Shown here piece after piece: positions 1-64,000 of a DNA stretch of 64,000 bases; positions within the stretch are counted from its first letter, which is position 1, and each line of letters opens with the position of its first letter. The position numbers and the translations under genes are program-made. The notes under the pieces were generated by a model. It made no database searches. It was given only the letters and a program-made list of their open reading frames with translations, and had not been told where the DNA came from. The DNA lies in NCBI GenBank assembly GCA_035555155.1, contig DATMGZ010000019.1, forward strand, positions 3,130 through 67,129, read 5' to 3'. The DNA comes from Solirubrobacteraceae bacterium. Its GTDB lineage: Bacteria > Actinomycetota > Thermoleophilia > Solirubrobacterales > Solirubrobacteraceae.

Positions 1-206
1 TCGATCGTGCGCAAGTAATTGCGCGCTCGACAACATGTGAGGTTTCTCATGTCGGCGCGTGAACGCGAGCGTACGCGGTGCCGAGCGGTCCGGCCCCTGC
101 CGCCCTGCCGGCGATCGGGGCGCCGTCGGCGTCGTTCACGCTCGTGAACACAAGATGACCGAGCCGTTCGGTGTCGCGAACGGGCCTGCGGCGAGAGACT
201 GCGCCG

Positions 207-641
207 ATGCGCTTCCGCCTCCACATGCCACTGCTGCCGAACGCCACGATCGCGATCGCGATCGCCGGCGTGCCCCCGCCGTGGCCGGTGCGGCCACGCG
301 CCATCGCGACGAGCTGATCCCGCTCTATGACAACGCGTTCAACTTTCGGCCAGACCCCGGCGTCGGGGTGGATGCTCTCCGCCGGCCGGACTCGCACCGC
401 GGACCTCGTGGTCACCTTCGAGGGCTCCTACGACACGCCCGGCTCCAACCCCTACAGAGCTTGGACACAGGCGAGCTGGGAGTGGGCCTACCCGGCCGGC
501 GACTTCGCCGCGCTCGTGTACTAGGCGCCCGACGCGTCGGTCTGCACCTCGCTCGCGCCGCAGCGGCTGGGCTACGTGTACCTCGGCATATGGTACGACA
601 CGCTGCCGACGTTCTGGAGCTCGTTCCTCGGCGCCTGCTGA
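207..641 (+). pseudogene. Degraded spherulation-specific family 4 (GH135-like) secreted protein
   Basis: Joining three frames gives a signal-like MRFRLHMPLLPNATIAIAIAGVP/AVAGA, then ELIPLYDNA, FN/FGQTPASGWML...ADLVVTFEGSYD...W...P..FAALVY*APD...GYVYLGIWYDTLPTFWSSFLGAC*. Lesions: frameshifts at the C-run 273-277 and T-run 344-346, in-frame TAG at 522-524, probable internal deletion. Family recognised from memory of spherulin-4 motifs. Confidence 0.5.
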
Positions 642-668
642 GCAGCGAGCTCCAGACCGGATCCGGAC

Positions 669-2522
669 TCACCCTTCGTACAGGCCGGCGAACGCCTCGG
701 CGAACTCGTCATAGATCTTGGCGCGCTTGATCTTCAGCGTCGGCGTCAGCTCCCCGTCGGCCTGGGTCAGCTCACGATCGAGAATCGCGAAGCGCTTGAC
801 CTGCTCGATGCGGGCGTAGCGGACGTTGATCTCGTCGAGCACCCGCTGGATCTCGGCCCGGATGCGAGCATCGTGGGCCATCGCGGCCGGGTCGGCCGGC
901 ACGCCGAGCTGCTCGGCGAGCTTGGGCGCCTCCTCGGGGTCGAGTGTGAGCAGCGCCACCAGGTAGGGACGCCGATCTCCGAACAGGACCGCCTCCGAGA
1001 TCCAGCGGCACTGCTTGAGCGCGTTCTCCATGTTGGATGGCGCCACGTTCTTGCCGCTCGAGGTGATGATCAGGTCCTTCTTGCGGCCCGTGATCGTCAC
1101 GAAGCCGTCCGCGTCGATCGTGCCGAGGTCGCCCGTCGTCAGCCAGCCGTCGGTGAGCGCGTCGGCGGTCGCGGCCGGGTCCTTGAAGTAGCCGGTGAAG
1201 ATGTTCCCGCCGCGGGCCAGCAGCTCGCCGTCGTCGGCGACGCGCATCTCGAGTCCCCCGACCGGCTTGCCGACCGTGCCGAGCTTCATCTCGACCTCGG
1301 TATTGATCGTGCCCGCCGCGCAGGTCTCCGTCATGCCCCAGGCCTCCACGAGCACGATCCCGCAGGAGTCGAAGAACTCGATTACCTCCTCGGCGATCGG
1401 CGCCGCGGCGGTGACCGCGAGCACGAGCCGGCCGCCGAACAGGTTCCTGACCTTCGAGAGCACTAGCTTGTCGGCGAGGCTGTGCTCGATCCTCAGGGCG
1501 CGGCCGGGGGCGCGCCCGCTGCGCTCGTGCGCGCGCACGCGTCGTCCGACGCCGATCGACCACTTGAAGATGGCGCGCTTGGGCATGGGCTGATCGGCCA
1601 CCCCGCTCGTCGCGGCCGAATAAACCTTCTCCCACACACGCGGGACGGACGCGAAGTAGGTCGGACGCGCCTCCTTGAAGTCCTCGAGCAGCCGCTTCTG
1701 GTCACGCTGCCAGTACACGAGCGTGCCGCCGATGTCGAGCGTGAACACCTCGACGATGCGCGCGAACACGTGGGCCAGCGGCAGGAACATGAAGAAGCGC
1801 ACCGGGGCGTCGGCCCGGGCCAGGTCGAGGCGCTCCTCGAGCGTATGGATCGCCACCATGAAGTTGCTGTGGGTCAGCATGCACGCCTTCGGCGGCCCGG
1901 TGGTCCCCGACGTGTACACCAGCGTCGCGAGGTCCTCGGGTGAGACGCTCGCCACGCGCTCGTCGACCGCGTCCTCGGGGATCTCCCTGCCTCGGGCGAT
2001 GAGCTGATCGAGCGTGAGCACCGACTCGCTGCCGGGACCCTCGAGCACGATCACCTCGCTCAGCCGCGGGCAGTCGGCCTGAATCTGCTCGATCTTCGCG
2101 ACCTGCTCGGCGTTCTCGCAGAACACCGCTCGGGCCTCGGAGTGCTCGAGCACGTACGCGCACTCCTCGGGTGAGTTGGTGTGGTAGATCGGTGCGACGA
2201 CGGCGCCGGCGCAGAATGCTCCGGCGTCGGCCACCGTCCACTCCGGGCGAGTGTCCGAGAGGATCGAGATGCGCTCTCCCGCCTCCACGCCGATCGCGAT
2301 CAGCCCTCGGGCGATGTCGCGGGCCGAGCGCAGCAGGTCGGGGTAGGAGATGTCCCGCCAGGCGCCGCCGTCCTTGTAGTTGAGCGCGACGCCGGCGCGC
2401 CCCTCGCTGCGCAACAGCATCTCGCCGAGCGTGCGCGCTCCGGTCGAGAGATCGAGTGCCGTGTGCTCGCTCGGTGTCGACGGCACCGGCGGTGGTGGTG
2501 TGCTGAGGGTGGCGCGGGTCAT
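669..2522 (-). CDS. fadD: Long-chain fatty acid--CoA ligase (AMP-dependent synthetase, FadD15-like)
   Basis: YTSGTTGPPK AMP-binding motif, EAWGMTE, TTGDLG, GRKKDLIITSSGKNVAP. ATG 2522 has a GAGGTGAGG SD; the track ORF 669..3671 is over-extended upstream. Confidence 0.9.
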   Translation of the reverse strand: MTRATLSTPPPPVPSTPSEHTALDLSTGARTLGEMLLRSEGRAGVALNYKDGGAWRDISYPDLLRSARDIARGLIAIGVEAGERISILSDTRPEWTVADAGAFCAGAVVAPIYHTNSPEECAYVLEHSEARAVFCENAEQVAKIEQIQADCPRLSEVIVLEGPGSESVLTLDQLIARGREIPEDAVDERVASVSPEDLATLVYTSGTTGPPKACMLTHSNFMVAIHTLEERLDLARADAPVRFFMFLPLAHVFARIVEVFTLDIGGTLVYWQRDQKRLLEDFKEARPTYFASVPRVWEKVYSAATSGVADQPMPKRAIFKWSIGVGRRVRAHERSGRAPGRALRIEHSLADKLVLSKVRNLFGGRLVLAVTAAAPIAEEVIEFFDSCGIVLVEAWGMTETCAAGTINTEVEMKLGTVGKPVGGLEMRVADDGELLARGGNIFTGYFKDPAATADALTDGWLTTGDLGTIDADGFVTITGRKKDLIITSSGKNVAPSNMENALKQCRWISEAVLFGDRRPYLVALLTLDPEEAPKLAEQLGVPADPAAMAHDARIRAEIQRVLDEINVRYARIEQVKRFAILDRELTQADGELTPTLKIKRAKIYDEFAEAFAGLYEG

Positions 2523-2735
2523 GACCTCACCTCGGGGACTTTGGGCAAGCGCCTCGCGCGTTTCACCTTCCGGCCTGCGCACGAGTCGCGCCCTGAGAGA
2601 CAGCCGTTGGTACCGACCGTACGCGCGCCGGGCTTGGACCGCATCGGCGCAAATCACGACCTGGGTCATGGGGCGGACTACTGACCCGCCCGGCGACTCC
2701 CCGGCTCGATAAACGCGGGCGGGAGGAGTATCGTC

Positions 2736-3155
2736 GTGGCCCGGCCCAGGCCGGATCGCCCGCCGGGCTCTTACCCTCTTGCTCTCGCGCGACACCCGCA
2801 AAGAGGGTCCGGAGACAACCTGAACATGCGAAGAGACCGCGGACGCGACGACGCTCGATCTGGAAGGCCCGCCCGGGGCGAGGTGCGCGCGATCGTCGAG
2901 CGGTTGCGTGAGCTGAAGTCCTCGCGCCCGCCGGCACCGATCCGCGAGCCGTCGGAGGATCTCGACAGCGAGGCCCGGATCGCCGCCCTGGAGCAGCGCA
3001 TCCAGCATCTCGAGCACGCGCTCGAGGGTCTTCAGGATGCGGTGGACCGCCAGAACGTGCTGCAGGACGACCGGATCGCGGAGCTCCGCCGGCGCACCGA
3101 GCCCGTGGAGATGGCACGGGCGCTGAGCGAGGACGCCAGAAAGCGGGGGTTCTAG
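2736..3155 (+). CDS. Hypothetical coiled-coil protein (alternative start 2826)
   Basis: GGAGGAG SD before GTG 2736; heptad-like RIAALEQRIQHLEHALEGLQDAVDRQ; stop abuts the next ATG. Confidence 0.6.
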   Translation: MARPRPDRPPGSYPLALARHPQRGSGDNLNMRRDRGRDDARSGRPARGEVRAIVERLRELKSSRPPAPIREPSEDLDSEARIAALEQRIQHLEHALEGLQDAVDRQNVLQDDRIAELRRRTEPVEMARALSEDARKRGF

Positions 3156-3371
3156 ATGGTCGGCACGAGGGAGATCGAAGCCCTGCGGGCCGACGCGCGC
3201 TACCACAGCGAGCGCTATGCGATCTATCGGGCCAAGGCCTACGGCCAGCGGCCGACCAGCGCGGCGCGATTGGAGGCGCTGGAGCGCGCCGCCGCGGCTG
3301 CCCAGGAGCGCCTGGCGCACGCCGAGCGCGAGGCCGCGGCCGAGAAGGAGCGAGATGGCCTCGCAGGCTGA
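3156..3371 (+). CDS. Small hypothetical helical protein (71 aa)
   Basis: ATG immediately follows the upstream TAG; GC3-biased codons; ARYHSERYAIYRAKAYGQRPTSAARLEALE. Confidence 0.65.
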   Translation: MVGTREIEALRADARYHSERYAIYRAKAYGQRPTSAARLEALERAAAAAQERLAHAEREAAAEKERDGLAG

Positions 3372-3519
3372 TCGCGCTGCCGAGAAGCGCAAGGAGAAGC
3401 TGGAGGAGATCCAGCGCCAGATGGAGGATGGATCGCTGACGGTGCGCAAGATGACCGAGGAAGAGCGCAAGCGTTTTCCTCCGCGACCGCCACGGCCACC
3501 CAAGTCCCCGCGCAAGTAG
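3355..3519 (+). CDS. Small basic hypothetical protein (54 aa)
   Basis: MASQADRAAEKRKEKLEEIQRQMEDGSLTVRKMTEEERKRFPPRPP; ATG 3355 has an upstream GGAG and overlaps the previous gene. Confidence 0.65.
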   Translation: MASQADRAAEKRKEKLEEIQRQMEDGSLTVRKMTEEERKRFPPRPPRPPKSPRK

Positions 3520-3563
3520 CGTCGCCGCTTCGCGCGGGATCGATGGCCGACGGCGCATTCCTG

Positions 3564-3673
3564 TACCGTTGAGCCCGGTTCGAGCAAACGGCTCGGGCTG
3601 ACACAGTGCCAGCGCCCGCAGTCGTTGCTTAGCTTCTTCCGCGTTCGCAGCACCAGAGCACGGAGGACCAACC
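3564..3673 (+). promoter_or_regulatory. Putative -10 box and long structured cspA 5' UTR
   Basis: TACCGT at 3564-3569, an AGCCCG...CGGGCT hairpin, and a leader of about 100 nt ending in a GGAGG SD. Long 5' UTRs are typical of cspA. Confidence 0.4.
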
Positions 3674-3877
3674 ATGGCCACCGGAACCGTCAAGTGGTTC
3701 AACGCCGACAAGGGGTTCGGTTTCATCACCCCCGACGACGGCACGAAGGATCTCTTCGTCCATCATTCGGCCATCAACTCGAGCGGCTATCGGGAGCTTC
3801 CCGAAGGAGCCAAGGTCTCCTACGACGCCGAGGCCGGGGACAAGGGTCCCAAGGCCACGAACGTCACGAAGATCTAG
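3674..3877 (+). CDS. cspA: Cold-shock protein (CSD)
   Basis: [18 protein letters not shown] (RNP1), DLFVHHSAI (RNP2), 67 aa. Confidence 0.97.
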
Positions 3878-4021
3878 TCCTGAGGGCGCGCGCGGCGTTT
3901 TGGTCGCGCGCGTCCCCTCGATTCCCAGGACCTGGGCGCGCACGCGCTGGGTTCTGGCGCATAAGGTCCACCGCCCGTAGCCCGTTGACCGGCGTACGCA
4001 CCGGGCTGCTCGCCCGCTGCC

Positions 4022-4975
4022 CTAGCTTCGCGCCGGGCCGGTCACGTACAGCGTCAGCGCCGCGGCGATCACGTGGGCCAGGCGCTCGCGCCAGGCGGGG
4101 TCGGTCTGCAGGCCGGCGTCGTGCGGATTGCGCATGTTCCCGCTCTCCAGGAACACCTTGGGCACCGCCGAGAGGTTGAGACCGCCGAGATCGCCCCGCA
4201 CGTCGATTCCGTCGTGGCCGAGATAGGTCGACGGCACCAGCCCCGAGCCGGTGGCCATTTCGTCGCGGACGATCCCGCCGAGCCGCGCGGACGCCGCGAT
4301 GATCGCATCGTTGTAGCCGGCCACGAGGGCCGGCTCGATCACGTGAAAGCCCTGTCCCGACGCCGGGGCGCCGTCGGCGTGAATCGAGATCGCCGCATCC
4401 GCGTGGGCGCGGTTGCCGATCGCCGCCCGCTCGCTCACGCACGGCCCGATCCCGTCGTTGCTGCTCCGCGTCAGCACCACGCGCGCGCCCTCGCGCCGCA
4501 GGATCGCGGCCACCCGTAGCGCGACGTCGAAGTTGAACTCGGCCTCGCTGTAGCCCGCGTCGGTCGCGGTGCCGGTCGTGTCGCACGCCTTCATGAAGCC
4601 GCCGGCCGGCACCATGTGGTTGATCGCGTCCGGCGCGGCCGCGTTGCCGCCGTTGTGGCCGGGATCGATCACCACCACCTTCCCGCGCAGCGGCCCGGCC
4701 GGGCGCGCGACGTGCGCGATCCGTCGAGGTGCCGTGCGATGTGACGTCGTGGTCGTCGTCGTCGTCGTGGCGGTGGTGCTCGCCGCGGTCGTCACCGCCG
4801 GCGCCGGAGCTGAGACGGCCGGTGCGGGCGTGCTCGATGCCGAGGACGCGTGCCCCGAGCCGCAGCCGCCGGCCGCCAGCGCCAGCCCGAGCGCGGCGCC
4901 GAGCGTGAGCCGGCGGGAGCTAGCGGTCCGCCGGCGCGGGATCACGAAGCCCGAGCGGGGCTCTGAGGATCGCAT
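4022..4975 (-). CDS. N-acetylmuramoyl-L-alanine amidase (Amidase_3, Rv3717-like), probable lipoprotein
   Basis: Zn ligands in IDPGHNG, EAEFN, ISIHAD; catalytic FLESGNM; Cys pair KACDTTG/GPCVSER; lipobox-like LALAAGGC followed by a Ser/Thr/Ala linker. Confidence 0.88.
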
Positions 4976-5320
4976 CCGGAACCCCCAGCGCGTCGATGAG
5001 TGGGCCTGCCTGCCGGCGCACTGCGTTGCAGAGCCGGTTGCCCTCGCGCGTGACCGCCTTCGTGTGCACCGAGGCGAGTCCCTTCGTGCGCACCGAGGCG
5101 AGTCCGTTCGTGCGCACCGAGGCGAGTCGCCCGTGCTCCTGCCGGAAGCCCTTGTCGGCTTCGATGTTCTGCAGCGCGAACAGGTCGCAGAGCAGATTCA
5201 GGGCGCAGGCCACGTCATCATCGTCGCACGCGTCGGAACAGACCCAGCAAGGTCGGCTCGCGGAATGCGCATGCGCTCGAACCAGATCCGGCCGTTGTCG
5301 ACACCATTGAGTCCGGCGCT
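4920..5320 (-). pseudogene. Acyl-CoA oxidase remnant (internal deletion, frameshift, tandem triplication)
   Basis: The minus strand encodes the hallmark [19 protein letters not shown] (5291-5314 core). In another frame it encodes the C-terminal [23 protein letters not shown]...[11 protein letters not shown]...[15 protein letters not shown]. No start codon or N-terminal domain is present. Confidence 0.75.
5058..5129. repeat. Tandem repeat 3 x 24 bp (CTTCGTG[T/C]GCACCGAGGCGAGTCC)
   Basis: Units at 5058-5081, 5082-5105 and 5106-5129; on the minus strand they read [24 protein letters not shown]. Confidence 0.95.
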
Positions 5321-5399
5321 GGCGCCCGTTCCGCGCGCCTACCAACCGCAGGTGAGAAGATCGACACGTGCGGTCGGCCGCGGCAGCTGTGGGAGAGAT

Positions 5400-7433
5400 G
5401 TGAGCGTCGCCGGCGCAACCGCGCCGACCGCCGGCCGACGCCACGGGGTGGCGATCGTCTTCACGGGCCTGATGCTCGTGATGCTGATGGCGGCGCTCGA
5501 CTCCACGATCGTCTCCACCGCCCTGCCGACGATCGTCGGCGACCTCGGCGGCCTCAACCACATCTCCTGGGTGGTGACCGCCTACCTGCTGGCCCAGACC
5601 GCGGTCACGCCGATCTACGGCAAGCTCGGCGATCAGTACGGGCGCAAGGTCGTGCTCCAGGTCGGCCTGATCGTGTTTCTGATCGGCTCGGCGCTGTGCG
5701 GGGCATCGCAGAACCTCACCGAGCTGATCGTGTTCCGAGCCGTCCAGGGACTCGGCGGCGGCGGGCTGATGGTGAGCACGATGGCCGCGATCGGCGACGT
5801 CGTCTCGCCCCGGGACCGCGGCAAGTACCAGGGGCTGTTCGGCGCCGTGTTCGGGCTGGCCAGCGTGATCGGCCCACTGCTCGGCGGCTTCTTCACCACG
5901 AACCTGTCGTGGCGCTGGATCTTCTACGTCAACCTCCCGATCGGGGCGGTGGCCTTCGTCGTCCTCGCCGCGACGCTGCCCGCTCCGCCCGAGCGCGTGC
6001 CCCACAAGGTCGACTACCTCGGGGCGAGCCTGCTCGCCACCGCGCTCATCGCGATCGTGCTCGCCTGCACCCTCGGCGGCACCACCTACGCCTGGGGCTC
6101 GCCGTTCATCATCGCCCTCGGCACGGCCGCGCTGGTGCTGATCGTGCTGTTCGTGATCGCCGAGCGCCGGGCCGAAGAGCCCGTGCTGCCGCCGCGCCTG
6201 TTCCGCAACCGGGTCTTCTCGGTGACCAGCGGGATCGGGTTCGTGGTCGGGTTCGCGCTGTTCGGATCGGTCACGTACCTGCCGCTGTTCCTGCAGGTCG
6301 TCAACGGCGCCAGCCCGACCAGCTCCGGACTCCAGATCCTGCCACTGATGGCCGGCCTGCTCGTGACCTCGATCGCCTCGGGGCAGCTGATCACCCGCAC
6401 CGGCCACTACCGGCCGTTTCCGATCGCCGGCACAGCCGTGATGGTCGTCGGCCTGTGGCTGCTTTCGGGCATGAGCGCGACCACCTCGCGGGCCGGCGCC
6501 TCGGCCTACATGTTCGTGCTCGGCCTGGGCCTCGGGATGGTGATGCAGGTGCTCGTGCTGGCCGTGCAGAACGCGGTCGAATACAAGGACCTCGGCGTCG
6601 CCACCTCAGGCGCGACGCTGTTCCGCTCGATCGGTGGTTCGGTGGGCACCGCGATCCTCGGCTCGATCTTCTCCAACCGGCTCAGCTCCGAGCTGACGGC
6701 GTCGCTGCCCCACAGCGGCGCCGGCGCGGCGGCGGCCGCGTCCAGCGGCCTCGCCCACGCCAACCCCGCGTCGCTCTCGAAGCTGCCACCGGTGCTCCAC
6801 ACCGCCTATATCCACGCGTTCACCAACGCGCTCGACACCGTCTTCCAGGTCGCCGCGTTCGTGGCCGCGGCCGCGTTCCTGCTCAGCCTGATCCTGCCCG
6901 AGCGCCCGTTGCGCGAGAGCGTCGCCGCCGGCAGCGGGATCGGCGAGAGCTTCGCCGTGCCCAAGGACACCGACTCCTTGGCCGAGCTCTCGCGCTCGCT
7001 GGGCGTGCTGGTTGGCCGGGAGGGCCGGCGGCGTCTGGTCGAGGGGATCGCCGAGCGGGCCGGGGTCGACCTCTCGCCCGCGGCGTGCTGGCTGCTCGCG
7101 CGGCTGCACGAGGATCCCGGTGCGCATATCGCCGCGTTGTGCTCGTCCTTCGCGATCTCGGCCGACGTCGGCGAGGAGGCGCTGGTGGAGCTCGTGCAGC
7201 GGGGCATGGTGATCGAGTCGCCGCCGGCCGAACCCGACGCGCCCCCGTCCCGTGTGCTGACGCCGGACGGGCTCCAGACGGTCGAGAAGCTGATCGCCGA
7301 ACGCCGGGCGAGCCTGGCCCGGCTGCTCGACGGCTGGTCGCCCGATCAGCACGCCGACCTCGCCAACCTGCTCAGCCGGCTCGCGCACGAGCTGGCCCGT
7401 GAGCCGTCGCAGGAGCTGGCGGTCAGGGTCTGA
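5400..7433 (+). CDS. DHA2 (EmrB/QacA) MFS efflux transporter fused to a C-terminal MarR-like winged-helix domain
   Basis: [44 protein letters not shown]; about 14 hydrophobic segments; tail [16 protein letters not shown]...LVQRGMV...LTPDG...[12 protein letters not shown] start at 5400. Confidence 0.88.
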
Positions 7434-7436
7434 GCA

Positions 7437-8156
7437 CTACCTGATGTGCAGCAGGTGCCGGAACGGGCCGACCAGCCGGCCGAGCCGGTGCCGGGTGTGC
7501 GTGAGCCCGGTGATGCCGAGCACGGTCACGAACAGGCCGGCGACCAGGGCCAGGATCGAGAGGACGGCGGGCCAGTGCGCCTGCAGCAGGTTGCGGCCCC
7601 AGCCGAGCAGCTGATCGGCCCGGGAGCCGGCGAACGTCAGCGTCAGCAGGATCCCGATCAGCGGCAGTATGAAGCAGACGTTGAACAGGACCAGAAGGAT
7701 CAGCGCCCGCGCCGGCCCGAGACCGGCCCCGACGATCGCCGCGATCACCGCGAAGTACGGGAATGCCGTCGGGAGCTCGACGACGGTGATCGTGGCGCCG
7801 AGCACGGCGCTCGACTTGCCCTCCGCCTTGGCCGCGGGCAACTCGCGGCTCGACAGGCGATCCCGATGCCACCACAACACCGCGGCGCCGATGAGCATCG
7901 CCACTCCCGCCACGATCTCGAAGATGTAGCGAACGGTGTGACCGGGGTGGGGAAGCGCCGCCAGCAGCAGCTGCCCCGGCCCCAGCGCGACCACCGCGCC
8001 ACCGGCCAGAGACACGAGGAAGACGGCCAGGGTGAACTCGAAGACGTGCGAGCGGGGGTGATCGCCGCTGGCCAGATACAGCGCCGGCGCGATCGTCGAC
8101 GGGTTGAGCGAGTCCGCGAGACCGATGGAGACGACAAGGCCGACGAGGCGGAGCAT
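7437..8156 (-). CDS. GAP/Sap family (SfLAP-like) integral membrane protein
   Basis: GLADSLNPSTI N-terminal motif, ELPTAFPYFAVIAAI, about 6 TM segments. Confidence 0.75.
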   Translation of the reverse strand: MLRLVGLVVSIGLADSLNPSTIAPALYLASGDHPRSHVFEFTLAVFLVSLAGGAVVALGPGQLLLAALPHPGHTVRYIFEIVAGVAMLIGAAVLWWHRDRLSSRELPAAKAEGKSSAVLGATITVVELPTAFPYFAVIAAIVGAGLGPARALILLVLFNVCFILPLIGILLTLTFAGSRADQLLGWGRNLLQAHWPAVLSILALVAGLFVTVLGITGLTHTRHRLGRLVGPFRHLLHIR

Positions 8157-8220
8157 GCGCGGATTCTTTCCGTTTGGGGCAGATGCGAGACGAGCCTGGT
8201 CGCGCCCGCACCCTCGCCGG

Positions 8221-8745
8221 TCAGGCGAAGTGAAGCTCCTCGGCCTCTTGGTCGGCGGCCGGACGCTCGCAGGTCGGGCACCACCACCGCGCCTCGAGCG
8301 CGGTTCCGCACACCGCGTGGCGCGGCGCGCTCGCTCCCTCGGCGTTGCGCGCGCCCCAGCCCGCCAGCAGCCGCAGGGCGCCGGCCAGCTCGCGCCCGGC
8401 GGCGCTCAGCTCGTAGACGAACCGGGGCGGCCGTTCGGAGTACGGGCGTGCGACCACGAGCGCGTGACGCTCGAGATGCCGCAGGCGCTGGGTGAGGACG
8501 TTGGGGGCGATCCCGCGCACGTCGTGCTGCAACTCGCCGAACCGCCGCGGGCCATCGAGCAGCGCCGCGACGATCTGCAGCGTCCAGCGGTCGCCGACCG
8601 CCGCGAGCGCGTCGGCGAGCGCGGACCGGGCGGGGTCCTCGCCGGCGGAGCTCGGGGCGTCGGTGGCCGGGGCGTCGGTGGCCGGGGCGTCGATGGCCGG
8701 GGCATCGGTGGCCGGGGCGGCTGGGGTGGGCGTGGGATCGGCCAT
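8221..8745 (-). CDS. HxlR/DUF24 family winged-helix transcriptional regulator
   Basis: GDRWTLQIV..LLDGPRRFGELQ...IAPNVLTQRLRHLE...RFVYELS..GREL; C-terminal HAVCG...WWCPTC metal-binding-like tail. Confidence 0.88.
   Translation of the reverse strand: MADPTPTPAAPATDAPAIDAPATDAPATDAPSSAGEDPARSALADALAAVGDRWTLQIVAALLDGPRRFGELQHDVRGIAPNVLTQRLRHLERHALVVARPYSERPPRFVYELSAAGRELAGALRLLAGWGARNAEGASAPRHAVCGTALEARWWCPTCERPAADQEAEELHFA
8654..8713. repeat. Tandem repeat 4 x 15 bp (GGGGCGTCGGTGGCC) encoding (ATDAP)n in the HxlR N-terminus
   Basis: Units at 8654, 8669, 8684 and 8699, each with at most 1 mismatch. Confidence 0.95.
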
Positions 8746-8782
8746 CTGTGTCGTCAATGCTACGGCGCGCGCGAAGTGCTGC

Positions 8783-8811
8783 ATCTGAGTTCCGGGGGCC
8801 GGAACTCAGAT
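8783..8811. promoter_or_regulatory. Perfect 13-bp inverted repeat in the divergent promoter region
   Basis: ATCTGAGTTCCGG-GGG-CCGGAACTCAGAT. Confidence 0.55.
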
Positions 8812-8846
8812 TCAACGCTTCACCCCACGCCCCCTCATCGGTCTGG

Positions 8847-8872
8847 TAAATTCTCACTTGCAATTTGCAAGT
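8847..8872 (+). promoter_or_regulatory. Extended -10 box (TGgTAAATT) followed by the palindromic operator ACTTGCAA-T-TTGCAAGT
   Basis: TAAATT at 8847-8852; perfect 8-1-8 palindrome at 8856-8872 covering the predicted start site of the protease genes. Confidence 0.6.
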
Positions 8873-8941
8873 AACTGCCGTGAGGGCCCAGCGGCGCTCC
8901 GCGCAGACTCACGACACCGCAGACACGAGGATGGATCGGCT

Positions 8942-9829
8942 ATGACTGTGCTTCAGGAACTGGAAACCGTCGTCGGCGAGGCCGCCGAGCATGTCGGTCC
9001 CGCCGTGGTCGGGCTCGGCCGCGGCTGGGGGGTGGGGTCAGGCGTGGTGATCGCGCCCGGCCGCGTAGTCACCAACGCGCACAACCTGCGCCACGACGAG
9101 GTCACCGTGACCTTCGCCGACGGCAGCCGCGCCGGCGGCGTCGTGGCGGGATCGGATCCCGATCTCGACGTGGCCGTGATCGCGGTCGACACGGGTGAGA
9201 TCGAGCCCGTTGCCTGGCCCGACGACGGCGAGGCCCCAGTCCTCGGGCGCGCGGTGCTGGCCCTGGCCAATCCGGGTGGGCGCGGTCTGCGGATCACGCC
9301 CGGGTTCGTGTCCTCGGCCGCGCGCAGCTTCCGCGGCCCCCGCGGCCGGCGCATCGCCGGCGCGATCGAGCACACGGCGCCGCTCCCGCGCGGGTCCTCG
9401 GGCGGCCCGCTGACCGACGTCGGCGGACGTCTGCTGGGGCTCAACACGCTGCGCGTCGAGGGTGGGCTGATCCTCGCCATCCCCGCTGACGCCGCGCTGC
9501 GGAAGCGCGTCGACTCCCTCGGCCGCGGCGAGGCGCCCGAGCGCGCACGGCTCGGCGTGGCGATCGCGCCGCCGCGGGTTGCGCGGCGACTGCGCCACGC
9601 CGTCGGGCTGCCTGAGCGCGACGGCGTGCTGGTGCGCGTCGTTGAGCACGACAGCCCGGCGGCGCGGGCCGGGATCGAGCGCGGCGACCTGATCGTCTCG
9701 GCCGGCGGACGCGAGCTCGATCGCGTCGACACCCTGTACGAGGTGCTCGACGCGGCCCGCGCGCAGGGCCAACTCGAGCTGACGATCGTCCGTGGCACAG
9801 ATGAGCGGACCGTCACCGTCACGTTCTGA
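8942..9829 (+). CDS. S1C (HtrA-like) trypsin-like serine protease with PDZ domain, no signal peptide
   Basis: Triad VTNAHNL / DLDVAV / PRGSSGGP; PDZ RLGVAI...SPAARAGIERGDLIVSAGG. ATG 8942 has a GAGGA SD. Confidence 0.88.
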   Translation: MTVLQELETVVGEAAEHVGPAVVGLGRGWGVGSGVVIAPGRVVTNAHNLRHDEVTVTFADGSRAGGVVAGSDPDLDVAVIAVDTGEIEPVAWPDDGEAPVLGRAVLALANPGGRGLRITPGFVSSAARSFRGPRGRRIAGAIEHTAPLPRGSSGGPLTDVGGRLLGLNTLRVEGGLILAIPADAALRKRVDSLGRGEAPERARLGVAIAPPRVARRLRHAVGLPERDGVLVRVVEHDSPAARAGIERGDLIVSAGGRELDRVDTLYEVLDAARAQGQLELTIVRGTDERTVTVTF

Positions 9830-9834
9830 GCGCC

Positions 9835-10827
9835 ATGAGCACGCTGACCGACGTTCCTGACGGCGACACCCGCGCGGCCGAGGCGGAGGCGGAGGCCATG
9901 GACGCGTACTCGCGCGTGGTCGTCGATGTCGCCGAGCGGCTCGCGCCGTCGGTGGCCAACCTCCGGATCACGCGCCGGACCCGGGCCGGGCACGTCCCGG
10001 CCGGCGCCGGCAGCGCGGTCGCGCTGACCCCCGACGGCTTCCTGCTCACCTCTGCCCACGTCGTCGCCGGCCCGGGGCGCACCGGCCGCGCGGCGTTCGT
10101 CGACGGTCGCGAGCTCAGCTTCGGCGTGATCGGAGTCGATCACCTCTCCGACCTCGCCGTGCTGAGGACCGAAGGCGGCGACCTGACCCCGGCCCGTCTG
10201 GGCGAGGCCGAGGCGCTGCGCGTCGGCCAGCTGGTCATCGCGATCGGCAATCCCAACGGCTTCGCCGGCTCGGTGACGGCCGGGGTGGTCTCGGCGCTGG
10301 GGCGGTCGCTGCCCGCGCGCTCGGGGCGGACCGTGCGCTACATCGACAACGTGATCCAGACCGACGCGGCGCTCAATCCCGGCAACTCGGGCGGGGCGCT
10401 CGTCGACAGCGCGGCGCGTCTGGTCGGGATCAACACGGCGGTGGCCGGCGTCGGGCTGGGGCTCGCGGTGCCGATCAACGCCACCACGCGCGCCGTGGTC
10501 AGCGCCCTGATGAGCGACGGGCGGGTGCGGCGCGCCTACATCGGGATCGCCGGCGGACCGCGACCGTTGCCGCCGCACGCCCGCGTCCGGCTCGGGCGCA
10601 CGTCCGGCGTCGAGGTGGTGGAGGTGGCCTCCGGCAGCCCGGCGCAGCGCGCGGGCCTGCGCGCCGAGGACCTGATCGTCGAGCTCGGCGGTCGTGCGGT
10701 CGAGCGGGTCGATGACGTCCAGCGCGTGATGACCGCCGCTACGATCGGCTCCGCCTTGGCCGCCCGCGTGCTCCGCGGCGACCGGCTGCTCGAGCTCGAG
10801 CTGCGACCGGTGGAGCTGACGGACTGA
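9835..10827 (+). CDS. S1C (HtrA-like) serine protease with PDZ domain, no signal peptide
   Basis: LTSAHVV / SDLAVL / IQTDAALNPGNSGG; PDZ AYIGI...GSPAQRAGLRAEDLIVELGG. Confidence 0.92.
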   Translation: MSTLTDVPDGDTRAAEAEAEAMDAYSRVVVDVAERLAPSVANLRITRRTRAGHVPAGAGSAVALTPDGFLLTSAHVVAGPGRTGRAAFVDGRELSFGVIGVDHLSDLAVLRTEGGDLTPARLGEAEALRVGQLVIAIGNPNGFAGSVTAGVVSALGRSLPARSGRTVRYIDNVIQTDAALNPGNSGGALVDSAARLVGINTAVAGVGLGLAVPINATTRAVVSALMSDGRVRRAYIGIAGGPRPLPPHARVRLGRTSGVEVVEVASGSPAQRAGLRAEDLIVELGGRAVERVDDVQRVMTAATIGSALAARVLRGDRLLELELRPVELTD

Positions 10828-10979
10828 CGCCACCGGGCATCGAGCGAGCGCGGGCGGGCCGAACCGGATGCGTGTCGCTCGCGACTGGCGCTAAACTGCC
10901 TCGCGGCGCCGGGCGGCGTTCGTTTTGACGCCCGTGGTCCGGTCGCCAAGCCCTGCCAATCCGTACGGGAAGCGCGTAA

Positions 10980-11144
10980 ATGGCCCGTGGAGACGTCCGG
11001 ATCGCCGCCACTCTCGCATGCGAAGAGTGCAAGCGCCGGAATTACCAGACCAATAAGAGCAAGCGAAACAACCCCGAGCGACTCCAGCTGCGCAAGTACT
11101 GCCGCTGGTGCAAGCGCCACACGCCCCACCGCGAAACGCGCTGA
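10980..11144 (+). CDS. rpmG: 50S ribosomal protein L33 (Zn-binding type)
   Basis: Manual translation [54 protein letters not shown] (below the ORF-track length cutoff). Confidence 0.97.
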
Positions 11145-11159
11145 GAACACGGGGTCGGG

Positions 11160-11729
11160 ATGGCTCGCAATCGCAAACGCGGCAATAAGGAGCGACGGAG
11201 CCGTCGTCCACAGGGAGAGCCCTCGACGCAGCCGGGTGTCGCGACCGCGCGGCCCGAGCACCAAGAGGGCAGCCCCGATCCGATCGAGCACGCCACGCCC
11301 GACGTCGAGCTGGCCGAGGCACAGCTCGCCCAGGGTCGCCCCGAGCTCGACGAAGTGCCCGATCCCGAGGAGCTCGAGGAGATCGAGGAAGCCGACGAGC
11401 GCTCCACGCGGGTGCCGGGCATCATCCCCGCCGGCCCGCACGTCCGGCAGGACGACGGGCCTCCCTTGCGGCCCGAAGAGGCCGAGCTGGCCGTCGTGGC
11501 CGCCCAGGACGCCGAGGAAGGGGTGGAACTGGCCCCGGTGCGCACCGGCAGCCGCCTCGTCCACTTCCTTCAGGGAAGCTGGCGCGAGCTACAACGGGTA
11601 CAGTGGCCAGATCGCCGTCAGGTGATCCAGGCCACTGGGGTTGTGCTCGGGTTCGTGATCGTCGCCGGAGCGTATCTCGGCATCGCCGATGCCCTGGCCG
11701 GCAAGCTGATGGATTTCATCCTCAAGTAA
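11160..11729 (+). CDS. secE: Preprotein translocase subunit SecE with long N-terminal extension
   Basis: C-terminal FLQGSWRELQRVQWPDRRQVIQATGVVLGFVIV; position between rpmG and nusG. Confidence 0.92.
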   Translation: MARNRKRGNKERRSRRPQGEPSTQPGVATARPEHQEGSPDPIEHATPDVELAEAQLAQGRPELDEVPDPEELEEIEEADERSTRVPGIIPAGPHVRQDDGPPLRPEEAELAVVAAQDAEEGVELAPVRTGSRLVHFLQGSWRELQRVQWPDRRQVIQATGVVLGFVIVAGAYLGIADALAGKLMDFILK

Positions 11730-11822
11730 GAGGCAACCGGACTAAGTCATTCAAGTAGAGGCCTCAAGCGCCGGCCGTCGATTCACGGCGCGGGGCAGGC
11801 GCCGCAAAGGACCAAACAGAAA

Positions 11823-12344
11823 ATGTTCCGCTGGTACGTAGTCAACACCTATTCGGGTCACGAGAACAAGGTCAAGCACAACCTCGAGCATCGGGTCGTC
11901 TCGCTGAACCAGCAGCGCGCGGTCCGGCAGATCGTCGTGCCGACCGAGACGGTGTCCGAGATGAAGGACAACCAGAAGATCACCGTCGAGAAGCGGACGA
12001 TGCCCGGCTACGTGCTCGTCAACATGGACCTCAACGAGGACTCCTGGTCGTTGGTCAAGGGCACGCCCGGCGTGACCGGGTTCGTGGGCGCCTCCAACGA
12101 GCCCGTCCCGCTCACCCAGGCGGAGGTCGATCGCCTGCTGCACCAGGAGACCGCCGAGCGGCCGCGCAGCCGGGCCCAGTTCTCGATCGGCGAGTCGGTC
12201 AAGGTCATCTCCGGACCGCTGTCGGACTTCTCGGGCGAGATCTCCGAGGTCAACGAGGACGCGCAGCGACTCAAGGTGCTCGTGTCGATCTTCGGCCGCG
12301 AGACCCCGGTCGAGGTCGGATTCGACCAGGTCAAGAAGATTTAG
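11823..12344 (+). CDS. nusG: Transcription termination/antitermination factor NusG
   Basis: [35 protein letters not shown] motif [24 protein letters not shown]. Confidence 0.98.
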
Positions 12345-12346
12345 GG

Positions 12347-12367
12347 GCCGCCTCCGGCGGCTTGTTT
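12347..12367 (+). terminator. Short hairpin plus U-rich tail between nusG and rplK
   Basis: GCCGCC-TCC-GGCGGC-TTGTTT. Confidence 0.4.
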
Positions 12368-12395
12368 GAAAAGATTTCGAGCGAAGCGGTAATTC

Positions 12396-12818
12396 ATGGC
12401 CAAGAGAGTCCTCACTGTCATCAAGCTCCAAGCCGTCGGCGGCTCCGCCAGCCCGGCCCCCCCGGTCGGCCCCGCGCTGGGTCAGCACGGCGTGAACATC
12501 ATGGAGTTCGTCAAGGCGTTCAACGCCCAGACGCAGTCCGACATGGGCACCGTGATCCCGGTCGAGATCACCGTGTTCGAGGACCGCTCGTTCACCTTCG
12601 TGACCAAGAGCCCGCCGGCCGCCGTGCTGATCAAGCAGGCGATCTCGCTCGAGAAGGGCTCGGCGGAGCCGCACCGCGACAAGGTGGGCAGGATCACCCA
12701 GGCCCAGCTCAAGGACATCGCGGAGAAGAAGATGAAGGACCTGAACGCCAACGACATCGACGCCGCAGCGAAGATCATCGCCGGCACCGCCCGCTCGATG
12801 GGCGTGGAGGTGGTCTAA
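12396..12818 (+). CDS. rplK: 50S ribosomal protein L11
   Basis: [37 protein letters not shown]. Confidence 0.98.
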
Positions 12819-13532
12819 ATGGGCAAGCACGGCAAGCGCTACCTCGACGCGCGCCAGCGCCTCGATCGCGAGCACGAATACACGCCCATGGAGGCTGTCG
12901 CACTGATCAAGCAGCTCAAGACCGCCAACTTCAACGAGTCGGTCGAGGTCCACGTGCGGACCGGGCTCAACGTCCGTCACGCCGACGAGCAGCTGCGCGG
13001 GACGATCGCGCTGCCGCACGGCCTCGGCAAGGACGTCAAGGTCGCCGTGTTCGCTCAGGGCGACAAGGCCCGTGAGGCCGAGGAGGCCGGCGCCGACGTG
13101 GTCGGCGCCGAGGACCTTGCGGCGCGGATCCAGGATGGCTTCGACGACTTCGACGTGGCGATCGCCACGCCCGATCTGATGCCGGTCGTCGGCCGGCTCG
13201 GCCGGATCCTCGGTCCGTCGGGCAAGATGCCGAACCCCAAGGTCGGCACGGTGACGATGGATGTCGCCAAGGCAGTCGAGGAGTCCAAGGCCGGCAAGGT
13301 CGAGTACCGCACCGACCGCACCGCGATCGTGCACCTGGTGATCGGCAAGAGCGACTTCGACGACCACCGCCTGCTCGAGAACTACGCGGCGGTGATGGAC
13401 GAGCTGATCCGCGCCAAGCCGTCGGCGGCCAAGGGGCGCTACATCCGGTCGGTCACCTTCGCGACCACGATGGGCCCGGGCGTGAAAGTGGAACCCACGC
13501 GCGTGCGCGACCTCGAGGAGTCGGCCGCGTAG
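12819..13532 (+). CDS. rplA: 50S ribosomal protein L1
   Basis: [44 protein letters not shown]. Confidence 0.98.
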
Positions 13533-13544
13533 ACTCGATTGCCA

Positions 13545-13677
13545 CCAGGACGACGCCCCAGACCTCCGGCCGCGTCAGCGTAAGACCGGAGCAGGCGGAG
13601 CCTCGAAGCGAGACAGATCTCGTGCTCGACGCCCGCCATCGTGCGGGCGTTTTTCGTGACAGGAAGCCGAAAGCGAG
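13545..13677 (+). ncRNA. Putative L10 leader with attenuator hairpin
   Basis: AGAC-CTCCGG...TAAGA-CCGGAG stem, followed by ACGCCCGC-CATCGT-GCGGGCGT-TTTT (13629-13654) directly upstream of rplJ. This is the expected L10-leader position. Confidence 0.6.
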
Positions 13678-14322
13678 ATGAACAGAGACCAGAAAGCAGC
13701 CGTCGTCGACGAGATCGCCGACCAGATCAAGGGCGCGGACGCGATCTTCGCGGTCGACTATCGCGGCATCAGCGTCCCGCAGGTGGCGGAGCTGCGCGCC
13801 AAGCTGCGCGACGTCGACGCCAGCTTCCGCGTGGTCAAGAACTCGCTCTCCGAGCGGGCGGCGGACAAGGCGGGAGCGGAGCAGCTCAAGGAGATGCTCC
13901 AGGGCCCGACCGCGCTGACGCTCGTCCGCGGCGACGCGGCGCTGGCCGCCAAGGCGCTCAGCGACACCGCGCGGGTGCTCCACATCCTCGAGTTCAAGGG
14001 CGGCCTGCTGAACGGCAAGGTGCTAAGCGCCGAGGACGTGCGCTCGATCGCCCGCCTGCCCTCGCGTGAGATCCTGCAGGCGCAGCTCGTCGGCACGATC
14101 GCCGCGCCGCTCACCGGTCTCGTCCGCGGACTCAACGGGTTGATCGGCGGCCTGGCGATTGCGCTGCAGCAGATCGCCGAGCAGGGTCTGGTCACCGGCA
14201 CGGAGCCGGAGGCCGCGCCGGCGGAGCCGGAGGCCGCACCGGCGGCGCCGGAGCCGGCAGCAGCAACTTCAGAGAACGACACCGAACAGGACGCCGCGTC
14301 GGACGCGGAATCCGACGCATAA
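13678..14322 (+). CDS. rplJ: 50S ribosomal protein L10 with acidic Ala/Pro C-terminal tail
   Basis: VDYRGISVPQVAELR, VVKNSL, LQGPTAL, IARLPSRE; 21-bp repeat units at 14202-14264 encode EPEAAPA. Confidence 0.97.
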   Translation: MNRDQKAAVVDEIADQIKGADAIFAVDYRGISVPQVAELRAKLRDVDASFRVVKNSLSERAADKAGAEQLKEMLQGPTALTLVRGDAALAAKALSDTARVLHILEFKGGLLNGKVLSAEDVRSIARLPSREILQAQLVGTIAAPLTGLVRGLNGLIGGLAIALQQIAEQGLVTGTEPEAAPAEPEAAPAAPEPAAATSENDTEQDAASDAESDA

Positions 14323-14331
14323 GGAGGAACG

Positions 14332-14712
14332 ATGGCGACTACCCAAGAGTGGATCGAGGAGCTGAAGGGCATTTCGGTGCTCGAGCTCGCGGAGCGCATC
14401 AAGGCGCTGGAGGAGGAGTTCGGCGTCTCGGCGACCGCGGTCGCCGCAGCCGCTCCGGCCGCCGCAGCCGCGGACGGCGGCGGCGAGGCCGCCGAGGAGC
14501 AGACGGCGTTCGACGTCCTGCTCACCGGCGCCGGCGACAAGAAGATCCAGGTCATCAAGGTCGTGCGCGCCGCGACCGGTCTCGGCCTCAAGGAGGCCAA
14601 GGCGCTCGTCGACGAGGCCCCGAAGCCCGTCAAGGAGGGCATCGAGAAGGCCGAGGCTGAGAAGCTGAAGGCTGAGCTCGAGGAGGCCGGCGCGAGCGTC
14701 GAGCTGAAGTAG
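14332..14712 (+). CDS. rplL: 50S ribosomal protein L7/L12
   Basis: [44 protein letters not shown]. Confidence 0.98.
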
Positions 14713-14739
14713 CCGCCGCACCGATCCGGTACGGCATCA

Positions 14740-14767
14740 GAGGGCCGGGCGACATCGCCCGGCCCTC
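14740..14767. terminator. GC-rich hairpin between convergent rplL and the secreted-protein gene
   Basis: GAGGGCCGGGCG-ACAT-CGCCCGGCCCTC, 12-bp perfect stem. Confidence 0.7.
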
Positions 14768-14791
14768 GCTCGTCGACAGCCCGCGTCCGCG

Positions 14792-15415
14792 TCAGGCCCG
14801 GCCGCGCGGATCACCCGGAAGGCCCGCGGGAACGAACGCGTTGATGCTGAGCATGCCCGTCGCGACGTCGAGCTGCTTGCCGGTCGTGCACGGCCCGGTG
14901 ACGCCGGGCGATGTGCACTCGGGGAGCAGGCCCACGTACTCGACCGTGCCATCCGGGTGCACGGTCTTCGTCGCCGGCGCTCCGGAGCGGGTCGTGAACT
15001 CGTACGGCGCGCCGTAGCAGAGCTGGGTCCGCTGGAGCACGTCGCGGACGGTCTGACCCGGCGGTAGGACCACGTGCATGACGGTGTAGCCGAACGTCTT
15101 GCTGCGGGTGCTGGTGCTGAGGCTGAAGGCGGCCCAGTCGCTGCTGTGCGGCGTGTAGTCGGCGCACACGAGCACGGGTCCGGTGTCGAGCGCGAGCACG
15201 AGCGTGGCGGCCGGCCCGCTCTTCCCCGGGCTCGCTGTGACCGTGGCACTGGACGTGCCGTTGCTCACGGACCCGGTGCAGCTCTGGTGCTCCGGGCACT
15301 TGACCTCGGTCCGCTGCGCGTCGAGCGGCCCACGCGCCGACGCACCCGCGGCGCCGAACGCCACCAGAGACGACGCGACGACCGCCATGGCCGTGCGCAT
15401 GCCAATGAACTTCAT
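14792..15415 (-). CDS. Secreted Cys-containing hypothetical protein
   Basis: Sec signal MKFIGMRTAMAVVASSLVAFGAAGASA; six Cys (CPEHQSC, LVCAD, LCYGAP, LLPEC, GPC); GC3-biased codons. Confidence 0.75.
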   Translation of the reverse strand: MKFIGMRTAMAVVASSLVAFGAAGASARGPLDAQRTEVKCPEHQSCTGSVSNGTSSATVTASPGKSGPAATLVLALDTGPVLVCADYTPHSSDWAAFSLSTSTRSKTFGYTVMHVVLPPGQTVRDVLQRTQLCYGAPYEFTTRSGAPATKTVHPDGTVEYVGLLPECTSPGVTGPCTTGKQLDVATGMLSINAFVPAGLPGDPRGRA

Positions 15416-15593
15416 GTGCTGCCCCTTTCCACGCCGACGGGGCGTCTGACCGTCCCCGGTTCGGGCTCCCCAAACGCGGCTAAGGTATCAGACCCTTGTC
15501 GTCGCAACCAGATTTTCGGTCTGCCGTGCGCGAGCTTCTCAACGCCGCCGCGCTGGACTAGACTTCGGCCACCGGGCGGGTATCCCGACCGCG

Positions 15594-18500
15594 ATGTCCG
15601 GGGAAATCGACGGCACTGCGGGGCCCAAGCGAGTGTTGACAGAGTCGAGCATCGGTCGGTTCGACCGATTTGTGCCAAGGGTCCTGCTGCAGCGTCTCGC
15701 GCTGGCCCCGGATGTGCGCGTCGAGCAGCTTGACGGCACCGGCGTCTTCGTCGATGTGTCGGGCTTCACCCGCCTCTCCGAGCGGCTCGCGCGCGCGGGC
15801 AGGGAGGGCGCCGAGCAGCTGGTCGACGCGATCGACTCGTGCTTCAGCCCGCTGCTCGCCGATGCGTACGCGGGCGGCGGATCACTGCTCAAGTTCGGCG
15901 GCGACGCCATGTTGATCTGGTTCGGAGGCGAGGGCCACGCGCTGCGGGCCTGCGGCTCCGCCGTCGCCATGCGCCGCAAGCTGCGCCGCGTCGGCCGCGT
16001 CCCGGTCGGTGACCGGCACGTCGTGTTGCGGATGTCCGTCGGCATCCACACCGGCGCCTACGAGTCGTTCCTGGTCGGAGAATCGCACCGCGAGCACGTG
16101 ATCGCGGGTCCGGCGGCGACGACCGTCGTCGGCATGGAGGCGCTGGCCGAGACCGGTCAGATCCTGATCAGCGAAGCCACCGCCGCGCTGCTCCCGGACC
16201 GCTGCCTCGGACGGCGCCGCGGGCCCGGCGTGGTGCTCGCCCGCGCGCCGGCGGAGCGCTCTGCGGCACCGGCAGAGTTGCCGGCGCGGCCGGCCGACGA
16301 CGCGGTGGCCGCGTGTCTGTCCACCCAGCTTCGCGCCCACGTGGCCAGCGCACCGGCGACGCCGGAGCACCGCCTGGCCACCGTGGCGTTCCTGCAGTTC
16401 GGGGCGCTCGACGGCCTGCTCCGCGATCGCGGGGCGGACGCGGCCGCCGACGCGCTCGAGCGCACCGTGTGTGCGGTGCAGGCCGCGGCCGACCGCTTTG
16501 GAATCTGCTTCCTCGGCTCCGACGTCGCCGCCGGCGGTGGCAAGATCATGCTCTCCGCGGGCGCGCCCCGGGCAGCCGGGGACGACGAGGAGCGCATGCT
16601 GCTGGCTCTGCGTCAGGTGGTCGAGGACGAGCCGCCGCTCCCGGTCCGGATCGGGGTCAACCGCGGCTCGGTGTTCGCCGGCGAGGTGGGTCCGCACTAC
16701 CGGCGCACCTACACCGTGATGGGTGACACCGTCAACCTCGCGGCCCGGCTGATGGCGAAGGCGCCGCCCGGGCGTGTCTACTGCACCGCCGGCGTGCTCG
16801 AGCGATCCTCGACCAGCTTCGAGACCACGGCGCTCGATCCGTTCTGGGTGAAGGGCAAGGCCAAAGCGGTCCAGGCCTGGGAGGTGGGGCGGGGTCGTCG
16901 TGCACGCTCGGCCGGCCCCGCTCGTCCCCGGCTGCCGCTGATCGGTCGCGGTCGCGAGCTCGCGGCACTCGAGGAGGCGCTCGCCGGGGCGCGCGCGGGC
17001 CACGGGGCGCTGATCGAGTTGGTCGGCGAGACGGGCAGCGGCAAGTCGCGGCTGCTCAGCGAGTCTCGAGCACGGGCGGCGGACATGCGTTTCGTGCACA
17101 CGACCTGCGAGGTCTACACCCAGGAGACGCCCTACGTCGCCTGGCGCGATCCGCTGCGCCAGCTGCTGGGCCTGACCTGGGCGGACGCCGACGAGATCGT
17201 CCTCGATCGGCTGCGAGCGGGGCTCGACGCGACAGACCCGGAGCTGCTGCCGTGGTTGCCGCTGCTGGGGATCGCGATCGACGCCGACGCGCCGCCGACG
17301 CGAGAGGTCGCCGAGCTCGCGGCGGAGTACCGTGCCGCCAAGCTGCACGAGGTCGTCCTGCGCCTGCTGTCCGGCGCCCTGAAGGTGCCGACGCTCGTGC
17401 AGATCGAGCACGCCCATCTCATGGACGACGCGTCCGCGGCCCTGCTGGGCGCGCTCGCCATGGTGATCGGCACGAGCGCGTGGGTCGTCATCGCCACCCG
17501 GCGTGACATGCCACAGGGCTTCGCCGCCGACGCCGACGAGCACCGCCGGGTCGAGCTCGGGCCACTGTCGCGCGAGGACGCACTCGCGCTCGCCGAGGCG
17601 AGTCCCGAGGCCGAGGCGGTCCCGCCGCACTTGGTCGCCCAGGCAGTCGAGCGTGCCGGCGGCAGCCCTGAGTTCCTGCTCGACCTGTTGGCCGCCGCCG
17701 CCGGTGGATCGGTGTCGCTGCCCGACAGCATCGACGCGGCGGCGAGCGCGAGGATCGACGCGCTCGACGCCGGCGATCGCACGCTCGTGCGCCGGGCCGC
17801 GGTCCTCGGGGTCAGCTTCCATCCGCGCCGCCTGCGCGACGTCCTCGCTCCCGAGGACCCCGAGCCCGACGAGCGCACGTGGGAGCGGCTGTCGTCGCTG
17901 TTCGCGCGCGACCCGGACGGGCACGTGCGCTTCAAGCGACCGGCGCTGCGTGAGGTCGCCTACGAGGGCCTCCCGTACCGCGTGCGCCGGCGGCTGCACG
18001 CGGCTGTCGCCGAGAGCCTCGAGAGCGAGCGCGGTCAACACGTCGACGCCGACCCCGCCGTGCTCTCGCTGCATTTCATCCTCGCCGGCGATCACCTGCG
18101 CGCGCATCGGTACGCGCTGATCGGTGCCGAGCGCGCGACGGCGCGCTTCGCCCATGCCGATGCGGCCCGGCTCTACCGCCGTGCGATTGAGACGGCGCGC
18201 GTCGCCGGCGTCGGTCCGGCGGAGCTGGCCACCACCTGGGAGCGGCTCGGCGGCGCGCTGCAGCGCATCGGCGAGCCCAAGGCGGCGAGCGCGGCGCTCA
18301 CGAACGCGCGACGGCTCGTCCGCGGCTCCTCGCTCGACGAGGCTCGTCTGCACTACCGCCACGCGCGCATCGCCGAGCGCAGTGGGCGCCTGCCCGCCGA
18401 GGTGCGCTGGATCCGTCGCGGCCTGCGGGTGCTCGACGGCGTCGACGGCACGGAAGCGCAGGTCTGGCGCGCGCGCCTGATCTCGGCCCTCGCCGGCGTC

Positions 18501-19478
18501 AGACAGCTCCAGGGCCGCGCCGCGGACGCCGAGCGGCTGTGCCGATCGGCGATCGCCGCGGCCGAGCGCGCGGGTGAGACGCGGGCGCTCGCCGTGGCGT
18601 GCAACCTGCTCGACTGGGCGCTCGTCGAGCAGGGGCGTCCGGCCGAGGCGACCAACTCGCCGCGGGCGCTCGCGATCTACCGACGGCTCGGCGACCCCGA
18701 GCAGGAATCGGTCGTGCTCAACAACCTCGGGATGTACGCATACTTCCGGGGCGACTGGGACGCGGCCGTGGATCTCTATAGCGCCGCGGCACTGTGCAGC
18801 GACCGGTCCGGCAACGTGGCCGACGGCGCCTACACGGACTGCAACGTCGGCGAGATCCTGTCCGACCAGGGCCACCTCGAGCAGGCGGCGATCCACCTCG
18901 GTCGGGCACGGCGCGTATGGAGCTCGACCGGAGACGAGGCGGGGGTGGCGTTCGTCGACCTGCTGTCGGGGCGACTCGCCGTCAGACGGGGGCAGCGCGT
19001 CGAGGGGATCGCGCTACTGGAGTCCGCCGCGAGCTCGCTGGCGAGGATGCGGGTCGATGGCGACGCCCACCTCGCGCAGGCGCTGATCGCCGAGGCCGAG
19101 GCGCTCGACGGAGACCCCGCTCGGGCGATCGAGATCGCCCGGCGCCTGCTCGCGGGCGGCGAGCGCTCGGCCGCGCTCCTGCACCGCGTCTACGGCACGG
19201 CGCTGGCACGGCTCGGCGACCTGGTCGGGGCTGCGTTCGAGCTCGACCGCTCGCTCCGCGCCGCCCGCGCGCGCGGGGCCGACTACGAGATCGTCTCGAC
19301 GCTCGACGTGCTCGATCGGCTCGATCGGCGCAGCGGCGTGTCGGACCCGGTGCGAACGGCCGAGCGGGACGCGCTGCTGATGCGGCTCCGGATCGAGCGC
19401 ATGCCGGAGCCCGCACTCGGCGCTGGCCGGCGCCAAACGGACCGTCGCATTCAACTGGAATCCGGGCTTTTTACGTGA
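15594..19478 (+). CDS. Class III adenylate cyclase (two tandem catalytic domains) - STAND NTPase - TPR protein, sAC/ADCY10-like architecture
   Basis: C1 FVDVSGFT...LLKFGGDAM; C2 GKIMLSAGAP...TYTVMGDTVNLAARLM; Walker A GETGSGKS; C-terminal TPR-like repeats (VLNNLGMYAY, TDCNVGEIL). Confidence 0.9.
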   Translation: MSGEIDGTAGPKRVLTESSIGRFDRFVPRVLLQRLALAPDVRVEQLDGTGVFVDVSGFTRLSERLARAGREGAEQLVDAIDSCFSPLLADAYAGGGSLLKFGGDAMLIWFGGEGHALRACGSAVAMRRKLRRVGRVPVGDRHVVLRMSVGIHTGAYESFLVGESHREHVIAGPAATTVVGMEALAETGQILISEATAALLPDRCLGRRRGPGVVLARAPAERSAAPAELPARPADDAVAACLSTQLRAHVASAPATPEHRLATVAFLQFGALDGLLRDRGADAAADALERTVCAVQAAADRFGICFLGSDVAAGGGKIMLSAGAPRAAGDDEERMLLALRQVVEDEPPLPVRIGVNRGSVFAGEVGPHYRRTYTVMGDTVNLAARLMAKAPPGRVYCTAGVLERSSTSFETTALDPFWVKGKAKAVQAWEVGRGRRARSAGPARPRLPLIGRGRELAALEEALAGARAGHGALIELVGETGSGKSRLLSESRARAADMRFVHTTCEVYTQETPYVAWRDPLRQLLGLTWADADEIVLDRLRAGLDATDPELLPWLPLLGIAIDADAPPTREVAELAAEYRAAKLHEVVLRLLSGALKVPTLVQIEHAHLMDDASAALLGALAMVIGTSAWVVIATRRDMPQGFAADADEHRRVELGPLSREDALALAEASPEAEAVPPHLVAQAVERAGGSPEFLLDLLAAAAGGSVSLPDSIDAAASARIDALDAGDRTLVRRAAVLGVSFHPRRLRDVLAPEDPEPDERTWERLSSLFARDPDGHVRFKRPALREVAYEGLPYRVRRRLHAAVAESLESERGQHVDADPAVLSLHFILAGDHLRAHRYALIGAERATARFAHADAARLYRRAIETARVAGVGPAELATTWERLGGALQRIGEPKAASAALTNARRLVRGSSLDEARLHYRHARIAERSGRLPAEVRWIRRGLRVLDGVDGTEAQVWRARLISALAGVRQLQGRAADAERLCRSAIAAAERAGETRALAVACNLLDWALVEQGRPAEATNSPRALAIYRRLGDPEQESVVLNNLGMYAYFRGDWDAAVDLYSAAALCSDRSGNVADGAYTDCNVGEILSDQGHLEQAAIHLGRARRVWSSTGDEAGVAFVDLLSGRLAVRRGQRVEGIALLESAASSLARMRVDGDAHLAQALIAEAEALDGDPARAIEIARRLLAGGERSAALLHRVYGTALARLGDLVGAAFELDRSLRAARARGADYEIVSTLDVLDRLDRRSGVSDPVRTAERDALLMRLRIERMPEPALGAGRRQTDRRIQLESGLFT

Positions 19479-19711
19479 GATCGCGCACAGATCGCGAGGG
19501 CGCCGGTCATGCCGGCGAAGCTCGCCCCGCCACGGCGCCGTGCCCATCCGTCCGCATCCTCCTTGCCCGCGAGCCGGTTTGCCCGTACACTGACCGGCGT
19601 TAGCCGATAGTCGTAGCCGCCCACATCTGAACGGCAACCGCGCCACATACGCGGCCGCCGGGGCGGGGTCCGTGAGAGCTGGCGAGTCCTGCACAGGGCC
19701 GCGATGCCGTG

Positions 19712-19720
19712 TGCTATCTT
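19712..19720 (+). promoter_or_regulatory. Putative extended -10 promoter of rpoBC
   Basis: TGcTATCTT about 80 nt upstream of the rpoB start. Confidence 0.45.
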
Positions 19721-19800
19721 TGCTGGTCGCGCATCGGGAGCCGTCGCGCCTCCGACCGCACTTCCTGCTCGCCTCTCGATTTCTCCGAGGAGTCGCCGTC

Positions 19801-23466
<3,666 letters not shown>

Positions 23467-23524
23467 TCCGGCGCGGCCAATCACCGCACTCCTCCTCCGA
23501 CCGACACAACACTGAAGGAACCGC

Positions 23525-27619
<4,095 letters not shown>

Positions 27620-27634
27620 GCACTCGATCGCAGT

Positions 27635-27665
27635 GGCGTCCGGGCGGCCTCGCCGCCCGGACGCC
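27635..27665 (+). terminator. Hairpin after rpoC
   Basis: GGCGTCCGGGCGGC-CTC-GCCGCCCGGACGCC, 14-bp perfect stem, no U-tract. Confidence 0.7.
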
Positions 27666-27757
27666 GCAGATCACCGCTGTTGTGGCGCGACCAGTGCTCG
27701 CCGTCGAACGGTCGCGGGTCCAGATGAACGGCGCCGTTTGGTCGCGGCGTCGTCCTC

Positions 27758-27781
27758 TACAATCTGTGAATCCAGATTCAC
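27758..27781 (+). promoter_or_regulatory. -10 box TACAAT with adjacent palindromic operator GTGAATC-CA-GATTCAC
   Basis: TACAAT at 27758-27763; perfect 7-2-7 palindrome at 27766-27781 over the predicted transcription start of the ACAD pair. Confidence 0.65.
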
Positions 27782-27807
27782 CTGGTTGAGCGGAGAGGAG
27801 ACGACTC

Positions 27808-29016
27808 GTGGACTTGAACGACACGCCCGAACAGGCGGCGCATCGCCAGGAGGTCCGGGCCTGGCTCGAGCAGCACAAGGCGCAGGCGCCGCCGCGCTCG
27901 GGCTCCTCCGAGGACACCGACTACACCGATGCCCGCCGCGCCTGGCAGCGCAAGCTGGCCGAGGCCGGCCTGGCCGGCGTGACGTGGCCGCCGGAATACG
28001 GCGGACGCGGCCTTGGGCCGATGGGTCAGGTGACCATCAACCAGGAGATCTCCAGCGCACAGGTCCCCGGGATCCTCGACGTGATCGGGATCGGGATGCT
28101 CGGACCCTGCCTGATCGCCCACGGGACCGAGGCGCAGAAGAGCCGCTACCTGGGCCCGATGCTGCACGGCGACGAGGTATGGTGCCAGCTGTTCTCCGAG
28201 CCCGCCGCGGGCTCCGATCTGGCGGCGGTGCAGGCCCGCGCGCGCCGGAACGACGACGGCACCTGGGCGCTCAACGGGCAGAAGGTATGGACCACCAACG
28301 CCCAGTTCGCCTCCTTCGGCCTCCTGCTGGCGCGCACCGACGCCGACGTCCCCAAGCACAAGGGCCTGACCATGTTCATCGTGCCGATGGACGCTGACGG
28401 GGTCACGATCCGCGGCCTGCGTCAGATCTCCGGCGAGGCTGAGTTCAACGAGGTCTTCTTCGACGACGTCGCGCTGGCCGAGGACGCGGTCGTGGGCGGC
28501 GTCGGCAACGGCTGGGGCACGGCCCTGACCGTGCTCATGTTCGAGCGTCTGACGATCGGCTTCGGCTCCGAGGGCTTCGGTTCCTCGGCGCAGCTGGCCG
28601 CCTCATTGGCCGCCGACCCGGCGGCCCGCGTCGACAGCGACGTGCGCCTGCGGTTCGGCGAGATCGTCACCGAGCTGCTGGCGGTGCGCTACAACGGCTA
28701 TCGCGCCCTGACCACCCTGGCCAAGGGGCAGATCCCGGGGCCCGAGGCCGGATTGGCCAAGGTCACGACGGTCAACGCCGCGATCGGCGCCGGCGAGCTG
28801 ATCGCCGACGTGCTCGGGCCCGAGGCGCTCGAGGCCGAGAGCCAGTGGAGCTACATGATCTCCTTCCTCCCCGGTCTGAAGTCGGCCGGCGGAACCGAGG
28901 CGATCCTGCGCAACACGATCGGAGAGCGTGTGCTGGGCCTGCCGCCCGAGCCGCGCCTGGACAAGGGCGTGCCATTCAGCGAGTTGCGAGCCAAGGAGAG
29001 GGAGGCGGTGGCCTGA
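27808..29016 (+). CDS. Acyl-CoA dehydrogenase (FadE26/FadE17-like subunit)
   Basis: WCQLFSEPAAGSDL, NGQKVWTT, EFNEVFFDDV, GGTEAILRNTIGERVLGLP. Confidence 0.92.
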   Translation: MDLNDTPEQAAHRQEVRAWLEQHKAQAPPRSGSSEDTDYTDARRAWQRKLAEAGLAGVTWPPEYGGRGLGPMGQVTINQEISSAQVPGILDVIGIGMLGPCLIAHGTEAQKSRYLGPMLHGDEVWCQLFSEPAAGSDLAAVQARARRNDDGTWALNGQKVWTTNAQFASFGLLLARTDADVPKHKGLTMFIVPMDADGVTIRGLRQISGEAEFNEVFFDDVALAEDAVVGGVGNGWGTALTVLMFERLTIGFGSEGFGSSAQLAASLAADPAARVDSDVRLRFGEIVTELLAVRYNGYRALTTLAKGQIPGPEAGLAKVTTVNAAIGAGELIADVLGPEALEAESQWSYMISFLPGLKSAGGTEAILRNTIGERVLGLPPEPRLDKGVPFSELRAKEREAVA

Positions 29017-30146
29017 TGGATTTCGACCTGTCCTATGAGCAGGGCCTTTTGCGCGAGGCGGCGCGTGGCGCGCTCGCGCGCCACAAGACGGTCGAGGCCG
29101 CCCGCGCGGCCCTCGAGGATCCGACGGCGCTGCCCGACCTGTGGCCCACGGCGGTCGACGCCGGCTGGCCGGGGCTGCTGATCGGCGATGAGCACGGCGG
29201 CGCAGGGCTCGGCGCCTTCGATGCGCTGCTGGTGGCCGAGGAATGCGGTCGTGTGCTCGCGGCCGTGCCGCTGCTCGGCCTGATCCCGGCGACGGCGATC
29301 CTCGACACCGCCGGCGACGAGTCGCTGCCCGCGATCGCGCAGGGCGATCTGCGGCCGGCGTACGTGCCGGTCCGGCCGCCCGGCGACGTCGAGTCGGGCT
29401 GGACCGTGGACCCGCGCCGCGGGTTCGCGCGCCCGCCGGCCCCGCACGCCACGGTCGACGGCGACACCGTGACGCTCCATGGGGACGTCGCGTTCGTCCC
29501 CGATGCGCCGGGGGCCGGGCTGCTGGTGGGGATCGGCGTGACCGACGCCGGCGACCCGGTGGCCGTGGCCGTGGCCGCTGACGCCCCCGGCGTCACGGTC
29601 GAGCCGGTGAAGCGCTACGACGCGACCCGATCACTCGGCCACGTGAGCTTCGCCGGCGCGCGGGGCCGGCGGCTCGAGGCCGACGAGGTCGCGCTCGCCG
29701 ACGCCTGGTATCTCGCCCAGGCGCTGATCGCCGCCGAGTCGCTCGGCGCCGTGCAGACGTGCCTCGAGGTGAGCGTCGCCTACGCCAAGGAGCGGTTCAC
29801 CTTCGGCCGGGCGATCGGGTCCTACCAGTCGATCAAGCACGAGCTGACCGAGGTGCTGCGGCAGCTCGAGAACGCCCGCGGGCTGCAGTACTACGCGGGC
29901 TGGGCGCGCGACGCCGAACCGGCCCAGTTCCCGCTGGCGGCGAGCGCCGCCCGCTCGGCGGCGGGGCACGCGCTGGATTACGCCTCGCGCTCGATGATCA
30001 ACGTGCACGGCGGCATCGGCGCCACGTGGGAGCATGACGCGCCGCTGTTCTACCGGCGCGCGCAGCTCTCCGCGCGCCTCGTCGCGGGCACGGACGACGC
30101 GACCGACCGCGTTGCGGGCGAGACGATGGCGGCCGCTACGGCCTGA
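29016..30146 (+). CDS. Acyl-CoA dehydrogenase (short partner subunit, FadE27/FadE18-like)
   Basis: MDFDLSYEQ, YAKERFTFGRAIGSYQSIKH, HGGIGATWEHD; TGATG overlap with the upstream gene; lacks the SEP..GSD motif. Confidence 0.9.
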   Translation: MDFDLSYEQGLLREAARGALARHKTVEAARAALEDPTALPDLWPTAVDAGWPGLLIGDEHGGAGLGAFDALLVAEECGRVLAAVPLLGLIPATAILDTAGDESLPAIAQGDLRPAYVPVRPPGDVESGWTVDPRRGFARPPAPHATVDGDTVTLHGDVAFVPDAPGAGLLVGIGVTDAGDPVAVAVAADAPGVTVEPVKRYDATRSLGHVSFAGARGRRLEADEVALADAWYLAQALIAAESLGAVQTCLEVSVAYAKERFTFGRAIGSYQSIKHELTEVLRQLENARGLQYYAGWARDAEPAQFPLAASAARSAAGHALDYASRSMINVHGGIGATWEHDAPLFYRRAQLSARLVAGTDDATDRVAGETMAAATA

Positions 30147-30675
30147 GCGGCGCGGCGAGCTGGTCGGCCCAGCCGATCAGCTCGCCCACGTGCTCGCCGG
30201 TGATGCCCACCGCGCTGTCCGTGCCCACGAGCAGCGTCGGCGCGGCGCGGCGGGATGCCCACGCCTCGCACTCCGCGCCGAGGGCATCGTCGATCCACGC
30301 CAGCGGTTGCCGCGGCCCGACGTAGCGGTCGATCGCGTCGAGCTTCCAGTGGGCGTGCGAACGGCCGACGTCTCGCTCCAGCGCGAGGTGGGGTAGGGAG
30401 CCCGGCAGCCCGAGCGCGGACGGTAGATATTCGTTTGCCTTCTCCTCCCAGCCTGTGCACCAGACGAGATCGAACCGATCCAACAGGGTGCAGAGGTGTT
30501 CGCCCGCCGTGGCCGAAATGAAATGCGCAATCCCATCCACGAGCTCGAACCGGCCCTCAGGTGGCCGGCTCGGGTCGAAGCCGAACAGCGAGATCACACC
30601 GTCGACGTCGACCAGCAGCAGCGGACGCTCGATGGGCGCCAGATGCAGGGATTTCAGCGGTTCGTCAGCGAGCAC
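30136..30675 (-). CDS. HAD-superfamily protein (Swiss-army-knife RNA-repair-like HAD domain)
   Basis: LLLVDVDGVI (DxD), LVWCTGWE, WKL, AWIDD. Confidence 0.78.
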   Translation of the reverse strand: MLADEPLKSLHLAPIERPLLLVDVDGVISLFGFDPSRPPEGRFELVDGIAHFISATAGEHLCTLLDRFDLVWCTGWEEKANEYLPSALGLPGSLPHLALERDVGRSHAHWKLDAIDRYVGPRQPLAWIDDALGAECEAWASRRAAPTLLVGTDSAVGITGEHVGELIGWADQLAAPLRP

Positions 30676-30876
30676 GTTCGGAGTTTCCGGCGATCAAATG
30701 CCGATTCTTAGCTATCTCTATAGGAGCGCCGCGAACATGCCAGACACGATGAGGCTGTCACGAACGCGACAATTTGGTGTACTACAGACAGCGGATTCAA
30801 GGCGAACGCTTGCGTTGTCGAGTAGTTACAGCGTGAGACTGCGCACCGTTTCGCCTACGGCCGCGCCCCCCACCGT

Positions 30877-31749
30877 ATGACCCCCCTTCTCGGCATCCTG
30901 CTTGCCCTCGTCTGCGCTCTCGCGACGAACCTGGGCTTCCTCTACAAGCATCGCGGCGCGTGCTCCGCGCCCGCGGTCGATATCCAGCATCCGCTGCGCA
31001 CCGCGCGGGCTCTGTTCGCCTCGCGCTGGTTCGCGATCGGAATGCTCGTCGCCGCCGGAGCCTGGCTCTTCCACGTGGCCGCGATGGCGGTGGCCCCGCT
31101 GTCGGTCGTGCAGGCCGTCCTCGCCGCCGGCGTCGTGTTGCTGGCGATCATGGCTGAGCGCATGTTCGGGCTGCGGATCGGTCGCCGCCAGTGGCTTGGC
31201 CTCGGACTCACAGCCGTCGGACTGGTGCTGCTCGGCCTCACACTGCCCGCCAGCCACGGCGCCCACTCGCGCTTCTCGCTGCCCGGCATGATCGCCTTCG
31301 AGGCCGGCCTGATCGGCGTCGGCGCGCTGCTCATCATCGGCCCGCGCATCGGCGCCCCCGCGCACCATCACGGCTTCATGCTCGGAGCCGCCGCCGGGAT
31401 CCTGTTCGGTGTCTCCGATGTGGCCATCAAGGCGATCTCGGGGCTCGTCGGCACCTCCGGCCTGGCCGGCCTGATCTCCCCGTGGATGCTCGTCACCATT
31501 GCCGCCTCCGTCGCCGCCTTCTACGCCTCGGCCAAGGGACTGCAGGACGGGGACGCCGTGCCGGTGATCGCGATCACGGGAACTGCGGCCAACGTCGCCG
31601 GAATCGTGGGCGGCATCATCGTCTTCGGCGACCCGATGTCGGCCAGTCCGCTCGGCATCGTCGTCCAGAGCCTGGCCTTCATGCTCGTCCTCGTCGCCGC
31701 CTGGCTGACGCCGGGCCCCGTGCGGGCCGTCGGCGGCGCCGCGGTCTAG
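30877..31749 (+). CDS. DMT/EamA-like membrane transporter
   Basis: About 9-10 hydrophobic segments; APLSVVQAVLA; KGLQDG. Confidence 0.75.
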   Translation: MTPLLGILLALVCALATNLGFLYKHRGACSAPAVDIQHPLRTARALFASRWFAIGMLVAAGAWLFHVAAMAVAPLSVVQAVLAAGVVLLAIMAERMFGLRIGRRQWLGLGLTAVGLVLLGLTLPASHGAHSRFSLPGMIAFEAGLIGVGALLIIGPRIGAPAHHHGFMLGAAAGILFGVSDVAIKAISGLVGTSGLAGLISPWMLVTIAASVAAFYASAKGLQDGDAVPVIAITGTAANVAGIVGGIIVFGDPMSASPLGIVVQSLAFMLVLVAAWLTPGPVRAVGGAAV

Positions 31750-32534
31750 CTTCTCGCCGCACTGCCCGCGAGCAGTACGTCCGCGACCTGGTCCGGATCG
31801 TCGTACGTCGGCACGTGGCCGCAGTCGGTCAGGGTGATCGATCGCGCCGCAGGAATCTGGCGTGCGGCACGCGCGGCTTGGCGGGGCAGCAGCAGATGGT
31901 CCTTCTCGCCCCAGGCGATCGTGACCGGAACCGTGATCTCCTCGCCGCCGCTGAACGGCTCCGCCAGCATCGCCTCGAGCGTCGGCCCGAACCAGCGTGA
32001 CCCCGCGACGCCACGAACATTGTCGGCGGCGTCCACGGCGCTCATCCGCTCGGGATGGGCGGCCATCTGGCTGAACAACAGCCGCCGGCCCAGCGGCGTG
32101 GCCGCCACCGTGTCGGCGACCGGCGCGAGCAGCCGGGTTGCGTGCAGCATGAACTCGAGCGAGAGCTTCTGGAAGCGCGCCTCGGCGCCCTCGTGAAAGC
32201 CCGCCGGCGAGAGCGCGTTGGCCGATCGGATCCGTCCGGTCCTGGCCAGCTCGAGGGCGATCTGGCCGCCGAGGGAGTTCCCGGCCACGTGGGGCCGGTC
32301 GATGCCGAGCTCGTCGAGGAAGTTGAGTACGAGCCGCGCCAGCGACCGGACGCCCGGCGGCGTGCGCGGCGCCGGGAGCGGGGAGGCGCCGAAGCCCGGG
32401 AGGTCGAGCGCGATCACGCTGCGCCCGGTGGCCAGGCGCTCGAGCACCGGCATCCACACCTGCCAGCGGCTGCCGATCCCGTGGATGAGGACGAGCGGCT
32501 CGCCGCTGCCGTCGCGGTAGTGGTTGAGCATCAT
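31746..32534 (-). CDS. Alpha/beta fold hydrolase
   Basis: LVLIHGIGS, DLPGFG, nucleophile elbow GNSLGG, WGEKD, CGHVP. Confidence 0.9.
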   Translation of the reverse strand: MMLNHYRDGSGEPLVLIHGIGSRWQVWMPVLERLATGRSVIALDLPGFGASPLPAPRTPPGVRSLARLVLNFLDELGIDRPHVAGNSLGGQIALELARTGRIRSANALSPAGFHEGAEARFQKLSLEFMLHATRLLAPVADTVAATPLGRRLLFSQMAAHPERMSAVDAADNVRGVAGSRWFGPTLEAMLAEPFSGGEEITVPVTIAWGEKDHLLLPRQAARAARQIPAARSITLTDCGHVPTYDDPDQVADVLLAGSAARS

Positions 32535-32707
32535 CGCGTACGGCAAGCTATTGCACGCCGCGGGCCCGGTGGGGTTGATGGGCGGCTCCGCGCCTATCCA
32601 TAATGGCCAACAGTGCTGGGCGACTACGCCGAATCAGCTAATTGAGCGGCCCGGATCGGACCGCTACCGTTGTACGAAAAGGCGAACATGTGTCCGAGGG
32701 AGGGCAG

Positions 32708-34099
32708 ATGCCGAGTATCGACGAGGCTGTACGTACCGAACGGAGCACGCTCCAGGAGCTGGCGCACCGGCATCTGTGGATGCATTTCACCCGCATGTCG
32801 GCGTACGACCACGCGCAGATCCCGGTGATCGTGCGCGGGGAGGGGTGCTACGTCTACGACGAGCATGGCAACCGCTACCTCGACGGCCTCTCGGCCCTGT
32901 TCTGCGTCAATATCGGTCACGGTCGCGCCGACATCGCCCAGGCCGGCGCCGATCAGGCCAGAGAGCTCGGCTTCTTCACCAACTGGTCCTACGCGCACCC
33001 GCCGGTGATCGAGCTCGCGGCCAAGGTGGCCTCGCTGGCACCGGGCGATCTCAACCGCGTCTTCTTCACCAGCGGCGGCAGCGAGGCGGTCGAGTCGGCG
33101 ATCAAGCTCTCCCGTCAGTATCACAAGCTGACCGGCAATCCGAACAAGACGAAGCTGATCGCACGCGAGATCGCCTACCACGGCGTCACTCTCGGAGCGC
33201 TCTCGGCGACCGGGATCACCAGCCTGCGCGAGCCGTTCGAGCCGCTCACCCCCGGCGGCTGCCACGTGCTCAACACGAACACCTACCGGATCTCGCCCGG
33301 CGTGGCCGAGCAGGACCTGGTCGAGGCGATCGCCGCCCGGATCGAGTTCGAAGGCCCCGACACCGTCGCGGCGGTGATCCTCGAGCCGGTGCAGAATGCC
33401 GGCGGGTGCTTCGTGCCGCCCGAAGGCTACTTCCAGCGCGTGCGCGAGATCTGCGACGAATACAACGTGATCATGATCTCCGACGAGGTGATCTGCTCGT
33501 GGGGGCGCCTCGGCGAGTGGTTCGGCGCCCAGCGCTACGGCTACGAGCCGGACATCATCACCACGGCCAAGGGGCTGACGAGCGCGTACGCGCCGATGGG
33601 CGCGATGATCGCCTCCGACCGCATCGCGGAGCCGTTCATGGACGGCGCCAACAGCTTCACGCACGGGTTCACGTTCGGAGGCCATCCGATGTCCTCGGCC
33701 ATCGCGATGGCGAACATCGACGCCATGGAGCGCGAGCATGTCCTCGAGAACGTGCGCGAGAACGAGGGCGCGTTCCGGGCCATGCTCGAGTCGCTGCGCG
33801 ACATCCCGATCGTCGGCGACGTCCGTGGCGCCGGCTACTTCCAGGCCATCGAGCTGGTCAAGGACCGGGACACGAAGGAATCCTTCTCCGACGGCGAGTC
33901 CGAGACGCTGCTGCGCGGGTTCCTGTCGGTCGAGCTCTACCGCCGCGGGCTGATCTGCCGCGCAGATGACCGCGGCGACCCGGTGATCCAGCTCTCGCCG
34001 CCGCTGATCAGCGGTCCCCAGCAGTTCGAAGAGATCGAGGCGGTGCTCAGACCCGTGCTGAGCGAGGCCAGCGAACGCATGCACGTCCACCAGGCCTGA
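32708..34099 (+). CDS. Class III (omega-amino acid/amine:pyruvate) aminotransferase
   Basis: LWMHFT, YLDGLSALF, FFTSGGSEAVE, YHGVT, DEVICSWGR, PLP lysine in TTAKGLTS. Confidence 0.92.
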   Translation: MPSIDEAVRTERSTLQELAHRHLWMHFTRMSAYDHAQIPVIVRGEGCYVYDEHGNRYLDGLSALFCVNIGHGRADIAQAGADQARELGFFTNWSYAHPPVIELAAKVASLAPGDLNRVFFTSGGSEAVESAIKLSRQYHKLTGNPNKTKLIAREIAYHGVTLGALSATGITSLREPFEPLTPGGCHVLNTNTYRISPGVAEQDLVEAIAARIEFEGPDTVAAVILEPVQNAGGCFVPPEGYFQRVREICDEYNVIMISDEVICSWGRLGEWFGAQRYGYEPDIITTAKGLTSAYAPMGAMIASDRIAEPFMDGANSFTHGFTFGGHPMSSAIAMANIDAMEREHVLENVRENEGAFRAMLESLRDIPIVGDVRGAGYFQAIELVKDRDTKESFSDGESETLLRGFLSVELYRRGLICRADDRGDPVIQLSPPLISGPQQFEEIEAVLRPVLSEASERMHVHQA

Positions 34100-34106
34100 G
34101 CGTCCG

Positions 34107-35741
34107 ATGCTGACCGTCAGAGAGCTGCTGCGCGACATCGACGTGCGCGTCCTCGCGGGCGAGGCCGGCCTCGAGCTGCCGGTGCGCTGGGTGCACATCA
34201 CCGAGCTGCTCGACCCCACGCCCTGGCTCTCGGGCGGTGAGCTGATCCTGACGACCGGGATGCAGCTCAACACGGTCGAGCGCCAGCGCGAGTTCGTCCA
34301 CCGGCTGGCCGACCACCAGCTCGCCGGACTCGGAGTCGGCACCGGGTTCATGCACGACGAGATCCCCGCTGCGGTGCTCGAGGCGGCGGCCGAGCGCGAC
34401 TTCCCCCTGTTCGAGGTGCCCTACGAGCTTCCGTTCATCGCCGTCACCGAGGCGGCCTTCACCCAGCTCGTCAACGAGCAGTACGCGGTGCTGCGCCGGG
34501 CGCTGGCGGCGCACGAGCGGCTCGAGCGGATCGTGCTCTCCGAACGCGGGCTCGACGCTCTCGTCGGCGCGCTCTCGAATCTGGTCGGGGGGGCCGTGCT
34601 CGTCTTCGACGGCCGCGGCGAGCCGCTCGTCCAGGCCTCGTTCCGCCGCGAGCTCGATGCCGACGCGTTGGCCGCGCTCGAGACCGAGGTGCACGAGCGG
34701 GCGGGCCGCCGCGAGGGACGGGCGTTCGTGCCCTCCCTGGCCGAGGAGGGCAACCGCGGCCTGGCGTTGCCGGTGGCCGCCGACGGGGTGCCGCGCCACG
34801 GGCCCGAGGACGCCCGCGCGCCGGAGGCGTGGCTGATCGCGCTCAAGGACATCGGCCCACTCTCGGACTTCGACCGCCTCACGCTGCACCAGGCGGTCAC
34901 GATCGTCGCGCTCGAGCTGCTCCGCGGCCGCGTCGCCGACGACACCGAGCGGCGCCTGGCCGGCGACGTGCTCGCCGCGGTCGTCAGCGGTGAGCTGAGC
35001 GGCCCTGAGCTGTCGCGTCGCCTCGAGCCGTTCGGGCTCTCGCAGCGCGTCGCCGCGATCGTCGTCGAACGCCCCAACGACGGGCGCGGTCCCGCTGCTC
35101 CGGTCGAGGCGGCACTGTCGGCCGCGCTGCGCGAGGAGGCGACACCCGGACTCGTGGCCTCGACCGGACCGCTCACCTGCGCGCTCGTGGCCGGGCTGGG
35201 AGAGGATGAGCTTCTGGCCGTCGCCGGTCGCGTCGGGGTCCGGCTGGTCCCGGAGCTCGGCGACTCGCCCGCGCTCGGACTCGGCCGCGCCGTCGACGGT
35301 GAGCTCGCCCGGCGGAGCTTCCATGAGGCCCGGTGCGCGCTCGAGGCCCTGGCGCTCGGCTTCCATGACGGCAACGGCAACGGCAACGGGTCGGGCCCGC
35401 ATCCCGAACGGCCCCGGATCGCCACCTACCGCGACCTCGGCTCCTTCCAGCTGCTTCTGTCGTTGCAGGACGACGAGGCGCTGCGGCTGTTCTGCGACTC
35501 GATCCTGGGACCGATCGAGACCAGCGAGGGGCACTACGGAGGCGAGCTGATGCGCTCGCTCGAGGCTTTCATCGAGGAGAACGGCCAGTGGGAGAGAGCC
35601 GCGCGCAGGCTCTACTGCCACCGACACACGCTGCGTTACCGAATCCGAAGAGTCGAAGAGCTGACCGGTCGCAACCTGCAGAGCGCGCGGGACCGGATCG
35701 AGTTCTGGCTCGCCTTGCGCGGAAGGGAGCTCGTGTCGTGA
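34107..35741 (+). CDS. PucR family transcriptional regulator
   Basis: N-terminal VRWVHITELLDPTPWLSGGELILTTG; C-terminal HTH AARRLYCHRHTLRYRIRRVEELTG. Confidence 0.93.
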   Translation: MLTVRELLRDIDVRVLAGEAGLELPVRWVHITELLDPTPWLSGGELILTTGMQLNTVERQREFVHRLADHQLAGLGVGTGFMHDEIPAAVLEAAAERDFPLFEVPYELPFIAVTEAAFTQLVNEQYAVLRRALAAHERLERIVLSERGLDALVGALSNLVGGAVLVFDGRGEPLVQASFRRELDADALAALETEVHERAGRREGRAFVPSLAEEGNRGLALPVAADGVPRHGPEDARAPEAWLIALKDIGPLSDFDRLTLHQAVTIVALELLRGRVADDTERRLAGDVLAAVVSGELSGPELSRRLEPFGLSQRVAAIVVERPNDGRGPAAPVEAALSAALREEATPGLVASTGPLTCALVAGLGEDELLAVAGRVGVRLVPELGDSPALGLGRAVDGELARRSFHEARCALEALALGFHDGNGNGNGSGPHPERPRIATYRDLGSFQLLLSLQDDEALRLFCDSILGPIETSEGHYGGELMRSLEAFIEENGQWERAARRLYCHRHTLRYRIRRVEELTGRNLQSARDRIEFWLALRGRELVS

Positions 35742-36871
35742 AAGTTGGTGTCCCCACCGAGGTCAAGAAGGACGAATACCGGGTCGCGCTGACCCCCGCC
35801 GGCGTGCGCGAGCTCGCCGATGCCGGCCATGAGGTCTACATCCAGAGCGGCGCCGGCGTGGGCTCGGCGATCGAGGACGCCGACTACGCCGCCCAGGGGG
35901 CGACGATCGTGCCCGACGCCGACGCGGTGTTCGAGGCCGGCGAGCTGATCGTCAAGGTCAAGGAACCCCAGCCGGCCGAGGTGGCCCGGCTCGAGCCGCG
36001 GCACACGCTGTTCACCTATCTGCACCTGGCCGCCGACGCTGAGCTGACCCGGGGGCTGATGGCCTCCGGCGCGACCTGCATCGCCTACGAGACGGTCGAG
36101 GACGTCCGGGGTCGGCTGCCGCTGCTGGCGCCGATGTCCGAGGTGGCCGGAAAGATCGCCACCCAGGCCGGGGCGTTCATGCTCGAGAAGCCGCTCGGCG
36201 GCCGGGGCATCCTGCTCGGCGGCGTGCCCGGCGTGACCGCGGCGAACGTGATGATCATCGGCGGCGGAGTCGTCGGCATGAACGCCGCCTTCATCGCGCT
36301 CGGGATGGAGGCGACGGTGTTCGTGTTCGACCGCAGCATCGACCGCCTGCGGGAGCTCGACATCGCCTTCGGCGGCCGGGCCGACACCTGTTTCGCGTCC
36401 ACGCTCGAGATCGAGCAGCGGCTGCCCCACGCCGACCTGGTGATCGGCGCGGTGCTCGTGCACGGCGCGCGCGCCCCGCGCGTGGTCACCCGTGCGCAGC
36501 TCGGGCTGATGAAGCGCCAGGCGGTGCTCGTGGACGTCTCGATCGACCAGGGCGGCTGCTTCGAGACCTCCCGGCCCACGACCCACTCCGACCCGACCTA
36601 CGAGGTCGACGGGATCACCCACTACTGCGTCACCAACATGCCCGGCGCGGTGCCGATCACCTCCACCTACGCGCTCACCAACGCGACCATGCCCTACGTG
36701 GTGCAGCTCGCCGGCGCCCGCGCGCGGGCGGCGATCGCGGCCAGCCCCGAGCTCAGGCCGGGCGTCAACGTGGCCGGCGGCCAGGTGACCTACGCGCCGG
36801 TGGCGGAGGCGGTCGGGATCCCGCACGTGTCGGTCGAAGAGGCGCTCTCCTCGGCCGTGGGGGCGGCGTGA
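35738..36871 (+). CDS. ald: Alanine dehydrogenase
   Basis: [59 protein letters not shown]; GTGA overlap with pucR. Confidence 0.96.
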
Positions 36872-36902
36872 GATGGTGGGAGAGGGCCCAACCGGCCCGC
36901 CC

Positions 36903-36911
36903 TGCTAGCCT
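36903..36911 (+). promoter_or_regulatory. Putative extended -10 promoter giving a near-leaderless rpsL mRNA
   Basis: TGcTAGCCT ends 10 nt before the ATG at 36922; no SD upstream of that ATG. Confidence 0.5.
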
Positions 36912-36921
36912 TGCGCGTCGC

Positions 36922-37314
36922 ATGCCGACTACAAGCCAATTGATCCGTAAGGGCCGTAACGCGCCGAAGAAGAAGCTCGCCACCCCGGGCCTCAAGTCCG
37001 GCAAGGGCCGCAAGAAGAAGGTTGCCGCTCCGCAGCGACGCGGTGTGTGCACGCGCGTCTATACGACCACGCCCAAGAAGCCGAACTCCGCGCTGCGCAA
37101 GGTGGCGCGCGTGCGGCTGACCAACGGCATGGAGGTCGGCGCCTACATCCCCGGCGAGGGGCACAACCTGCAGGAGCACTCGGTCGTGCTCGTCCGCGGC
37201 GGTCGCGTCAAGGACCTCCCGGGATTCCGCTACAAGGTGATCCGCGGCACCCTCGACGCCGCCGGCGTCGGCGACCGCAAGAAGGCCCGCTCGCAGTACG
37301 GCGTGAAGAAGTAA
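36922..37314 (+). CDS. rpsL: 30S ribosomal protein S12
   Basis: [43 protein letters not shown]. Confidence 0.98.
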
Positions 37315-37321
37315 CGCACTC

Positions 37322-37792
37322 ATGCCCCGCCGCGCAGCCGCCCAGATCCGGCCGATCGAACCCGACCCCGTCCACCGCAACCGCCTCGTACAGCAGGTGG
37401 TCAACAAGGTGATGCTGGACGGCAAGAAGTCCACCGCCGAGCAGATCGTCTACGACGCCCTCGCCATCCTCGGCGAGCGCAGCGGCAAGAACCCCGTCGA
37501 GCAGCTCGAGGCGGGCATCAAGGCGCTGACCCCGGTGCTCGAGGTCCGCTCCCGCCGCGTCGGCGGCGCCACCTACCAGGTTCCCGTCGAGGTCCCCGCG
37601 CGCCGCGCCCGGACTCTCGCCGTCCGCTGGCTCATCCAGTTCTCCCGCGCTCGCCGCGAGAAGACGATGGCCCAGCGCCTCGCGCACGAGCTTCTCGACG
37701 CCCAGCAGCAGCAGGGCGCCGCGTTCAAGCGCAAGGATGACATCTACCGCATGGCGCAGGCCAACAAGGCCTTCGCCCACTATCGCTGGTAG
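37322..37792 (+). CDS. rpsG: 30S ribosomal protein S7
   Basis: [36 protein letters not shown]. Confidence 0.98.
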
Positions 37793-37856
37793 CGGCGCCC
37801 GGCGCCGTCTTGGCGCCCGCCCGAGCGGCTGCAAACCGGCGCCTCGCTGTGTTCTC

Positions 37857-37887
37857 GGCGCGGCGATAGCGCTGCTATCGCCGCGCC
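37857..37887. terminator. Bidirectional hairpin between rpsG and the convergent inserted block
   Basis: GGCGCGGCGATAGC-GCT-GCTATCGCCGCGCC, 14-bp perfect stem. Confidence 0.7.
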
Positions 37888-37957
37888 TGCGTCGTTGCGA
37901 GGCTTGGTTTTCGCTCGCCGGTGACTCACCCTATCCCCAGCCGCCGTTGACGCCCGG

Positions 37958-39562
37958 CTACCCCGCGCCGACGCGTCCGATCTCGTCCCGGACCGCGGGC
38001 AGGAACGCGTTCTTCGGCCCGTTCCGGCCCGACGCCGCCGATGCGCGCGTTCCGCCGCCACCCGCGCTCGCCACACTCGCGCGGGCCGCGCCGGCCGCTG
38101 CCCAGTCGTGCGCGGCCGCCTTCAGCGCCAGCAGCGCCGGCCAGGTGGTGGCGTCGATGACGCCGGTGGCCCGGATTCCGTGGGCGGTCTGGAACGCCCT
38201 CACCGCCGCAGCGGTGAGGCTGCCGAAGCTGCCGTCGGTGGCGACGGTGGCGCCGGCGGCGACGAGGTGCTCCTGGGCCCAGACGACGAGGTCGCCCTGC
38301 GAGCCGCTGCTGAGCGTCGGGTAGCCGGGCGCCGGGCTCGGGGGCGGCAGGGATCCGATCGGCGAGCCGACCGCGCCCCAGCCGGCGGTGGTCGCCTCCT
38401 GCCAGTCCCACCAGCTCTCACCGCCCGCCCCGTAGGCGGCCGCGTCCTGGCGGAAGCGCAGCAGAGCCGAGACCGGCGGGCTGTTGTAGATCTGCCCGAG
38501 GGGGTAGATCGGGGCGCCGTAGACCCGGTTCAGCGGCCAGGTGTGGGCATAGACGGTGTCCACGCTGGTGCCGATGTCTTGCCAGTACATCTGGGGCAGG
38601 TTGTACTGCGCGCCGCCCGGCCCGAGGAACACGGAGTAGGGGAAGGCGGGGTGGTAATCGACGTAGGGGAAGCTCGCGAGGCCGACGGGATAGGACGCAC
38701 CGACGCCCTTGCGCAGCGCCTGGATGTACTGCTGGGCCTGCGAGTAGCGGCCCTCGTACTCGCTCTCGGCGTCGATCACGAGGCAGTCGGCGCCGTTGCG
38801 GGCCGATTGGATGCCGACCTGCGCCTCGGCCAGCGGGGAGTTGCCGTACACGTACTGCCACGCGCACACGTGCAGGCCCTGGGCCTTGAGGGCGGCGACG
38901 TTCGCCGGCGAGAACTGCGCCCACTGGTTGCCGCCGTCGCCGGACTTGAGGAACACGGTCTTGACCCCGTGGGCGGCGGCCTGGCGGCCGATGGCGACGG
39001 GATCGCCGCCCTGGGAGGCGCTCAGGTACCAGATCCACATCCCGTTGCCGTTGAGGACGCTCGCGCCGGCGGTGACCGGGGGCTGGACCGGCGGCGACAC
39101 GGCGGGCGCCGGTGGCCGCCGGACCGTGATCCGGATTCCGTTCGAGCGGGAGCTTCCGGGCGACACGAGCCGGAGCACGCCGCTGACCGCGTCCGCGGGA
39201 ACCGTGACCAGCATCCGGGTCGCGCGCACCATCCGGCCGCTCACGCTCCGGGTCCAGTGCCGGCCGTTGTCGCGGGCGGGGATCAGGATCCGGGTCCGGG
39301 CGAGGAGGCCGTGGGCGCCGACCTCGAGCTCGCTGGTGCGCACGACCACGACCGGAGAGCCGGGATAGCAGGGGATGCTCGTGCGGATGCAGTGAACCCA
39401 GACGAGCGTCGGGCGCACCACCCTGGCCGCCGCCGCCGCCGGAACGAGGACGGCCACGAGCGCCAGCACCGCCCCCGCCGCGGCCGTCACGGCCGCGAGC
39501 CGGGCGGCCGCGAGCCGGGCGGCCGGCGACGCGAGCGTGCTCGGGTGTCGCGCGGGACTCAT
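37958..39562 (-). CDS. Secreted peptidoglycan-binding protein with a glycoside-hydrolase-like TIM-barrel domain
   Basis: Signal peptide, beta-rich N-domain, GMWIWY...VFLKSGDG...AWQYVYG...LVIDAESEY...PQMYW; PG_binding_1 tail LSSGSQGDLV...DGSFGSLTAAAVRAFQ..HGI.ATGVID..TW. Confidence 0.82.
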   Translation of the reverse strand: MSPARHPSTLASPAARLAAARLAAVTAAAGAVLALVAVLVPAAAAARVVRPTLVWVHCIRTSIPCYPGSPVVVVRTSELEVGAHGLLARTRILIPARDNGRHWTRSVSGRMVRATRMLVTVPADAVSGVLRLVSPGSSRSNGIRITVRRPPAPAVSPPVQPPVTAGASVLNGNGMWIWYLSASQGGDPVAIGRQAAAHGVKTVFLKSGDGGNQWAQFSPANVAALKAQGLHVCAWQYVYGNSPLAEAQVGIQSARNGADCLVIDAESEYEGRYSQAQQYIQALRKGVGASYPVGLASFPYVDYHPAFPYSVFLGPGGAQYNLPQMYWQDIGTSVDTVYAHTWPLNRVYGAPIYPLGQIYNSPPVSALLRFRQDAAAYGAGGESWWDWQEATTAGWGAVGSPIGSLPPPSPAPGYPTLSSGSQGDLVVWAQEHLVAAGATVATDGSFGSLTAAAVRAFQTAHGIRATGVIDATTWPALLALKAAAHDWAAAGAARASVASAGGGGTRASAASGRNGPKNAFLPAVRDEIGRVGAG

Positions 39563-41505
39563 GAAACCTGGTACCCAAGCTTGGCAAGCTGGTCAAGGTC
39601 CGACCCGAGCTGCTGCGTGGCTCCGGCCACCTCGGCGCGGGCGATCGTGTATCCGATCGGGTCATGCCGGCGGGCCGCGCCGGCGATGTCCCGGTAGGCC
39701 TGGCTCACCTGCGCGAGGCTGTCGCGGACCGCCACGTGTGCGCCCGTCTCGGGCGGGCTGACAATTCCGGCCCCGAGAGCTCGAGTGAAGGCGGCGGCGG
39801 CCGTCGCGTAGGCGTCGGCGAGCCCGTTCGCCGCCGCCCTCTGGGCGCCGGGGTCGCGGGCCTGGGCGAAATCGCCGAGGCCGGCGTCGGCCTGAGCGGA
39901 GAGCCGGCCGAGCACAGGGTTCAGGAACCCGGCGTAGCCGGCGCGCGGATCGAGCGGGTAATGCGCGGCGCCGGTGACCCGAACCGTGTTGAGGATGTGC
40001 TCGCAGCCGGCGAACAAGCCCCCGCCGGCGGCGAACGTCGGCGCGACGCAGGCGGCGACGGCCACACGCCCGCGCCTGGGCACGAGCAGAACCTCGTAGT
40101 GGTGGCGGCCGACGACGTCGTACAGCCGGCCCTGGAGGCCGCTCGGCAGCTTCACCGCCGTGCCCAGCGCCGGCACTGCGGCGACATCGCGGAGCGTCTT
40201 GGGCACCAGGCTCGGGCCGAAGGCCACGGTCGTTCCCACGGCGACCACGCCACGTGTCGCCGATGCCGGCCCGGCGGCGGCGTTCGCGCCCGCGAACAGC
40301 TCCGGCAGCGACACGCGTCGCGACCCCCAGCTCGCCGGAACCTCGACGCTGACGCCGTCATGGCTGAGCTGGCGCGTCGGCGTCAGGGCGCCGGCCTCCT
40401 CACCGCCGCGCCCGGCCAGGAAGCCCGCCAGCGTCGCGACTCCGCACGCCGCGGCGAGGAGCCCGACGCCGCGTGGTGCGCGCCACCGGCGCCGGCGGGG
40501 TGCCCGCGGCGCGGGTGCCGGCGCCGGCCACCGCGGTGGCGGCTGCGGCTGCGTCTCGATGACGACCTCGGTCGCCGCGGTGGCACGGGCGGGGATCGCC
40601 TGGGTGGCCGAGGTCACACCGGTCGGATCGACGGATCGCGCGCTCGTCTTGATCGAAAGGGTCGCCGCGCGGACCGGCGCCGGCACCGCCGCCCGCGCCT
40701 CGAGCGCGCGCCGGGCCGCGGCGATCAGCTCCGCCGCGCTGGCGTAGCGGTCCTCCCGGCGCTTGGCCAACGCCCGGGCGAACACCGCGTCGAGCTCGAC
40801 CGGCAGCTCCGGCGCCAGCGTGCGCACCGACGGCGGCGGCTGCTCGAGGTGCGCGTACATGGTGGCGATCTTGCTCGAGCGGGGGAAGGGGACGGCGCCG
40901 GAGAGACACTCGAACAGGACGGCTCCGAGCGAGTACAGATCGCTGCGGGCGTCGGGCTCCTCGTCACGGATCTGCTCCGGGGAGACGTAATCCGGTGTGC
41001 CGACGAACTGGCCCGTCGTGGTGACCGACGTGACCCCGGCGGCGGTGGTCAGTCCGAAGTCGGCCAGGTAGGCGTGGTCGCCGCCGGCCACGAGGATGTT
41101 CTGCGGCTTGACGTCGCGGTGGATCAGCCCGGCGGCGTGAGCGGCATCGAGCGCGCGGGCGATCCCGCGGAGCAGATCGAGCGCGTCGGACACCTCGAGG
41201 GTCCCGATCAGCTGCTTGAGGTTCGGACCGTCGACGAGGCGCATCGCGATGAACAGGCCGTAGGAGGACTCGCCGGCCTCGTACACCGGGACGATGTTCG
41301 GGTGCTCGAGCGTCGCCTGCAGCATCGCCTCCCGCCGGAAGCGCTTGTGGAACGCCTCGTCCTGGCTGAGGTTCGCCGACAGCACCTTCAATGCAACCAC
41401 TCGGCCGAGCGAGAGTTGCGTCGCGAGGTACACGGTGCCCATCCCACCGGACGCGAGGTAGCCGTCGATCCGGAATCCGGCGATGCGGGTACCCGGCTCG
41501 AGCAT
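39559..41505 (-). CDS. Hanks-type Ser/Thr protein kinase with TM segment and non-PASTA extracellular domain
   Basis: LASGGMGTVY, VALKVL, HPNIV, IHRDVKPQNIL, DFG, GTPDYVSPEQ, DLYSLG; TM GLLAAACGVATLAGFLAG. Start ATG 41505. Confidence 0.93.
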   Translation of the reverse strand: MLEPGTRIAGFRIDGYLASGGMGTVYLATQLSLGRVVALKVLSANLSQDEAFHKRFRREAMLQATLEHPNIVPVYEAGESSYGLFIAMRLVDGPNLKQLIGTLEVSDALDLLRGIARALDAAHAAGLIHRDVKPQNILVAGGDHAYLADFGLTTAAGVTSVTTTGQFVGTPDYVSPEQIRDEEPDARSDLYSLGAVLFECLSGAVPFPRSSKIATMYAHLEQPPPSVRTLAPELPVELDAVFARALAKRREDRYASAAELIAAARRALEARAAVPAPVRAATLSIKTSARSVDPTGVTSATQAIPARATAATEVVIETQPQPPPRWPAPAPAPRAPRRRRWRAPRGVGLLAAACGVATLAGFLAGRGGEEAGALTPTRQLSHDGVSVEVPASWGSRRVSLPELFAGANAAAGPASATRGVVAVGTTVAFGPSLVPKTLRDVAAVPALGTAVKLPSGLQGRLYDVVGRHHYEVLLVPRRGRVAVAACVAPTFAAGGGLFAGCEHILNTVRVTGAAHYPLDPRAGYAGFLNPVLGRLSAQADAGLGDFAQARDPGAQRAAANGLADAYATAAAAFTRALGAGIVSPPETGAHVAVRDSLAQVSQAYRDIAGAARRHDPIGYTIARAEVAGATQQLGSDLDQLAKLGYQVS

Positions 41506-41729
41506 CAGTGACCGCCGCACGCCTTCCCCACACCGCAGAGCGGTCCCACCGAGCCCGAGTTGCGCAGGGACCCGGCGTGAACCGCCAGCGACCCGGTGTG
41601 GATCGAGGTGAGCTGTTCCTCGCGCGCGCTGCGCCCGAGCCCGAATCCGATCCCCGCGCAGCAGATCACGGCGACCGCGGCAGCGAGGGCCCGGCGGGGA
41701 GAGGGGAGCAAGGAGCGGGGCGTCTGCAC
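41505..41729 (-). CDS. Small single-TM/exported peptide (about 74 aa; alternative start 41783)
   Basis: RRALAAAVAVICCAGIGFGLGRS hydrophobic segment; its TGA overlaps the kinase ATG (TGATG coupling). Confidence 0.55.
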   Translation of the reverse strand: MQTPRSLLPSPRRALAAAVAVICCAGIGFGLGRSAREEQLTSIHTGSLAVHAGSLRNSGSVGPLCGVGKACGGH

Positions 41730-41878
41730 GTCTCGCTCCGAGCGTAACGACCGCGCCGCCGATCGCCCACGCGTGGCAGACAAATAACGCGAGGGTCGCC
41801 CGCCGCACGGGACCGGGGGCTGCAGCGGGACAACCCTCGCGTCTAGGAAATGTAACGCCCGGCGGGTGGCGGCGTGGA

Positions 41879-42460
41879 TTAGTTGGCCGGCAAGTCAGAT
41901 GCCTGCCGGGCGGATTGGACATGCACGCCAGCGGAAGGGCGAGGACCCGGGGGCGCCCCGCCGAGCAGAAGCCCGAGCCCCGCCGTGACGATCAGGACGG
42001 CGGCGCCGAGCGTCTCCATGTACAGGCCCGCCTGGGGCGTCGAGCTGGCATTGGCGTAGTGACCGGATCCGGCCGCGATGAGGCCCGTCGCGTGGGCGTC
42101 GGGCAGGTCGGCGGCGAGGGCGAGCACGAGCGTCAGCAGTCCGAGCACGCCCAGCGCCACGAGCGCCGGACGGCTTCCCTGACTCCAGGCGCCATACGCG
42201 AGCAGGACGGCGAGGATCGCGACCGGAATCAGCGCATCGGCGTGGTGCGATCCTGTCGAGACCGACGTGACGGCCACCGGGCTGAGGGCGGTGTGGACCT
42301 CGAACAGCGTCGTGAACTCCGCGACGACGAGCAGCAGCGCCCCGAGCAGGCCGCCGGCGAAAACCGCCGCCGGGACGGCCGATCCGATCCTCGCCAGGCC
42401 CCCGGACGGCTCCGACCCTCTGCTATATTCGGGCTTCGCCTCGGGCGGCGTCGCGTTCAT
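41879..42460 (-). CDS. Integral membrane protein (about 4 TM), function unknown
   Basis: GLLGALLLVVAEFTTLF, ALIPVAILAVLLAYGA, LGVLGLLTLVLALAADLPD, GLYMETLGAAVLIV; start set at ATG 42460. Confidence 0.75.
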   Translation of the reverse strand: MNATPPEAKPEYSRGSEPSGGLARIGSAVPAAVFAGGLLGALLLVVAEFTTLFEVHTALSPVAVTSVSTGSHHADALIPVAILAVLLAYGAWSQGSRPALVALGVLGLLTLVLALAADLPDAHATGLIAAGSGHYANASSTPQAGLYMETLGAAVLIVTAGLGLLLGGAPPGPRPSAGVHVQSARQASDLPAN

Positions 42461-42550
42461 CCGTGCTCGCTCCCGGGCGCAGATGGATCCCAGCGATGGA
42501 GACGCCGACCTACTAGACAAAAGCCCGCCCTCGACAGCCGCGTCGTGAAC

Positions 42551-42570
42551 GGGCCCCCTGGGCCCTTTTT
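42551..42570 (+). promoter_or_regulatory. Terminator-like hairpin in the fusA leader (possible attenuator)
   Basis: GGGCCC-CCT-GGGCCC-TTTTT ending 47 nt before the fusA ATG. Confidence 0.5.
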
Positions 42571-42617
42571 CATGTCCGCGGCGATGACCGGCAACCACCC
42601 CAGAAGAAACCACTTTC

Positions 42618-44711
<2,094 letters not shown>

Positions 44712-44797
44712 CAGCAATCCCAGACGGAACTTAGATAGATTGATTGGGTTCGCCCGCAGGGCGGACCACAACCACTGAGCAGAAGGAGCACACCAAA

Positions 44798-45985
<1,188 letters not shown>

Positions 45986-45994
45986 CAGGTAGGA

Positions 45995-46032
45995 GGCGGC
46001 GTGGGCCTGACGGCCCCGCCGCCGTTTTGTTT
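45995..46032 (+). terminator. Intrinsic terminator between tuf and rpsJ
   Basis: GGCGGCG-T-GGGCC-TGAC-GGCCC-CGCCGCC followed by GTTTTGTTT. Confidence 0.7.
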
Positions 46033-46052
46033 CCAGCAGATACGACAACGCA

Positions 46053-46083
46053 GGGGCGGGTCCCGAACCCGGGGACTCGCCCT
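46053..46083 (+). promoter_or_regulatory. Stable hairpin in the rpsJ (S10 operon) leader
   Basis: GGGGCGGGTCCC/GGGACTCGCCCT, 12-bp stem with 2 G-U pairs and a 7-nt loop, 25 nt before the ATG. Confidence 0.5.
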
Positions 46084-46108
46084 CAACACTGAAAAGACCC
46101 AAGCCTTC

Positions 46109-46435
46109 ATGGCAACCATCGCTCAAAACAAGATCCGCATTCGCCTCAAGTCCTACGACCACACGGCGATCGAGACAGCGGCCAAGGAGATCGTCGAGAC
46201 GGCGACGCGCACCGGCGCGACCGTGTCCGGTCCCGTCCCGCTGCCGACGGAGAAGAACGTCTACTGCGTGATCCGCTCCCCGTTCAAGGACAAGGATTCA
46301 CGCGAGCACTTCGAGATTCGCACGCACAAGCGACTCATCGACATCCATCAGCCGACGCCGAAGACGGTCGACTCGCTCCAGCGACTCGACCACCTCCCGG
46401 CCGGGGTGGATATCGAGATCCGCTTGGCCTCCTAG
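46109..46435 (+). CDS. rpsJ: 30S ribosomal protein S10
   Basis: [34 protein letters not shown]. Confidence 0.98.
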
Positions 46436-46444
46436 GAGTCACGG

Positions 46445-47062
46445 ATGCCAGCGATCCTCGCCAAGAAGCTCGGTATGACCCAGCGGTTCCTCGATGACGG
46501 GCGCGTCGAGCGCGTCACCGTGCTCGAGGCCGGCCCGTGCCCGGTGACCGGGATCCGGACCAAGGAGCGCGACGGCTACGAGGCCGTGCAGCTCGCATTC
46601 GGTCAGTGCAAGGAGAAGGTCCTGACCCGGGCTGAGCTCGGTCATCTCAAGAAGGCCGATGCGTCGGCGCATCGCCACCTGGTCGAGTTCCGCGACGAGG
46701 CCGGCGAGCTGCTGGTCGGACAGACCGTGACCGTGGAGGCCTTCGGGCCCGGCCAGAAGGTCAAGATCTCCGGCACGTCCAAGGGCAAGGGCTTCCAGGG
46801 CACGATCAAGCGACACAACTTTGCCAGCGGGCCCAAGTCGCACGGCTCGCACAACGTCCGAGCGCCAGGATCGATCGGCGCCTCCGCGACCCCGTCGCGC
46901 GTGTTCAAGGGCCTGCGCGGCCCCGGCCGCATGGGCGGCGCGCGAATCACGCAGCGCGGGTTGACCGTGGTCGAAGTGATCCCGGCCCAGAACCTGATGC
47001 TCGTCCGCGGGGCCGTGCCCGGCCCCAAGGGCGGCACCGTGGAGGTCCGGACCGATGGCTAG
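46445..47062 (+). CDS. rplC: 50S ribosomal protein L3
   Basis: KKLGMTQ, SKGKGFQGTIKRH, SHGS..RAPGSIG, GAVPGPKG. Confidence 0.98.
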   Translation: MPAILAKKLGMTQRFLDDGRVERVTVLEAGPCPVTGIRTKERDGYEAVQLAFGQCKEKVLTRAELGHLKKADASAHRHLVEFRDEAGELLVGQTVTVEAFGPGQKVKISGTSKGKGFQGTIKRHNFASGPKSHGSHNVRAPGSIGASATPSRVFKGLRGPGRMGGARITQRGLTVVEVIPAQNLMLVRGAVPGPKGGTVEVRTDG

Positions 47063-47681
47063 ATCGGCTCCCAAGCTGGGCGGCGGCAGCATCACGCTCG
47101 ACGCGGCCGCGTTCGAGGCCCGGTTCAACATGCCGCTCGTGCACGAATCCGTGCGCGCCGAGCTGAACGCCCGCCGTCGCGGCACCGCCTCGACGCTCAC
47201 CCGCGGCAAGGTCTCCGGAGGCGGCGCCAAGCCGTGGCGCCAGAAGGGCACCGGGCGCGCCCGCGCCGGGTCCTCGCGCTCGCCGGTCTGGACCGGTGGT
47301 GGCGTGGCCTTCGGCCCGCAACCGCGCGGCTACGTCGTCAAGGTCAACCGCAAGGCGCGCAAGGCGGCGCTGCGCAGCGCGCTCTCCGTCCACGCCGAGC
47401 GCGAGTCGCTGGCCGTGTTCGACGCCGAGACGTTCACCGCACCGTCGACCAAGCAGGCGGCGACGCTGCTCGCCGACTGGGGCGCCCCGTCGCCGACGCT
47501 GGTCGTGCTCTCCGAGGCCGAGGCCGCAGCCGGCAAGTCGTTCCGCAACATCGACCGCCTGACCGTTCTGCCCGCATCCGACGCCGGCGTCGCCGACGTG
47601 ATCGGCGCGGCATCGCTGCTCATCTCCGAGACCGCGCTGGCCGAGCTGACCGCACGCGCGAACAAGGCCGGGACCGAATAA
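47055..47681 (+). CDS. rplD: 50S ribosomal protein L4
   Basis: [26 protein letters not shown]. Confidence 0.98.
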
Positions 47682-47977
47682 TGGATCCCAGTCAGGTCAT
47701 CATCCGCCCCGTCGTGTCCGAGAAGACGTTCGTGCTCGCCGAGACCGGCAAGTACACCTTCCGCGTCCACGACCGTGCGCACAAGACCCAGATCCGGCAG
47801 GCGATCGAGGAGCTGTTCGACGTCAAGGTGGTCGAGGTCCGCACGGCGTCCGTGAAGTCCAAGCCCAAGCGCCGCGGCAACATCGCGGGGCGCACGCGCC
47901 GCTGGAAGAAGGCCATCGTCCAGGTTCGCGAGGGCGACTCGATCCCGATCTTCCAGGGCCTGGAGGGCTCCGAGTAA
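47681..47977 (+). CDS. rplW: 50S ribosomal protein L23
   Basis: [33 protein letters not shown]. Confidence 0.97.
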
Positions 47978-48816
47978 TGCCGATCCGCAAGCCCAAGCCG
48001 ACCAGCCCCGGAATGCGATTCGTCACGTATCCGGACTTCGCCGAGATCACGCGCTCCAAGCCCGAGAAGTCGCTCACCGAGGGACTGAAGAAGTCCGGCG
48101 GGCGCAACTCGAACGGACGCAAGACCGCCCGCCACCGCGGCGGCGGGGCCAAGCGGCTCTACCGCACGATCGACTTCAAGCGGCTCAAGGACGGCGTGCC
48201 CGCCAAGGTGGCGCAGATCGAGTACGACCCCAACCGCTCGGCGTACATCGCGCTGCTCCACTATGCCGACGGCGAGAAGCGCTACATCCTCGCGCCGGCC
48301 CGTCTGCGCGTGGGGGCCACGGTCGAATCGGGTCCCGGCGCCGACATCCGCATCGGCAACAGCCTCCCGCTCGCGAACATGCCGGCCGGTACGGTGATCC
48401 ACAACGTGGAGCTGACTCCGGGTCGCGGCGGCCAGCTCGCCCGCTCCGCCGGCGCCAGCATCCAGCTCCTGGCCAAGGAGGGCGACTACGTCACGCTCCG
48501 GCTGCCCTCGGGTGAGATGCGGATGGTCCGCGCCGAGTGCCGCGCGACGGTCGGGACGATCGGCAACGCCGAGCACCAGAACGTGAAGATCGGGAAGGCA
48601 GGGCGCAAGCGCCACATGGGCGTTCGCCCGCAGACGCGCGGCACCGCGATGAACCCGGTCGACCACCCGCACGGCGGCGGCGAGGGTTCAACCACAGCGG
48701 GACGTCACCCGGTCACGCCTTGGGGTGTCCCCACGCTCGGCTACCGCACGCGGAAGAAGGGCAAGCAGTCAGACCAATACATCGTGCGCGGGCGGAGAAG
48801 AGGTAAGAAGCGATGA
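47977..48816 (+). CDS. rplB: 50S ribosomal protein L2
   Basis: [26 protein letters not shown]. Confidence 0.99.
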
Positions 48817-49085
48817 GTCGATCGAGCAAGAAGGGACCGTGGGTCGAGGAGCGGCTGATGACGCGCGTCGAGGCGATGAACTCCTCGGGCGAGAAGCGCA
48901 TGATCAAGACCTGGTCGCGCACCTCGACGATCTTCCCGGAGATGGTCGGGCACACGATCGCCGTCCACGACGGCCGCAAGCACGTGCCCGTGTTCATCTC
49001 GGAGTCGATGGTCGGCCACAAGCTCGGTGAGTTCGCGCCGACGCGTCTGTATCGCGGACACGCTGCGACGGGTAAGAGACGATGA
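48813..49085 (+). CDS. rpsS: 30S ribosomal protein S19
   Basis: [32 protein letters not shown]. Confidence 0.98.
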
Positions 49086-49801
49086 CGCCCGATATCGAGA
49101 CCCCTTCAGACTCGGAGGACGCGCCGAAGAAGCGGCGGGTTGGTCGGCGGGGCAAGAGCACGGCATCCGAGGGCGCATCTGCGCCGGAGGCCGGCTCGAG
49201 GGCCTCCGACGCAGACGCGACCTCGGATGCTGAGGTCGCCGACGACGAGAGCGAGGACGTGGCGGCTGCCTCTGAGGACGTCGACGCCCAGGCTGAGGAG
49301 AAGCTCGAGCCTGACACCGCCGATGAGGCTCCTGAGAAGCCGAAGCGTGGGCGGCGGGCAGCGAAGCCTGCGGCCGAGAAGACTCCGAGTGCGCCGGCGA
49401 AGCCCGCTGCGCCCAAGCCGGCGCCTTCGCGGCGGCGGGTGGCGCGTGAGCCCGGGGCGCCGATCCCGGTCGTCCGGGCCCAGGCCAAGTACGTCCGCTC
49501 GTCGCCGCGCAAGGCGCGATTGGTGTGCGACCACATCCGCGGAAAGACGGTTGAGGAGGCGCGAGCTATCCTGGCCCATACGCCGCGTGCCGTCGCGCGC
49601 GATTGGAGCAAGTTGCTCGAATCCGCGGTGGCCAACGCGGAGCACAATCACGAGCTCGTCGGCGAGGACCTGTACGTGAAGTCCATCCATGCCGACGATG
49701 GACCGACGATCAAGCGCTTCCGGCCGCGCGCGATGGGGCGCGCGACGAAGATCCGCAAGCGAACCAGCCATTTGACGATCTTGCTCACGCCGAAGGAATA
49801 A
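49082..49801 (+). CDS. rplV: 50S ribosomal protein L22 with about 130-aa N-terminal extension
   Basis: Core [14 protein letters not shown]...[21 protein letters not shown]; the ATG overlaps the rpsS stop (ATGA), supporting the long form. Confidence 0.95.
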
Positions 49802-49803
49802 CC

Positions 49804-50796
49804 ATGGGTCAGAAAGTTCATCCTGAAGGTCTGCGCGTGGGCTACATCCACGACTGGAAGTCGAACTGGTTCAACGAACGGAACTTCTCCGACTTCCTGC
49901 ACGAGGACACGCTGATCCGAAACCACATCATCGGCCGCCTGTCGCACGCCGGTCTGTCGGACATCACGATCCGCAAGAACGCCACCGAGGTGGAGGTCAA
50001 CATCAACACGGCGCGGCCCGGCATCGTGATCGGCAAGTCGGGGTCGGAGGTCGACCAGCTGCGGCGCGACCTGCACCGGATCACGAACAAGCAGGTCAAG
50101 GTCAACATCCTCGAGATCAAGCGCCCCGAGCTCGATGCGCGCCTCGTCGCGCAGTCGATCGCCGAGCAGCTGCAGAATCGCGTCGCCTTCCGTCGCGCCA
50201 TGAAGCGCGCGCTCACGAGCGCGATCCGGTCCGGCGCCAAGGGCGTCAAGGTCCAGGTCTCAGGGCGACTCGGCGGGGCGGAGATGGCCCGCACCGAGGG
50301 CTACTCAGACGGCCGCGTCCCGCTGCAGACGCTGCGCGCTGACATCGACTACGGCTTCCACGAGGCGCGGACGACCTTCGGTCGGATCGGCGTCAAGTGC
50401 TGGATCAACAAGGGCGAGATCATGCCCGAGGGCTACACCGGCGCCGATCTGACGATCATGGACGAGCCGGCCCCGCAGGCACCTGAGCGTGGCGGCCGCG
50501 ACGGACGCAACCGCGACGGTCGCGGCGGTCGCGGTGGCGGTGGCGGTGGCGGTCGTGGCGGCGGACCGGGTGGTCGCGGTGGCGGCCCCGGCGGTCGTGG
50601 CGGCGGACCCGGTGGTCCCGGCGGTCCCGGCGGTCGCGGTGGCGGCGGTCGCGGCGGCGGACCCGGTGGTCCCGGCGGTCGCGGCGGCGGCTCCAGTGGC
50701 GGCGGTGGCGGCGGTCGTGGTGGCGGCGGCGGTCGCAGCGGCGGCTCCGGCGGCCGTGGCGGCTCGAGTGGCCCCGCAGGAGGGATCACCCGCTGA
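49804..50796 (+). CDS. rpsC: 30S ribosomal protein S3 with Gly/Arg-rich C-terminal tail
   Basis: [38 protein letters not shown]; (GGRGGGP)n tail. Confidence 0.98.
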
Positions 50797-51209
50797 TGCT
50801 TTCCCCCAAGCGCGTCAAGCACCGCAAGCAACACCGTGGACGCCGCGCGGGCCTGTCCCGCGGTCAGGTGAAGGTCCAGTTCGGCGAGTACGGGCTCAAG
50901 GCCCTCGATGCCGGCTGGCTCACCAACCGCCAGATCGAGGCCGCTCGTATCGCCATGACCCGCAAGATCAAGCGCGGCGGCAAGGTGTGGATCAACGTGT
51001 ACCCGGACAAGCCGTTCACCAAGAAGCCGGCCGAGACCCGGATGGGCTCCGGCAAGGGCTCACCCGAGGGCTGGGTGGCGGTGGTCAAGCCGGGCCGCGT
51101 CATGTTCGAGCTGGCCGGGGTTCCCGAGCCGCTCGCCCGTGAGGCGATGCGACTGGCCGGCCACAAGCTGCCGGTTCGCACCAAGTTCGTGATGCGGGAA
51201 GAGGGCTGA
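50796..51209 (+). CDS. rplP: 50S ribosomal protein L16
   Basis: [20 protein letters not shown]. Confidence 0.98.
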
Positions 51210-51213
51210 CGCG

Positions 51214-51438
51214 ATGAAGGCCACAGAGTTGCGTGACCTGAGCGACGCCGAGCTGCTCGATCACATCCGTACCGCACGCCGCGAGTTGTTCGGGCTGCGC
51301 TTCCAGCACGCCACCGGCGAGCTCGACAACACCGCGGTCCTGGCGGCCGCCAAGCGCGACATCGCCCGTGCGCTGACCATCGCCGGGCAGCGCGGCATCG
51401 ACATCAAGCACCGACACCCATCCGAGATCAATGGCTGA
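51214..51438 (+). CDS. rpmC: 50S ribosomal protein L29
   Basis: [28 protein letters not shown]. Confidence 0.97.
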
Positions 51439-52000
51439 TACAGAGAACCCCGAAGAGACCGAAGCCGCGGCGCCCGCAGAGGCCGCACCCGAGGCCGCGA
51501 CGCCCGAGCCGCAGGCTCCCTCGGAGCCCGTCGAAGTTCTGGCCCCCAAGGAGCGCCGGCAGCGAGCCCGCGCCGCGAAGGCCGCGAAGGCCCCTGCCCG
51601 CACGCCGCGCACCGCGGAGGAGCGGCGCGAGGAACGGGCGACCGAGCGCACCCGTCAGGCCGCGTCCCGGCGCACGGGGCGTGAGCGTGCGCGCGCCAAG
51701 GCACGGGCCCAGGAGCATTCCTCGGAGGCGACCCCGCCCCGCGAGCACGCTCCCGGCCGGCAGAAGTCGCGCCAGGGCATCGTCACCTCCGACCGGGCCG
51801 ACAAGACGATCACGGTCAGGATCGACCTTGCCCGTCGCCATCGTCGCTACGAGAAGATCGTGCGCACCTCGACGACGCTGCACGTCCACGACGAGGCCAA
51901 CGACGCCCACATCGGCGACACCGTCGTGGTGCGCGAATGCCGGCCCCTCTCGAGGACCAAGCGCTGGCGTCTGGTCGAAGTGCTGGAGCGTGCGAAGTGA
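51431..52000 (+). CDS. rpsQ: 30S ribosomal protein S17 with about 108-aa N-terminal extension
   Basis: Core [14 protein letters not shown]...HRRYEKIVR...HDE...GDTV...[10 protein letters not shown]; the start overlaps rpmC. Confidence 0.95.
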
Positions 52001-52365
52001 TCCAGAACGAGACACGCCTGCGCGTGGCCGACAACACGGGCGCGCGCGAGATTCTCGTGATCCGCGTCCGCGGAGGCTCGCGACGCCGCTATGCGGGCGT
52101 CGGCGACGTGATCGTGGCCACCGTCAAGCAGGCGAGTCCTCAGGGCTCGGTCAAGAAGGGCGAGGTCGTGACCGCGGTCGTCGTGCGCACGAAGAAGTCC
52201 TATGGCCGCGACGACGGGACCTACATCGCGTTCGACGAGAACGCCGCCGTGCTGATCGACGCCGCCAACAACCCGCGTGGAACCCGCATCTTTGGCCCGG
52301 TGGCGCGCGAGCTGCGTGAGCGGAACTTCATGAAGATCGTCTCTCTCGCCCCCGAGGTGCTGTAG
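51997..52365 (+). CDS. rplN: 50S ribosomal protein L14
   Basis: [42 protein letters not shown]. Confidence 0.98.
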
Positions 52366-52367
52366 CC

Positions 52368-52691
52368 ATGCCGGCACGAATCAAGACCGACGACGACGTG
52401 ATCGTGATCGGCGGCAAGGACCGCGGCAAGCGCGGCAAGGTGCTGCGCGTGGATCCGAAGAAGGACCGCGTCTACGTCGAGGGACTGAACATCGTCAAGC
52501 GCCACCAGCGTCCGCGCCAGGGAATGACGGGCGAGCAGGGCGGCGGCGTGATCGAGAAGGAAGGCCCGATCCACACCTCCAACGTGGCGCTCGCCGATCC
52601 CAAGGACGGCAAGCCGACCCGGATCGGGATCGAGATCCACGAGGGCAAGCGCTACCGCGTGGCCAAGCGCAGCGGAACCAGGATCGACTGA
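52368..52691 (+). CDS. rplX: 50S ribosomal protein L24
   Basis: KOW motif [36 protein letters not shown]. Confidence 0.98.
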
Positions 52692-52693
52692 GC

Positions 52694-53269
52694 ATGCCGG
52701 CACGACTGAAGACCCGTTACAACGACGAGATCCGTCCGGCGCTGATCGAGCGCTTCGGCTACACGACCCCGATGCGGGCACCGCGGATCACCAAGATCAC
52801 GGTCAACATGGGCGTCGGGGACGCCAAGCAGGACTCCAAGGTGCTCGACGCCGCGAGCGAGCAGCTCGCGACGATCACCGGGCAGAAGCCCAACGTCCGT
52901 CGCGCCCGCAAGTCGATCGCCCAGTTCAAGGTCCGCGAGGGGATGCCCGTCGGGCTCGCCGTGACCCTGCGCGGCGATCGTCAGTACGAGTTCCTCGACC
53001 GCATGCTGTCGATCGCGATCCCGCGGATCCGCGACTTCCGCGGGCTGAACCCGCGCGCCTTCGACGGCCGCGGCAACTACTCGCTGGGCGTGCGCGAGCA
53101 GATCATCTTCCCCGAGGTCGACTACGACGAGATCGACCAGGTCCGCGGCCTGGACATCACGATCACGACCACGGCAGCCAGCGACGATGAGTCGTTCGCG
53201 CTGCTCGAGGCGCTCGGCATGCCGTTCGCGAAGGAAGGCCGCCCGCAGGCGGCCACGACACCAGCTTAG
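52694..53269 (+). CDS. rplE: 50S ribosomal protein L5
   Basis: [32 protein letters not shown]. Confidence 0.98.
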
Positions 53270-53283
53270 GAATCTAGGAGCAC

Positions 53284-53469
53284 ATGGCAAAGACCTCACA
53301 GCGCGTTCGCCAGCAGCGGACGCCCAAGTACAAGACCAGGGGCTACACCCGTTGCCGCCGTTGCGGCCGCGCCAGGGCCGTGTACCGCAAGTTCGGCGTC
53401 TGCCGGATCTGCCTGCGCGAGCTCGCGCACAACGGATACGTCCCCGGGATGACGAAGTCGAGCTGGTAA
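53284..53469 (+). CDS. rpsZ: 30S ribosomal protein S14 type Z (Zn-binding)
   Basis: RCRRCGR...CRICLRE, KSSW; 61 aa. Confidence 0.97.
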
Positions 53470-53475
53470 CCGACC

Positions 53476-53883
53476 ATGTCGATGACCGATCCCATCGCCG
53501 ACTTCCTGACCCGCCTGCGCAACGCCGCCAAGGCGCAGCATCAGGACGTCACGATTCCCTCATCGAAGCTCAAGCGCGAGCTCGCCCGGATCCTCAAGGA
53601 GCAGGGCTACATCGAGGGCTTCGAGCTCCAGCCGCCGAGCTCCGATCATCCCGGCGAGCGGATCACGGTGACGCTGAAGTACACCGAGGACCGCAAGCCG
53701 GTGATCTCGGGCATGCAGCGCGTCTCCCGCCCCGGCCAGCGCACCTACGTCGACCACGCCCACATCCCCCGCATCCAGGGCGGCATGGGCACCGCGATCA
53801 TCTCGACCTCCAAGGGAGTCATGACCGGCCACGATGCCCGTATGCAGGGCGTCGGCGGCGAGGTCGTGGCGAAGGTCTGGTAG
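53476..53883 (+). CDS. rpsH: 30S ribosomal protein S8
   Basis: [34 protein letters not shown]. Confidence 0.98.
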
Positions 53884-53898
53884 ACACTCAGCGACGCC

Positions 53899-54432
53899 AT
53901 GTCCCGAATTGGAAGACAGCCCATCCCCGTGCCCGCCGGCGTCTCGATCGCGATCGAGCCCGAGCGTGTGACCGTCAACGGCCCCAAGGGCGAGCTGACT
54001 GAGCGGATCCACCGCGACATCACCGTCGAGCAGGTCGGTGACGAGCTGAAGGTCACGCGCCCGACCGATCGCGGGGAGCACCGCGCGCTGCACGGCCTCA
54101 CCCGCACCCTGGTGGCCAACATGGTCACCGGCGTCACGGCCGGGTTCGAGAAGCGCCTCGAGATCCAGGGCGTCGGCTACCGCGCCCAGCTGCGCGGCCG
54201 CGACCTGGAGCTGGCCCTCGGCTACTCCCACTCGGTGCCCGTCAAGGCGCCCGACGGGATCGAGTTCGAGGTGCCGATGCCGACCAGGATCGTCGTCAGG
54301 GGCGCGTCCAAGCAGCAGGTCGGAGAGATCGCCGCCTACATCCGCAAGCAGCGCAAGCCGGAGCCCTACAAGGGCAAGGGCATCCGCTACGAGGGCGAGT
54401 ACGTCGCCCGGAAGGTTGGTAAGCGCGCATGA
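53899..54432 (+). CDS. rplF: 50S ribosomal protein L6
   Basis: [26 protein letters not shown]. Confidence 0.98.
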
Positions 54433-54782
54433 CCGTCATGACAGCTCCTGCGCGGAGGCTCAAGCGCCGCCGGCGCGTGCGCGCGAAGGTCCAGGGCACC
54501 GCCGAGCGTCCCCGGATCTCCGTCTTCCGCTCCAACCGCGGCATCTTCGCGCAGCTGATCGACGACGACGCCGGCCGCACGATCGCGGCGGTCAACTGGA
54601 CCGAGCCGACCCTGCGCGACCTGGCCCCGATGGACCAGGCCCGCCGCGCCGGTGCACTGCTGGCCGAGCGCGCCCTCACCGCCGGCATCGACAGTGCCGT
54701 GTTCGACCGGGGCGGCTACCGCTACCACGGGCGCGTGCAAGCGCTCGCCGAGGGCGCCCGCGAGGGCGGCCTGGGCTTCTGA
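54429..54782 (+). CDS. rplR: 50S ribosomal protein L18
   Basis: [33 protein letters not shown]. Confidence 0.98.
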
Positions 54783-54808
54783 CAACTCGCTACTCTGGAT
54801 CAACCCAC

Positions 54809-55450
54809 ATGGCCCGTGATCGAACAGTCTCATCCAGCGGACTCGACCTGCAAGAGCGCGTCGTCGAGATCAACCGCGTCGCCAAGGTCGTCAAGGGCGG
54901 CCGTCGGTTCTCGTTCACCGCGCTGGTGGTCGTGGGCGACGAGCGCGATATCGTCGGCGTCGGCTACGGCAAGGCCAACGAGGTTCCGGTGGCGATCCAG
55001 AAGGGTGTCGAGCGCGCGAAGAAGAACCTCTACCGCGTGCCCAAGCACGGCTCCACGATCACCCATCAGACGACCGGCATCTTCGGCGCCGGCCGCGTGT
55101 TCCTGAAGCCGGCCTCGCCCGGAACCGGCGTGATCGCCGGCGGCGGCGTCCGCGCGGTCCTCGAGCTGGCCGGTATCACCGACATCCTGTCCAAGAGCCT
55201 CGGCTCGCAGAACCCGATCAACCTCGTCAAGGCGACGATGGCCGGACTCGAGTCGCTGCGCACGCCGGAGGAGGTCGCCGAGCTGCGCGGGCTCTCGATC
55301 AACCAGGTGCTCGGGCTGAGCACCCAGAACGGTGACGGAGCTGCGTCGCCCTCCGCCTCCGAAGCGGCCGCACCGGTCGCCGAGGCCGGCGCGGACGCCG
55401 CGGACGCGGCCCCCGTCGCCACGCCCGAGCCCGACCAGACGCCGGCATGA
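54809..55450 (+). CDS. rpsE: 30S ribosomal protein S5 with Ala-rich C-terminal tail
   Basis: [34 protein letters not shown]. Confidence 0.97.
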
Positions 55451-55626
55451 GCACCGTGCGGGTCACCCAGCGCAAGTCCCGCAACGGCTGCGACAAGCGC
55501 CAGCTCGACACGCTGCGCTCGCTCGGCCTGCGGCGGATCGGCCAGTCGGTCGAGGTCGAGGACTCGCCCCAGATCCTCGGCATGATCCACAAGGTGCGTC
55601 ATCTCGTCGAAGTGGAGAAGCCATGA
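55447..55626 (+). CDS. rpmD: 50S ribosomal protein L30
   Basis: Manual translation [59 protein letters not shown]. Confidence 0.96.
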
Positions 55627-56126
55627 GCGAGCCGACCGAAGAGCAACCGCCGATCGGCCTGCACAACCTGAAGCCGGCGCCGGGCTCGCGTCGTCCGCGC
55701 AAGCGCGTCGGACGCGGCGAGGGCTCAGGCACGGGCAAGACCTCCGGTCGCGGCCAGAAGGGCTACGGCTCCCGCTCGGGCGCCAAGGACCGCGCCCGCT
55801 TCGAGGGCGGTCAGAACCCGATTCACATGCGGATGCGCAAGCTGCGCGGCCCGCACATGAAGAAGTCGATGGCGTTCGAGCCCTTCCGCACGCACACCCA
55901 GCCGGTCAACCTGCTCGATCTCGAGGCGCGCTTCGCGTCCGGCGACTCGGTCACGATCGAGACGCTGCACGCCAAGGGCCTCGCGACCCGGAAGGGCATT
56001 CCCGTCAAGGTGCTCGCCAAGGGCGAGCTGACCAAGCCGCTGACCGTCCACGCCCACGGCTTCAGCACGGCCGCGCGCGAGCAGATCGAGGCCGCGGGCG
56101 GCACCTGCCAAGTGATCGAGACGTGA
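55623..56126 (+). CDS. rplO: 50S ribosomal protein L15
   Basis: [34 protein letters not shown]. Confidence 0.97.
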
Positions 56127-56214
56127 GCGCCTTGCGCGAACGGTTAAGCGAGCCGGAGGCGCAGCGACAATGTCGGAACGCGGGGCCGGAAGCCCCGCGG
56201 AGGATTCTCAGTAA

Positions 56215-57495
56215 ATGATTGCCACGATCGCTGGTGCGTTCAGGGTCAAGGAGATCCGCACCAAGATCCTGTTCACGGCCGTCGTCCTCGCGCTCTACCG
56301 GCTCGGGACCCACATCCCCGCGCCGGGCATCAACGCCTCCGCGGTCAACGCGATCCAAAAGAACTTCGGCGGCAACAGCGTCCTGGGGCTGCTGAACCTG
56401 TTCTCGGGCGGCGGGCTGGGCCGGATCGCGATCTTCGCGCTCGGGATCATGCCGTACATCACGGCCTCGATCATCCTGCAGCTGCTGACGGTCGTGATCC
56501 CGTCGCTGGAGAAGCTGCAGAAGGAGGGCGAGGTCGGACAGGCGCGGATCACGCAGTACACGCGCTACCTCACGGTCGGGCTCGCGTTCGCGCAGTCGAT
56601 CGGCTACGTGTTCCTGTTCCGCAGCTTCGAGAAGTCGGCCGGCGTGGACGTGGTCGCCAACTTCACGCTGGCCAAGGTGTTCCTGATCGTGATCTCGCTC
56701 ACCGCGGGCACGGTACTGCTGATGTGGATGGGCGAGCTGATCACCCAGCGCGGGATCGGCAACGGCATCTCGCTGCTGATCTTCGCCAGCATCGTCTCGC
56801 GGATCCCGAGCGGGATCCAGTCCTGGTGGAACAACCCCGACCAGGTCTTCCGCGTGATCATGCCGTTCATCGTGGTCGGCGTCGTGGCAGCGATCGTGTT
56901 CGTGCAGGAGGGCCAGCGGCGGATCCCGATCCAGTACGCCAAGCGCGTGATCGGCCGGCGGATGACGCAGGGGGGGCAGACCTACCTGCCGCTGCGCGTG
57001 AACATGGCCGGCGTGATTCCCGTCATCTTCGCCGCCAGCATCATGGCGATCCCGCCCACGCTCGGACAGCTGTTGGGCCAGAATCGCAACAACTTCGCCA
57101 CCTCGGTGGCCAACTTCTTCGCCCCGCAGAGCTGGCACTACGTGCTCGGGGAGACGATCTTCATCATCCTGTTCACGTACTTCTACACCGCGGTCACGTT
57201 CAACCCGGTCGATCAGGCCGAGAACCTGAAGAAGTACGGGGGCTTCATCCCCGGGGTGCGACCAGGGCGGCCCACGGCCGAGTTCCTCGACCGCATCCTG
57301 GCTCGGCTGACCTTCCCGGGAGCTCTGTTCCTGGCCGCGGTCGCGGCCCTGCCGACGATCCTGATCAACCAGACGAGCGCCAACTTCTTCTTCGGCGGCA
57401 CCTCGATCCTGATCGTGATCGGAGTCGCGCTGGACACGATGAAACAGCTCGAGGCGCAGCTGATGATGCGCAACTACGAGGGCTTCCTGAAGTGA
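56215..57495 (+). CDS. secY: Preprotein translocase subunit SecY
   Basis: IFALGIMPYITASII, GIGNGISLLIFA, PLRVNMAGVIPVIFA, GFIPGVRPG, GGTSILI. Confidence 0.99.
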   Translation: MIATIAGAFRVKEIRTKILFTAVVLALYRLGTHIPAPGINASAVNAIQKNFGGNSVLGLLNLFSGGGLGRIAIFALGIMPYITASIILQLLTVVIPSLEKLQKEGEVGQARITQYTRYLTVGLAFAQSIGYVFLFRSFEKSAGVDVVANFTLAKVFLIVISLTAGTVLLMWMGELITQRGIGNGISLLIFASIVSRIPSGIQSWWNNPDQVFRVIMPFIVVGVVAAIVFVQEGQRRIPIQYAKRVIGRRMTQGGQTYLPLRVNMAGVIPVIFAASIMAIPPTLGQLLGQNRNNFATSVANFFAPQSWHYVLGETIFIILFTYFYTAVTFNPVDQAENLKKYGGFIPGVRPGRPTAEFLDRILARLTFPGALFLAAVAALPTILINQTSANFFFGGTSILIVIGVALDTMKQLEAQLMMRNYEGFLK

Positions 57496-57592
57496 GGTGG
57501 CGGCCGCGCGCCGGCCGCCACGGACCCTGCGAGTCGGTGTCCTCGGACCCCGATCGGCAGCCCACCGACAGAGTGACTAAGCTCCGCCTTTC

Positions 57593-58267
57593 GTGTCCGA
57601 GCTGAACCTCATCCTGTTCGGCCCCCCGGGGGCCGGGAAGGGCACACAGGCCGATCGCCTGCGCGATGACTTCCGCCTGCCGTTCATCTCCACCGGCGAC
57701 ATGCTGCGCGGCAACGTCAAGGAGGGAACCGAGCTCGGCCGGCAGGCCCAGACGTTCATGGACGCCGGCGAGCTGGTGCCCGACGAGCTGATCGTGGCCA
57801 TGGCCGGCGAGCGGCTGAAGGAGAACGACGCCCAGGACGGGTTCATCCTCGACGGCTTCCCGCGCACGATCGAGCAGGCCAAGGCGCTGGACAAGCAGCT
57901 GACCGAGATGGGACGCCGTGTGACGGCCGCGCTGCTCGTCGACGTGCCCGACGAAGAGGTCGTGCACCGGATCTCGGGCCGGCGCGTGTGCGTGAAGTCG
58001 GGCCACAACTATCACGTCGACTACGACCCGCCCAAGCTCGAGGGCGTGTGCGACCAGGACGGCTCGCGGCTGATCCAGCGCGACGATGACACGGACGACG
58101 TGGTGCGCAACCGGCTGAAGGTCTACCACCACCAGACCGAGCCGCTCGTCGACTACTACGACGACCAGGGACTGATGCGCAGGATCGACGGGACGCGCAG
58201 CCCGGCCGAGGTCCACGACCACATCCGGGCCGTGATCGCCACCCTGCGTATGGAAGACGACGTTTGA
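57593..58267 (+). CDS. adk: Adenylate kinase (long LID form)
   Basis: GPPGAGKGTQ, GELVPD, LDGFPRT, LID CVKSGH...CDQDG..QRDDD. Confidence 0.97.
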   Translation: MSELNLILFGPPGAGKGTQADRLRDDFRLPFISTGDMLRGNVKEGTELGRQAQTFMDAGELVPDELIVAMAGERLKENDAQDGFILDGFPRTIEQAKALDKQLTEMGRRVTAALLVDVPDEEVVHRISGRRVCVKSGHNYHVDYDPPKLEGVCDQDGSRLIQRDDDTDDVVRNRLKVYHHQTEPLVDYYDDQGLMRRIDGTRSPAEVHDHIRAVIATLRMEDDV

Positions 58268-58280
58268 GCGGCGGGCCGCA

Positions 58281-59057
58281 GTGATCATCAAGAAGAGCCC
58301 CGAGGAGATCGACCGCATGGCGGCCGCCGGGGGGATCCTCGTCAAGACGATGAACCTGCTGGCCAGCAAGGTCCGGCCGGGGGTCAGCACCAAGGAGCTC
58401 GACGAGGCGGCGGAGAAGTTCATCCGCTCCCAGGGAGCGGAGCCGGCGTTCAAGGGCTACCGCGGCTTTCCCGGGTCGATCTGCGCTTCGCCGAACTCGA
58501 TGATCGTGCACGGGATACCGGGCCCGTACAAGCTTGGTCGCGGCGACATCCTGTCCGTCGACATCGGCGTGATCCTCGACGGCTGGGTGGCCGACGCCGC
58601 CCGCACGCTGCCGGTGGGACCGATCTCGCCGGTGGCGCGCAAGCTGCTGAGGACGACCGAGGAGTCGCTGCAACTCGCCGTCGAGCAGTGTCGAGTTGGC
58701 AACCGGCTCGGCGACGTCTCGCACGCGGTGCAGCAGCACGTCGAGGCGGCCGGGTTCTCGATCGTCCGCTCGCTCGTGGGCCACGGCATCGGCCGCAGCA
58801 TGCACGAGGATCCGCAGATCGCCAACTACGGCAATCCCGGCACCGGCGTGCCGCTCGAGGAGGGGATGGTGCTCGCGGTCGAGCCGATGGTGACCGCGGG
58901 GCGTCACGCCGTGCGGATGGGCGAGGATCACTGGGCGATCTACTCTCAGGACGGGTCGCTGGCGGCTCATTTCGAGTTCACGATTGCGATTACCGCCGCG
59001 GGTCCCCGTATCCTGACCCCCTGGCACGAGGCCGGAAACGGCCGTGCTGCCGCCTGA
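58281..59057 (+). CDS. map: Type I methionine aminopeptidase
   Basis: IVHGIP, DILSVDIG, GHGIGRSMHEDP, AVEPM, AHFEFTI. Confidence 0.97.
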   Translation: MIIKKSPEEIDRMAAAGGILVKTMNLLASKVRPGVSTKELDEAAEKFIRSQGAEPAFKGYRGFPGSICASPNSMIVHGIPGPYKLGRGDILSVDIGVILDGWVADAARTLPVGPISPVARKLLRTTEESLQLAVEQCRVGNRLGDVSHAVQQHVEAAGFSIVRSLVGHGIGRSMHEDPQIANYGNPGTGVPLEEGMVLAVEPMVTAGRHAVRMGEDHWAIYSQDGSLAAHFEFTIAITAAGPRILTPWHEAGNGRAAA

Positions 59058-59078
59058 CCGCGGGCGCACAACTGCCCC

Positions 59079-59087
59079 TGCTAGTAT
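59079..59087 (+). promoter_or_regulatory. Putative extended -10 promoter of the rpmJ-alpha operon
   Basis: TGcTAGTAT in the map-rpmJ spacer. Confidence 0.5.
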
Positions 59088-59219
59088 CACGCGTTGCGCT
59101 TGCGGGGCATGCTTTCGCGCTGCGTGGCGCTCCTCGGCGCGGTAGCGGCGACTGTACCGGTCGCCAGAGCCGGCGTCGCGAGGAACATTCTTGAAATCAC
59201 CTGATGAGAGCGAACGAGC

Positions 59220-59333
59220 GTGAAGGTACGACCGTCGGTCAAACCGATGTGCGAGAAGTGCAAGATTGTCCGCCGGCGCGGCCGCGTGCTGGTGATCTGC
59301 TCCAACCCGCGGCATAAGCAGAGGCAGGGCTAA
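59220..59333 (+). CDS. rpmJ: 50S ribosomal protein L36 (Zn-binding type)
   Basis: Manual translation [37 protein letters not shown]. Confidence 0.97.
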
Positions 59334-59716
59334 TGGCGCGTATTGCGGGGGTCAATATTCCGCTGAACAAGCGGGTCGAGATCGGTCTGACCTATGTGTA
59401 TGGGATCGGTCGGTCGACCTCGAACACGCTGCTGGCCGAGGTCGGGGTCTCCCCGGACACCTACGTCCGTGACCTGACCGAGGAGGAGGTCGTCAAGCTG
59501 CGCGACCTGATCGACTCCTCGCTCACCGTCGAGGGCGACCTGCGCCGCGAGCGCTCCCAGAACATCAAGCGCCTGCAGGAGATCGGCTGCTACCGGGGCC
59601 TGCGCCACCGCCGTGGCCTCCCCGTCCGCGGTCAGAACACGAAGACCAACGCGCGTACCCGCAAGGGTCCGAAGCGGATGCAGGTGGCCGGCAAGAAGAA
59701 GGCGGGCAAGAAGTGA
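59333..59716 (+). CDS. rpsM: 30S ribosomal protein S13
   Basis: [36 protein letters not shown]. Confidence 0.98.
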
Positions 59717-60111
59717 GCCCGGCACCCAAGCGCCCCGCTCGTGGCCGCCGCCGGGTTCGCAAGAACATCCCGATCGGCCAGGCCCACATCAAGACCTCGT
59801 TCAACAACACGATCGTGTCGCTCACCGATCGCGAGGGCAACGTGATCGCCTGGGAGTCCGCCGGTGGAGCCGGCTTCAAGGGCTCGCGCAAGTCGACGCC
59901 GTTCGCCGCCCAGGTGACCGCCGACGCTGCCGCTCGCAAGGGCATCGAGCACGGACTGCAGAAGGTCGAGGTGTTCGTGAAGGGCCCCGGATCCGGCCGC
60001 GAGACCGCGATTCGCTCACTCCAGGCCGCTGGGCTGGAAGTGACCGGCGTCAAGGACGTCACACCGCAGGCCCACAATGGCTGTCGCCCTCGCAAGCGGC
60101 GCCGCGTCTAG
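59713..60111 (+). CDS. rpsK: 30S ribosomal protein S11
   Basis: [35 protein letters not shown]. Confidence 0.98.
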
Positions 60112-60123
60112 CCGGGGGTAGGG

Positions 60124-60744
60124 ATGGCCAGAGACACATCGCCACAGTGCAAGCAGTGCCGCCGCGAGGGCCAGAAGCTGTTCCTCAAGGGGGAGCGCTG
60201 CCTGACCGACAAGTGCGGGGTCGAGCGTCGCTCGTATCCGCCCGGTGAGCATGGCCGCGGGCGCCAGAAGCAGAGCGAGTACCGCGTCCAGCTGCGCGAG
60301 AAGCAGAAGGCCCGGCGCTACTACGGCGTGCTCGAAAAGCAGTTCCGGCTCTATTACGAGAAGGCCAGCCGTCAGCCCGGCATCACGGGCGAGAACCTGC
60401 TGCGGATGCTCGAGTGCCGCTTCGACAACGTGCTCGTGCGCCTCGGCTTCGCCGCGTCGCGTCGCCAGGCCCGGCAGCTGATCCTGCACGGTCACTGGAC
60501 CGTCAACGGACGTCGCGTGAACATCCCCAGCTACCAGCTGCGCGACAACGACGTGATCGCCATTCACCCGAAGTCGACCGCGACACAGGTGATCCGCGAG
60601 GCAACCGAGCTCACCGGCCAGGTGCCGGCGTGGCTCCAGGCGGACCACGACTCGCTCACGGCGAAGGTGCTGCGCAAGCCCGAGCGGCGCGAGATCGCCG
60701 CACCGGTCGAAGAGCAGCTCATCGTCGAGCTGTATTCCAAGTAG
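60124..60744 (+). CDS. rpsD: 30S ribosomal protein S4 (4-Cys type)
   Basis: C9,C12,C26,C31; [25 protein letters not shown]. Confidence 0.98.
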
Positions 60745-60836
60745 GACCAAAGCTTTCAGTCGCGCGATCCCCGGGATCGGCGCGGCGCTGACAGTCGTCC
60801 CAGGCGGCGGCAGGAACCCACGACGTTAGGACCCCG

Positions 60837-61820
60837 ATGCTCGACTTCCAAGTCCCCCGAATCTCCAGCGAATCAGTCGACGACAACCGCGGCTCGTTCA
60901 CGATCGAGCCGCTCGATCGCGGGTTCGGCTACACGTTCGGCAACTCGCTGCGCCGCGTCCTGCTGTCGTCGCTCGCGGGAGCGGCCGTCACCAGCGTCAG
61001 GATCGAGGGCGTGGCCCACGAGTTCTCGACCATCCGGGGTGTCAAGGAGGACGTGACCGACATCGTCCTCAACCTCAAGGGCATCGTGTGCCGGATGCAC
61101 TCCGACGCAACGGAGATCGAGGCCCCGCTGGTCGTCACCGGCCCGGGTGAGATCACCGCCAAGGACATCGACCTGCCCTCCGGCGTCGAGATCCTCAACC
61201 CTGACGCGCACGTCGCCACGCTCGAGAAGAAGACCAAGCTCGAGGTGTATCTGACCATCGGTCGCGGGCGCGGCTACCGGCCGGCGGAGGAGAACAAGTC
61301 CCCCGACCAGCCGATCGGCGTGATCCCGATCGACTCGATCTTCTCGCCCGTGCGCCGCGTCGCCTACAACGTCGAGCAGGCCCGCGTCGGCCAGAAGACC
61401 GACTTCGACAAGCTCACGCTCGACATCGAGACCGACGGCTCGATCGACCCGCACGCCGCGCTGCGCGAGGCGGCGGAGATCCTGATCTCCCAACTGGCGA
61501 TCTTCACCGACGCCGACCGCGTGATCGAGCTGCGCGACGTGGGCACGCCGGGCGCGCTGGACCCCGCACTCGGCGGAGCCGGCGCCGGCCTGGCCGCCGC
61601 CAGCCGTCCCGCCAACGCGATGGACGATATCCTGATCGAGGAGCTCGAGCTGGGCGTCCGGTCCTACAACTGCCTCAAGCGCGCCGGCATCCAGACCGTC
61701 GGCGACCTCATCGCCAAGACCGAGTCCGAGCTCAACGCGATCCCCAACTTCGGCAAGAAGTCGATCGACGAAGTGATCGAGACTCTGCACGCGCGGGGCC
61801 TCGGGCTCCGGAACGACTAA
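60837..61820 (+). CDS. rpoA: DNA-directed RNA polymerase alpha subunit
   Basis: [33 protein letters not shown], alpha[25 protein letters not shown]. Confidence 0.99.
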
Positions 61821-61831
61821 CCTGTCCTGCC

Positions 61832-62185
61832 ATGCGCCACCAGCGTAAGCGTTATCAGCTCAGCCGCAGCGCCTCGCACCGCAAGGCGCTGCTGATGAAT
61901 CTCTGCAAGGAGATCATCGAGCACGAGCGGATCAAGACGACCGAGACCAAGGCCAAGGCGGTCAAGCCCGAGGTCGAGAAGCTGATCACACTGGCCAAGC
62001 GCGGCGATCTGCACGCGCGCCGCCAGGCCCTGTCGGCGCTCGGCCAGGACAAGTTCGCGGTCTACAAGCTGTTCGACGAGATCGCCCCGCGCTACAGCGA
62101 GCGTCCCGGTGGCTACACGCGGATCCTGAAGCTCGGGCCGCGTCGCAGCGACTCGACCGAGATGGTCTTCATGGAGCTGGTGTAG
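61832..62185 (+). CDS. rplQ: 50S ribosomal protein L17
   Basis: [23 protein letters not shown]. Confidence 0.98.
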
Positions 62186-62212
62186 GGAACCGGGTCCGGG
62201 GCGGCTGGCGGC

Positions 62213-63010
62213 GTGGTGGTCGGGGCGCCTGTCGCGCGGCTGCTGTTGGAGTACGACGGGGGTGAGTTCGCCGGCTGGGCGCGCCAGCCCGGTCATCGCA
62301 CCGTGCAGGAGGAGGTGGAGCGGGCGCTGTCCGTGGTGCTCGGCGGCTCTGCGGGCGGTGGCGTTCGGCTGACCGTTGCCGGGCGGACCGATCGGGGCGT
62401 CCACGCGTGGGGGCAGGTCGCCAGCTACGGGGGTCCGGTCGCGCCCGTGCGGGGGCTGAACGCGCTGCTCCCCGACGATGTCGCGGTGCTGTCGTGCTCG
62501 TGCGCGCCGGACGGGTGGAGCGCGCGCCACGACGCCACGAGCCGGGCGTACTGCTACCGGCTGCTGGCTCGGACGGGGCGGAGCGCGCTGGAGTCCGGGC
62601 GGGCGCTGTGGTGGCCGCACACCGTTGACGTGGGTGCGCTCGATCGGTGCGCGACGGCGCTGGTCGGCACGCACGACTTCACCGCGTTCACCCCGACCGA
62701 GACCGAGCACGTGCGGTTCGAGCGGGAGGTGTATCGGGCGGAGTGGCGGCGGGGTTCGGGTCGCGCCGGCCGCGTCCCGGCGGTTTCTGCGGACGTGCTG
62801 GAGTTCTGGATCGAGGCCGACGCGTTCATGCGGCAGATGAACCGGGTGCTCGTGGGGACGATGCTCGAGGTGGCCGGGGGGCGCCGGACGGTGGCGGACT
62901 TCGAGGCGCTGCTCGGAGGGCGTCCGCGGTCGGAGGCGGGGAAGACGGCGCCGGCGCATGGGCTGTATCTGGCCGGCGTGGGGTATGGGGGGGAGCGGGT
63001 TCTGGGGTAG
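62213..63010 (+). CDS. truA: tRNA pseudouridine(38-40) synthase
   Basis: LEYDG..FAGW..Q, catalytic AGRTD.GVHAWGQV, GTHDFTAF, AFMRQMNR..VG, TAPAHGLYL. Confidence 0.95.
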   Translation: MVVGAPVARLLLEYDGGEFAGWARQPGHRTVQEEVERALSVVLGGSAGGGVRLTVAGRTDRGVHAWGQVASYGGPVAPVRGLNALLPDDVAVLSCSCAPDGWSARHDATSRAYCYRLLARTGRSALESGRALWWPHTVDVGALDRCATALVGTHDFTAFTPTETEHVRFEREVYRAEWRRGSGRAGRVPAVSADVLEFWIEADAFMRQMNRVLVGTMLEVAGGRRTVADFEALLGGRPRSEAGKTAPAHGLYLAGVGYGGERVLG

Positions 63011-63032
63011 CGGGGTGGGGGCGTCGGGTGGG
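62980..63032 (+). other. G-tract cluster with G-quadruplex potential spanning the truA stop
   Basis: Eight runs of at least 3 G within 53 nt (62980, 62987, 62997, 63004, 63012, 63017, 63026, 63030). Confidence 0.5.
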
Positions 63033-63235
63033 CGCCGGCGCACGGCGTGCTGCGGATGGAGGGTCCGGATGAGCCGGCCGGGATCGGGGCGGCCGGACTG
63101 ACGGGGCGTCTGACGACTCTGTGACGCCACGTGCCGGGTTTGCGACCAGTCGGGTTGGTCTTTGTACCGATTTGGCGAGATCGGGGGTGGGCGGGCTCGG
63201 GATGGCGGATCCTGGGGCGATGGGTCCCGGATTTG

Positions 63236-63349
63236 GTGCTTATGTCGACAAACCGACCAGGCGCAGACGCTCCTCGGCCATCTAAGCGCCCCGCAGGCGC
63301 TTACCTGCCCAAAGTCGTCTCGCCCGCGGCAGTTTGTCGACTTATGCAC
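63236..63349. repeat. Imperfect 17-bp inverted repeat enclosing an internal hairpin, overlapping the downstream start codon
   Basis: GTGCTTATGTCGACAAA (63236-63252) versus TTTGTCGACTTATGCAC (63333-63349), 15/17 complementary; inner TAAGCGCC-CCGCA-GGCGCTTA (63283-63303). Confidence 0.7.
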
Positions 63350-64000
63350 GTCGTCGACACGGCCGATGCGGCGGTGTCGTGGATTGCCTCGCAGCAACTC
63401 GGCCTGATCACGGTGGAGCAACTCCGACTCGCCGGGCTCGGGCGCGGCGCGGTCCGCCGGCGCGTCCCCGCCGGACGACTGCATCGGGTACATCGCGGCG
63501 TCTACCTCGTGGGGCACGCTGCCCCGCATCCGGACGTGCCGCTGCTGGCCGCACTGCTCGCCTGTGGTGAGCGGGTGTACCTCAGTCATGTGTCGGCGCT
63601 TGCGCTGTGGGAGCTCGCCCGAGCTCCCACCACCGAGGTCGAGGTGACGGCTGTCGGATGGAACTGCAAGTCCCGCCCCAGCATCCGCGTCCACCGCGTC
63701 GACGCGCTCCATCCGCTGGACCGGCGAGCCCGCTCCGGCATCCCCGTGACCGCGCCGGCCCGCTCCCTCCTCGACTTCGCCGCCACCGCGTCGGACGAGG
63801 AGACCCGGCGCGCGATCGCGGAAGCCCGGGTGCGCCGGCTCCTCCGCCCCGGCGAGCTGGCGGCCGCCGCCGACCGGGCGCCCCGACGTGCCGGCACCGC
63901 CCACATCCGCGCCCTGCTGAAGCACGAGGGCGAGCCCGTCCTCACCCGCTCCGACGCCGAACGCCGCATGCTGGCGCTCGTTCGCGACGCGCAGCTCCCG
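63344..64000 (+). CDS. AbiEi-type (type IV TA antitoxin domain) protein, probably with C-terminal DUF559; truncated by the window end
   Basis: Manual translation MHVVDTADAAVSWIASQQLGLITVEQL..GL....VRRR...GRLHRVHRGVY.VG...LSH.SAL.LW...IPVTAPARSLLDFA...TRSDAERRML; open to the window end. Confidence 0.8.
   Translation, partial: MHVVDTADAAVSWIASQQLGLITVEQLRLAGLGRGAVRRRVPAGRLHRVHRGVYLVGHAAPHPDVPLLAALLACGERVYLSHVSALALWELARAPTTEVEVTAVGWNCKSRPSIRVHRVDALHPLDRRARSGIPVTAPARSLLDFAATASDEETRRAIAEARVRRLLRPGELAAAADRAPRRAGTAHIRALLKHEGEPVLTRSDAERRMLALVRDAQLP

Follow-up and report, generated by a model that had tools for sequence, protein, structure and literature searches.

Gene organization of the rpsG-fusA region

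The DNA stretch analyzed here (the window) comprises 64,000 nt of a metagenome-derived Solirubrobacteraceae bacterium (assembly GCA_035555155.1, contig DATMGZ010000019.1, positions 3,130-67,129 of the forward strand). The genes rpsL, rpsG, fusA and tuf lie on one strand in the canonical order and are followed by rpsJ and the S10 cluster (Table 1). However, rpsG and fusA are not adjacent. The S7 stop codon and the EF-G start codon are separated by 4,825 bp (37793-42617) containing four genes on the minus strand. The split noted in a preliminary description of this DNA is thus real, and the number of opposite-strand genes given there agrees with the open reading frames and Pfam matches.

Table 1. 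Genes and sequence elements of the str region in the window
Feature	Position	Strand	Remarks
rpsL-rpsG extended -10 box	36903-36911	+	TGCTAGCCT; ends 10 nt before the rpsL ATG
rpsL (S12)	36922-37314	+	PF00164, E 5e-36; start MPTTSQ confirmed
rpsG (S7)	37322-37792	+	PF00177, E 1e-56; 7 nt past rpsL
14-bp hairpin, 3-nt loop	37857-37887		-31.6 kcal/mol; between the convergent rpsG and PG-binding genes
PG-binding protein gene	37958-39562	-	534 aa; PF01471, E 1.6e-13
Hanks-type Ser/Thr kinase gene	39559-41505	-	648 aa; PF00069, E 7e-41, 140.7 bits (cut-off 31.7)
Gene of 74-aa single-helix membrane protein	41505-41729	-	C-terminal end CGVGxACGGH; conserved, with 74 aa in L200 and 68 aa in L201
EL, conserved 25-bp hairpin with bulge	41786-41843	-	58 nt; 35 nt after the MEM stop, followed by UUAUUUGU
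MEM, predicted four-helix membrane protein gene	41879-42460	-	193 aa; tblastn matches at the same position in many relatives
Predicted fusA promoter, extended -10 box	42421-42429	+	TGCTATATT, TCGC 6 nt later; in 93/96 distinct loci
Six-codon uORF	42496-42516	+	ATGGAGACGCCGACCTACTAG (METPTY*); in 93/96 loci
Spacer with candidate antiterminator	42523-42549	+	GCCCG, at +7 past the uORF stop, is complementary to CGGGC of the terminator 5' arm
Intrinsic-terminator-like hairpin	42551-42570	+	GGGCCC-CCT-GGGCCC + TTTTT; 47 nt before the fusA ATG
fusA (EF-G)	42618-44711	+	five EF-G domains (Pfam)
tuf (EF-Tu)	44798-45985	+	Pfam; GTG start confirmed; 395 aa, as in L200
tuf/rpsJ terminator-like hairpin	46009-46026	+	

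The inserted gene next to rpsG encodes a secreted or membrane-anchored protein with a GH25-like (muramidase-like) core. Its match to PF01183 (GH25) is below threshold (E 2e-4, 22 bits vs. a cut-off of 27, 93 residues); several homologs have a precomputed PF01183 match, and many members of this family, which is widespread in the order, carry a GH25 annotation. Matches in the PDB were restricted to the PG-binding domain, and an exact-protein lookup gave no record. The start of the gene overlaps the stop codon of the kinase gene (ATGA). No family match was obtained in the Pfam scan for the C-terminal 313 aa of the kinase, its extracytoplasmic region, and the ortholog in L201 is broken into pieces of 93 and 211 aa. 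The kinase start is in turn overlapped by the stop codon of the gene for the 74-aa protein (TGATG), which had no Pfam match. These three products probably constitute a module for cell-wall sensing or remodelling without a functional link to translation. MEM, the fourth gene, is divergent from fusA, with its codons 1-13 overlapping the fusA promoter and 5' leader in antisense orientation. All of its 372 homologs are annotated as 'hypothetical', a few having a precomputed PF09534 match.

Assembly and distribution of the split

Conserved ribosomal genes are classic break and join points, and the word depth jumps at rpsL, rpsG and fusA, so that a misassembled or chimeric contig had to be considered for this metagenome-derived sequence. 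However, both junctions are crossed by Logan contigs of four independent peat-metagenome runs (e.g. 37753-38297 and 42418-42689), the depth of the Logan contigs across the insert is even (approximately 10x), and an independent JGI metagenome contig (L163) is identical to the window over 14.6 kb. The gene order is shared with three related species (L200, L201, L202) and with L204. Since the same junctions exist in four independent assemblies and three related species, the split is not a misassembly, and the probability of an artefact is regarded as negligible.

To survey the junction, 80 loci were fetched by S7 similarity and the gap between rpsG and fusA was measured. All sampled Solirubrobacterales-like loci were open, with gaps of 233-3,750 bp or with an inversion (L017, L019), the gap of the window being the largest. 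Gaiellales-like loci, which belong to a sister clade, exhibited gaps of 24-63 bp, and in other phyla up to 369 bp, mostly 50-200 bp, were found. Open and closed states fall in sister clades of a neighbor-joining tree based on EF-G, EF-Tu, S7 and S12. The gap contains MFS transporter genes, other genes or none; in L009 and L012, no gene intervenes between rpsG and the fusA leader. MEM is present in both subclades and, together with EL, common to more than 100 loci. L204 possesses only MEM and the PG-binding gene, L200, L201 and L202 have all four genes, and L203 carries a PG-binding homolog elsewhere in its genome. The genes for the 74-aa protein and the kinase occur only in the closest relatives of the window. 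The metagenome sample over-represents one subclade because it was collected by an exact 20-mer of the EL hairpin.

From this distribution it can be inferred that the insert is layered, MEM being old, the PG-binding gene a later and the 74-aa protein and kinase genes the latest addition. A single rearrangement of 4.8 kb, as initially assumed, does not match the gene content of the relatives. The rearrangement is indeed fixed and not an artefact, but it is not one of this genome, the junction being open throughout the clade and closed in Gaiellales-like loci. It is order-wide rather than class-wide, and a literature search revealed no paper describing it, so that the idea of a split already documented for the class was not borne out.

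A recent event private to this genome, by which a genomic island or a horizontally acquired cassette disrupted a canonical operon, might be suggested by the size of the gap, the largest among the loci examined, and by the restriction of the kinase and small-protein genes to the closest relatives. This view is already contradicted by the open junction and the conserved fusA leader in every member of the clade, as well as by the more than 100 loci sharing MEM and the hairpin. As the preliminary description had stated, there is no sign of a mobile element: the Pfam scans detected no integrase, transposase or recombinase domain in the four insert proteins, no tRNA gene was found between 36000 and 47000, and flanking direct or inverted repeats were limited to low-identity matches not above chance level. 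The GC content of the insert (0.72-0.78) is like that of the other non-ribosomal genes of the window, and the PG-binding family is native to the order. A private insertion is thus highly improbable.

Hairpins between rpsG and fusA

According to the preliminary description, rpsG ends at a 14-bp hairpin. The hairpin exists, but it lies 64 nt past the stop codon and has no adjoining U-run; it is probably a terminator without a U-tract. It was not found in the matching spacers of L200 and L201 and is species-specific.

EL is far more widely distributed and was carried by 118 metagenome loci. Its predicted fold on the minus strand has an energy of -46.4 kcal/mol and a z-score of -4.0, whereas the plus strand reaches a z-score of only -0.9 (-36 kcal/mol). 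Within the alignment, 95% of the cells are paired, eight pairs have changed on both sides and many G-U pairs occur. Most relatives have EL between convergent rpsG and MEM genes, where an A-tract precedes or follows the stem and a U-tract borders its opposite end. It follows MEM, or rpsG where it is inverted, and persists, sometimes inverted, in loci devoid of MEM. With approximately 93% identity over 57 nt, it is more conserved than MEM (40-57% amino-acid identity). The GC-rich stem, the U-tract and the location at a gene 3' end are those of an intrinsic terminator. EL can therefore be called terminator-like and, in the relatives, might serve rpsG and MEM in both directions. Neither a tRNA scan (36000-47000) nor an Rfam scan (36500-43500) gave a match, EL included. 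A dispersed repeat of the REP or MITE type was rejected, as EL is present in a single copy in the window and in at most one copy per locus in L001-L080. An element acting on the plus strand was also dismissed; the plus fold is no better than that of shuffled sequences and the G-U pairs turn into C-A mismatches.

Predicted promoters of rpsL and fusA

A generic sigma-70 scan of 35500-46500 yielded no -35/-10 pair, and the promoters were called by their extended -10 box and its conservation. The sequence TGnTAnnnT ends 9-10 nt before the rpsL ATG in 80 of 86 relatives. Due to the position of this predicted promoter so close to the start codon, the rpsL-rpsG mRNA is presumably leaderless or nearly so. 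The predicted fusA promoter is situated about 195 nt upstream of fusA. The pattern TGCTAnnnT-N5-8-[TG]CGC occurs only four times in the 64-kb window: before rpoB, rpsL and fusA, and at 59079. The conservation of the box suggests that the fusA promoter is active. That fusA has a leader of its own, as initially proposed, agrees with the occurrence of the promoter box in 93 and of the terminator in 95 of the 96 loci. By contrast, the proposal that EF-G and EF-Tu are uncoupled from S12 and S7 may be overstated: rpsL, rpoB and fusA share a rare promoter type and their co-regulation may therefore survive the split.

Conceivably, the split is cosmetic, and a polymerase leaving rpsG reads through the antisense genes so that rpsL-rpsG and fusA-tuf still share one transcript. 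The missing U-tract of the rpsG hairpin and the two loci in which no gene separates rpsG from the leader (L009, L012) would permit this. On the other hand, such a polymerase would need to traverse, in the window, 4.6 kb of convergent genes together with the plus-strand fold of EL (-36 kcal/mol) before it encounters the leader terminator, and fusA possesses its own conserved promoter. The hairpins at 37857-37887 and 41786-41843 as well as the terminator at 42551-42570 argue against a single transcript from rpsL to tuf, which we consider very unlikely.

The fusA leader

Besides the promoter, the leader comprises a short uORF, a spacer and a terminator hairpin (GGGCCC-N2-5-GGGCCC followed by T4-8). 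The uORF has exactly six codons in 88 of the 93 leaders containing it, and its length changes only by multiples of three (5, 6 or 7 codons). Its peptide follows the pattern ME[T/S]xxx and contains no run of a single regulatory codon (ME[T/S]x[T/S]x). All three in-frame stops are used (65 TAG, 19 TAA, 9 TGA), and the serine codons TCG and AGC interchange among loci. These properties point to a translated uORF. No wobble signature is seen; the three codon positions are equally variable. The uORF is preceded by a Shine-Dalgarno-like signal that is weak and far away (41% vs. a background of 19%), and no Shine-Dalgarno sequence was detected for fusA in this analysis. Three loci (L017, L019, L025) have retained promoter and terminator but not the uORF.

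The distance between the uORF stop and the terminator is 29-38 nt (about 33 nt), while the other spacings of the leader range from 30 to 145 nt. A search for the composite motif in 4 Mb gave 104 occurrences, 97 directly before fusA and seven representing the same leader at contig ends. RNAalifold recovered the terminator alone from the full-length alignment, because the variable parts of the leader align poorly. A second RNAalifold analysis proposed pairing of AUGGAG with UUUCAU downstream of the terminator. This pairing was discarded as it is rich in G-U and absent from the deeper branches. A role of AUGGAG as Shine-Dalgarno sequence was also rejected, since inspection of leaders by eye revealed no suitably spaced start codon downstream.

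The pairing of the spacer with the 5' arm of the terminator would enclose a CGAC-N6-GUCG hairpin. It is possible in 94% of the leaders compared to 70% with shuffled spacers, a value modestly above chance. In 56 of 89 leaders, its upstream partner begins at +7 relative to the uORF stop. The terminator belongs to the minimum-energy fold of 82% of the free leaders; a switch would therefore have to be kinetic.

Does transcription starting at the leader enter fusA? In L009, the -10 box begins 22 nt after rpsG. The conserved promoter thus lies upstream of the terminator, which fusA transcripts must cross. Soil metatranscriptome contigs of relatives (at least 85% identity) cover 42510-42617 and approximately 76 nt further upstream and join fusA; these data may include DNA carry-over. 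Metatranscriptome contigs on L167 covered only conserved coding parts of many taxa, the 'joints' originating from canonically organized organisms, and a search for isolate RNA-seq data with a Conexibacter locus returned only metatranscriptomes. Alternatively, promoter, uORF and terminator might give rise to a short transcript of their own, either a small RNA or the message for a six-residue peptide, with fusA being transcribed from an unrecognized downstream promoter or by constitutive leakage without a regulated switch. The dominance of the terminator in the predicted fold of most leaders matches this assumption, and the variable 30-145 nt past the terminator could hide a non-canonical promoter. 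However, nothing is conserved between terminator and fusA ATG across the 96 loci, the only conserved promoter is upstream, and the metatranscriptome contigs connect the leader with fusA. We therefore regard a stand-alone transcript as improbable.

A possible attenuation mechanism

The interpretation that we favor, with some reservation, is that the str genes of the Solirubrobacterales-like clade form two ancestrally independent transcription units, that the fusA-tuf leader is an attenuator and that the junction subsequently accreted genes. The first unit, rpsL-rpsG, would be transcribed from the extended -10 promoter near the ATG into an mRNA with little or no leader. The second unit, fusA-tuf, would start at the same type of promoter (TGCTATATT), its leader consisting of the uORF, the 33-nt spacer and the GC hairpin with U-run. 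By analogy to the trp leader, GCCC of the spacer (+7) might pair with GGGC of the terminator 5' arm, and the resulting antiterminator would allow the polymerase to enter fusA. A ribosome on the uORF stop, in contrast, would cover GCCC so that the terminator forms and transcription ends. Fast translation should therefore lower the transcription of the EF-G and EF-Tu genes, whereas slow or stalled translation would raise it. Thus, the leader may be a ribosome-dependent attenuator that probably tunes elongation-factor synthesis. With each half autonomous, the stretch from the rpsG terminator to the fusA promoter would have been open to repeated gene acquisition: first MEM with the EL hairpin shared with rpsG, then the gene of the PG-binding, GH25-like protein and finally, in the subclade of the window, those of the small membrane protein and the kinase. 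An order of events with the leader first and the genes later is suggested by parsimony.

The leader might instead be an autoregulatory RNA whose ligand is S7, a different ribosomal protein or an elongation factor, the uORF being incidental; it would then be comparable to other ribosomal-protein leaders and to the streptococcal rpsG-fusA candidate attenuator. For other phyla, attenuators or structured RNAs preceding rpsL and fusA have been predicted and ascribed to S7 (PMC2965389). Moreover, a subclade conserves GCGTCGTGA and the CGAC-N6-GTCG hairpin beyond the needs of a simple switch, and the three loci without uORF still possess the terminator. However, three interchangeable in-frame stops and length changes in multiples of three are hard to explain without translation, no Rfam match was obtained for the region scanned, and conservation of the putative binding hairpin does not extend to the deeper branches. 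An autoregulatory RNA is therefore rather unlikely, albeit the most serious competitor of the ribosome-dependent attenuator.

As a tentative extension, the six-codon uORF may set the transcription of fusA-tuf, and possibly of the S10 cluster, by ribosome speed throughout the order, and the gain of this control may have let rpsG and fusA part and accrete genes. If so, the uORF would gauge how quickly ribosomes initiate, elongate and terminate on a minimal reading frame, and a direct feedback would link the supply of EF-G and EF-Tu to translational capacity or to ribosomes stalled by antibiotics.

Significance

Few bacterial gene neighbourhoods are as stable as the rpsG-fusA pair. The Thermoleophilia are soil bacteria that occur in abundance and have been little studied. 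The order-wide open junction with its variable cargo and inversions constitutes a natural experiment on what keeps translation genes together and on what must change before they separate; the conserved fusA leader is a concrete, testable candidate for a change permitting separation. As far as could be found, the literature contains no description of a uORF attenuator that controls elongation-factor synthesis. The promoter motif and the leader can be used for the annotation of Thermoleophilia genomes. Should the attenuator reading fail, a clean but modest result of comparative genomics remains.

Comparison with known systems

The window has the four genes of the canonical str operon of E. coli, B. 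subtilis and Streptomyces in the same order and on the same strand, with a tight rpsL-rpsG junction (7 nt) and adjacent fusA and tuf genes. It differs by the 4.8 kb and four antisense genes between rpsG and fusA and by the predicted promoter and leader of fusA. [quoted passage not shown] The earlier remark that E. coli S7 couples rpsG-fusA translation was imprecise in this respect. Since the rpsL-rpsG spacer of the window measures 7 nt, there was no S7 operator of the E. coli type to lose, and none was found by the Rfam scan of 36500-43500 (no match at E≤1).

Terminator-type elements immediately before fusA, located within or behind the str operon, have also been predicted elsewhere and attributed to S7 (PMC2965389; a streptococcal rpsG-fusA candidate). 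They have no reported uORF, belong to unsplit operons, are proposed to bind S7 and show no similarity in sequence or structure to the leader described here. Bidirectional intrinsic terminators resemble EL in their location between convergent genes and in the flanking A- and U-tracts; EL differs by its unusual length, its conservation exceeding that of the adjacent protein and its persistence without MEM.

The closest parallels to the leader are the trp, thr and ilv leaders, the mycobacterial whiB7 uORF-terminator leader (PMC10274678) and the uORF attenuators of erm and ABC-F genes. The leader has a short uORF and an intrinsic-terminator-like hairpin in common with them; the predicted promoter and the candidate antiterminator, a segment that could pair with the terminator 5' arm and that a ribosome on the uORF stop could cover, would be further parallels. 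Here, the putatively regulated genes encode elongation factors and the uORF has only six codons. Finally, the accretion of genes is reminiscent of the multigene insertions in Gammaproteobacteria (Brandis et al. 2019, PMC6735719), where genes accumulate at unit boundaries of the ribosomal supercluster without changes in order or orientation. Those insertions fall between operons, whereas in the window the break lies inside the str operon, between rpsG and fusA.

Gene layout of the window and authenticity of the junctions

Pfam scans of the ORFs confirmed that rpsG and fusA are separated by four genes on the minus strand, as stated in the preliminary description. The stop codon of the 74-aa gene, which is kept in relatives, overlaps the start of the kinase gene. 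The hairpin at which rpsG had been said to end exists, but its position is 37857-37887. Pfam scans and a repeat comparison likewise bore out that integrase, transposase and flanking repeats are lacking, and searches around the insert for a tRNA, a meaningful flanking repeat or a compositional anomaly were negative.

Features of the str region and its surroundings
Feature	Position	Strand	Basis or remark
Promoter motif before rpoB	19712	+	
Aminotransferase, PucR-type regulator, alanine dehydrogenase	upstream of rpsL		Pfam
Promoter motif before rpsL	36903	+	box ends 10 nt ahead of ATG
rpsL	36922-37314	+	Pfam
rpsG	37322-37792	+	Pfam
PG_binding_1 protein, 534 aa	37958-39562	-	Pfam; GH25 core sub-threshold
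Hanks-type Ser/Thr kinase, 648 aa	39559-41505	-	Pfam
Single-helix protein, 74 aa	41505-41729	-	kept in relatives
MEM, membrane protein, 193 aa	41879-42460	-	
Promoter motif before fusA	42421	+	
fusA -10 box	42421-42429	+	alignment of 96 loci
uORF METPTY*	42496-42516	+	alignment of 96 loci
Leader terminator	42551-42570	+	alignment of 96 loci
fusA	42618-44711	+	Pfam
tuf	44798-45985	+	Pfam
rpsJ, then S10 cluster	downstream of tuf	+	Pfam
Promoter motif ahead of alpha-operon region	59079	+	

The junctions are not an artefact. Logan contigs of four peat-metagenome runs, independent of each other, cross both and cover the insert at an even depth (about 10x), and over 14.6 kb the window is identical to a JGI contig of separate origin (L163). 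Moreover, all four insert genes occur in the same order in three related species (L200, L201 and L202). The MEM proteins of L200 and L201 are 87% identical to that of the window, the PG-binding protein of L202 is 77% identical to its counterpart.

A 1,343-aa ORF with coding-like GC3 (15450-19478, plus strand) lies between rplL and rpoB and constitutes a further insertion within rplKAJL-rpoBC, a region that is normally contiguous. Approximately 9 kb of non-translational genes (27620-36900), including the aminotransferase-PucR-alanine dehydrogenase set, separate rpoC from rpsL; alanine dehydrogenase adjoins rpsL in most relatives too. Between tuf and rpsJ, a terminator-like hairpin with a T-run was detected (46009-46026, plus strand), and no TGCTAnnnT promoter precedes rpsJ in the window. 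Due to the hairpin, fusA and tuf may form a unit of two genes, from which only part of the transcription continues into the S10 cluster.

The split is an old state of the order

An S7 query yielded 80 loci on one-genome-per-species contigs, in each of which the genes for S12, S7, EF-G, EF-Tu and S10 were located. The open-state group comprises records labelled Solirubrobacterales, Solirubrobacteraceae, Conexibacter(aceae), Thermoleophilaceae or Thermoleophilia with an S7 identity of at least about 72%. In all of them the gap between rpsG and fusA is large and variable (233-3,750 bp), compared to 24-63 bp in Gaiellales-like loci and 11-369 bp in other phyla. With 4,825 bp, the gap of the window is the largest among the loci examined. 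Its content depends on the species and consists of MFS transporters, other small genes or none. Two loci (L017 and L019, about 6600-10500) contain an inverted fusA-tuf-rpsJ block diverging from rpsL-rpsG, and in L013 (about 500-6300) unrelated genes after rpsG are followed by rpoC on the opposite strand. The latter locus also has a MEM-like ORF directly upstream of rpsL.

When EF-G, EF-Tu, S7 and S12 were concatenated, neighbour joining separated open and closed loci into two sister clades. From this tree and the distribution over the loci it can be inferred that the split is an old state that defines the clade and did not arise in this genome. Thus, the rearrangement is fixed, as had been proposed, but it is ancient and order-wide, with a cargo that grows over time. 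As for the possibility that the split is already documented as class-wide, the literature search revealed no published description, and Gaiellales-like loci are in the closed state. The premise that S7 of E. coli couples rpsG to fusA needs correction as well. Its target is the rpsL-rpsG spacer (PMC3616713), which comprises only 7 nt in the window, and the S7-bound RNA is restricted to Gammaproteobacteria (PMC3616713).

Composition of the insert

Many loci, from both subclades, contain MEM homologs with 35-57% identity that are oriented divergently from fusA. In L204 (6270-8545), the interval between fusA and rpsG contains only MEM and the PG-binding gene, the kinase and the small protein being absent, while the kinase of L201 (5070-5953) is broken into fragments of 93 and 211 aa. 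The PG-binding family is common throughout the order; a more distant homolog was found in an unrelated kdp/hopanoid neighbourhood (L203). The simplest reading of these gene contents would be a stepwise accretion, in which MEM was followed by the PG-binding gene and then by the small protein and the kinase. Judging from L201 and L204, cargo at the rpsG-fusA site is apparently being both gained and lost.

Located 3' of MEM, an element of 57-74 nt (EL, 41786-41859) was conspicuous in DNA comparisons. It is present once in the window, and its minus strand folds with -46.4 kcal/mol (z -4) and has a U-rich tail 3' of the fold. When metagenomes were scanned with the 20-nt core of EL, at least 119 contigs were detected, 118 of them with the full element; wherever flanking genes could be identified, EL lies within the rpsG-fusA region. 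In this sample, which is biased towards conserved copies because it was gathered by the 20-mer search, paired cells amounted to 95% over 101 distinct copies, and eight pairs revealed changes on both sides. The identity of the 25-bp bulged hairpin is about 90% or more, while the neighbouring MEM proteins are only 40-57% identical (L081-L199, L200-L202, L204). L204, which was found independently, contains a copy that is more diverged and shows compensatory swaps. Since G-U pairs are frequent, the MEM-sense strand is the RNA strand. In most relatives, EL lies between the convergent rpsG and MEM genes with an A-tract on one side and a U-tract on the other, and is thus shaped like a bidirectional terminator. 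EL also persists in loci lacking MEM, in some of which it is inverted and placed after rpsG. The C-rich loop and the bulge are reminiscent of small-RNA seed loops.

fusA has a conserved leader and a putative promoter of its own

The notion that fusA has its own leader was substantiated when the 200-320 nt preceding fusA were aligned for 96 distinct loci. Of these, 93 contain an extended -10 box (TGCTAYNNT), which has the exact form TGCTATATT in 80. It is followed after 52-86 nt by a mini-ORF opening with ATGGAG, which has six codons in 88 of 93 loci (seven in four, five in one) and ends with TAG (65), TAA (19) or TGA (9). A GGGCCC-loop-GGGCCC hairpin with a T-run lies 29-38 nt past the mini-ORF in 95 of the 96 loci, at a variable distance (30-145 nt) from the fusA start codon. 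As the stops interchange, the frame is kept though adjacent spacers vary freely, and TCG/AGC serine swaps occur, the mini-ORF is read as translated. The composite motif occurs 104 times in 4 Mb, 97 times directly before fusA; the remaining seven occurrences belong to this leader too and are located at contig ends. The -10 box of L009 starts 22 nt past the rpsG stop; this spacing places the conserved promoter upstream of the terminator, which fusA transcripts must therefore traverse. Soil metatranscriptome contigs of relatives span the leader, start further upstream than the uORF end and continue into fusA; a second attempt at metatranscriptome mapping gave nothing useful. Three loci (L017, L019, L025) keep promoter and terminator without the uORF. 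None of the elements is present in the Gaiellales-like clade, and Rfam gave no match to the leader.

Between terminator and fusA ATG of L107 (about 4880-4990), a unit of approximately 18 nt, CGGCCTCGCACCGACACC, is present four times in tandem, so that the leader is lengthened to 280 nt. On the short contig L173, the uORF-terminator leader is present a second time in the opposite orientation (about 242, minus strand), which may be due to duplication of the leader or to a chimeric contig. In the window, codons 1-13 of MEM (42422-42460, minus strand) are antisense to the -10 box and the 5' leader (42421-42460, plus strand), and the complement of TGCTATATT encodes the conserved motif E-Y-S of MEM. 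The MEM promoter must be located inside the fusA leader, so that the transcripts overlap head-to-head and could interfere.

In the 64 kb of the window there are four copies of the motif TGCTAnnnT-N5-8-[TG]CGC, all on the plus strand. For 80 of 86 relatives, the distance from the end of the rpsL box to the ATG is 9-10 nt, so that the rpsL mRNA would be leaderless or almost leaderless. With the same rare motif before rpsL and fusA, the two halves of the operon are physically apart but have the promoter type in common, and the rpsL-rpsG and fusA-tuf units may still be co-regulated at initiation.

Possible attenuation of fusA

Spacer and 5' arm of the terminator are predicted to form a recurrent alternative fold, in which GCCC pairs with GGGC of the arm and encloses a small CGAC-N6-GUCG hairpin. 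This pairing was obtained for 94% of the leaders, compared to 70% with shuffled spacers, and its GCCC begins 7 nt past the uORF stop in 56 of 89 leaders. It might act as an antiterminator allowing read-through into fusA. A ribosome at the uORF stop would mask GCCC, so that completion of the uORF would result in termination, as in trp leaders, and a late or stalled ribosome in read-through. The terminator is already present in the minimum-energy fold of 82% of the free leaders, the codon positions of the uORF are equally variable and the Shine-Dalgarno signal upstream of it is weak. In the clade, fusA itself has no Shine-Dalgarno sequence: -5 kcal/mol against the anti-Shine-Dalgarno was reached by 3% of the loci with a background of 19% (42598-42617; 90 relatives), and the region upstream of its start is A/C-rich. 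Support for a trp-type switch is thus only moderate, and the chances that the leader is a ribosome-dependent attenuator are roughly even. It is much more secure that fusA has a conserved promoter and leader of its own, and this promoter with its uORF-terminator leader was likely the feature that enabled the split.

Comparison with known systems

Gene set and order in the window are those of the canonical str operon, but the adjacency is broken. Insertions between translation operons are known in Gammaproteobacteria (PMC6735719), whereas the break in the window is within the str operon. Predicted elements upstream of rpsL or fusA in other phyla, which have been attributed to S7 (PMC2965389), have no similarity to the leader of the window, and no uORF was reported for them. 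The architecture of the leader matches ribosome-dependent attenuators (trp type, whiB7, erm and ABC-F leaders), even though its uORF is minimal and has no obvious run of regulatory codons. What would separate it from these leaders is its target, the elongation-factor genes.

Follow-up and report, generated by a model that had tools for sequence, protein, structure and literature searches.

A conserved peptide–kinase pair with a probably captured hydrolase gene in the rpsG–fusA gap of a Solirubrobacteraceae bacterium

Do three genes that are joined by overlapping stop and start codons and lie near the elongation factor genes form a single envelope-signalling unit, and does their position disclose what the kinase among them phosphorylates? 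This question is raised by a locus from a peat/soil Solirubrobacteraceae bacterium (Thermoleophilia), which was analysed within a 64-kb stretch of DNA, referred to as the window. To our knowledge, the Thermoleophilia are abundant soil actinobacteria for which experimental genetics is almost absent. On the minus strand, genes for a 74-aa bitopic peptide, a 648-aa Hanks kinase and a 534-aa secreted hydrolase follow one another, and the original prediction combined them into a unit in which the kinase senses wall fragments released by the hydrolase, or the peptide itself. The explanation favoured here, to which a probability of about 60% is assigned, is that a conserved peptide–kinase pair has recently captured the hydrolase and that the position beside fusA-tuf is meaningless.

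Gene overlaps and position within the str cluster

The proposed coupling of the three genes is borne out at both junctions. On the minus strand, the last base of the peptide stop codon TGA (41507-41505) is also the first of the kinase start codon ATG (41505-41503), giving TGATG, while the kinase TGA (39561-39559) overlaps the hydrolase ATG (39562-39560), giving ATGA. The coding status of all three frames is backed by third-position GC (GC3). As overlaps of 4 nt are frequent in these genomes (comparison locus L001 has them at 5 of 15 co-directional neighbour pairs), such an overlap by itself indicates operon membership and no special link.

Few bacterial gene clusters are as conserved as rpsL-rpsG-fusA-tuf (str). 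Here, this cluster is interrupted by the minus-strand block, which is flanked on the left by rpsL (36868-37314) and rpsG (37322-37792, plus strand; identified by ORF and translation and 99% identical in L002, L007 and L008) and on the right by fusA (42618-44711, plus strand; ORF, translation and synteny) and tuf (ORF listed at 44744-45985, with a true start that is probably internal). The trio had been described as standing back-to-back with fusA-tuf, but a fourth minus-strand gene (41879-42460) and a conserved hairpin intervene. This gene, which lies outside the originally described three-gene unit, is divergent from fusA and encodes a 193-aa membrane protein with four hydrophobic segments (4-TM protein), for which GC3 supports the ATG at 42460. 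The protein has 372 homologues and no match in Pfam or NCBIfam. Its gene is found between rpsG and fusA in L093, L094, L095, L004, L089, L002, L007 and L008, and from this synteny it can be regarded as the conserved anchor of the rpsG–fusA gap in Solirubrobacterales. Behind it, the gap varies: in L093 it holds the 4-TM gene and the hairpin without cargo, and in L094 and L095 the cargo is unrelated.

These comparisons bear on the suggestion that adjacency to fusA-tuf hints at EF-G and EF-Tu as substrates. For a kinase that targets one or both factors, and whose position reflects that function, only physical proximity speaks at the locus, along with the fact, established in other bacteria, that Hanks kinases can phosphorylate elongation factors. 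Yet the divergent neighbour of fusA is the 4-TM gene and not the kinase, the gap lacks a kinase in L093 and L094 and contains unrelated genes in L095, and related kinases of the same family are located elsewhere in the genome (L005, L006, L090). Such targeting is thus highly improbable. The position of the kinase is explained by the 4-TM gene that is fixed between rpsG and fusA throughout the order, with variable cargo behind it; the adjacency is inherited, and locus and synteny comparison yielded no link of the kinase to EF-G or EF-Tu. Judged by gene order, the location beside fusA-tuf is best read as a positional accident without functional meaning, which corrects an attractive but unsupported inference from gene position.

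The small membrane protein and the receptor kinase

The first gene of the trio (41505-41729, minus strand) encodes a small bitopic protein with a basic N-terminus, a transmembrane (TM) helix at residues 13-35 and an outside tail of ~40 aa that carries the motif L-x-V-H-x-G-S-L...P-P-L-C-G...C. The GTG at 41729 is a plausible start because a GGAG Shine–Dalgarno sequence lies 7 nt upstream (41739-41736); an alternative, longer TTG start (41783) falls within the U-tail of the conserved hairpin. Orthologues occur in L002, L008, L088, L092, L004 and L089 with nine invariant columns, and every one of them retains the TGATG overlap with the kinase. One RNA contig from a metatranscriptome crosses the peptide/kinase junction, though such contigs may include DNA; one of them covers the divergent 4-TM/fusA promoter region.

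The reading frame is short, belongs to no family in Pfam or NCBIfam and diverges rapidly, its counterparts in L004 and L089 being 27-31% identical to it. It could hence be a mere upstream ORF or leader, the translation of which loads ribosomes onto the kinase start without giving a functional protein. This is very unlikely in view of its coding-type GC3 (0.85-0.93 in frame over 41755-41620) and of the basic N-terminus, TM helix and outside motif, which are conserved across six orthologues. In addition, paralogous kinases (L005, L006) are preceded by similar bitopic proteins of 118-134 aa. Peptide and kinase form a genuine pair that is translationally coupled and conserved as such: together with TGATG, they occur in the window, L008, L004, L089 and L092, with kinase identity down to 50%.

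The kinase gene (39559-41505, minus strand) agrees with the original description: the catalytic core is intact, there is one TM helix, and an extracellular region of ~280 aa is devoid of PASTA repeats. Residues 1-275 (40681-41505) form a Hanks-type Ser/Thr kinase domain (Pkinase PF00069, E=5e-41, 141 bits vs a cut-off of 31.7) in which all catalytic motifs are present, i. e. VALK 37-40 with K40, HRDVKPQN 129-136, DFG 149-151 and SPE 175-177, as well as a glycine-rich SGGMG loop and an activation loop rich in Thr. The single TM helix, placed by a hydropathy scan at residues 345-365 (40411-40473, minus strand), follows a juxtamembrane linker rich in Pro, Ala and Arg (276-344), and the ectodomain comprises residues 366-648 (283 aa; 39562-40410, minus strand). 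Neither Pfam nor NCBIfam detects PASTA repeats in it. The best NCBIfam match of the kinase, PknB_PASTA_kin, covers residues 11-344 only and scores 307.8 vs a cut-off of 450, which is explained by the unrelated ectodomain.

Structure prediction of the ectodomain, which had been proposed as a check, gave an AF2 model with a pLDDT of 92.6 and a pTM of 0.84. With high confidence, the prediction is an alpha/beta domain that resembles PsbP/Mog1 and contains two invariant Cys, followed by a four-helix bundle. In a Foldseek search against the PDB, the first half of the ectodomain matched nine PsbP/CyanoP entries (E 1.6e-4 to 2.7e-3, probability 1.00), and in the predicted model this membrane-proximal half superposes on PsbP with a TM score of 0.48-0.56 on target, i. 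e. about 0.5. The distal helical half resembles the 4HB ligand-binding domain of the chemoreceptor PcaY_PP (E~0.15). This likeness to PsbP/Mog1-fold proteins and chemoreceptor 4HB domains is confined to the predicted fold, whereas sequence similarity is lacking (12% identity): neither Pfam nor, with a family profile, the PDB returned a sequence match. The ectodomain family, which carries no annotation, comprises about 2,550 protein clusters at E<=1e-10. The sensor domain is previously undescribed, and its combination with a Ser/Thr kinase is absent from Pfam and NCBIfam. A large unannotated receptor-kinase sensor family with a predicted PsbP-like plus four-helix-bundle ectodomain is thus now defined.

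The hydrolase and the output of the kinase

The third gene (37958-39562, minus strand) was analysed by Pfam, AF2 and Foldseek. Its product starts with a signal/anchor helix, which is followed by an Ig-like sandwich (residues 52-148, nt 39119-39409), a GH25-like barrel (residues 173-400, nt 38363-39046), a PG_binding_1 domain (residues 422-477, nt 38132-38299) and a conserved C-terminal tail. The PG_binding_1 match is clear (PF01471, E=1.6e-13, 51 bits vs a cut-off of 23; PDB relatives 5nm7 and 1lbu). For the AF2 model (pLDDT 80), Foldseek returned the GH25 endolysin 4kru (E=3.6e-5, TM score 0.51 on target) and 2wag, with many unrelated TIM barrels scoring alike; a 255-aa phage homologue was matched with E=4.8e-19 and a TM score of 0.81, and phage ‘lysozyme’ models were among the matches. 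The anticipated reading as a secreted, hydrolase-like barrel protein that carries a PG-binding domain is thereby upheld.

Assignment of the barrel to GH25 (PF01183) stays below threshold for the window protein itself (22 bits vs a cut-off of 27), and a barrel-only profile found no match among PDB sequences. Weak but consistent GH25 matches are obtained for 29 of 34 family members at E<=0.01 (best E=1.5e-6), and D264-A265-E266 is invariant in the 34 sequences, inside the stretch that is matched to GH25 profile positions 15-115. Like the GH25 muramidases Cpl-1, cellosyl and the phage phiSM101 endolysin, the window protein would combine this barrel fold with a D-x-E on the central strand, a motif compared at the level of the profile stretch, and with a cell-wall binding module. 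It differs from them in its first strand GMWIW, which lacks the usual N-terminal Asp, and in the additional Ig-like domain and C-terminal tail. Hence, the protein is probably a distant GH25-like barrel with putative activity and an invariant D-A-E motif.

Co-conservation of all three genes had been expected, and this applies to peptide and kinase and not to the hydrolase. For the latter, GTDB species genomes contain at least 580 relatives, and among the best 80 of these loci, a kinase lies within 10 kb only in L007 and L008, the two closest relatives in that set; stand-alone contexts are represented by L001 and L003. In contrast, the kinase–hydrolase arrangement is maintained in all five loci of the clade of the window, and the ATGA overlap is retained in relatives at 79-90% identity. 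Orthologous kinases at 50-56% identity have a gene for an FHA+HTH regulator directly downstream and no hydrolase (L089, L092, L004), and the same regulator type follows the paralogue in L090. No FHA+HTH gene was found in the 64-kb window by tblastn or in the related loci of its clade. The kinase of the window works like a member of an FHA pair that has lost or moved its FHA part. Orthologue sampling is small, with five independent lineages that contain the kinase and three that do not, and on this sequence comparison, the hydrolase is most likely a recent, lineage-specific addition to the peptide–kinase pair.

An obligate three-protein unit for envelope sensing, in which wall fragments released by the hydrolase or the peptide bind the ectodomain and set kinase activity, would account for the overlapping codons that connect all three genes, for the lysozyme-like barrel with its PG-binding domain and for the arrangement kept in the five clade loci. 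It is nevertheless unlikely. The 78 of the best 80 hydrolase loci that are unlinked to a kinase all lie outside the clade, orthologous kinases with the same ectodomain are paired with the FHA regulator, and a PsbP-like plus 4HB fold is not among known muropeptide-binding modules. Moreover, the peptide is TM-anchored and shows no indication that it is processed or exported to act as a diffusible signal, and in L088, a single metagenome contig for which misassembly is possible, peptide and hydrolase genes are intact despite a kinase gene with two internal deletions and a frameshift.

PASTA kinases (PknB/PrkC/Stk1) are sensors of muropeptides or lipid II, and wall hydrolases such as CwlA are under their control (PMC8262956). 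Like them, the window kinase has the Hanks core, one TM helix and a connection with cell-wall hydrolysis, but it lacks PASTA repeats, and its hydrolase is encoded within the kinase operon, in contrast to the known systems. In Clostridioides difficile, PrkC phosphorylates CwlA before export and thereby limits its amount in the wall (PMC8262956). By analogy, the kinase could phosphorylate a cytoplasmic hydrolase precursor and limit the amount that reaches the wall, with translational coupling placing the nascent hydrolase beside the kinase. The ATGA coupling kept in the clade would fit such a mechanism, as would the location of the hydrolase gene where relatives encode an FHA partner, a class of kinase substrates. 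However, the hydrolase family is overwhelmingly kinase-independent in the best 80 loci, its N-terminal region is variable without a conserved Ser or Thr in the 34 sequences, and L088 retains the hydrolase with a dead kinase, so that this mechanism is quite improbable.

Capture of the hydrolase by the peptide–kinase pair thus remains the preferred reading, and two observations might extend it. Persistence of ATGA at 79-90% identity may reflect selection for coupled expression, hence a tighter functional tie than plain capture, and with no FHA+HTH gene in the window or related loci, the hydrolase could have assumed the output role of the kinase. Taken further, the hydrolase would have replaced FHA+HTH in a self-contained autolysin-control circuit, in which the peptide-assisted kinase gates export or activity of the co-translated muramidase, or muramidase products feed back on the PsbP-like/4HB sensor, driven from a promoter–hairpin element that marks a site of cargo exchange in the str cluster. 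Such a circuit is conceivable but doubtful.

A cargo site marked by a conserved hairpin

Under the preferred reading, the rpsL-rpsG / fusA-tuf cluster would be split throughout Solirubrobacterales by the opposite-strand 4-TM gene and the hairpin RNA, with variable cargo behind the hairpin. In one group of lineages, this cargo would be a signalling pair, i. e. a small bitopic protein gene overlapping the start of a receptor kinase gene, with an FHA+HTH protein as ancestral third gene and likely phospho-dependent transcriptional output. In the narrow clade of the window, where the FHA regulator is missing, the GH25-like PG-binding hydrolase may have come to occupy its place via ATGA, while outside this clade it would be a stand-alone, housekeeping-type gene. 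Peptide and kinase may form a membrane complex that senses an extracytoplasmic cue; the kinase could then autophosphorylate on its Thr-rich activation loop and signal to cytoplasmic FHA-type partners. The captured hydrolase would be tied to the kinase by co-expression from the same transcript and not by an ancient ligand–receptor loop.

A precedent for the FHA output is PknH–EmbR of mycobacteria, in which an FHA-domain transcription factor is encoded next to a receptor Hanks kinase. In both systems, the receptor Ser/Thr kinase crosses the membrane once and has an ectodomain free of PASTA repeats, and in L089, L092, L004 and L090 the next gene downstream codes for an FHA domain joined to a DNA-binding HTH. 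Unlike PknH–EmbR, the system described here has a predicted PsbP-like plus four-helix-bundle ectodomain and a translationally coupled bitopic peptide upstream of the kinase, the HTH of the orthologue-associated regulators is not of the SARP type, and in the window a secreted hydrolase is encoded in place of the FHA protein. A constant small membrane partner, the kinase and a likely FHA+HTH output would constitute a testable three-part signalling module, and the apparent swap of the downstream gene to a wall hydrolase could serve as a natural experiment in how kinase outputs are rewired.

The hairpin (58 nt, 41786-41843, minus strand) is supported by covariation, fold energy and its distribution over loci. 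Its C-rich apex, GCAGCCCCCGGUCCCGUG (41823-41806), is invariant, and a U-rich tail follows at 41787-41781. In the alignment, 25 pairs are paired in 99.2% of cells, two to three of them with compensatory changes, and all non-Watson–Crick pairs are G-U on the minus strand. For the 181 nt around it (41700-41880), the fold energy has z = -4.3. Rfam contains no match at gathering score, with chance-level matches only (E>1). The hairpin scores 76-107 bits wherever a locus carries the 4-TM gene, without a further occurrence in 1.5 Mb, and may act as a small RNA, a leader or a terminator. A gene cluster of the highest conservation is thus seen to be interrupted by a highly conserved hairpin RNA and a site of variable cargo. 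Six nt upstream of the hairpin base lies TACATT (41849-41854, minus strand), a -10-like hexamer of the form TANNNT and putative promoter, of which the T, A and final T keep their positions in 9 of 10 distinct copies, with variation in the middle (CAT, CGA, GTC, CCC).

Gene layout and the peptide–kinase pair

Four minus-strand genes are found between rpsL–rpsG (36868–37792, plus strand) and fusA–tuf (42618–45985, plus strand), encoding a 193-aa 4-TM membrane protein (41879–42460), a 74-aa peptide (41505–41729), a 648-aa Hanks-type kinase (39559–41505) and a 534-aa hydrolase-like protein (37958–39562). The window has a G+C content of about 70%, and the annotated frames of all four genes, including the small peptide ORF, exhibit high third-position GC. 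Homologues of the window proteins are named Solirubrobacteraceae, Conexibacter and Thermoleophilaceae, i.e. class Thermoleophilia of the Actinomycetota, and DNA near-identical to the window occurs in peat and soil metagenomes. The original prediction united peptide, kinase and hydrolase in a translationally coupled envelope signalling unit. The overlapping stop/start codons are exactly as claimed, with TGATG at 41507–41503 (peptide/kinase) and ATGA at 39562–39559 (kinase/hydrolase). As such overlaps recur often in genomes of this kind (the related locus L001 has 5 among 15 co-directional pairs), they show by themselves operon membership and nothing more.

GTG 41729, with GGAG 7 nt upstream, is the most likely start of the peptide; TTG 41783 as the start of a 92-aa version was rejected, since it sits in the U-tail of a hairpin. 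The peptide features a basic N-terminus, a single TM helix (residues 13–35) and about 40 aa of tail on the outside. ORFs orthologous to it occupy the same place in L002/L007, L008, L088, L092, L004 and L089, related loci from other genomes and metagenomes, and retain the TM helix as well as a tail motif (L-x-V-H-x-G-x-L ... P-P) at overall identities down to 27–31%. In all cases examined (window, L008, L004, L089 and L092), the peptide stop and the kinase ATG overlap in a TGATG. Paralogous kinases with an ectodomain of the same family (L005, L006) are likewise preceded by bitopic proteins of 118–134 aa with similar tails. The peptide–kinase pair forms the conserved core. A 700-nt metatranscriptome contig (98% identical; DNA carry-over possible) spans the peptide/kinase junction, the only operon junction that the shallow data cover, with no contig across kinase/hydrolase. 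Because of this low depth, the single junction and one contig that crosses a divergent promoter region, the metatranscriptome provides weak support for co-transcription.

The hydrolase-like protein and the FHA partner

Five parts can be told apart in the predicted structure of the hydrolase (pLDDT 80): a hydrophobic signal or anchor at the N-terminus, an Ig-like sandwich with two invariant cysteines (residues 52–148), a TIM-like barrel (residues 173–400), a PG_binding_1 domain (residues 422–477, E=1.6e-13) and a conserved C-terminal tail. This bears out the description as a secreted TIM-barrel hydrolase-like protein with a peptidoglycan-binding domain. With GH25, the window protein reaches 22 bits (threshold 27), and 29 of 34 family members match GH25 at E<=0.01 (best 1.5e-6), in the same stretch that is covered by PHROG endolysin family 291. 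D264-A-E266 is invariant. Foldseek retrieved GH25 endolysins among many generic barrels, a barrel-only profile found no sequence in the PDB, and the matches of a whole-protein profile there were confined to the PG-binding module. Given the sub-threshold score, the family-level matches, the mixed Foldseek barrels and the lack of a PDB sequence, the barrel is a distant relative of GH25, which is better termed GH25-like than a GH25 member, and the predicted activity is likely directed at peptidoglycan. The barrel alone (38363–39046) has a clear structural and sequence homologue in a 255-aa protein from an uncultured tailed phage (A0A6J5L5X0; E=4.8e-19, TM 0.81, 32% identity); hence, the barrel family also occurs in phages. 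In the tail (37958–38060, residues ~500–534), the motif N-G-P-x-S-A-x-L-P-A-x-R-x-E-I is kept family-wide; a sortase signal was ruled out, as no hydrophobic segment follows.

Co-occurrence of the three genes was checked from both sides. A scan of the GTDB genome collection with the hydrolase alignment revealed at least 580 relatives among species genomes, and the best 80 of these loci, with flanks of up to 10 kb each, were screened by tblastn with the kinase domain, the ectodomain, the peptide, the 4-TM protein, EF-G and S7. A kinase was encoded near the hydrolase only in L007 and L008, the two closest relatives (79% and 90% hydrolase identity), and within up to 10 kb of flank none was found at the other 78 of the best 80 loci. 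There, the hydrolase usually stands alone, often close to a DUF3891 gene. On the kinase side, context was compiled through gene look-ups of individual loci rather than a genome-collection scan. Here, the orthologous kinases are followed instead by an FHA-domain protein: L089 (kinase 54% identity) displays the order 4-TM gene, peptide, kinase, FHA protein (6045–6734), L092 (56%) the order peptide, kinase and, after 2 nt, the same FHA protein (2326–3015), and L004 (50%) the order 4-TM gene, peptide, kinase, BNR protein, FHA protein (12281–12967), glycosyltransferases. A 45% identical kinase in L090, which lies elsewhere in the genome, also has an FHA homologue downstream (10302–10799). This 229-aa protein harbors an FHA domain (E=8.8e-13) and, at its C-terminus, an HTH-like segment with a weak, sub-threshold HTH_24 match (E=0.0022); no homologue is present within the 64-kb window. 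The FHA+HTH protein is the usual downstream partner of kinases with this ectodomain and likely constitutes their transcriptional output.

In L088 (86–90% nucleotide identity), peptide and hydrolase ORFs are intact, while the frameshifted kinase lacks residues ~84–305 and ~494–623 through deletions of about 678 and 399 nt at 5070–6060. At least one strain thus seems to keep the hydrolase without the kinase, as seen on this single metagenome contig, for which misassembly is possible. The predicted co-conservation of the three genes therefore fails. Together, the 78 of 80 loci without kinase, the FHA protein downstream in relatives and the state of L088 show the hydrolase to be a later addition, which joined an older peptide–kinase(–FHA) module in one narrow lineage.

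A hairpin-marked variable site in the str cluster

The position of the unit next to fusA–tuf had been taken as a hint that EF-G and EF-Tu are kinase substrates. The 4-TM protein has 372 homologues, and in all three cases on large contigs (L093, L094, L095) its gene sits in the rpsG–fusA interval, in divergent orientation to fusA. The flanking order (aminotransferase, PucR, alanine dehydrogenase, rpsL, rpsG ... fusA, tuf, rpsJ) is shared by the window and these three loci, which carry the same gap without the kinase module; the adjacency is therefore an inherited position and loses its value as a hint. Behind the 4-TM gene, L093 has nothing, L094 one small gene, L095 AraC, glyoxalase and helicase genes, and L004 a 10-kb block with glycosyltransferases, and in other cases the cargo, i.e. 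the variable genes at this place, is the kinase module. Since the 4-TM gene resides at the same site with none, unrelated or other cargo, the gap in the str cluster is an order-wide feature anchored by this opposite-strand gene, with the peptide–kinase module as one of several cargoes.

The minus-strand segment 41781–41860 contains a highly conserved 58-nt hairpin (41843–41786), which marks the cargo boundary between 4-TM gene and peptide gene. Its C-rich apex is invariant, its tail is U-rich, and a TANNNT hexamer precedes it by 6 nt. Its consensus fold consists of 25 pairs with 99.2% of cells paired, and the stem exhibits compensatory G–C to A–U changes. The sole non-Watson–Crick pairs are G–U on the minus strand, which argues for an RNA with the same sense as the 4-TM gene. 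With a covariance model, the hairpin scored 76–107 bits wherever the 4-TM gene was present, also at loci that have no kinase, and it was absent from the remainder of the 1.5 Mb of related DNA. Neither the gathering score nor permissive E-values yielded a match to it in Rfam. A coding reading of the region (ORF 39559–41922, which continues into the kinase frame) was rejected, because this frame lacks GC3 support there and the substitutions compensate each other within the stem. Three roles are conceivable for the hairpin: a small RNA transcribed from a promoter of its own, a terminator behind the 4-TM gene, or a leader/attenuator ahead of the cargo. A scan for sigma-70 consensus sequences found no promoter, as expected for a high-GC actinobacterium. 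As the hairpin always borders the variable segment, it is also a candidate recombination site. In L092 (96–270), two tandem copies with a spacing of about 90 nt precede the peptide gene, and the second lacks the TANNNT hexamer, which could be the footprint of recombination at this site.

With the str cluster split, a separate promoter is required for fusA. A GC-rich plus-strand hairpin (42551–42575), GGGCCCCCTGGGCCC, followed by TTTTTCATGT, lies about 45 nt ahead of the fusA start; it resembles a terminator, or may be a structured fusA leader. In the soil metatranscriptome X20, several RNA contigs link the end of rpsG straight to the start of fusA (37790–42651, ~4.85 kb left out) and presumably stem from other taxa with an unbroken str cluster; as the matching sides measure only 21–30 nt, this evidence is weak.

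The kinase and its putative sensor domain

The kinase is the non-PASTA receptor kinase it was proposed to be, with an intact catalytic core (Pkinase E=5e-41; VALK, HRDVKPQN, DFG, SPE and a Thr-rich activation loop), one TM helix (residues 345–365) and no detectable PASTA repeats. PknB_PASTA_kin, its top NCBIfam model, matches below cut-off and only at residues 11–344. The 283-aa ectodomain had been described as of unknown fold. It has no sequence relative in Pfam, NCBIfam or the PDB, where a profile search likewise returned nothing useful. Based on an alignment of 32 homologues, AlphaFold2 yielded a confident model (pLDDT 92.6, pTM 0.84), in which four long helices come after an alpha/beta domain rich in beta structure. 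In Foldseek, the first half, which features two invariant cysteines, resembles PsbP and CyanoP (E 1.6e-4 to 2.7e-3, TM about 0.5 on target), and the second half four-helix-bundle ligand-binding domains, e.g. PcaY_PP (E about 0.15). An exhaustive profile search identified 2,550 protein clusters at E<=1e-10, including kinases of 600–800 aa and stand-alone proteins of about 300 aa. In metagenomes, a narrower ectodomain alignment recovered only two loci, one of them identical to the window. Because of these clusters and the confident model matched by Foldseek, the ectodomain is, at the level of a predicted structure, a defined yet unannotated sensor family. Roughly half of its best matches (P0241–P0380) comprise only about 300 aa, i.e. 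the domain and a short N-terminal segment, and may be stand-alone membrane-anchored sensor versions or gene fragments.

Of the envelope signalling unit, the peptide–kinase pair, the receptor kinase and the hydrolase-like protein are retained, and the three-gene co-conservation and the inference on EF-G/EF-Tu are lost. What remains is a Hanks-type receptor kinase whose sensor domain is undescribed; it is paired with a small membrane protein and, in this case, with an unusual gene downstream. Peptide and kinase probably form a membrane complex, in which the PsbP-like/four-helix-bundle ectodomain would bind an external cue. In mycobacteria, PknH signals through the FHA-type partner EmbR, and this kinase family probably signals analogously via its FHA-type partners. 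In the clade of the window, the hydrolase is probably just co-expressed with the kinase. A tighter tie is a less probable alternative, either by phospho-control of export, as for CwlA by PrkC (PMC8262956), or by feedback through wall fragments. Three points deserve follow-up: the family of unannotated ectodomains, the swap of the output and the variable site that the hairpin marks within the str cluster. In L004, a 766-aa sortilin-like propeller protein of BNR/Ycf48 type (9909–12209; PSII_BNR, E=2.3e-27) adjoins the kinase with the PsbP-like ectodomain, which places two folds of photosystem II assembly next to each other in a non-photosynthetic actinobacterium, possibly by coincidence.
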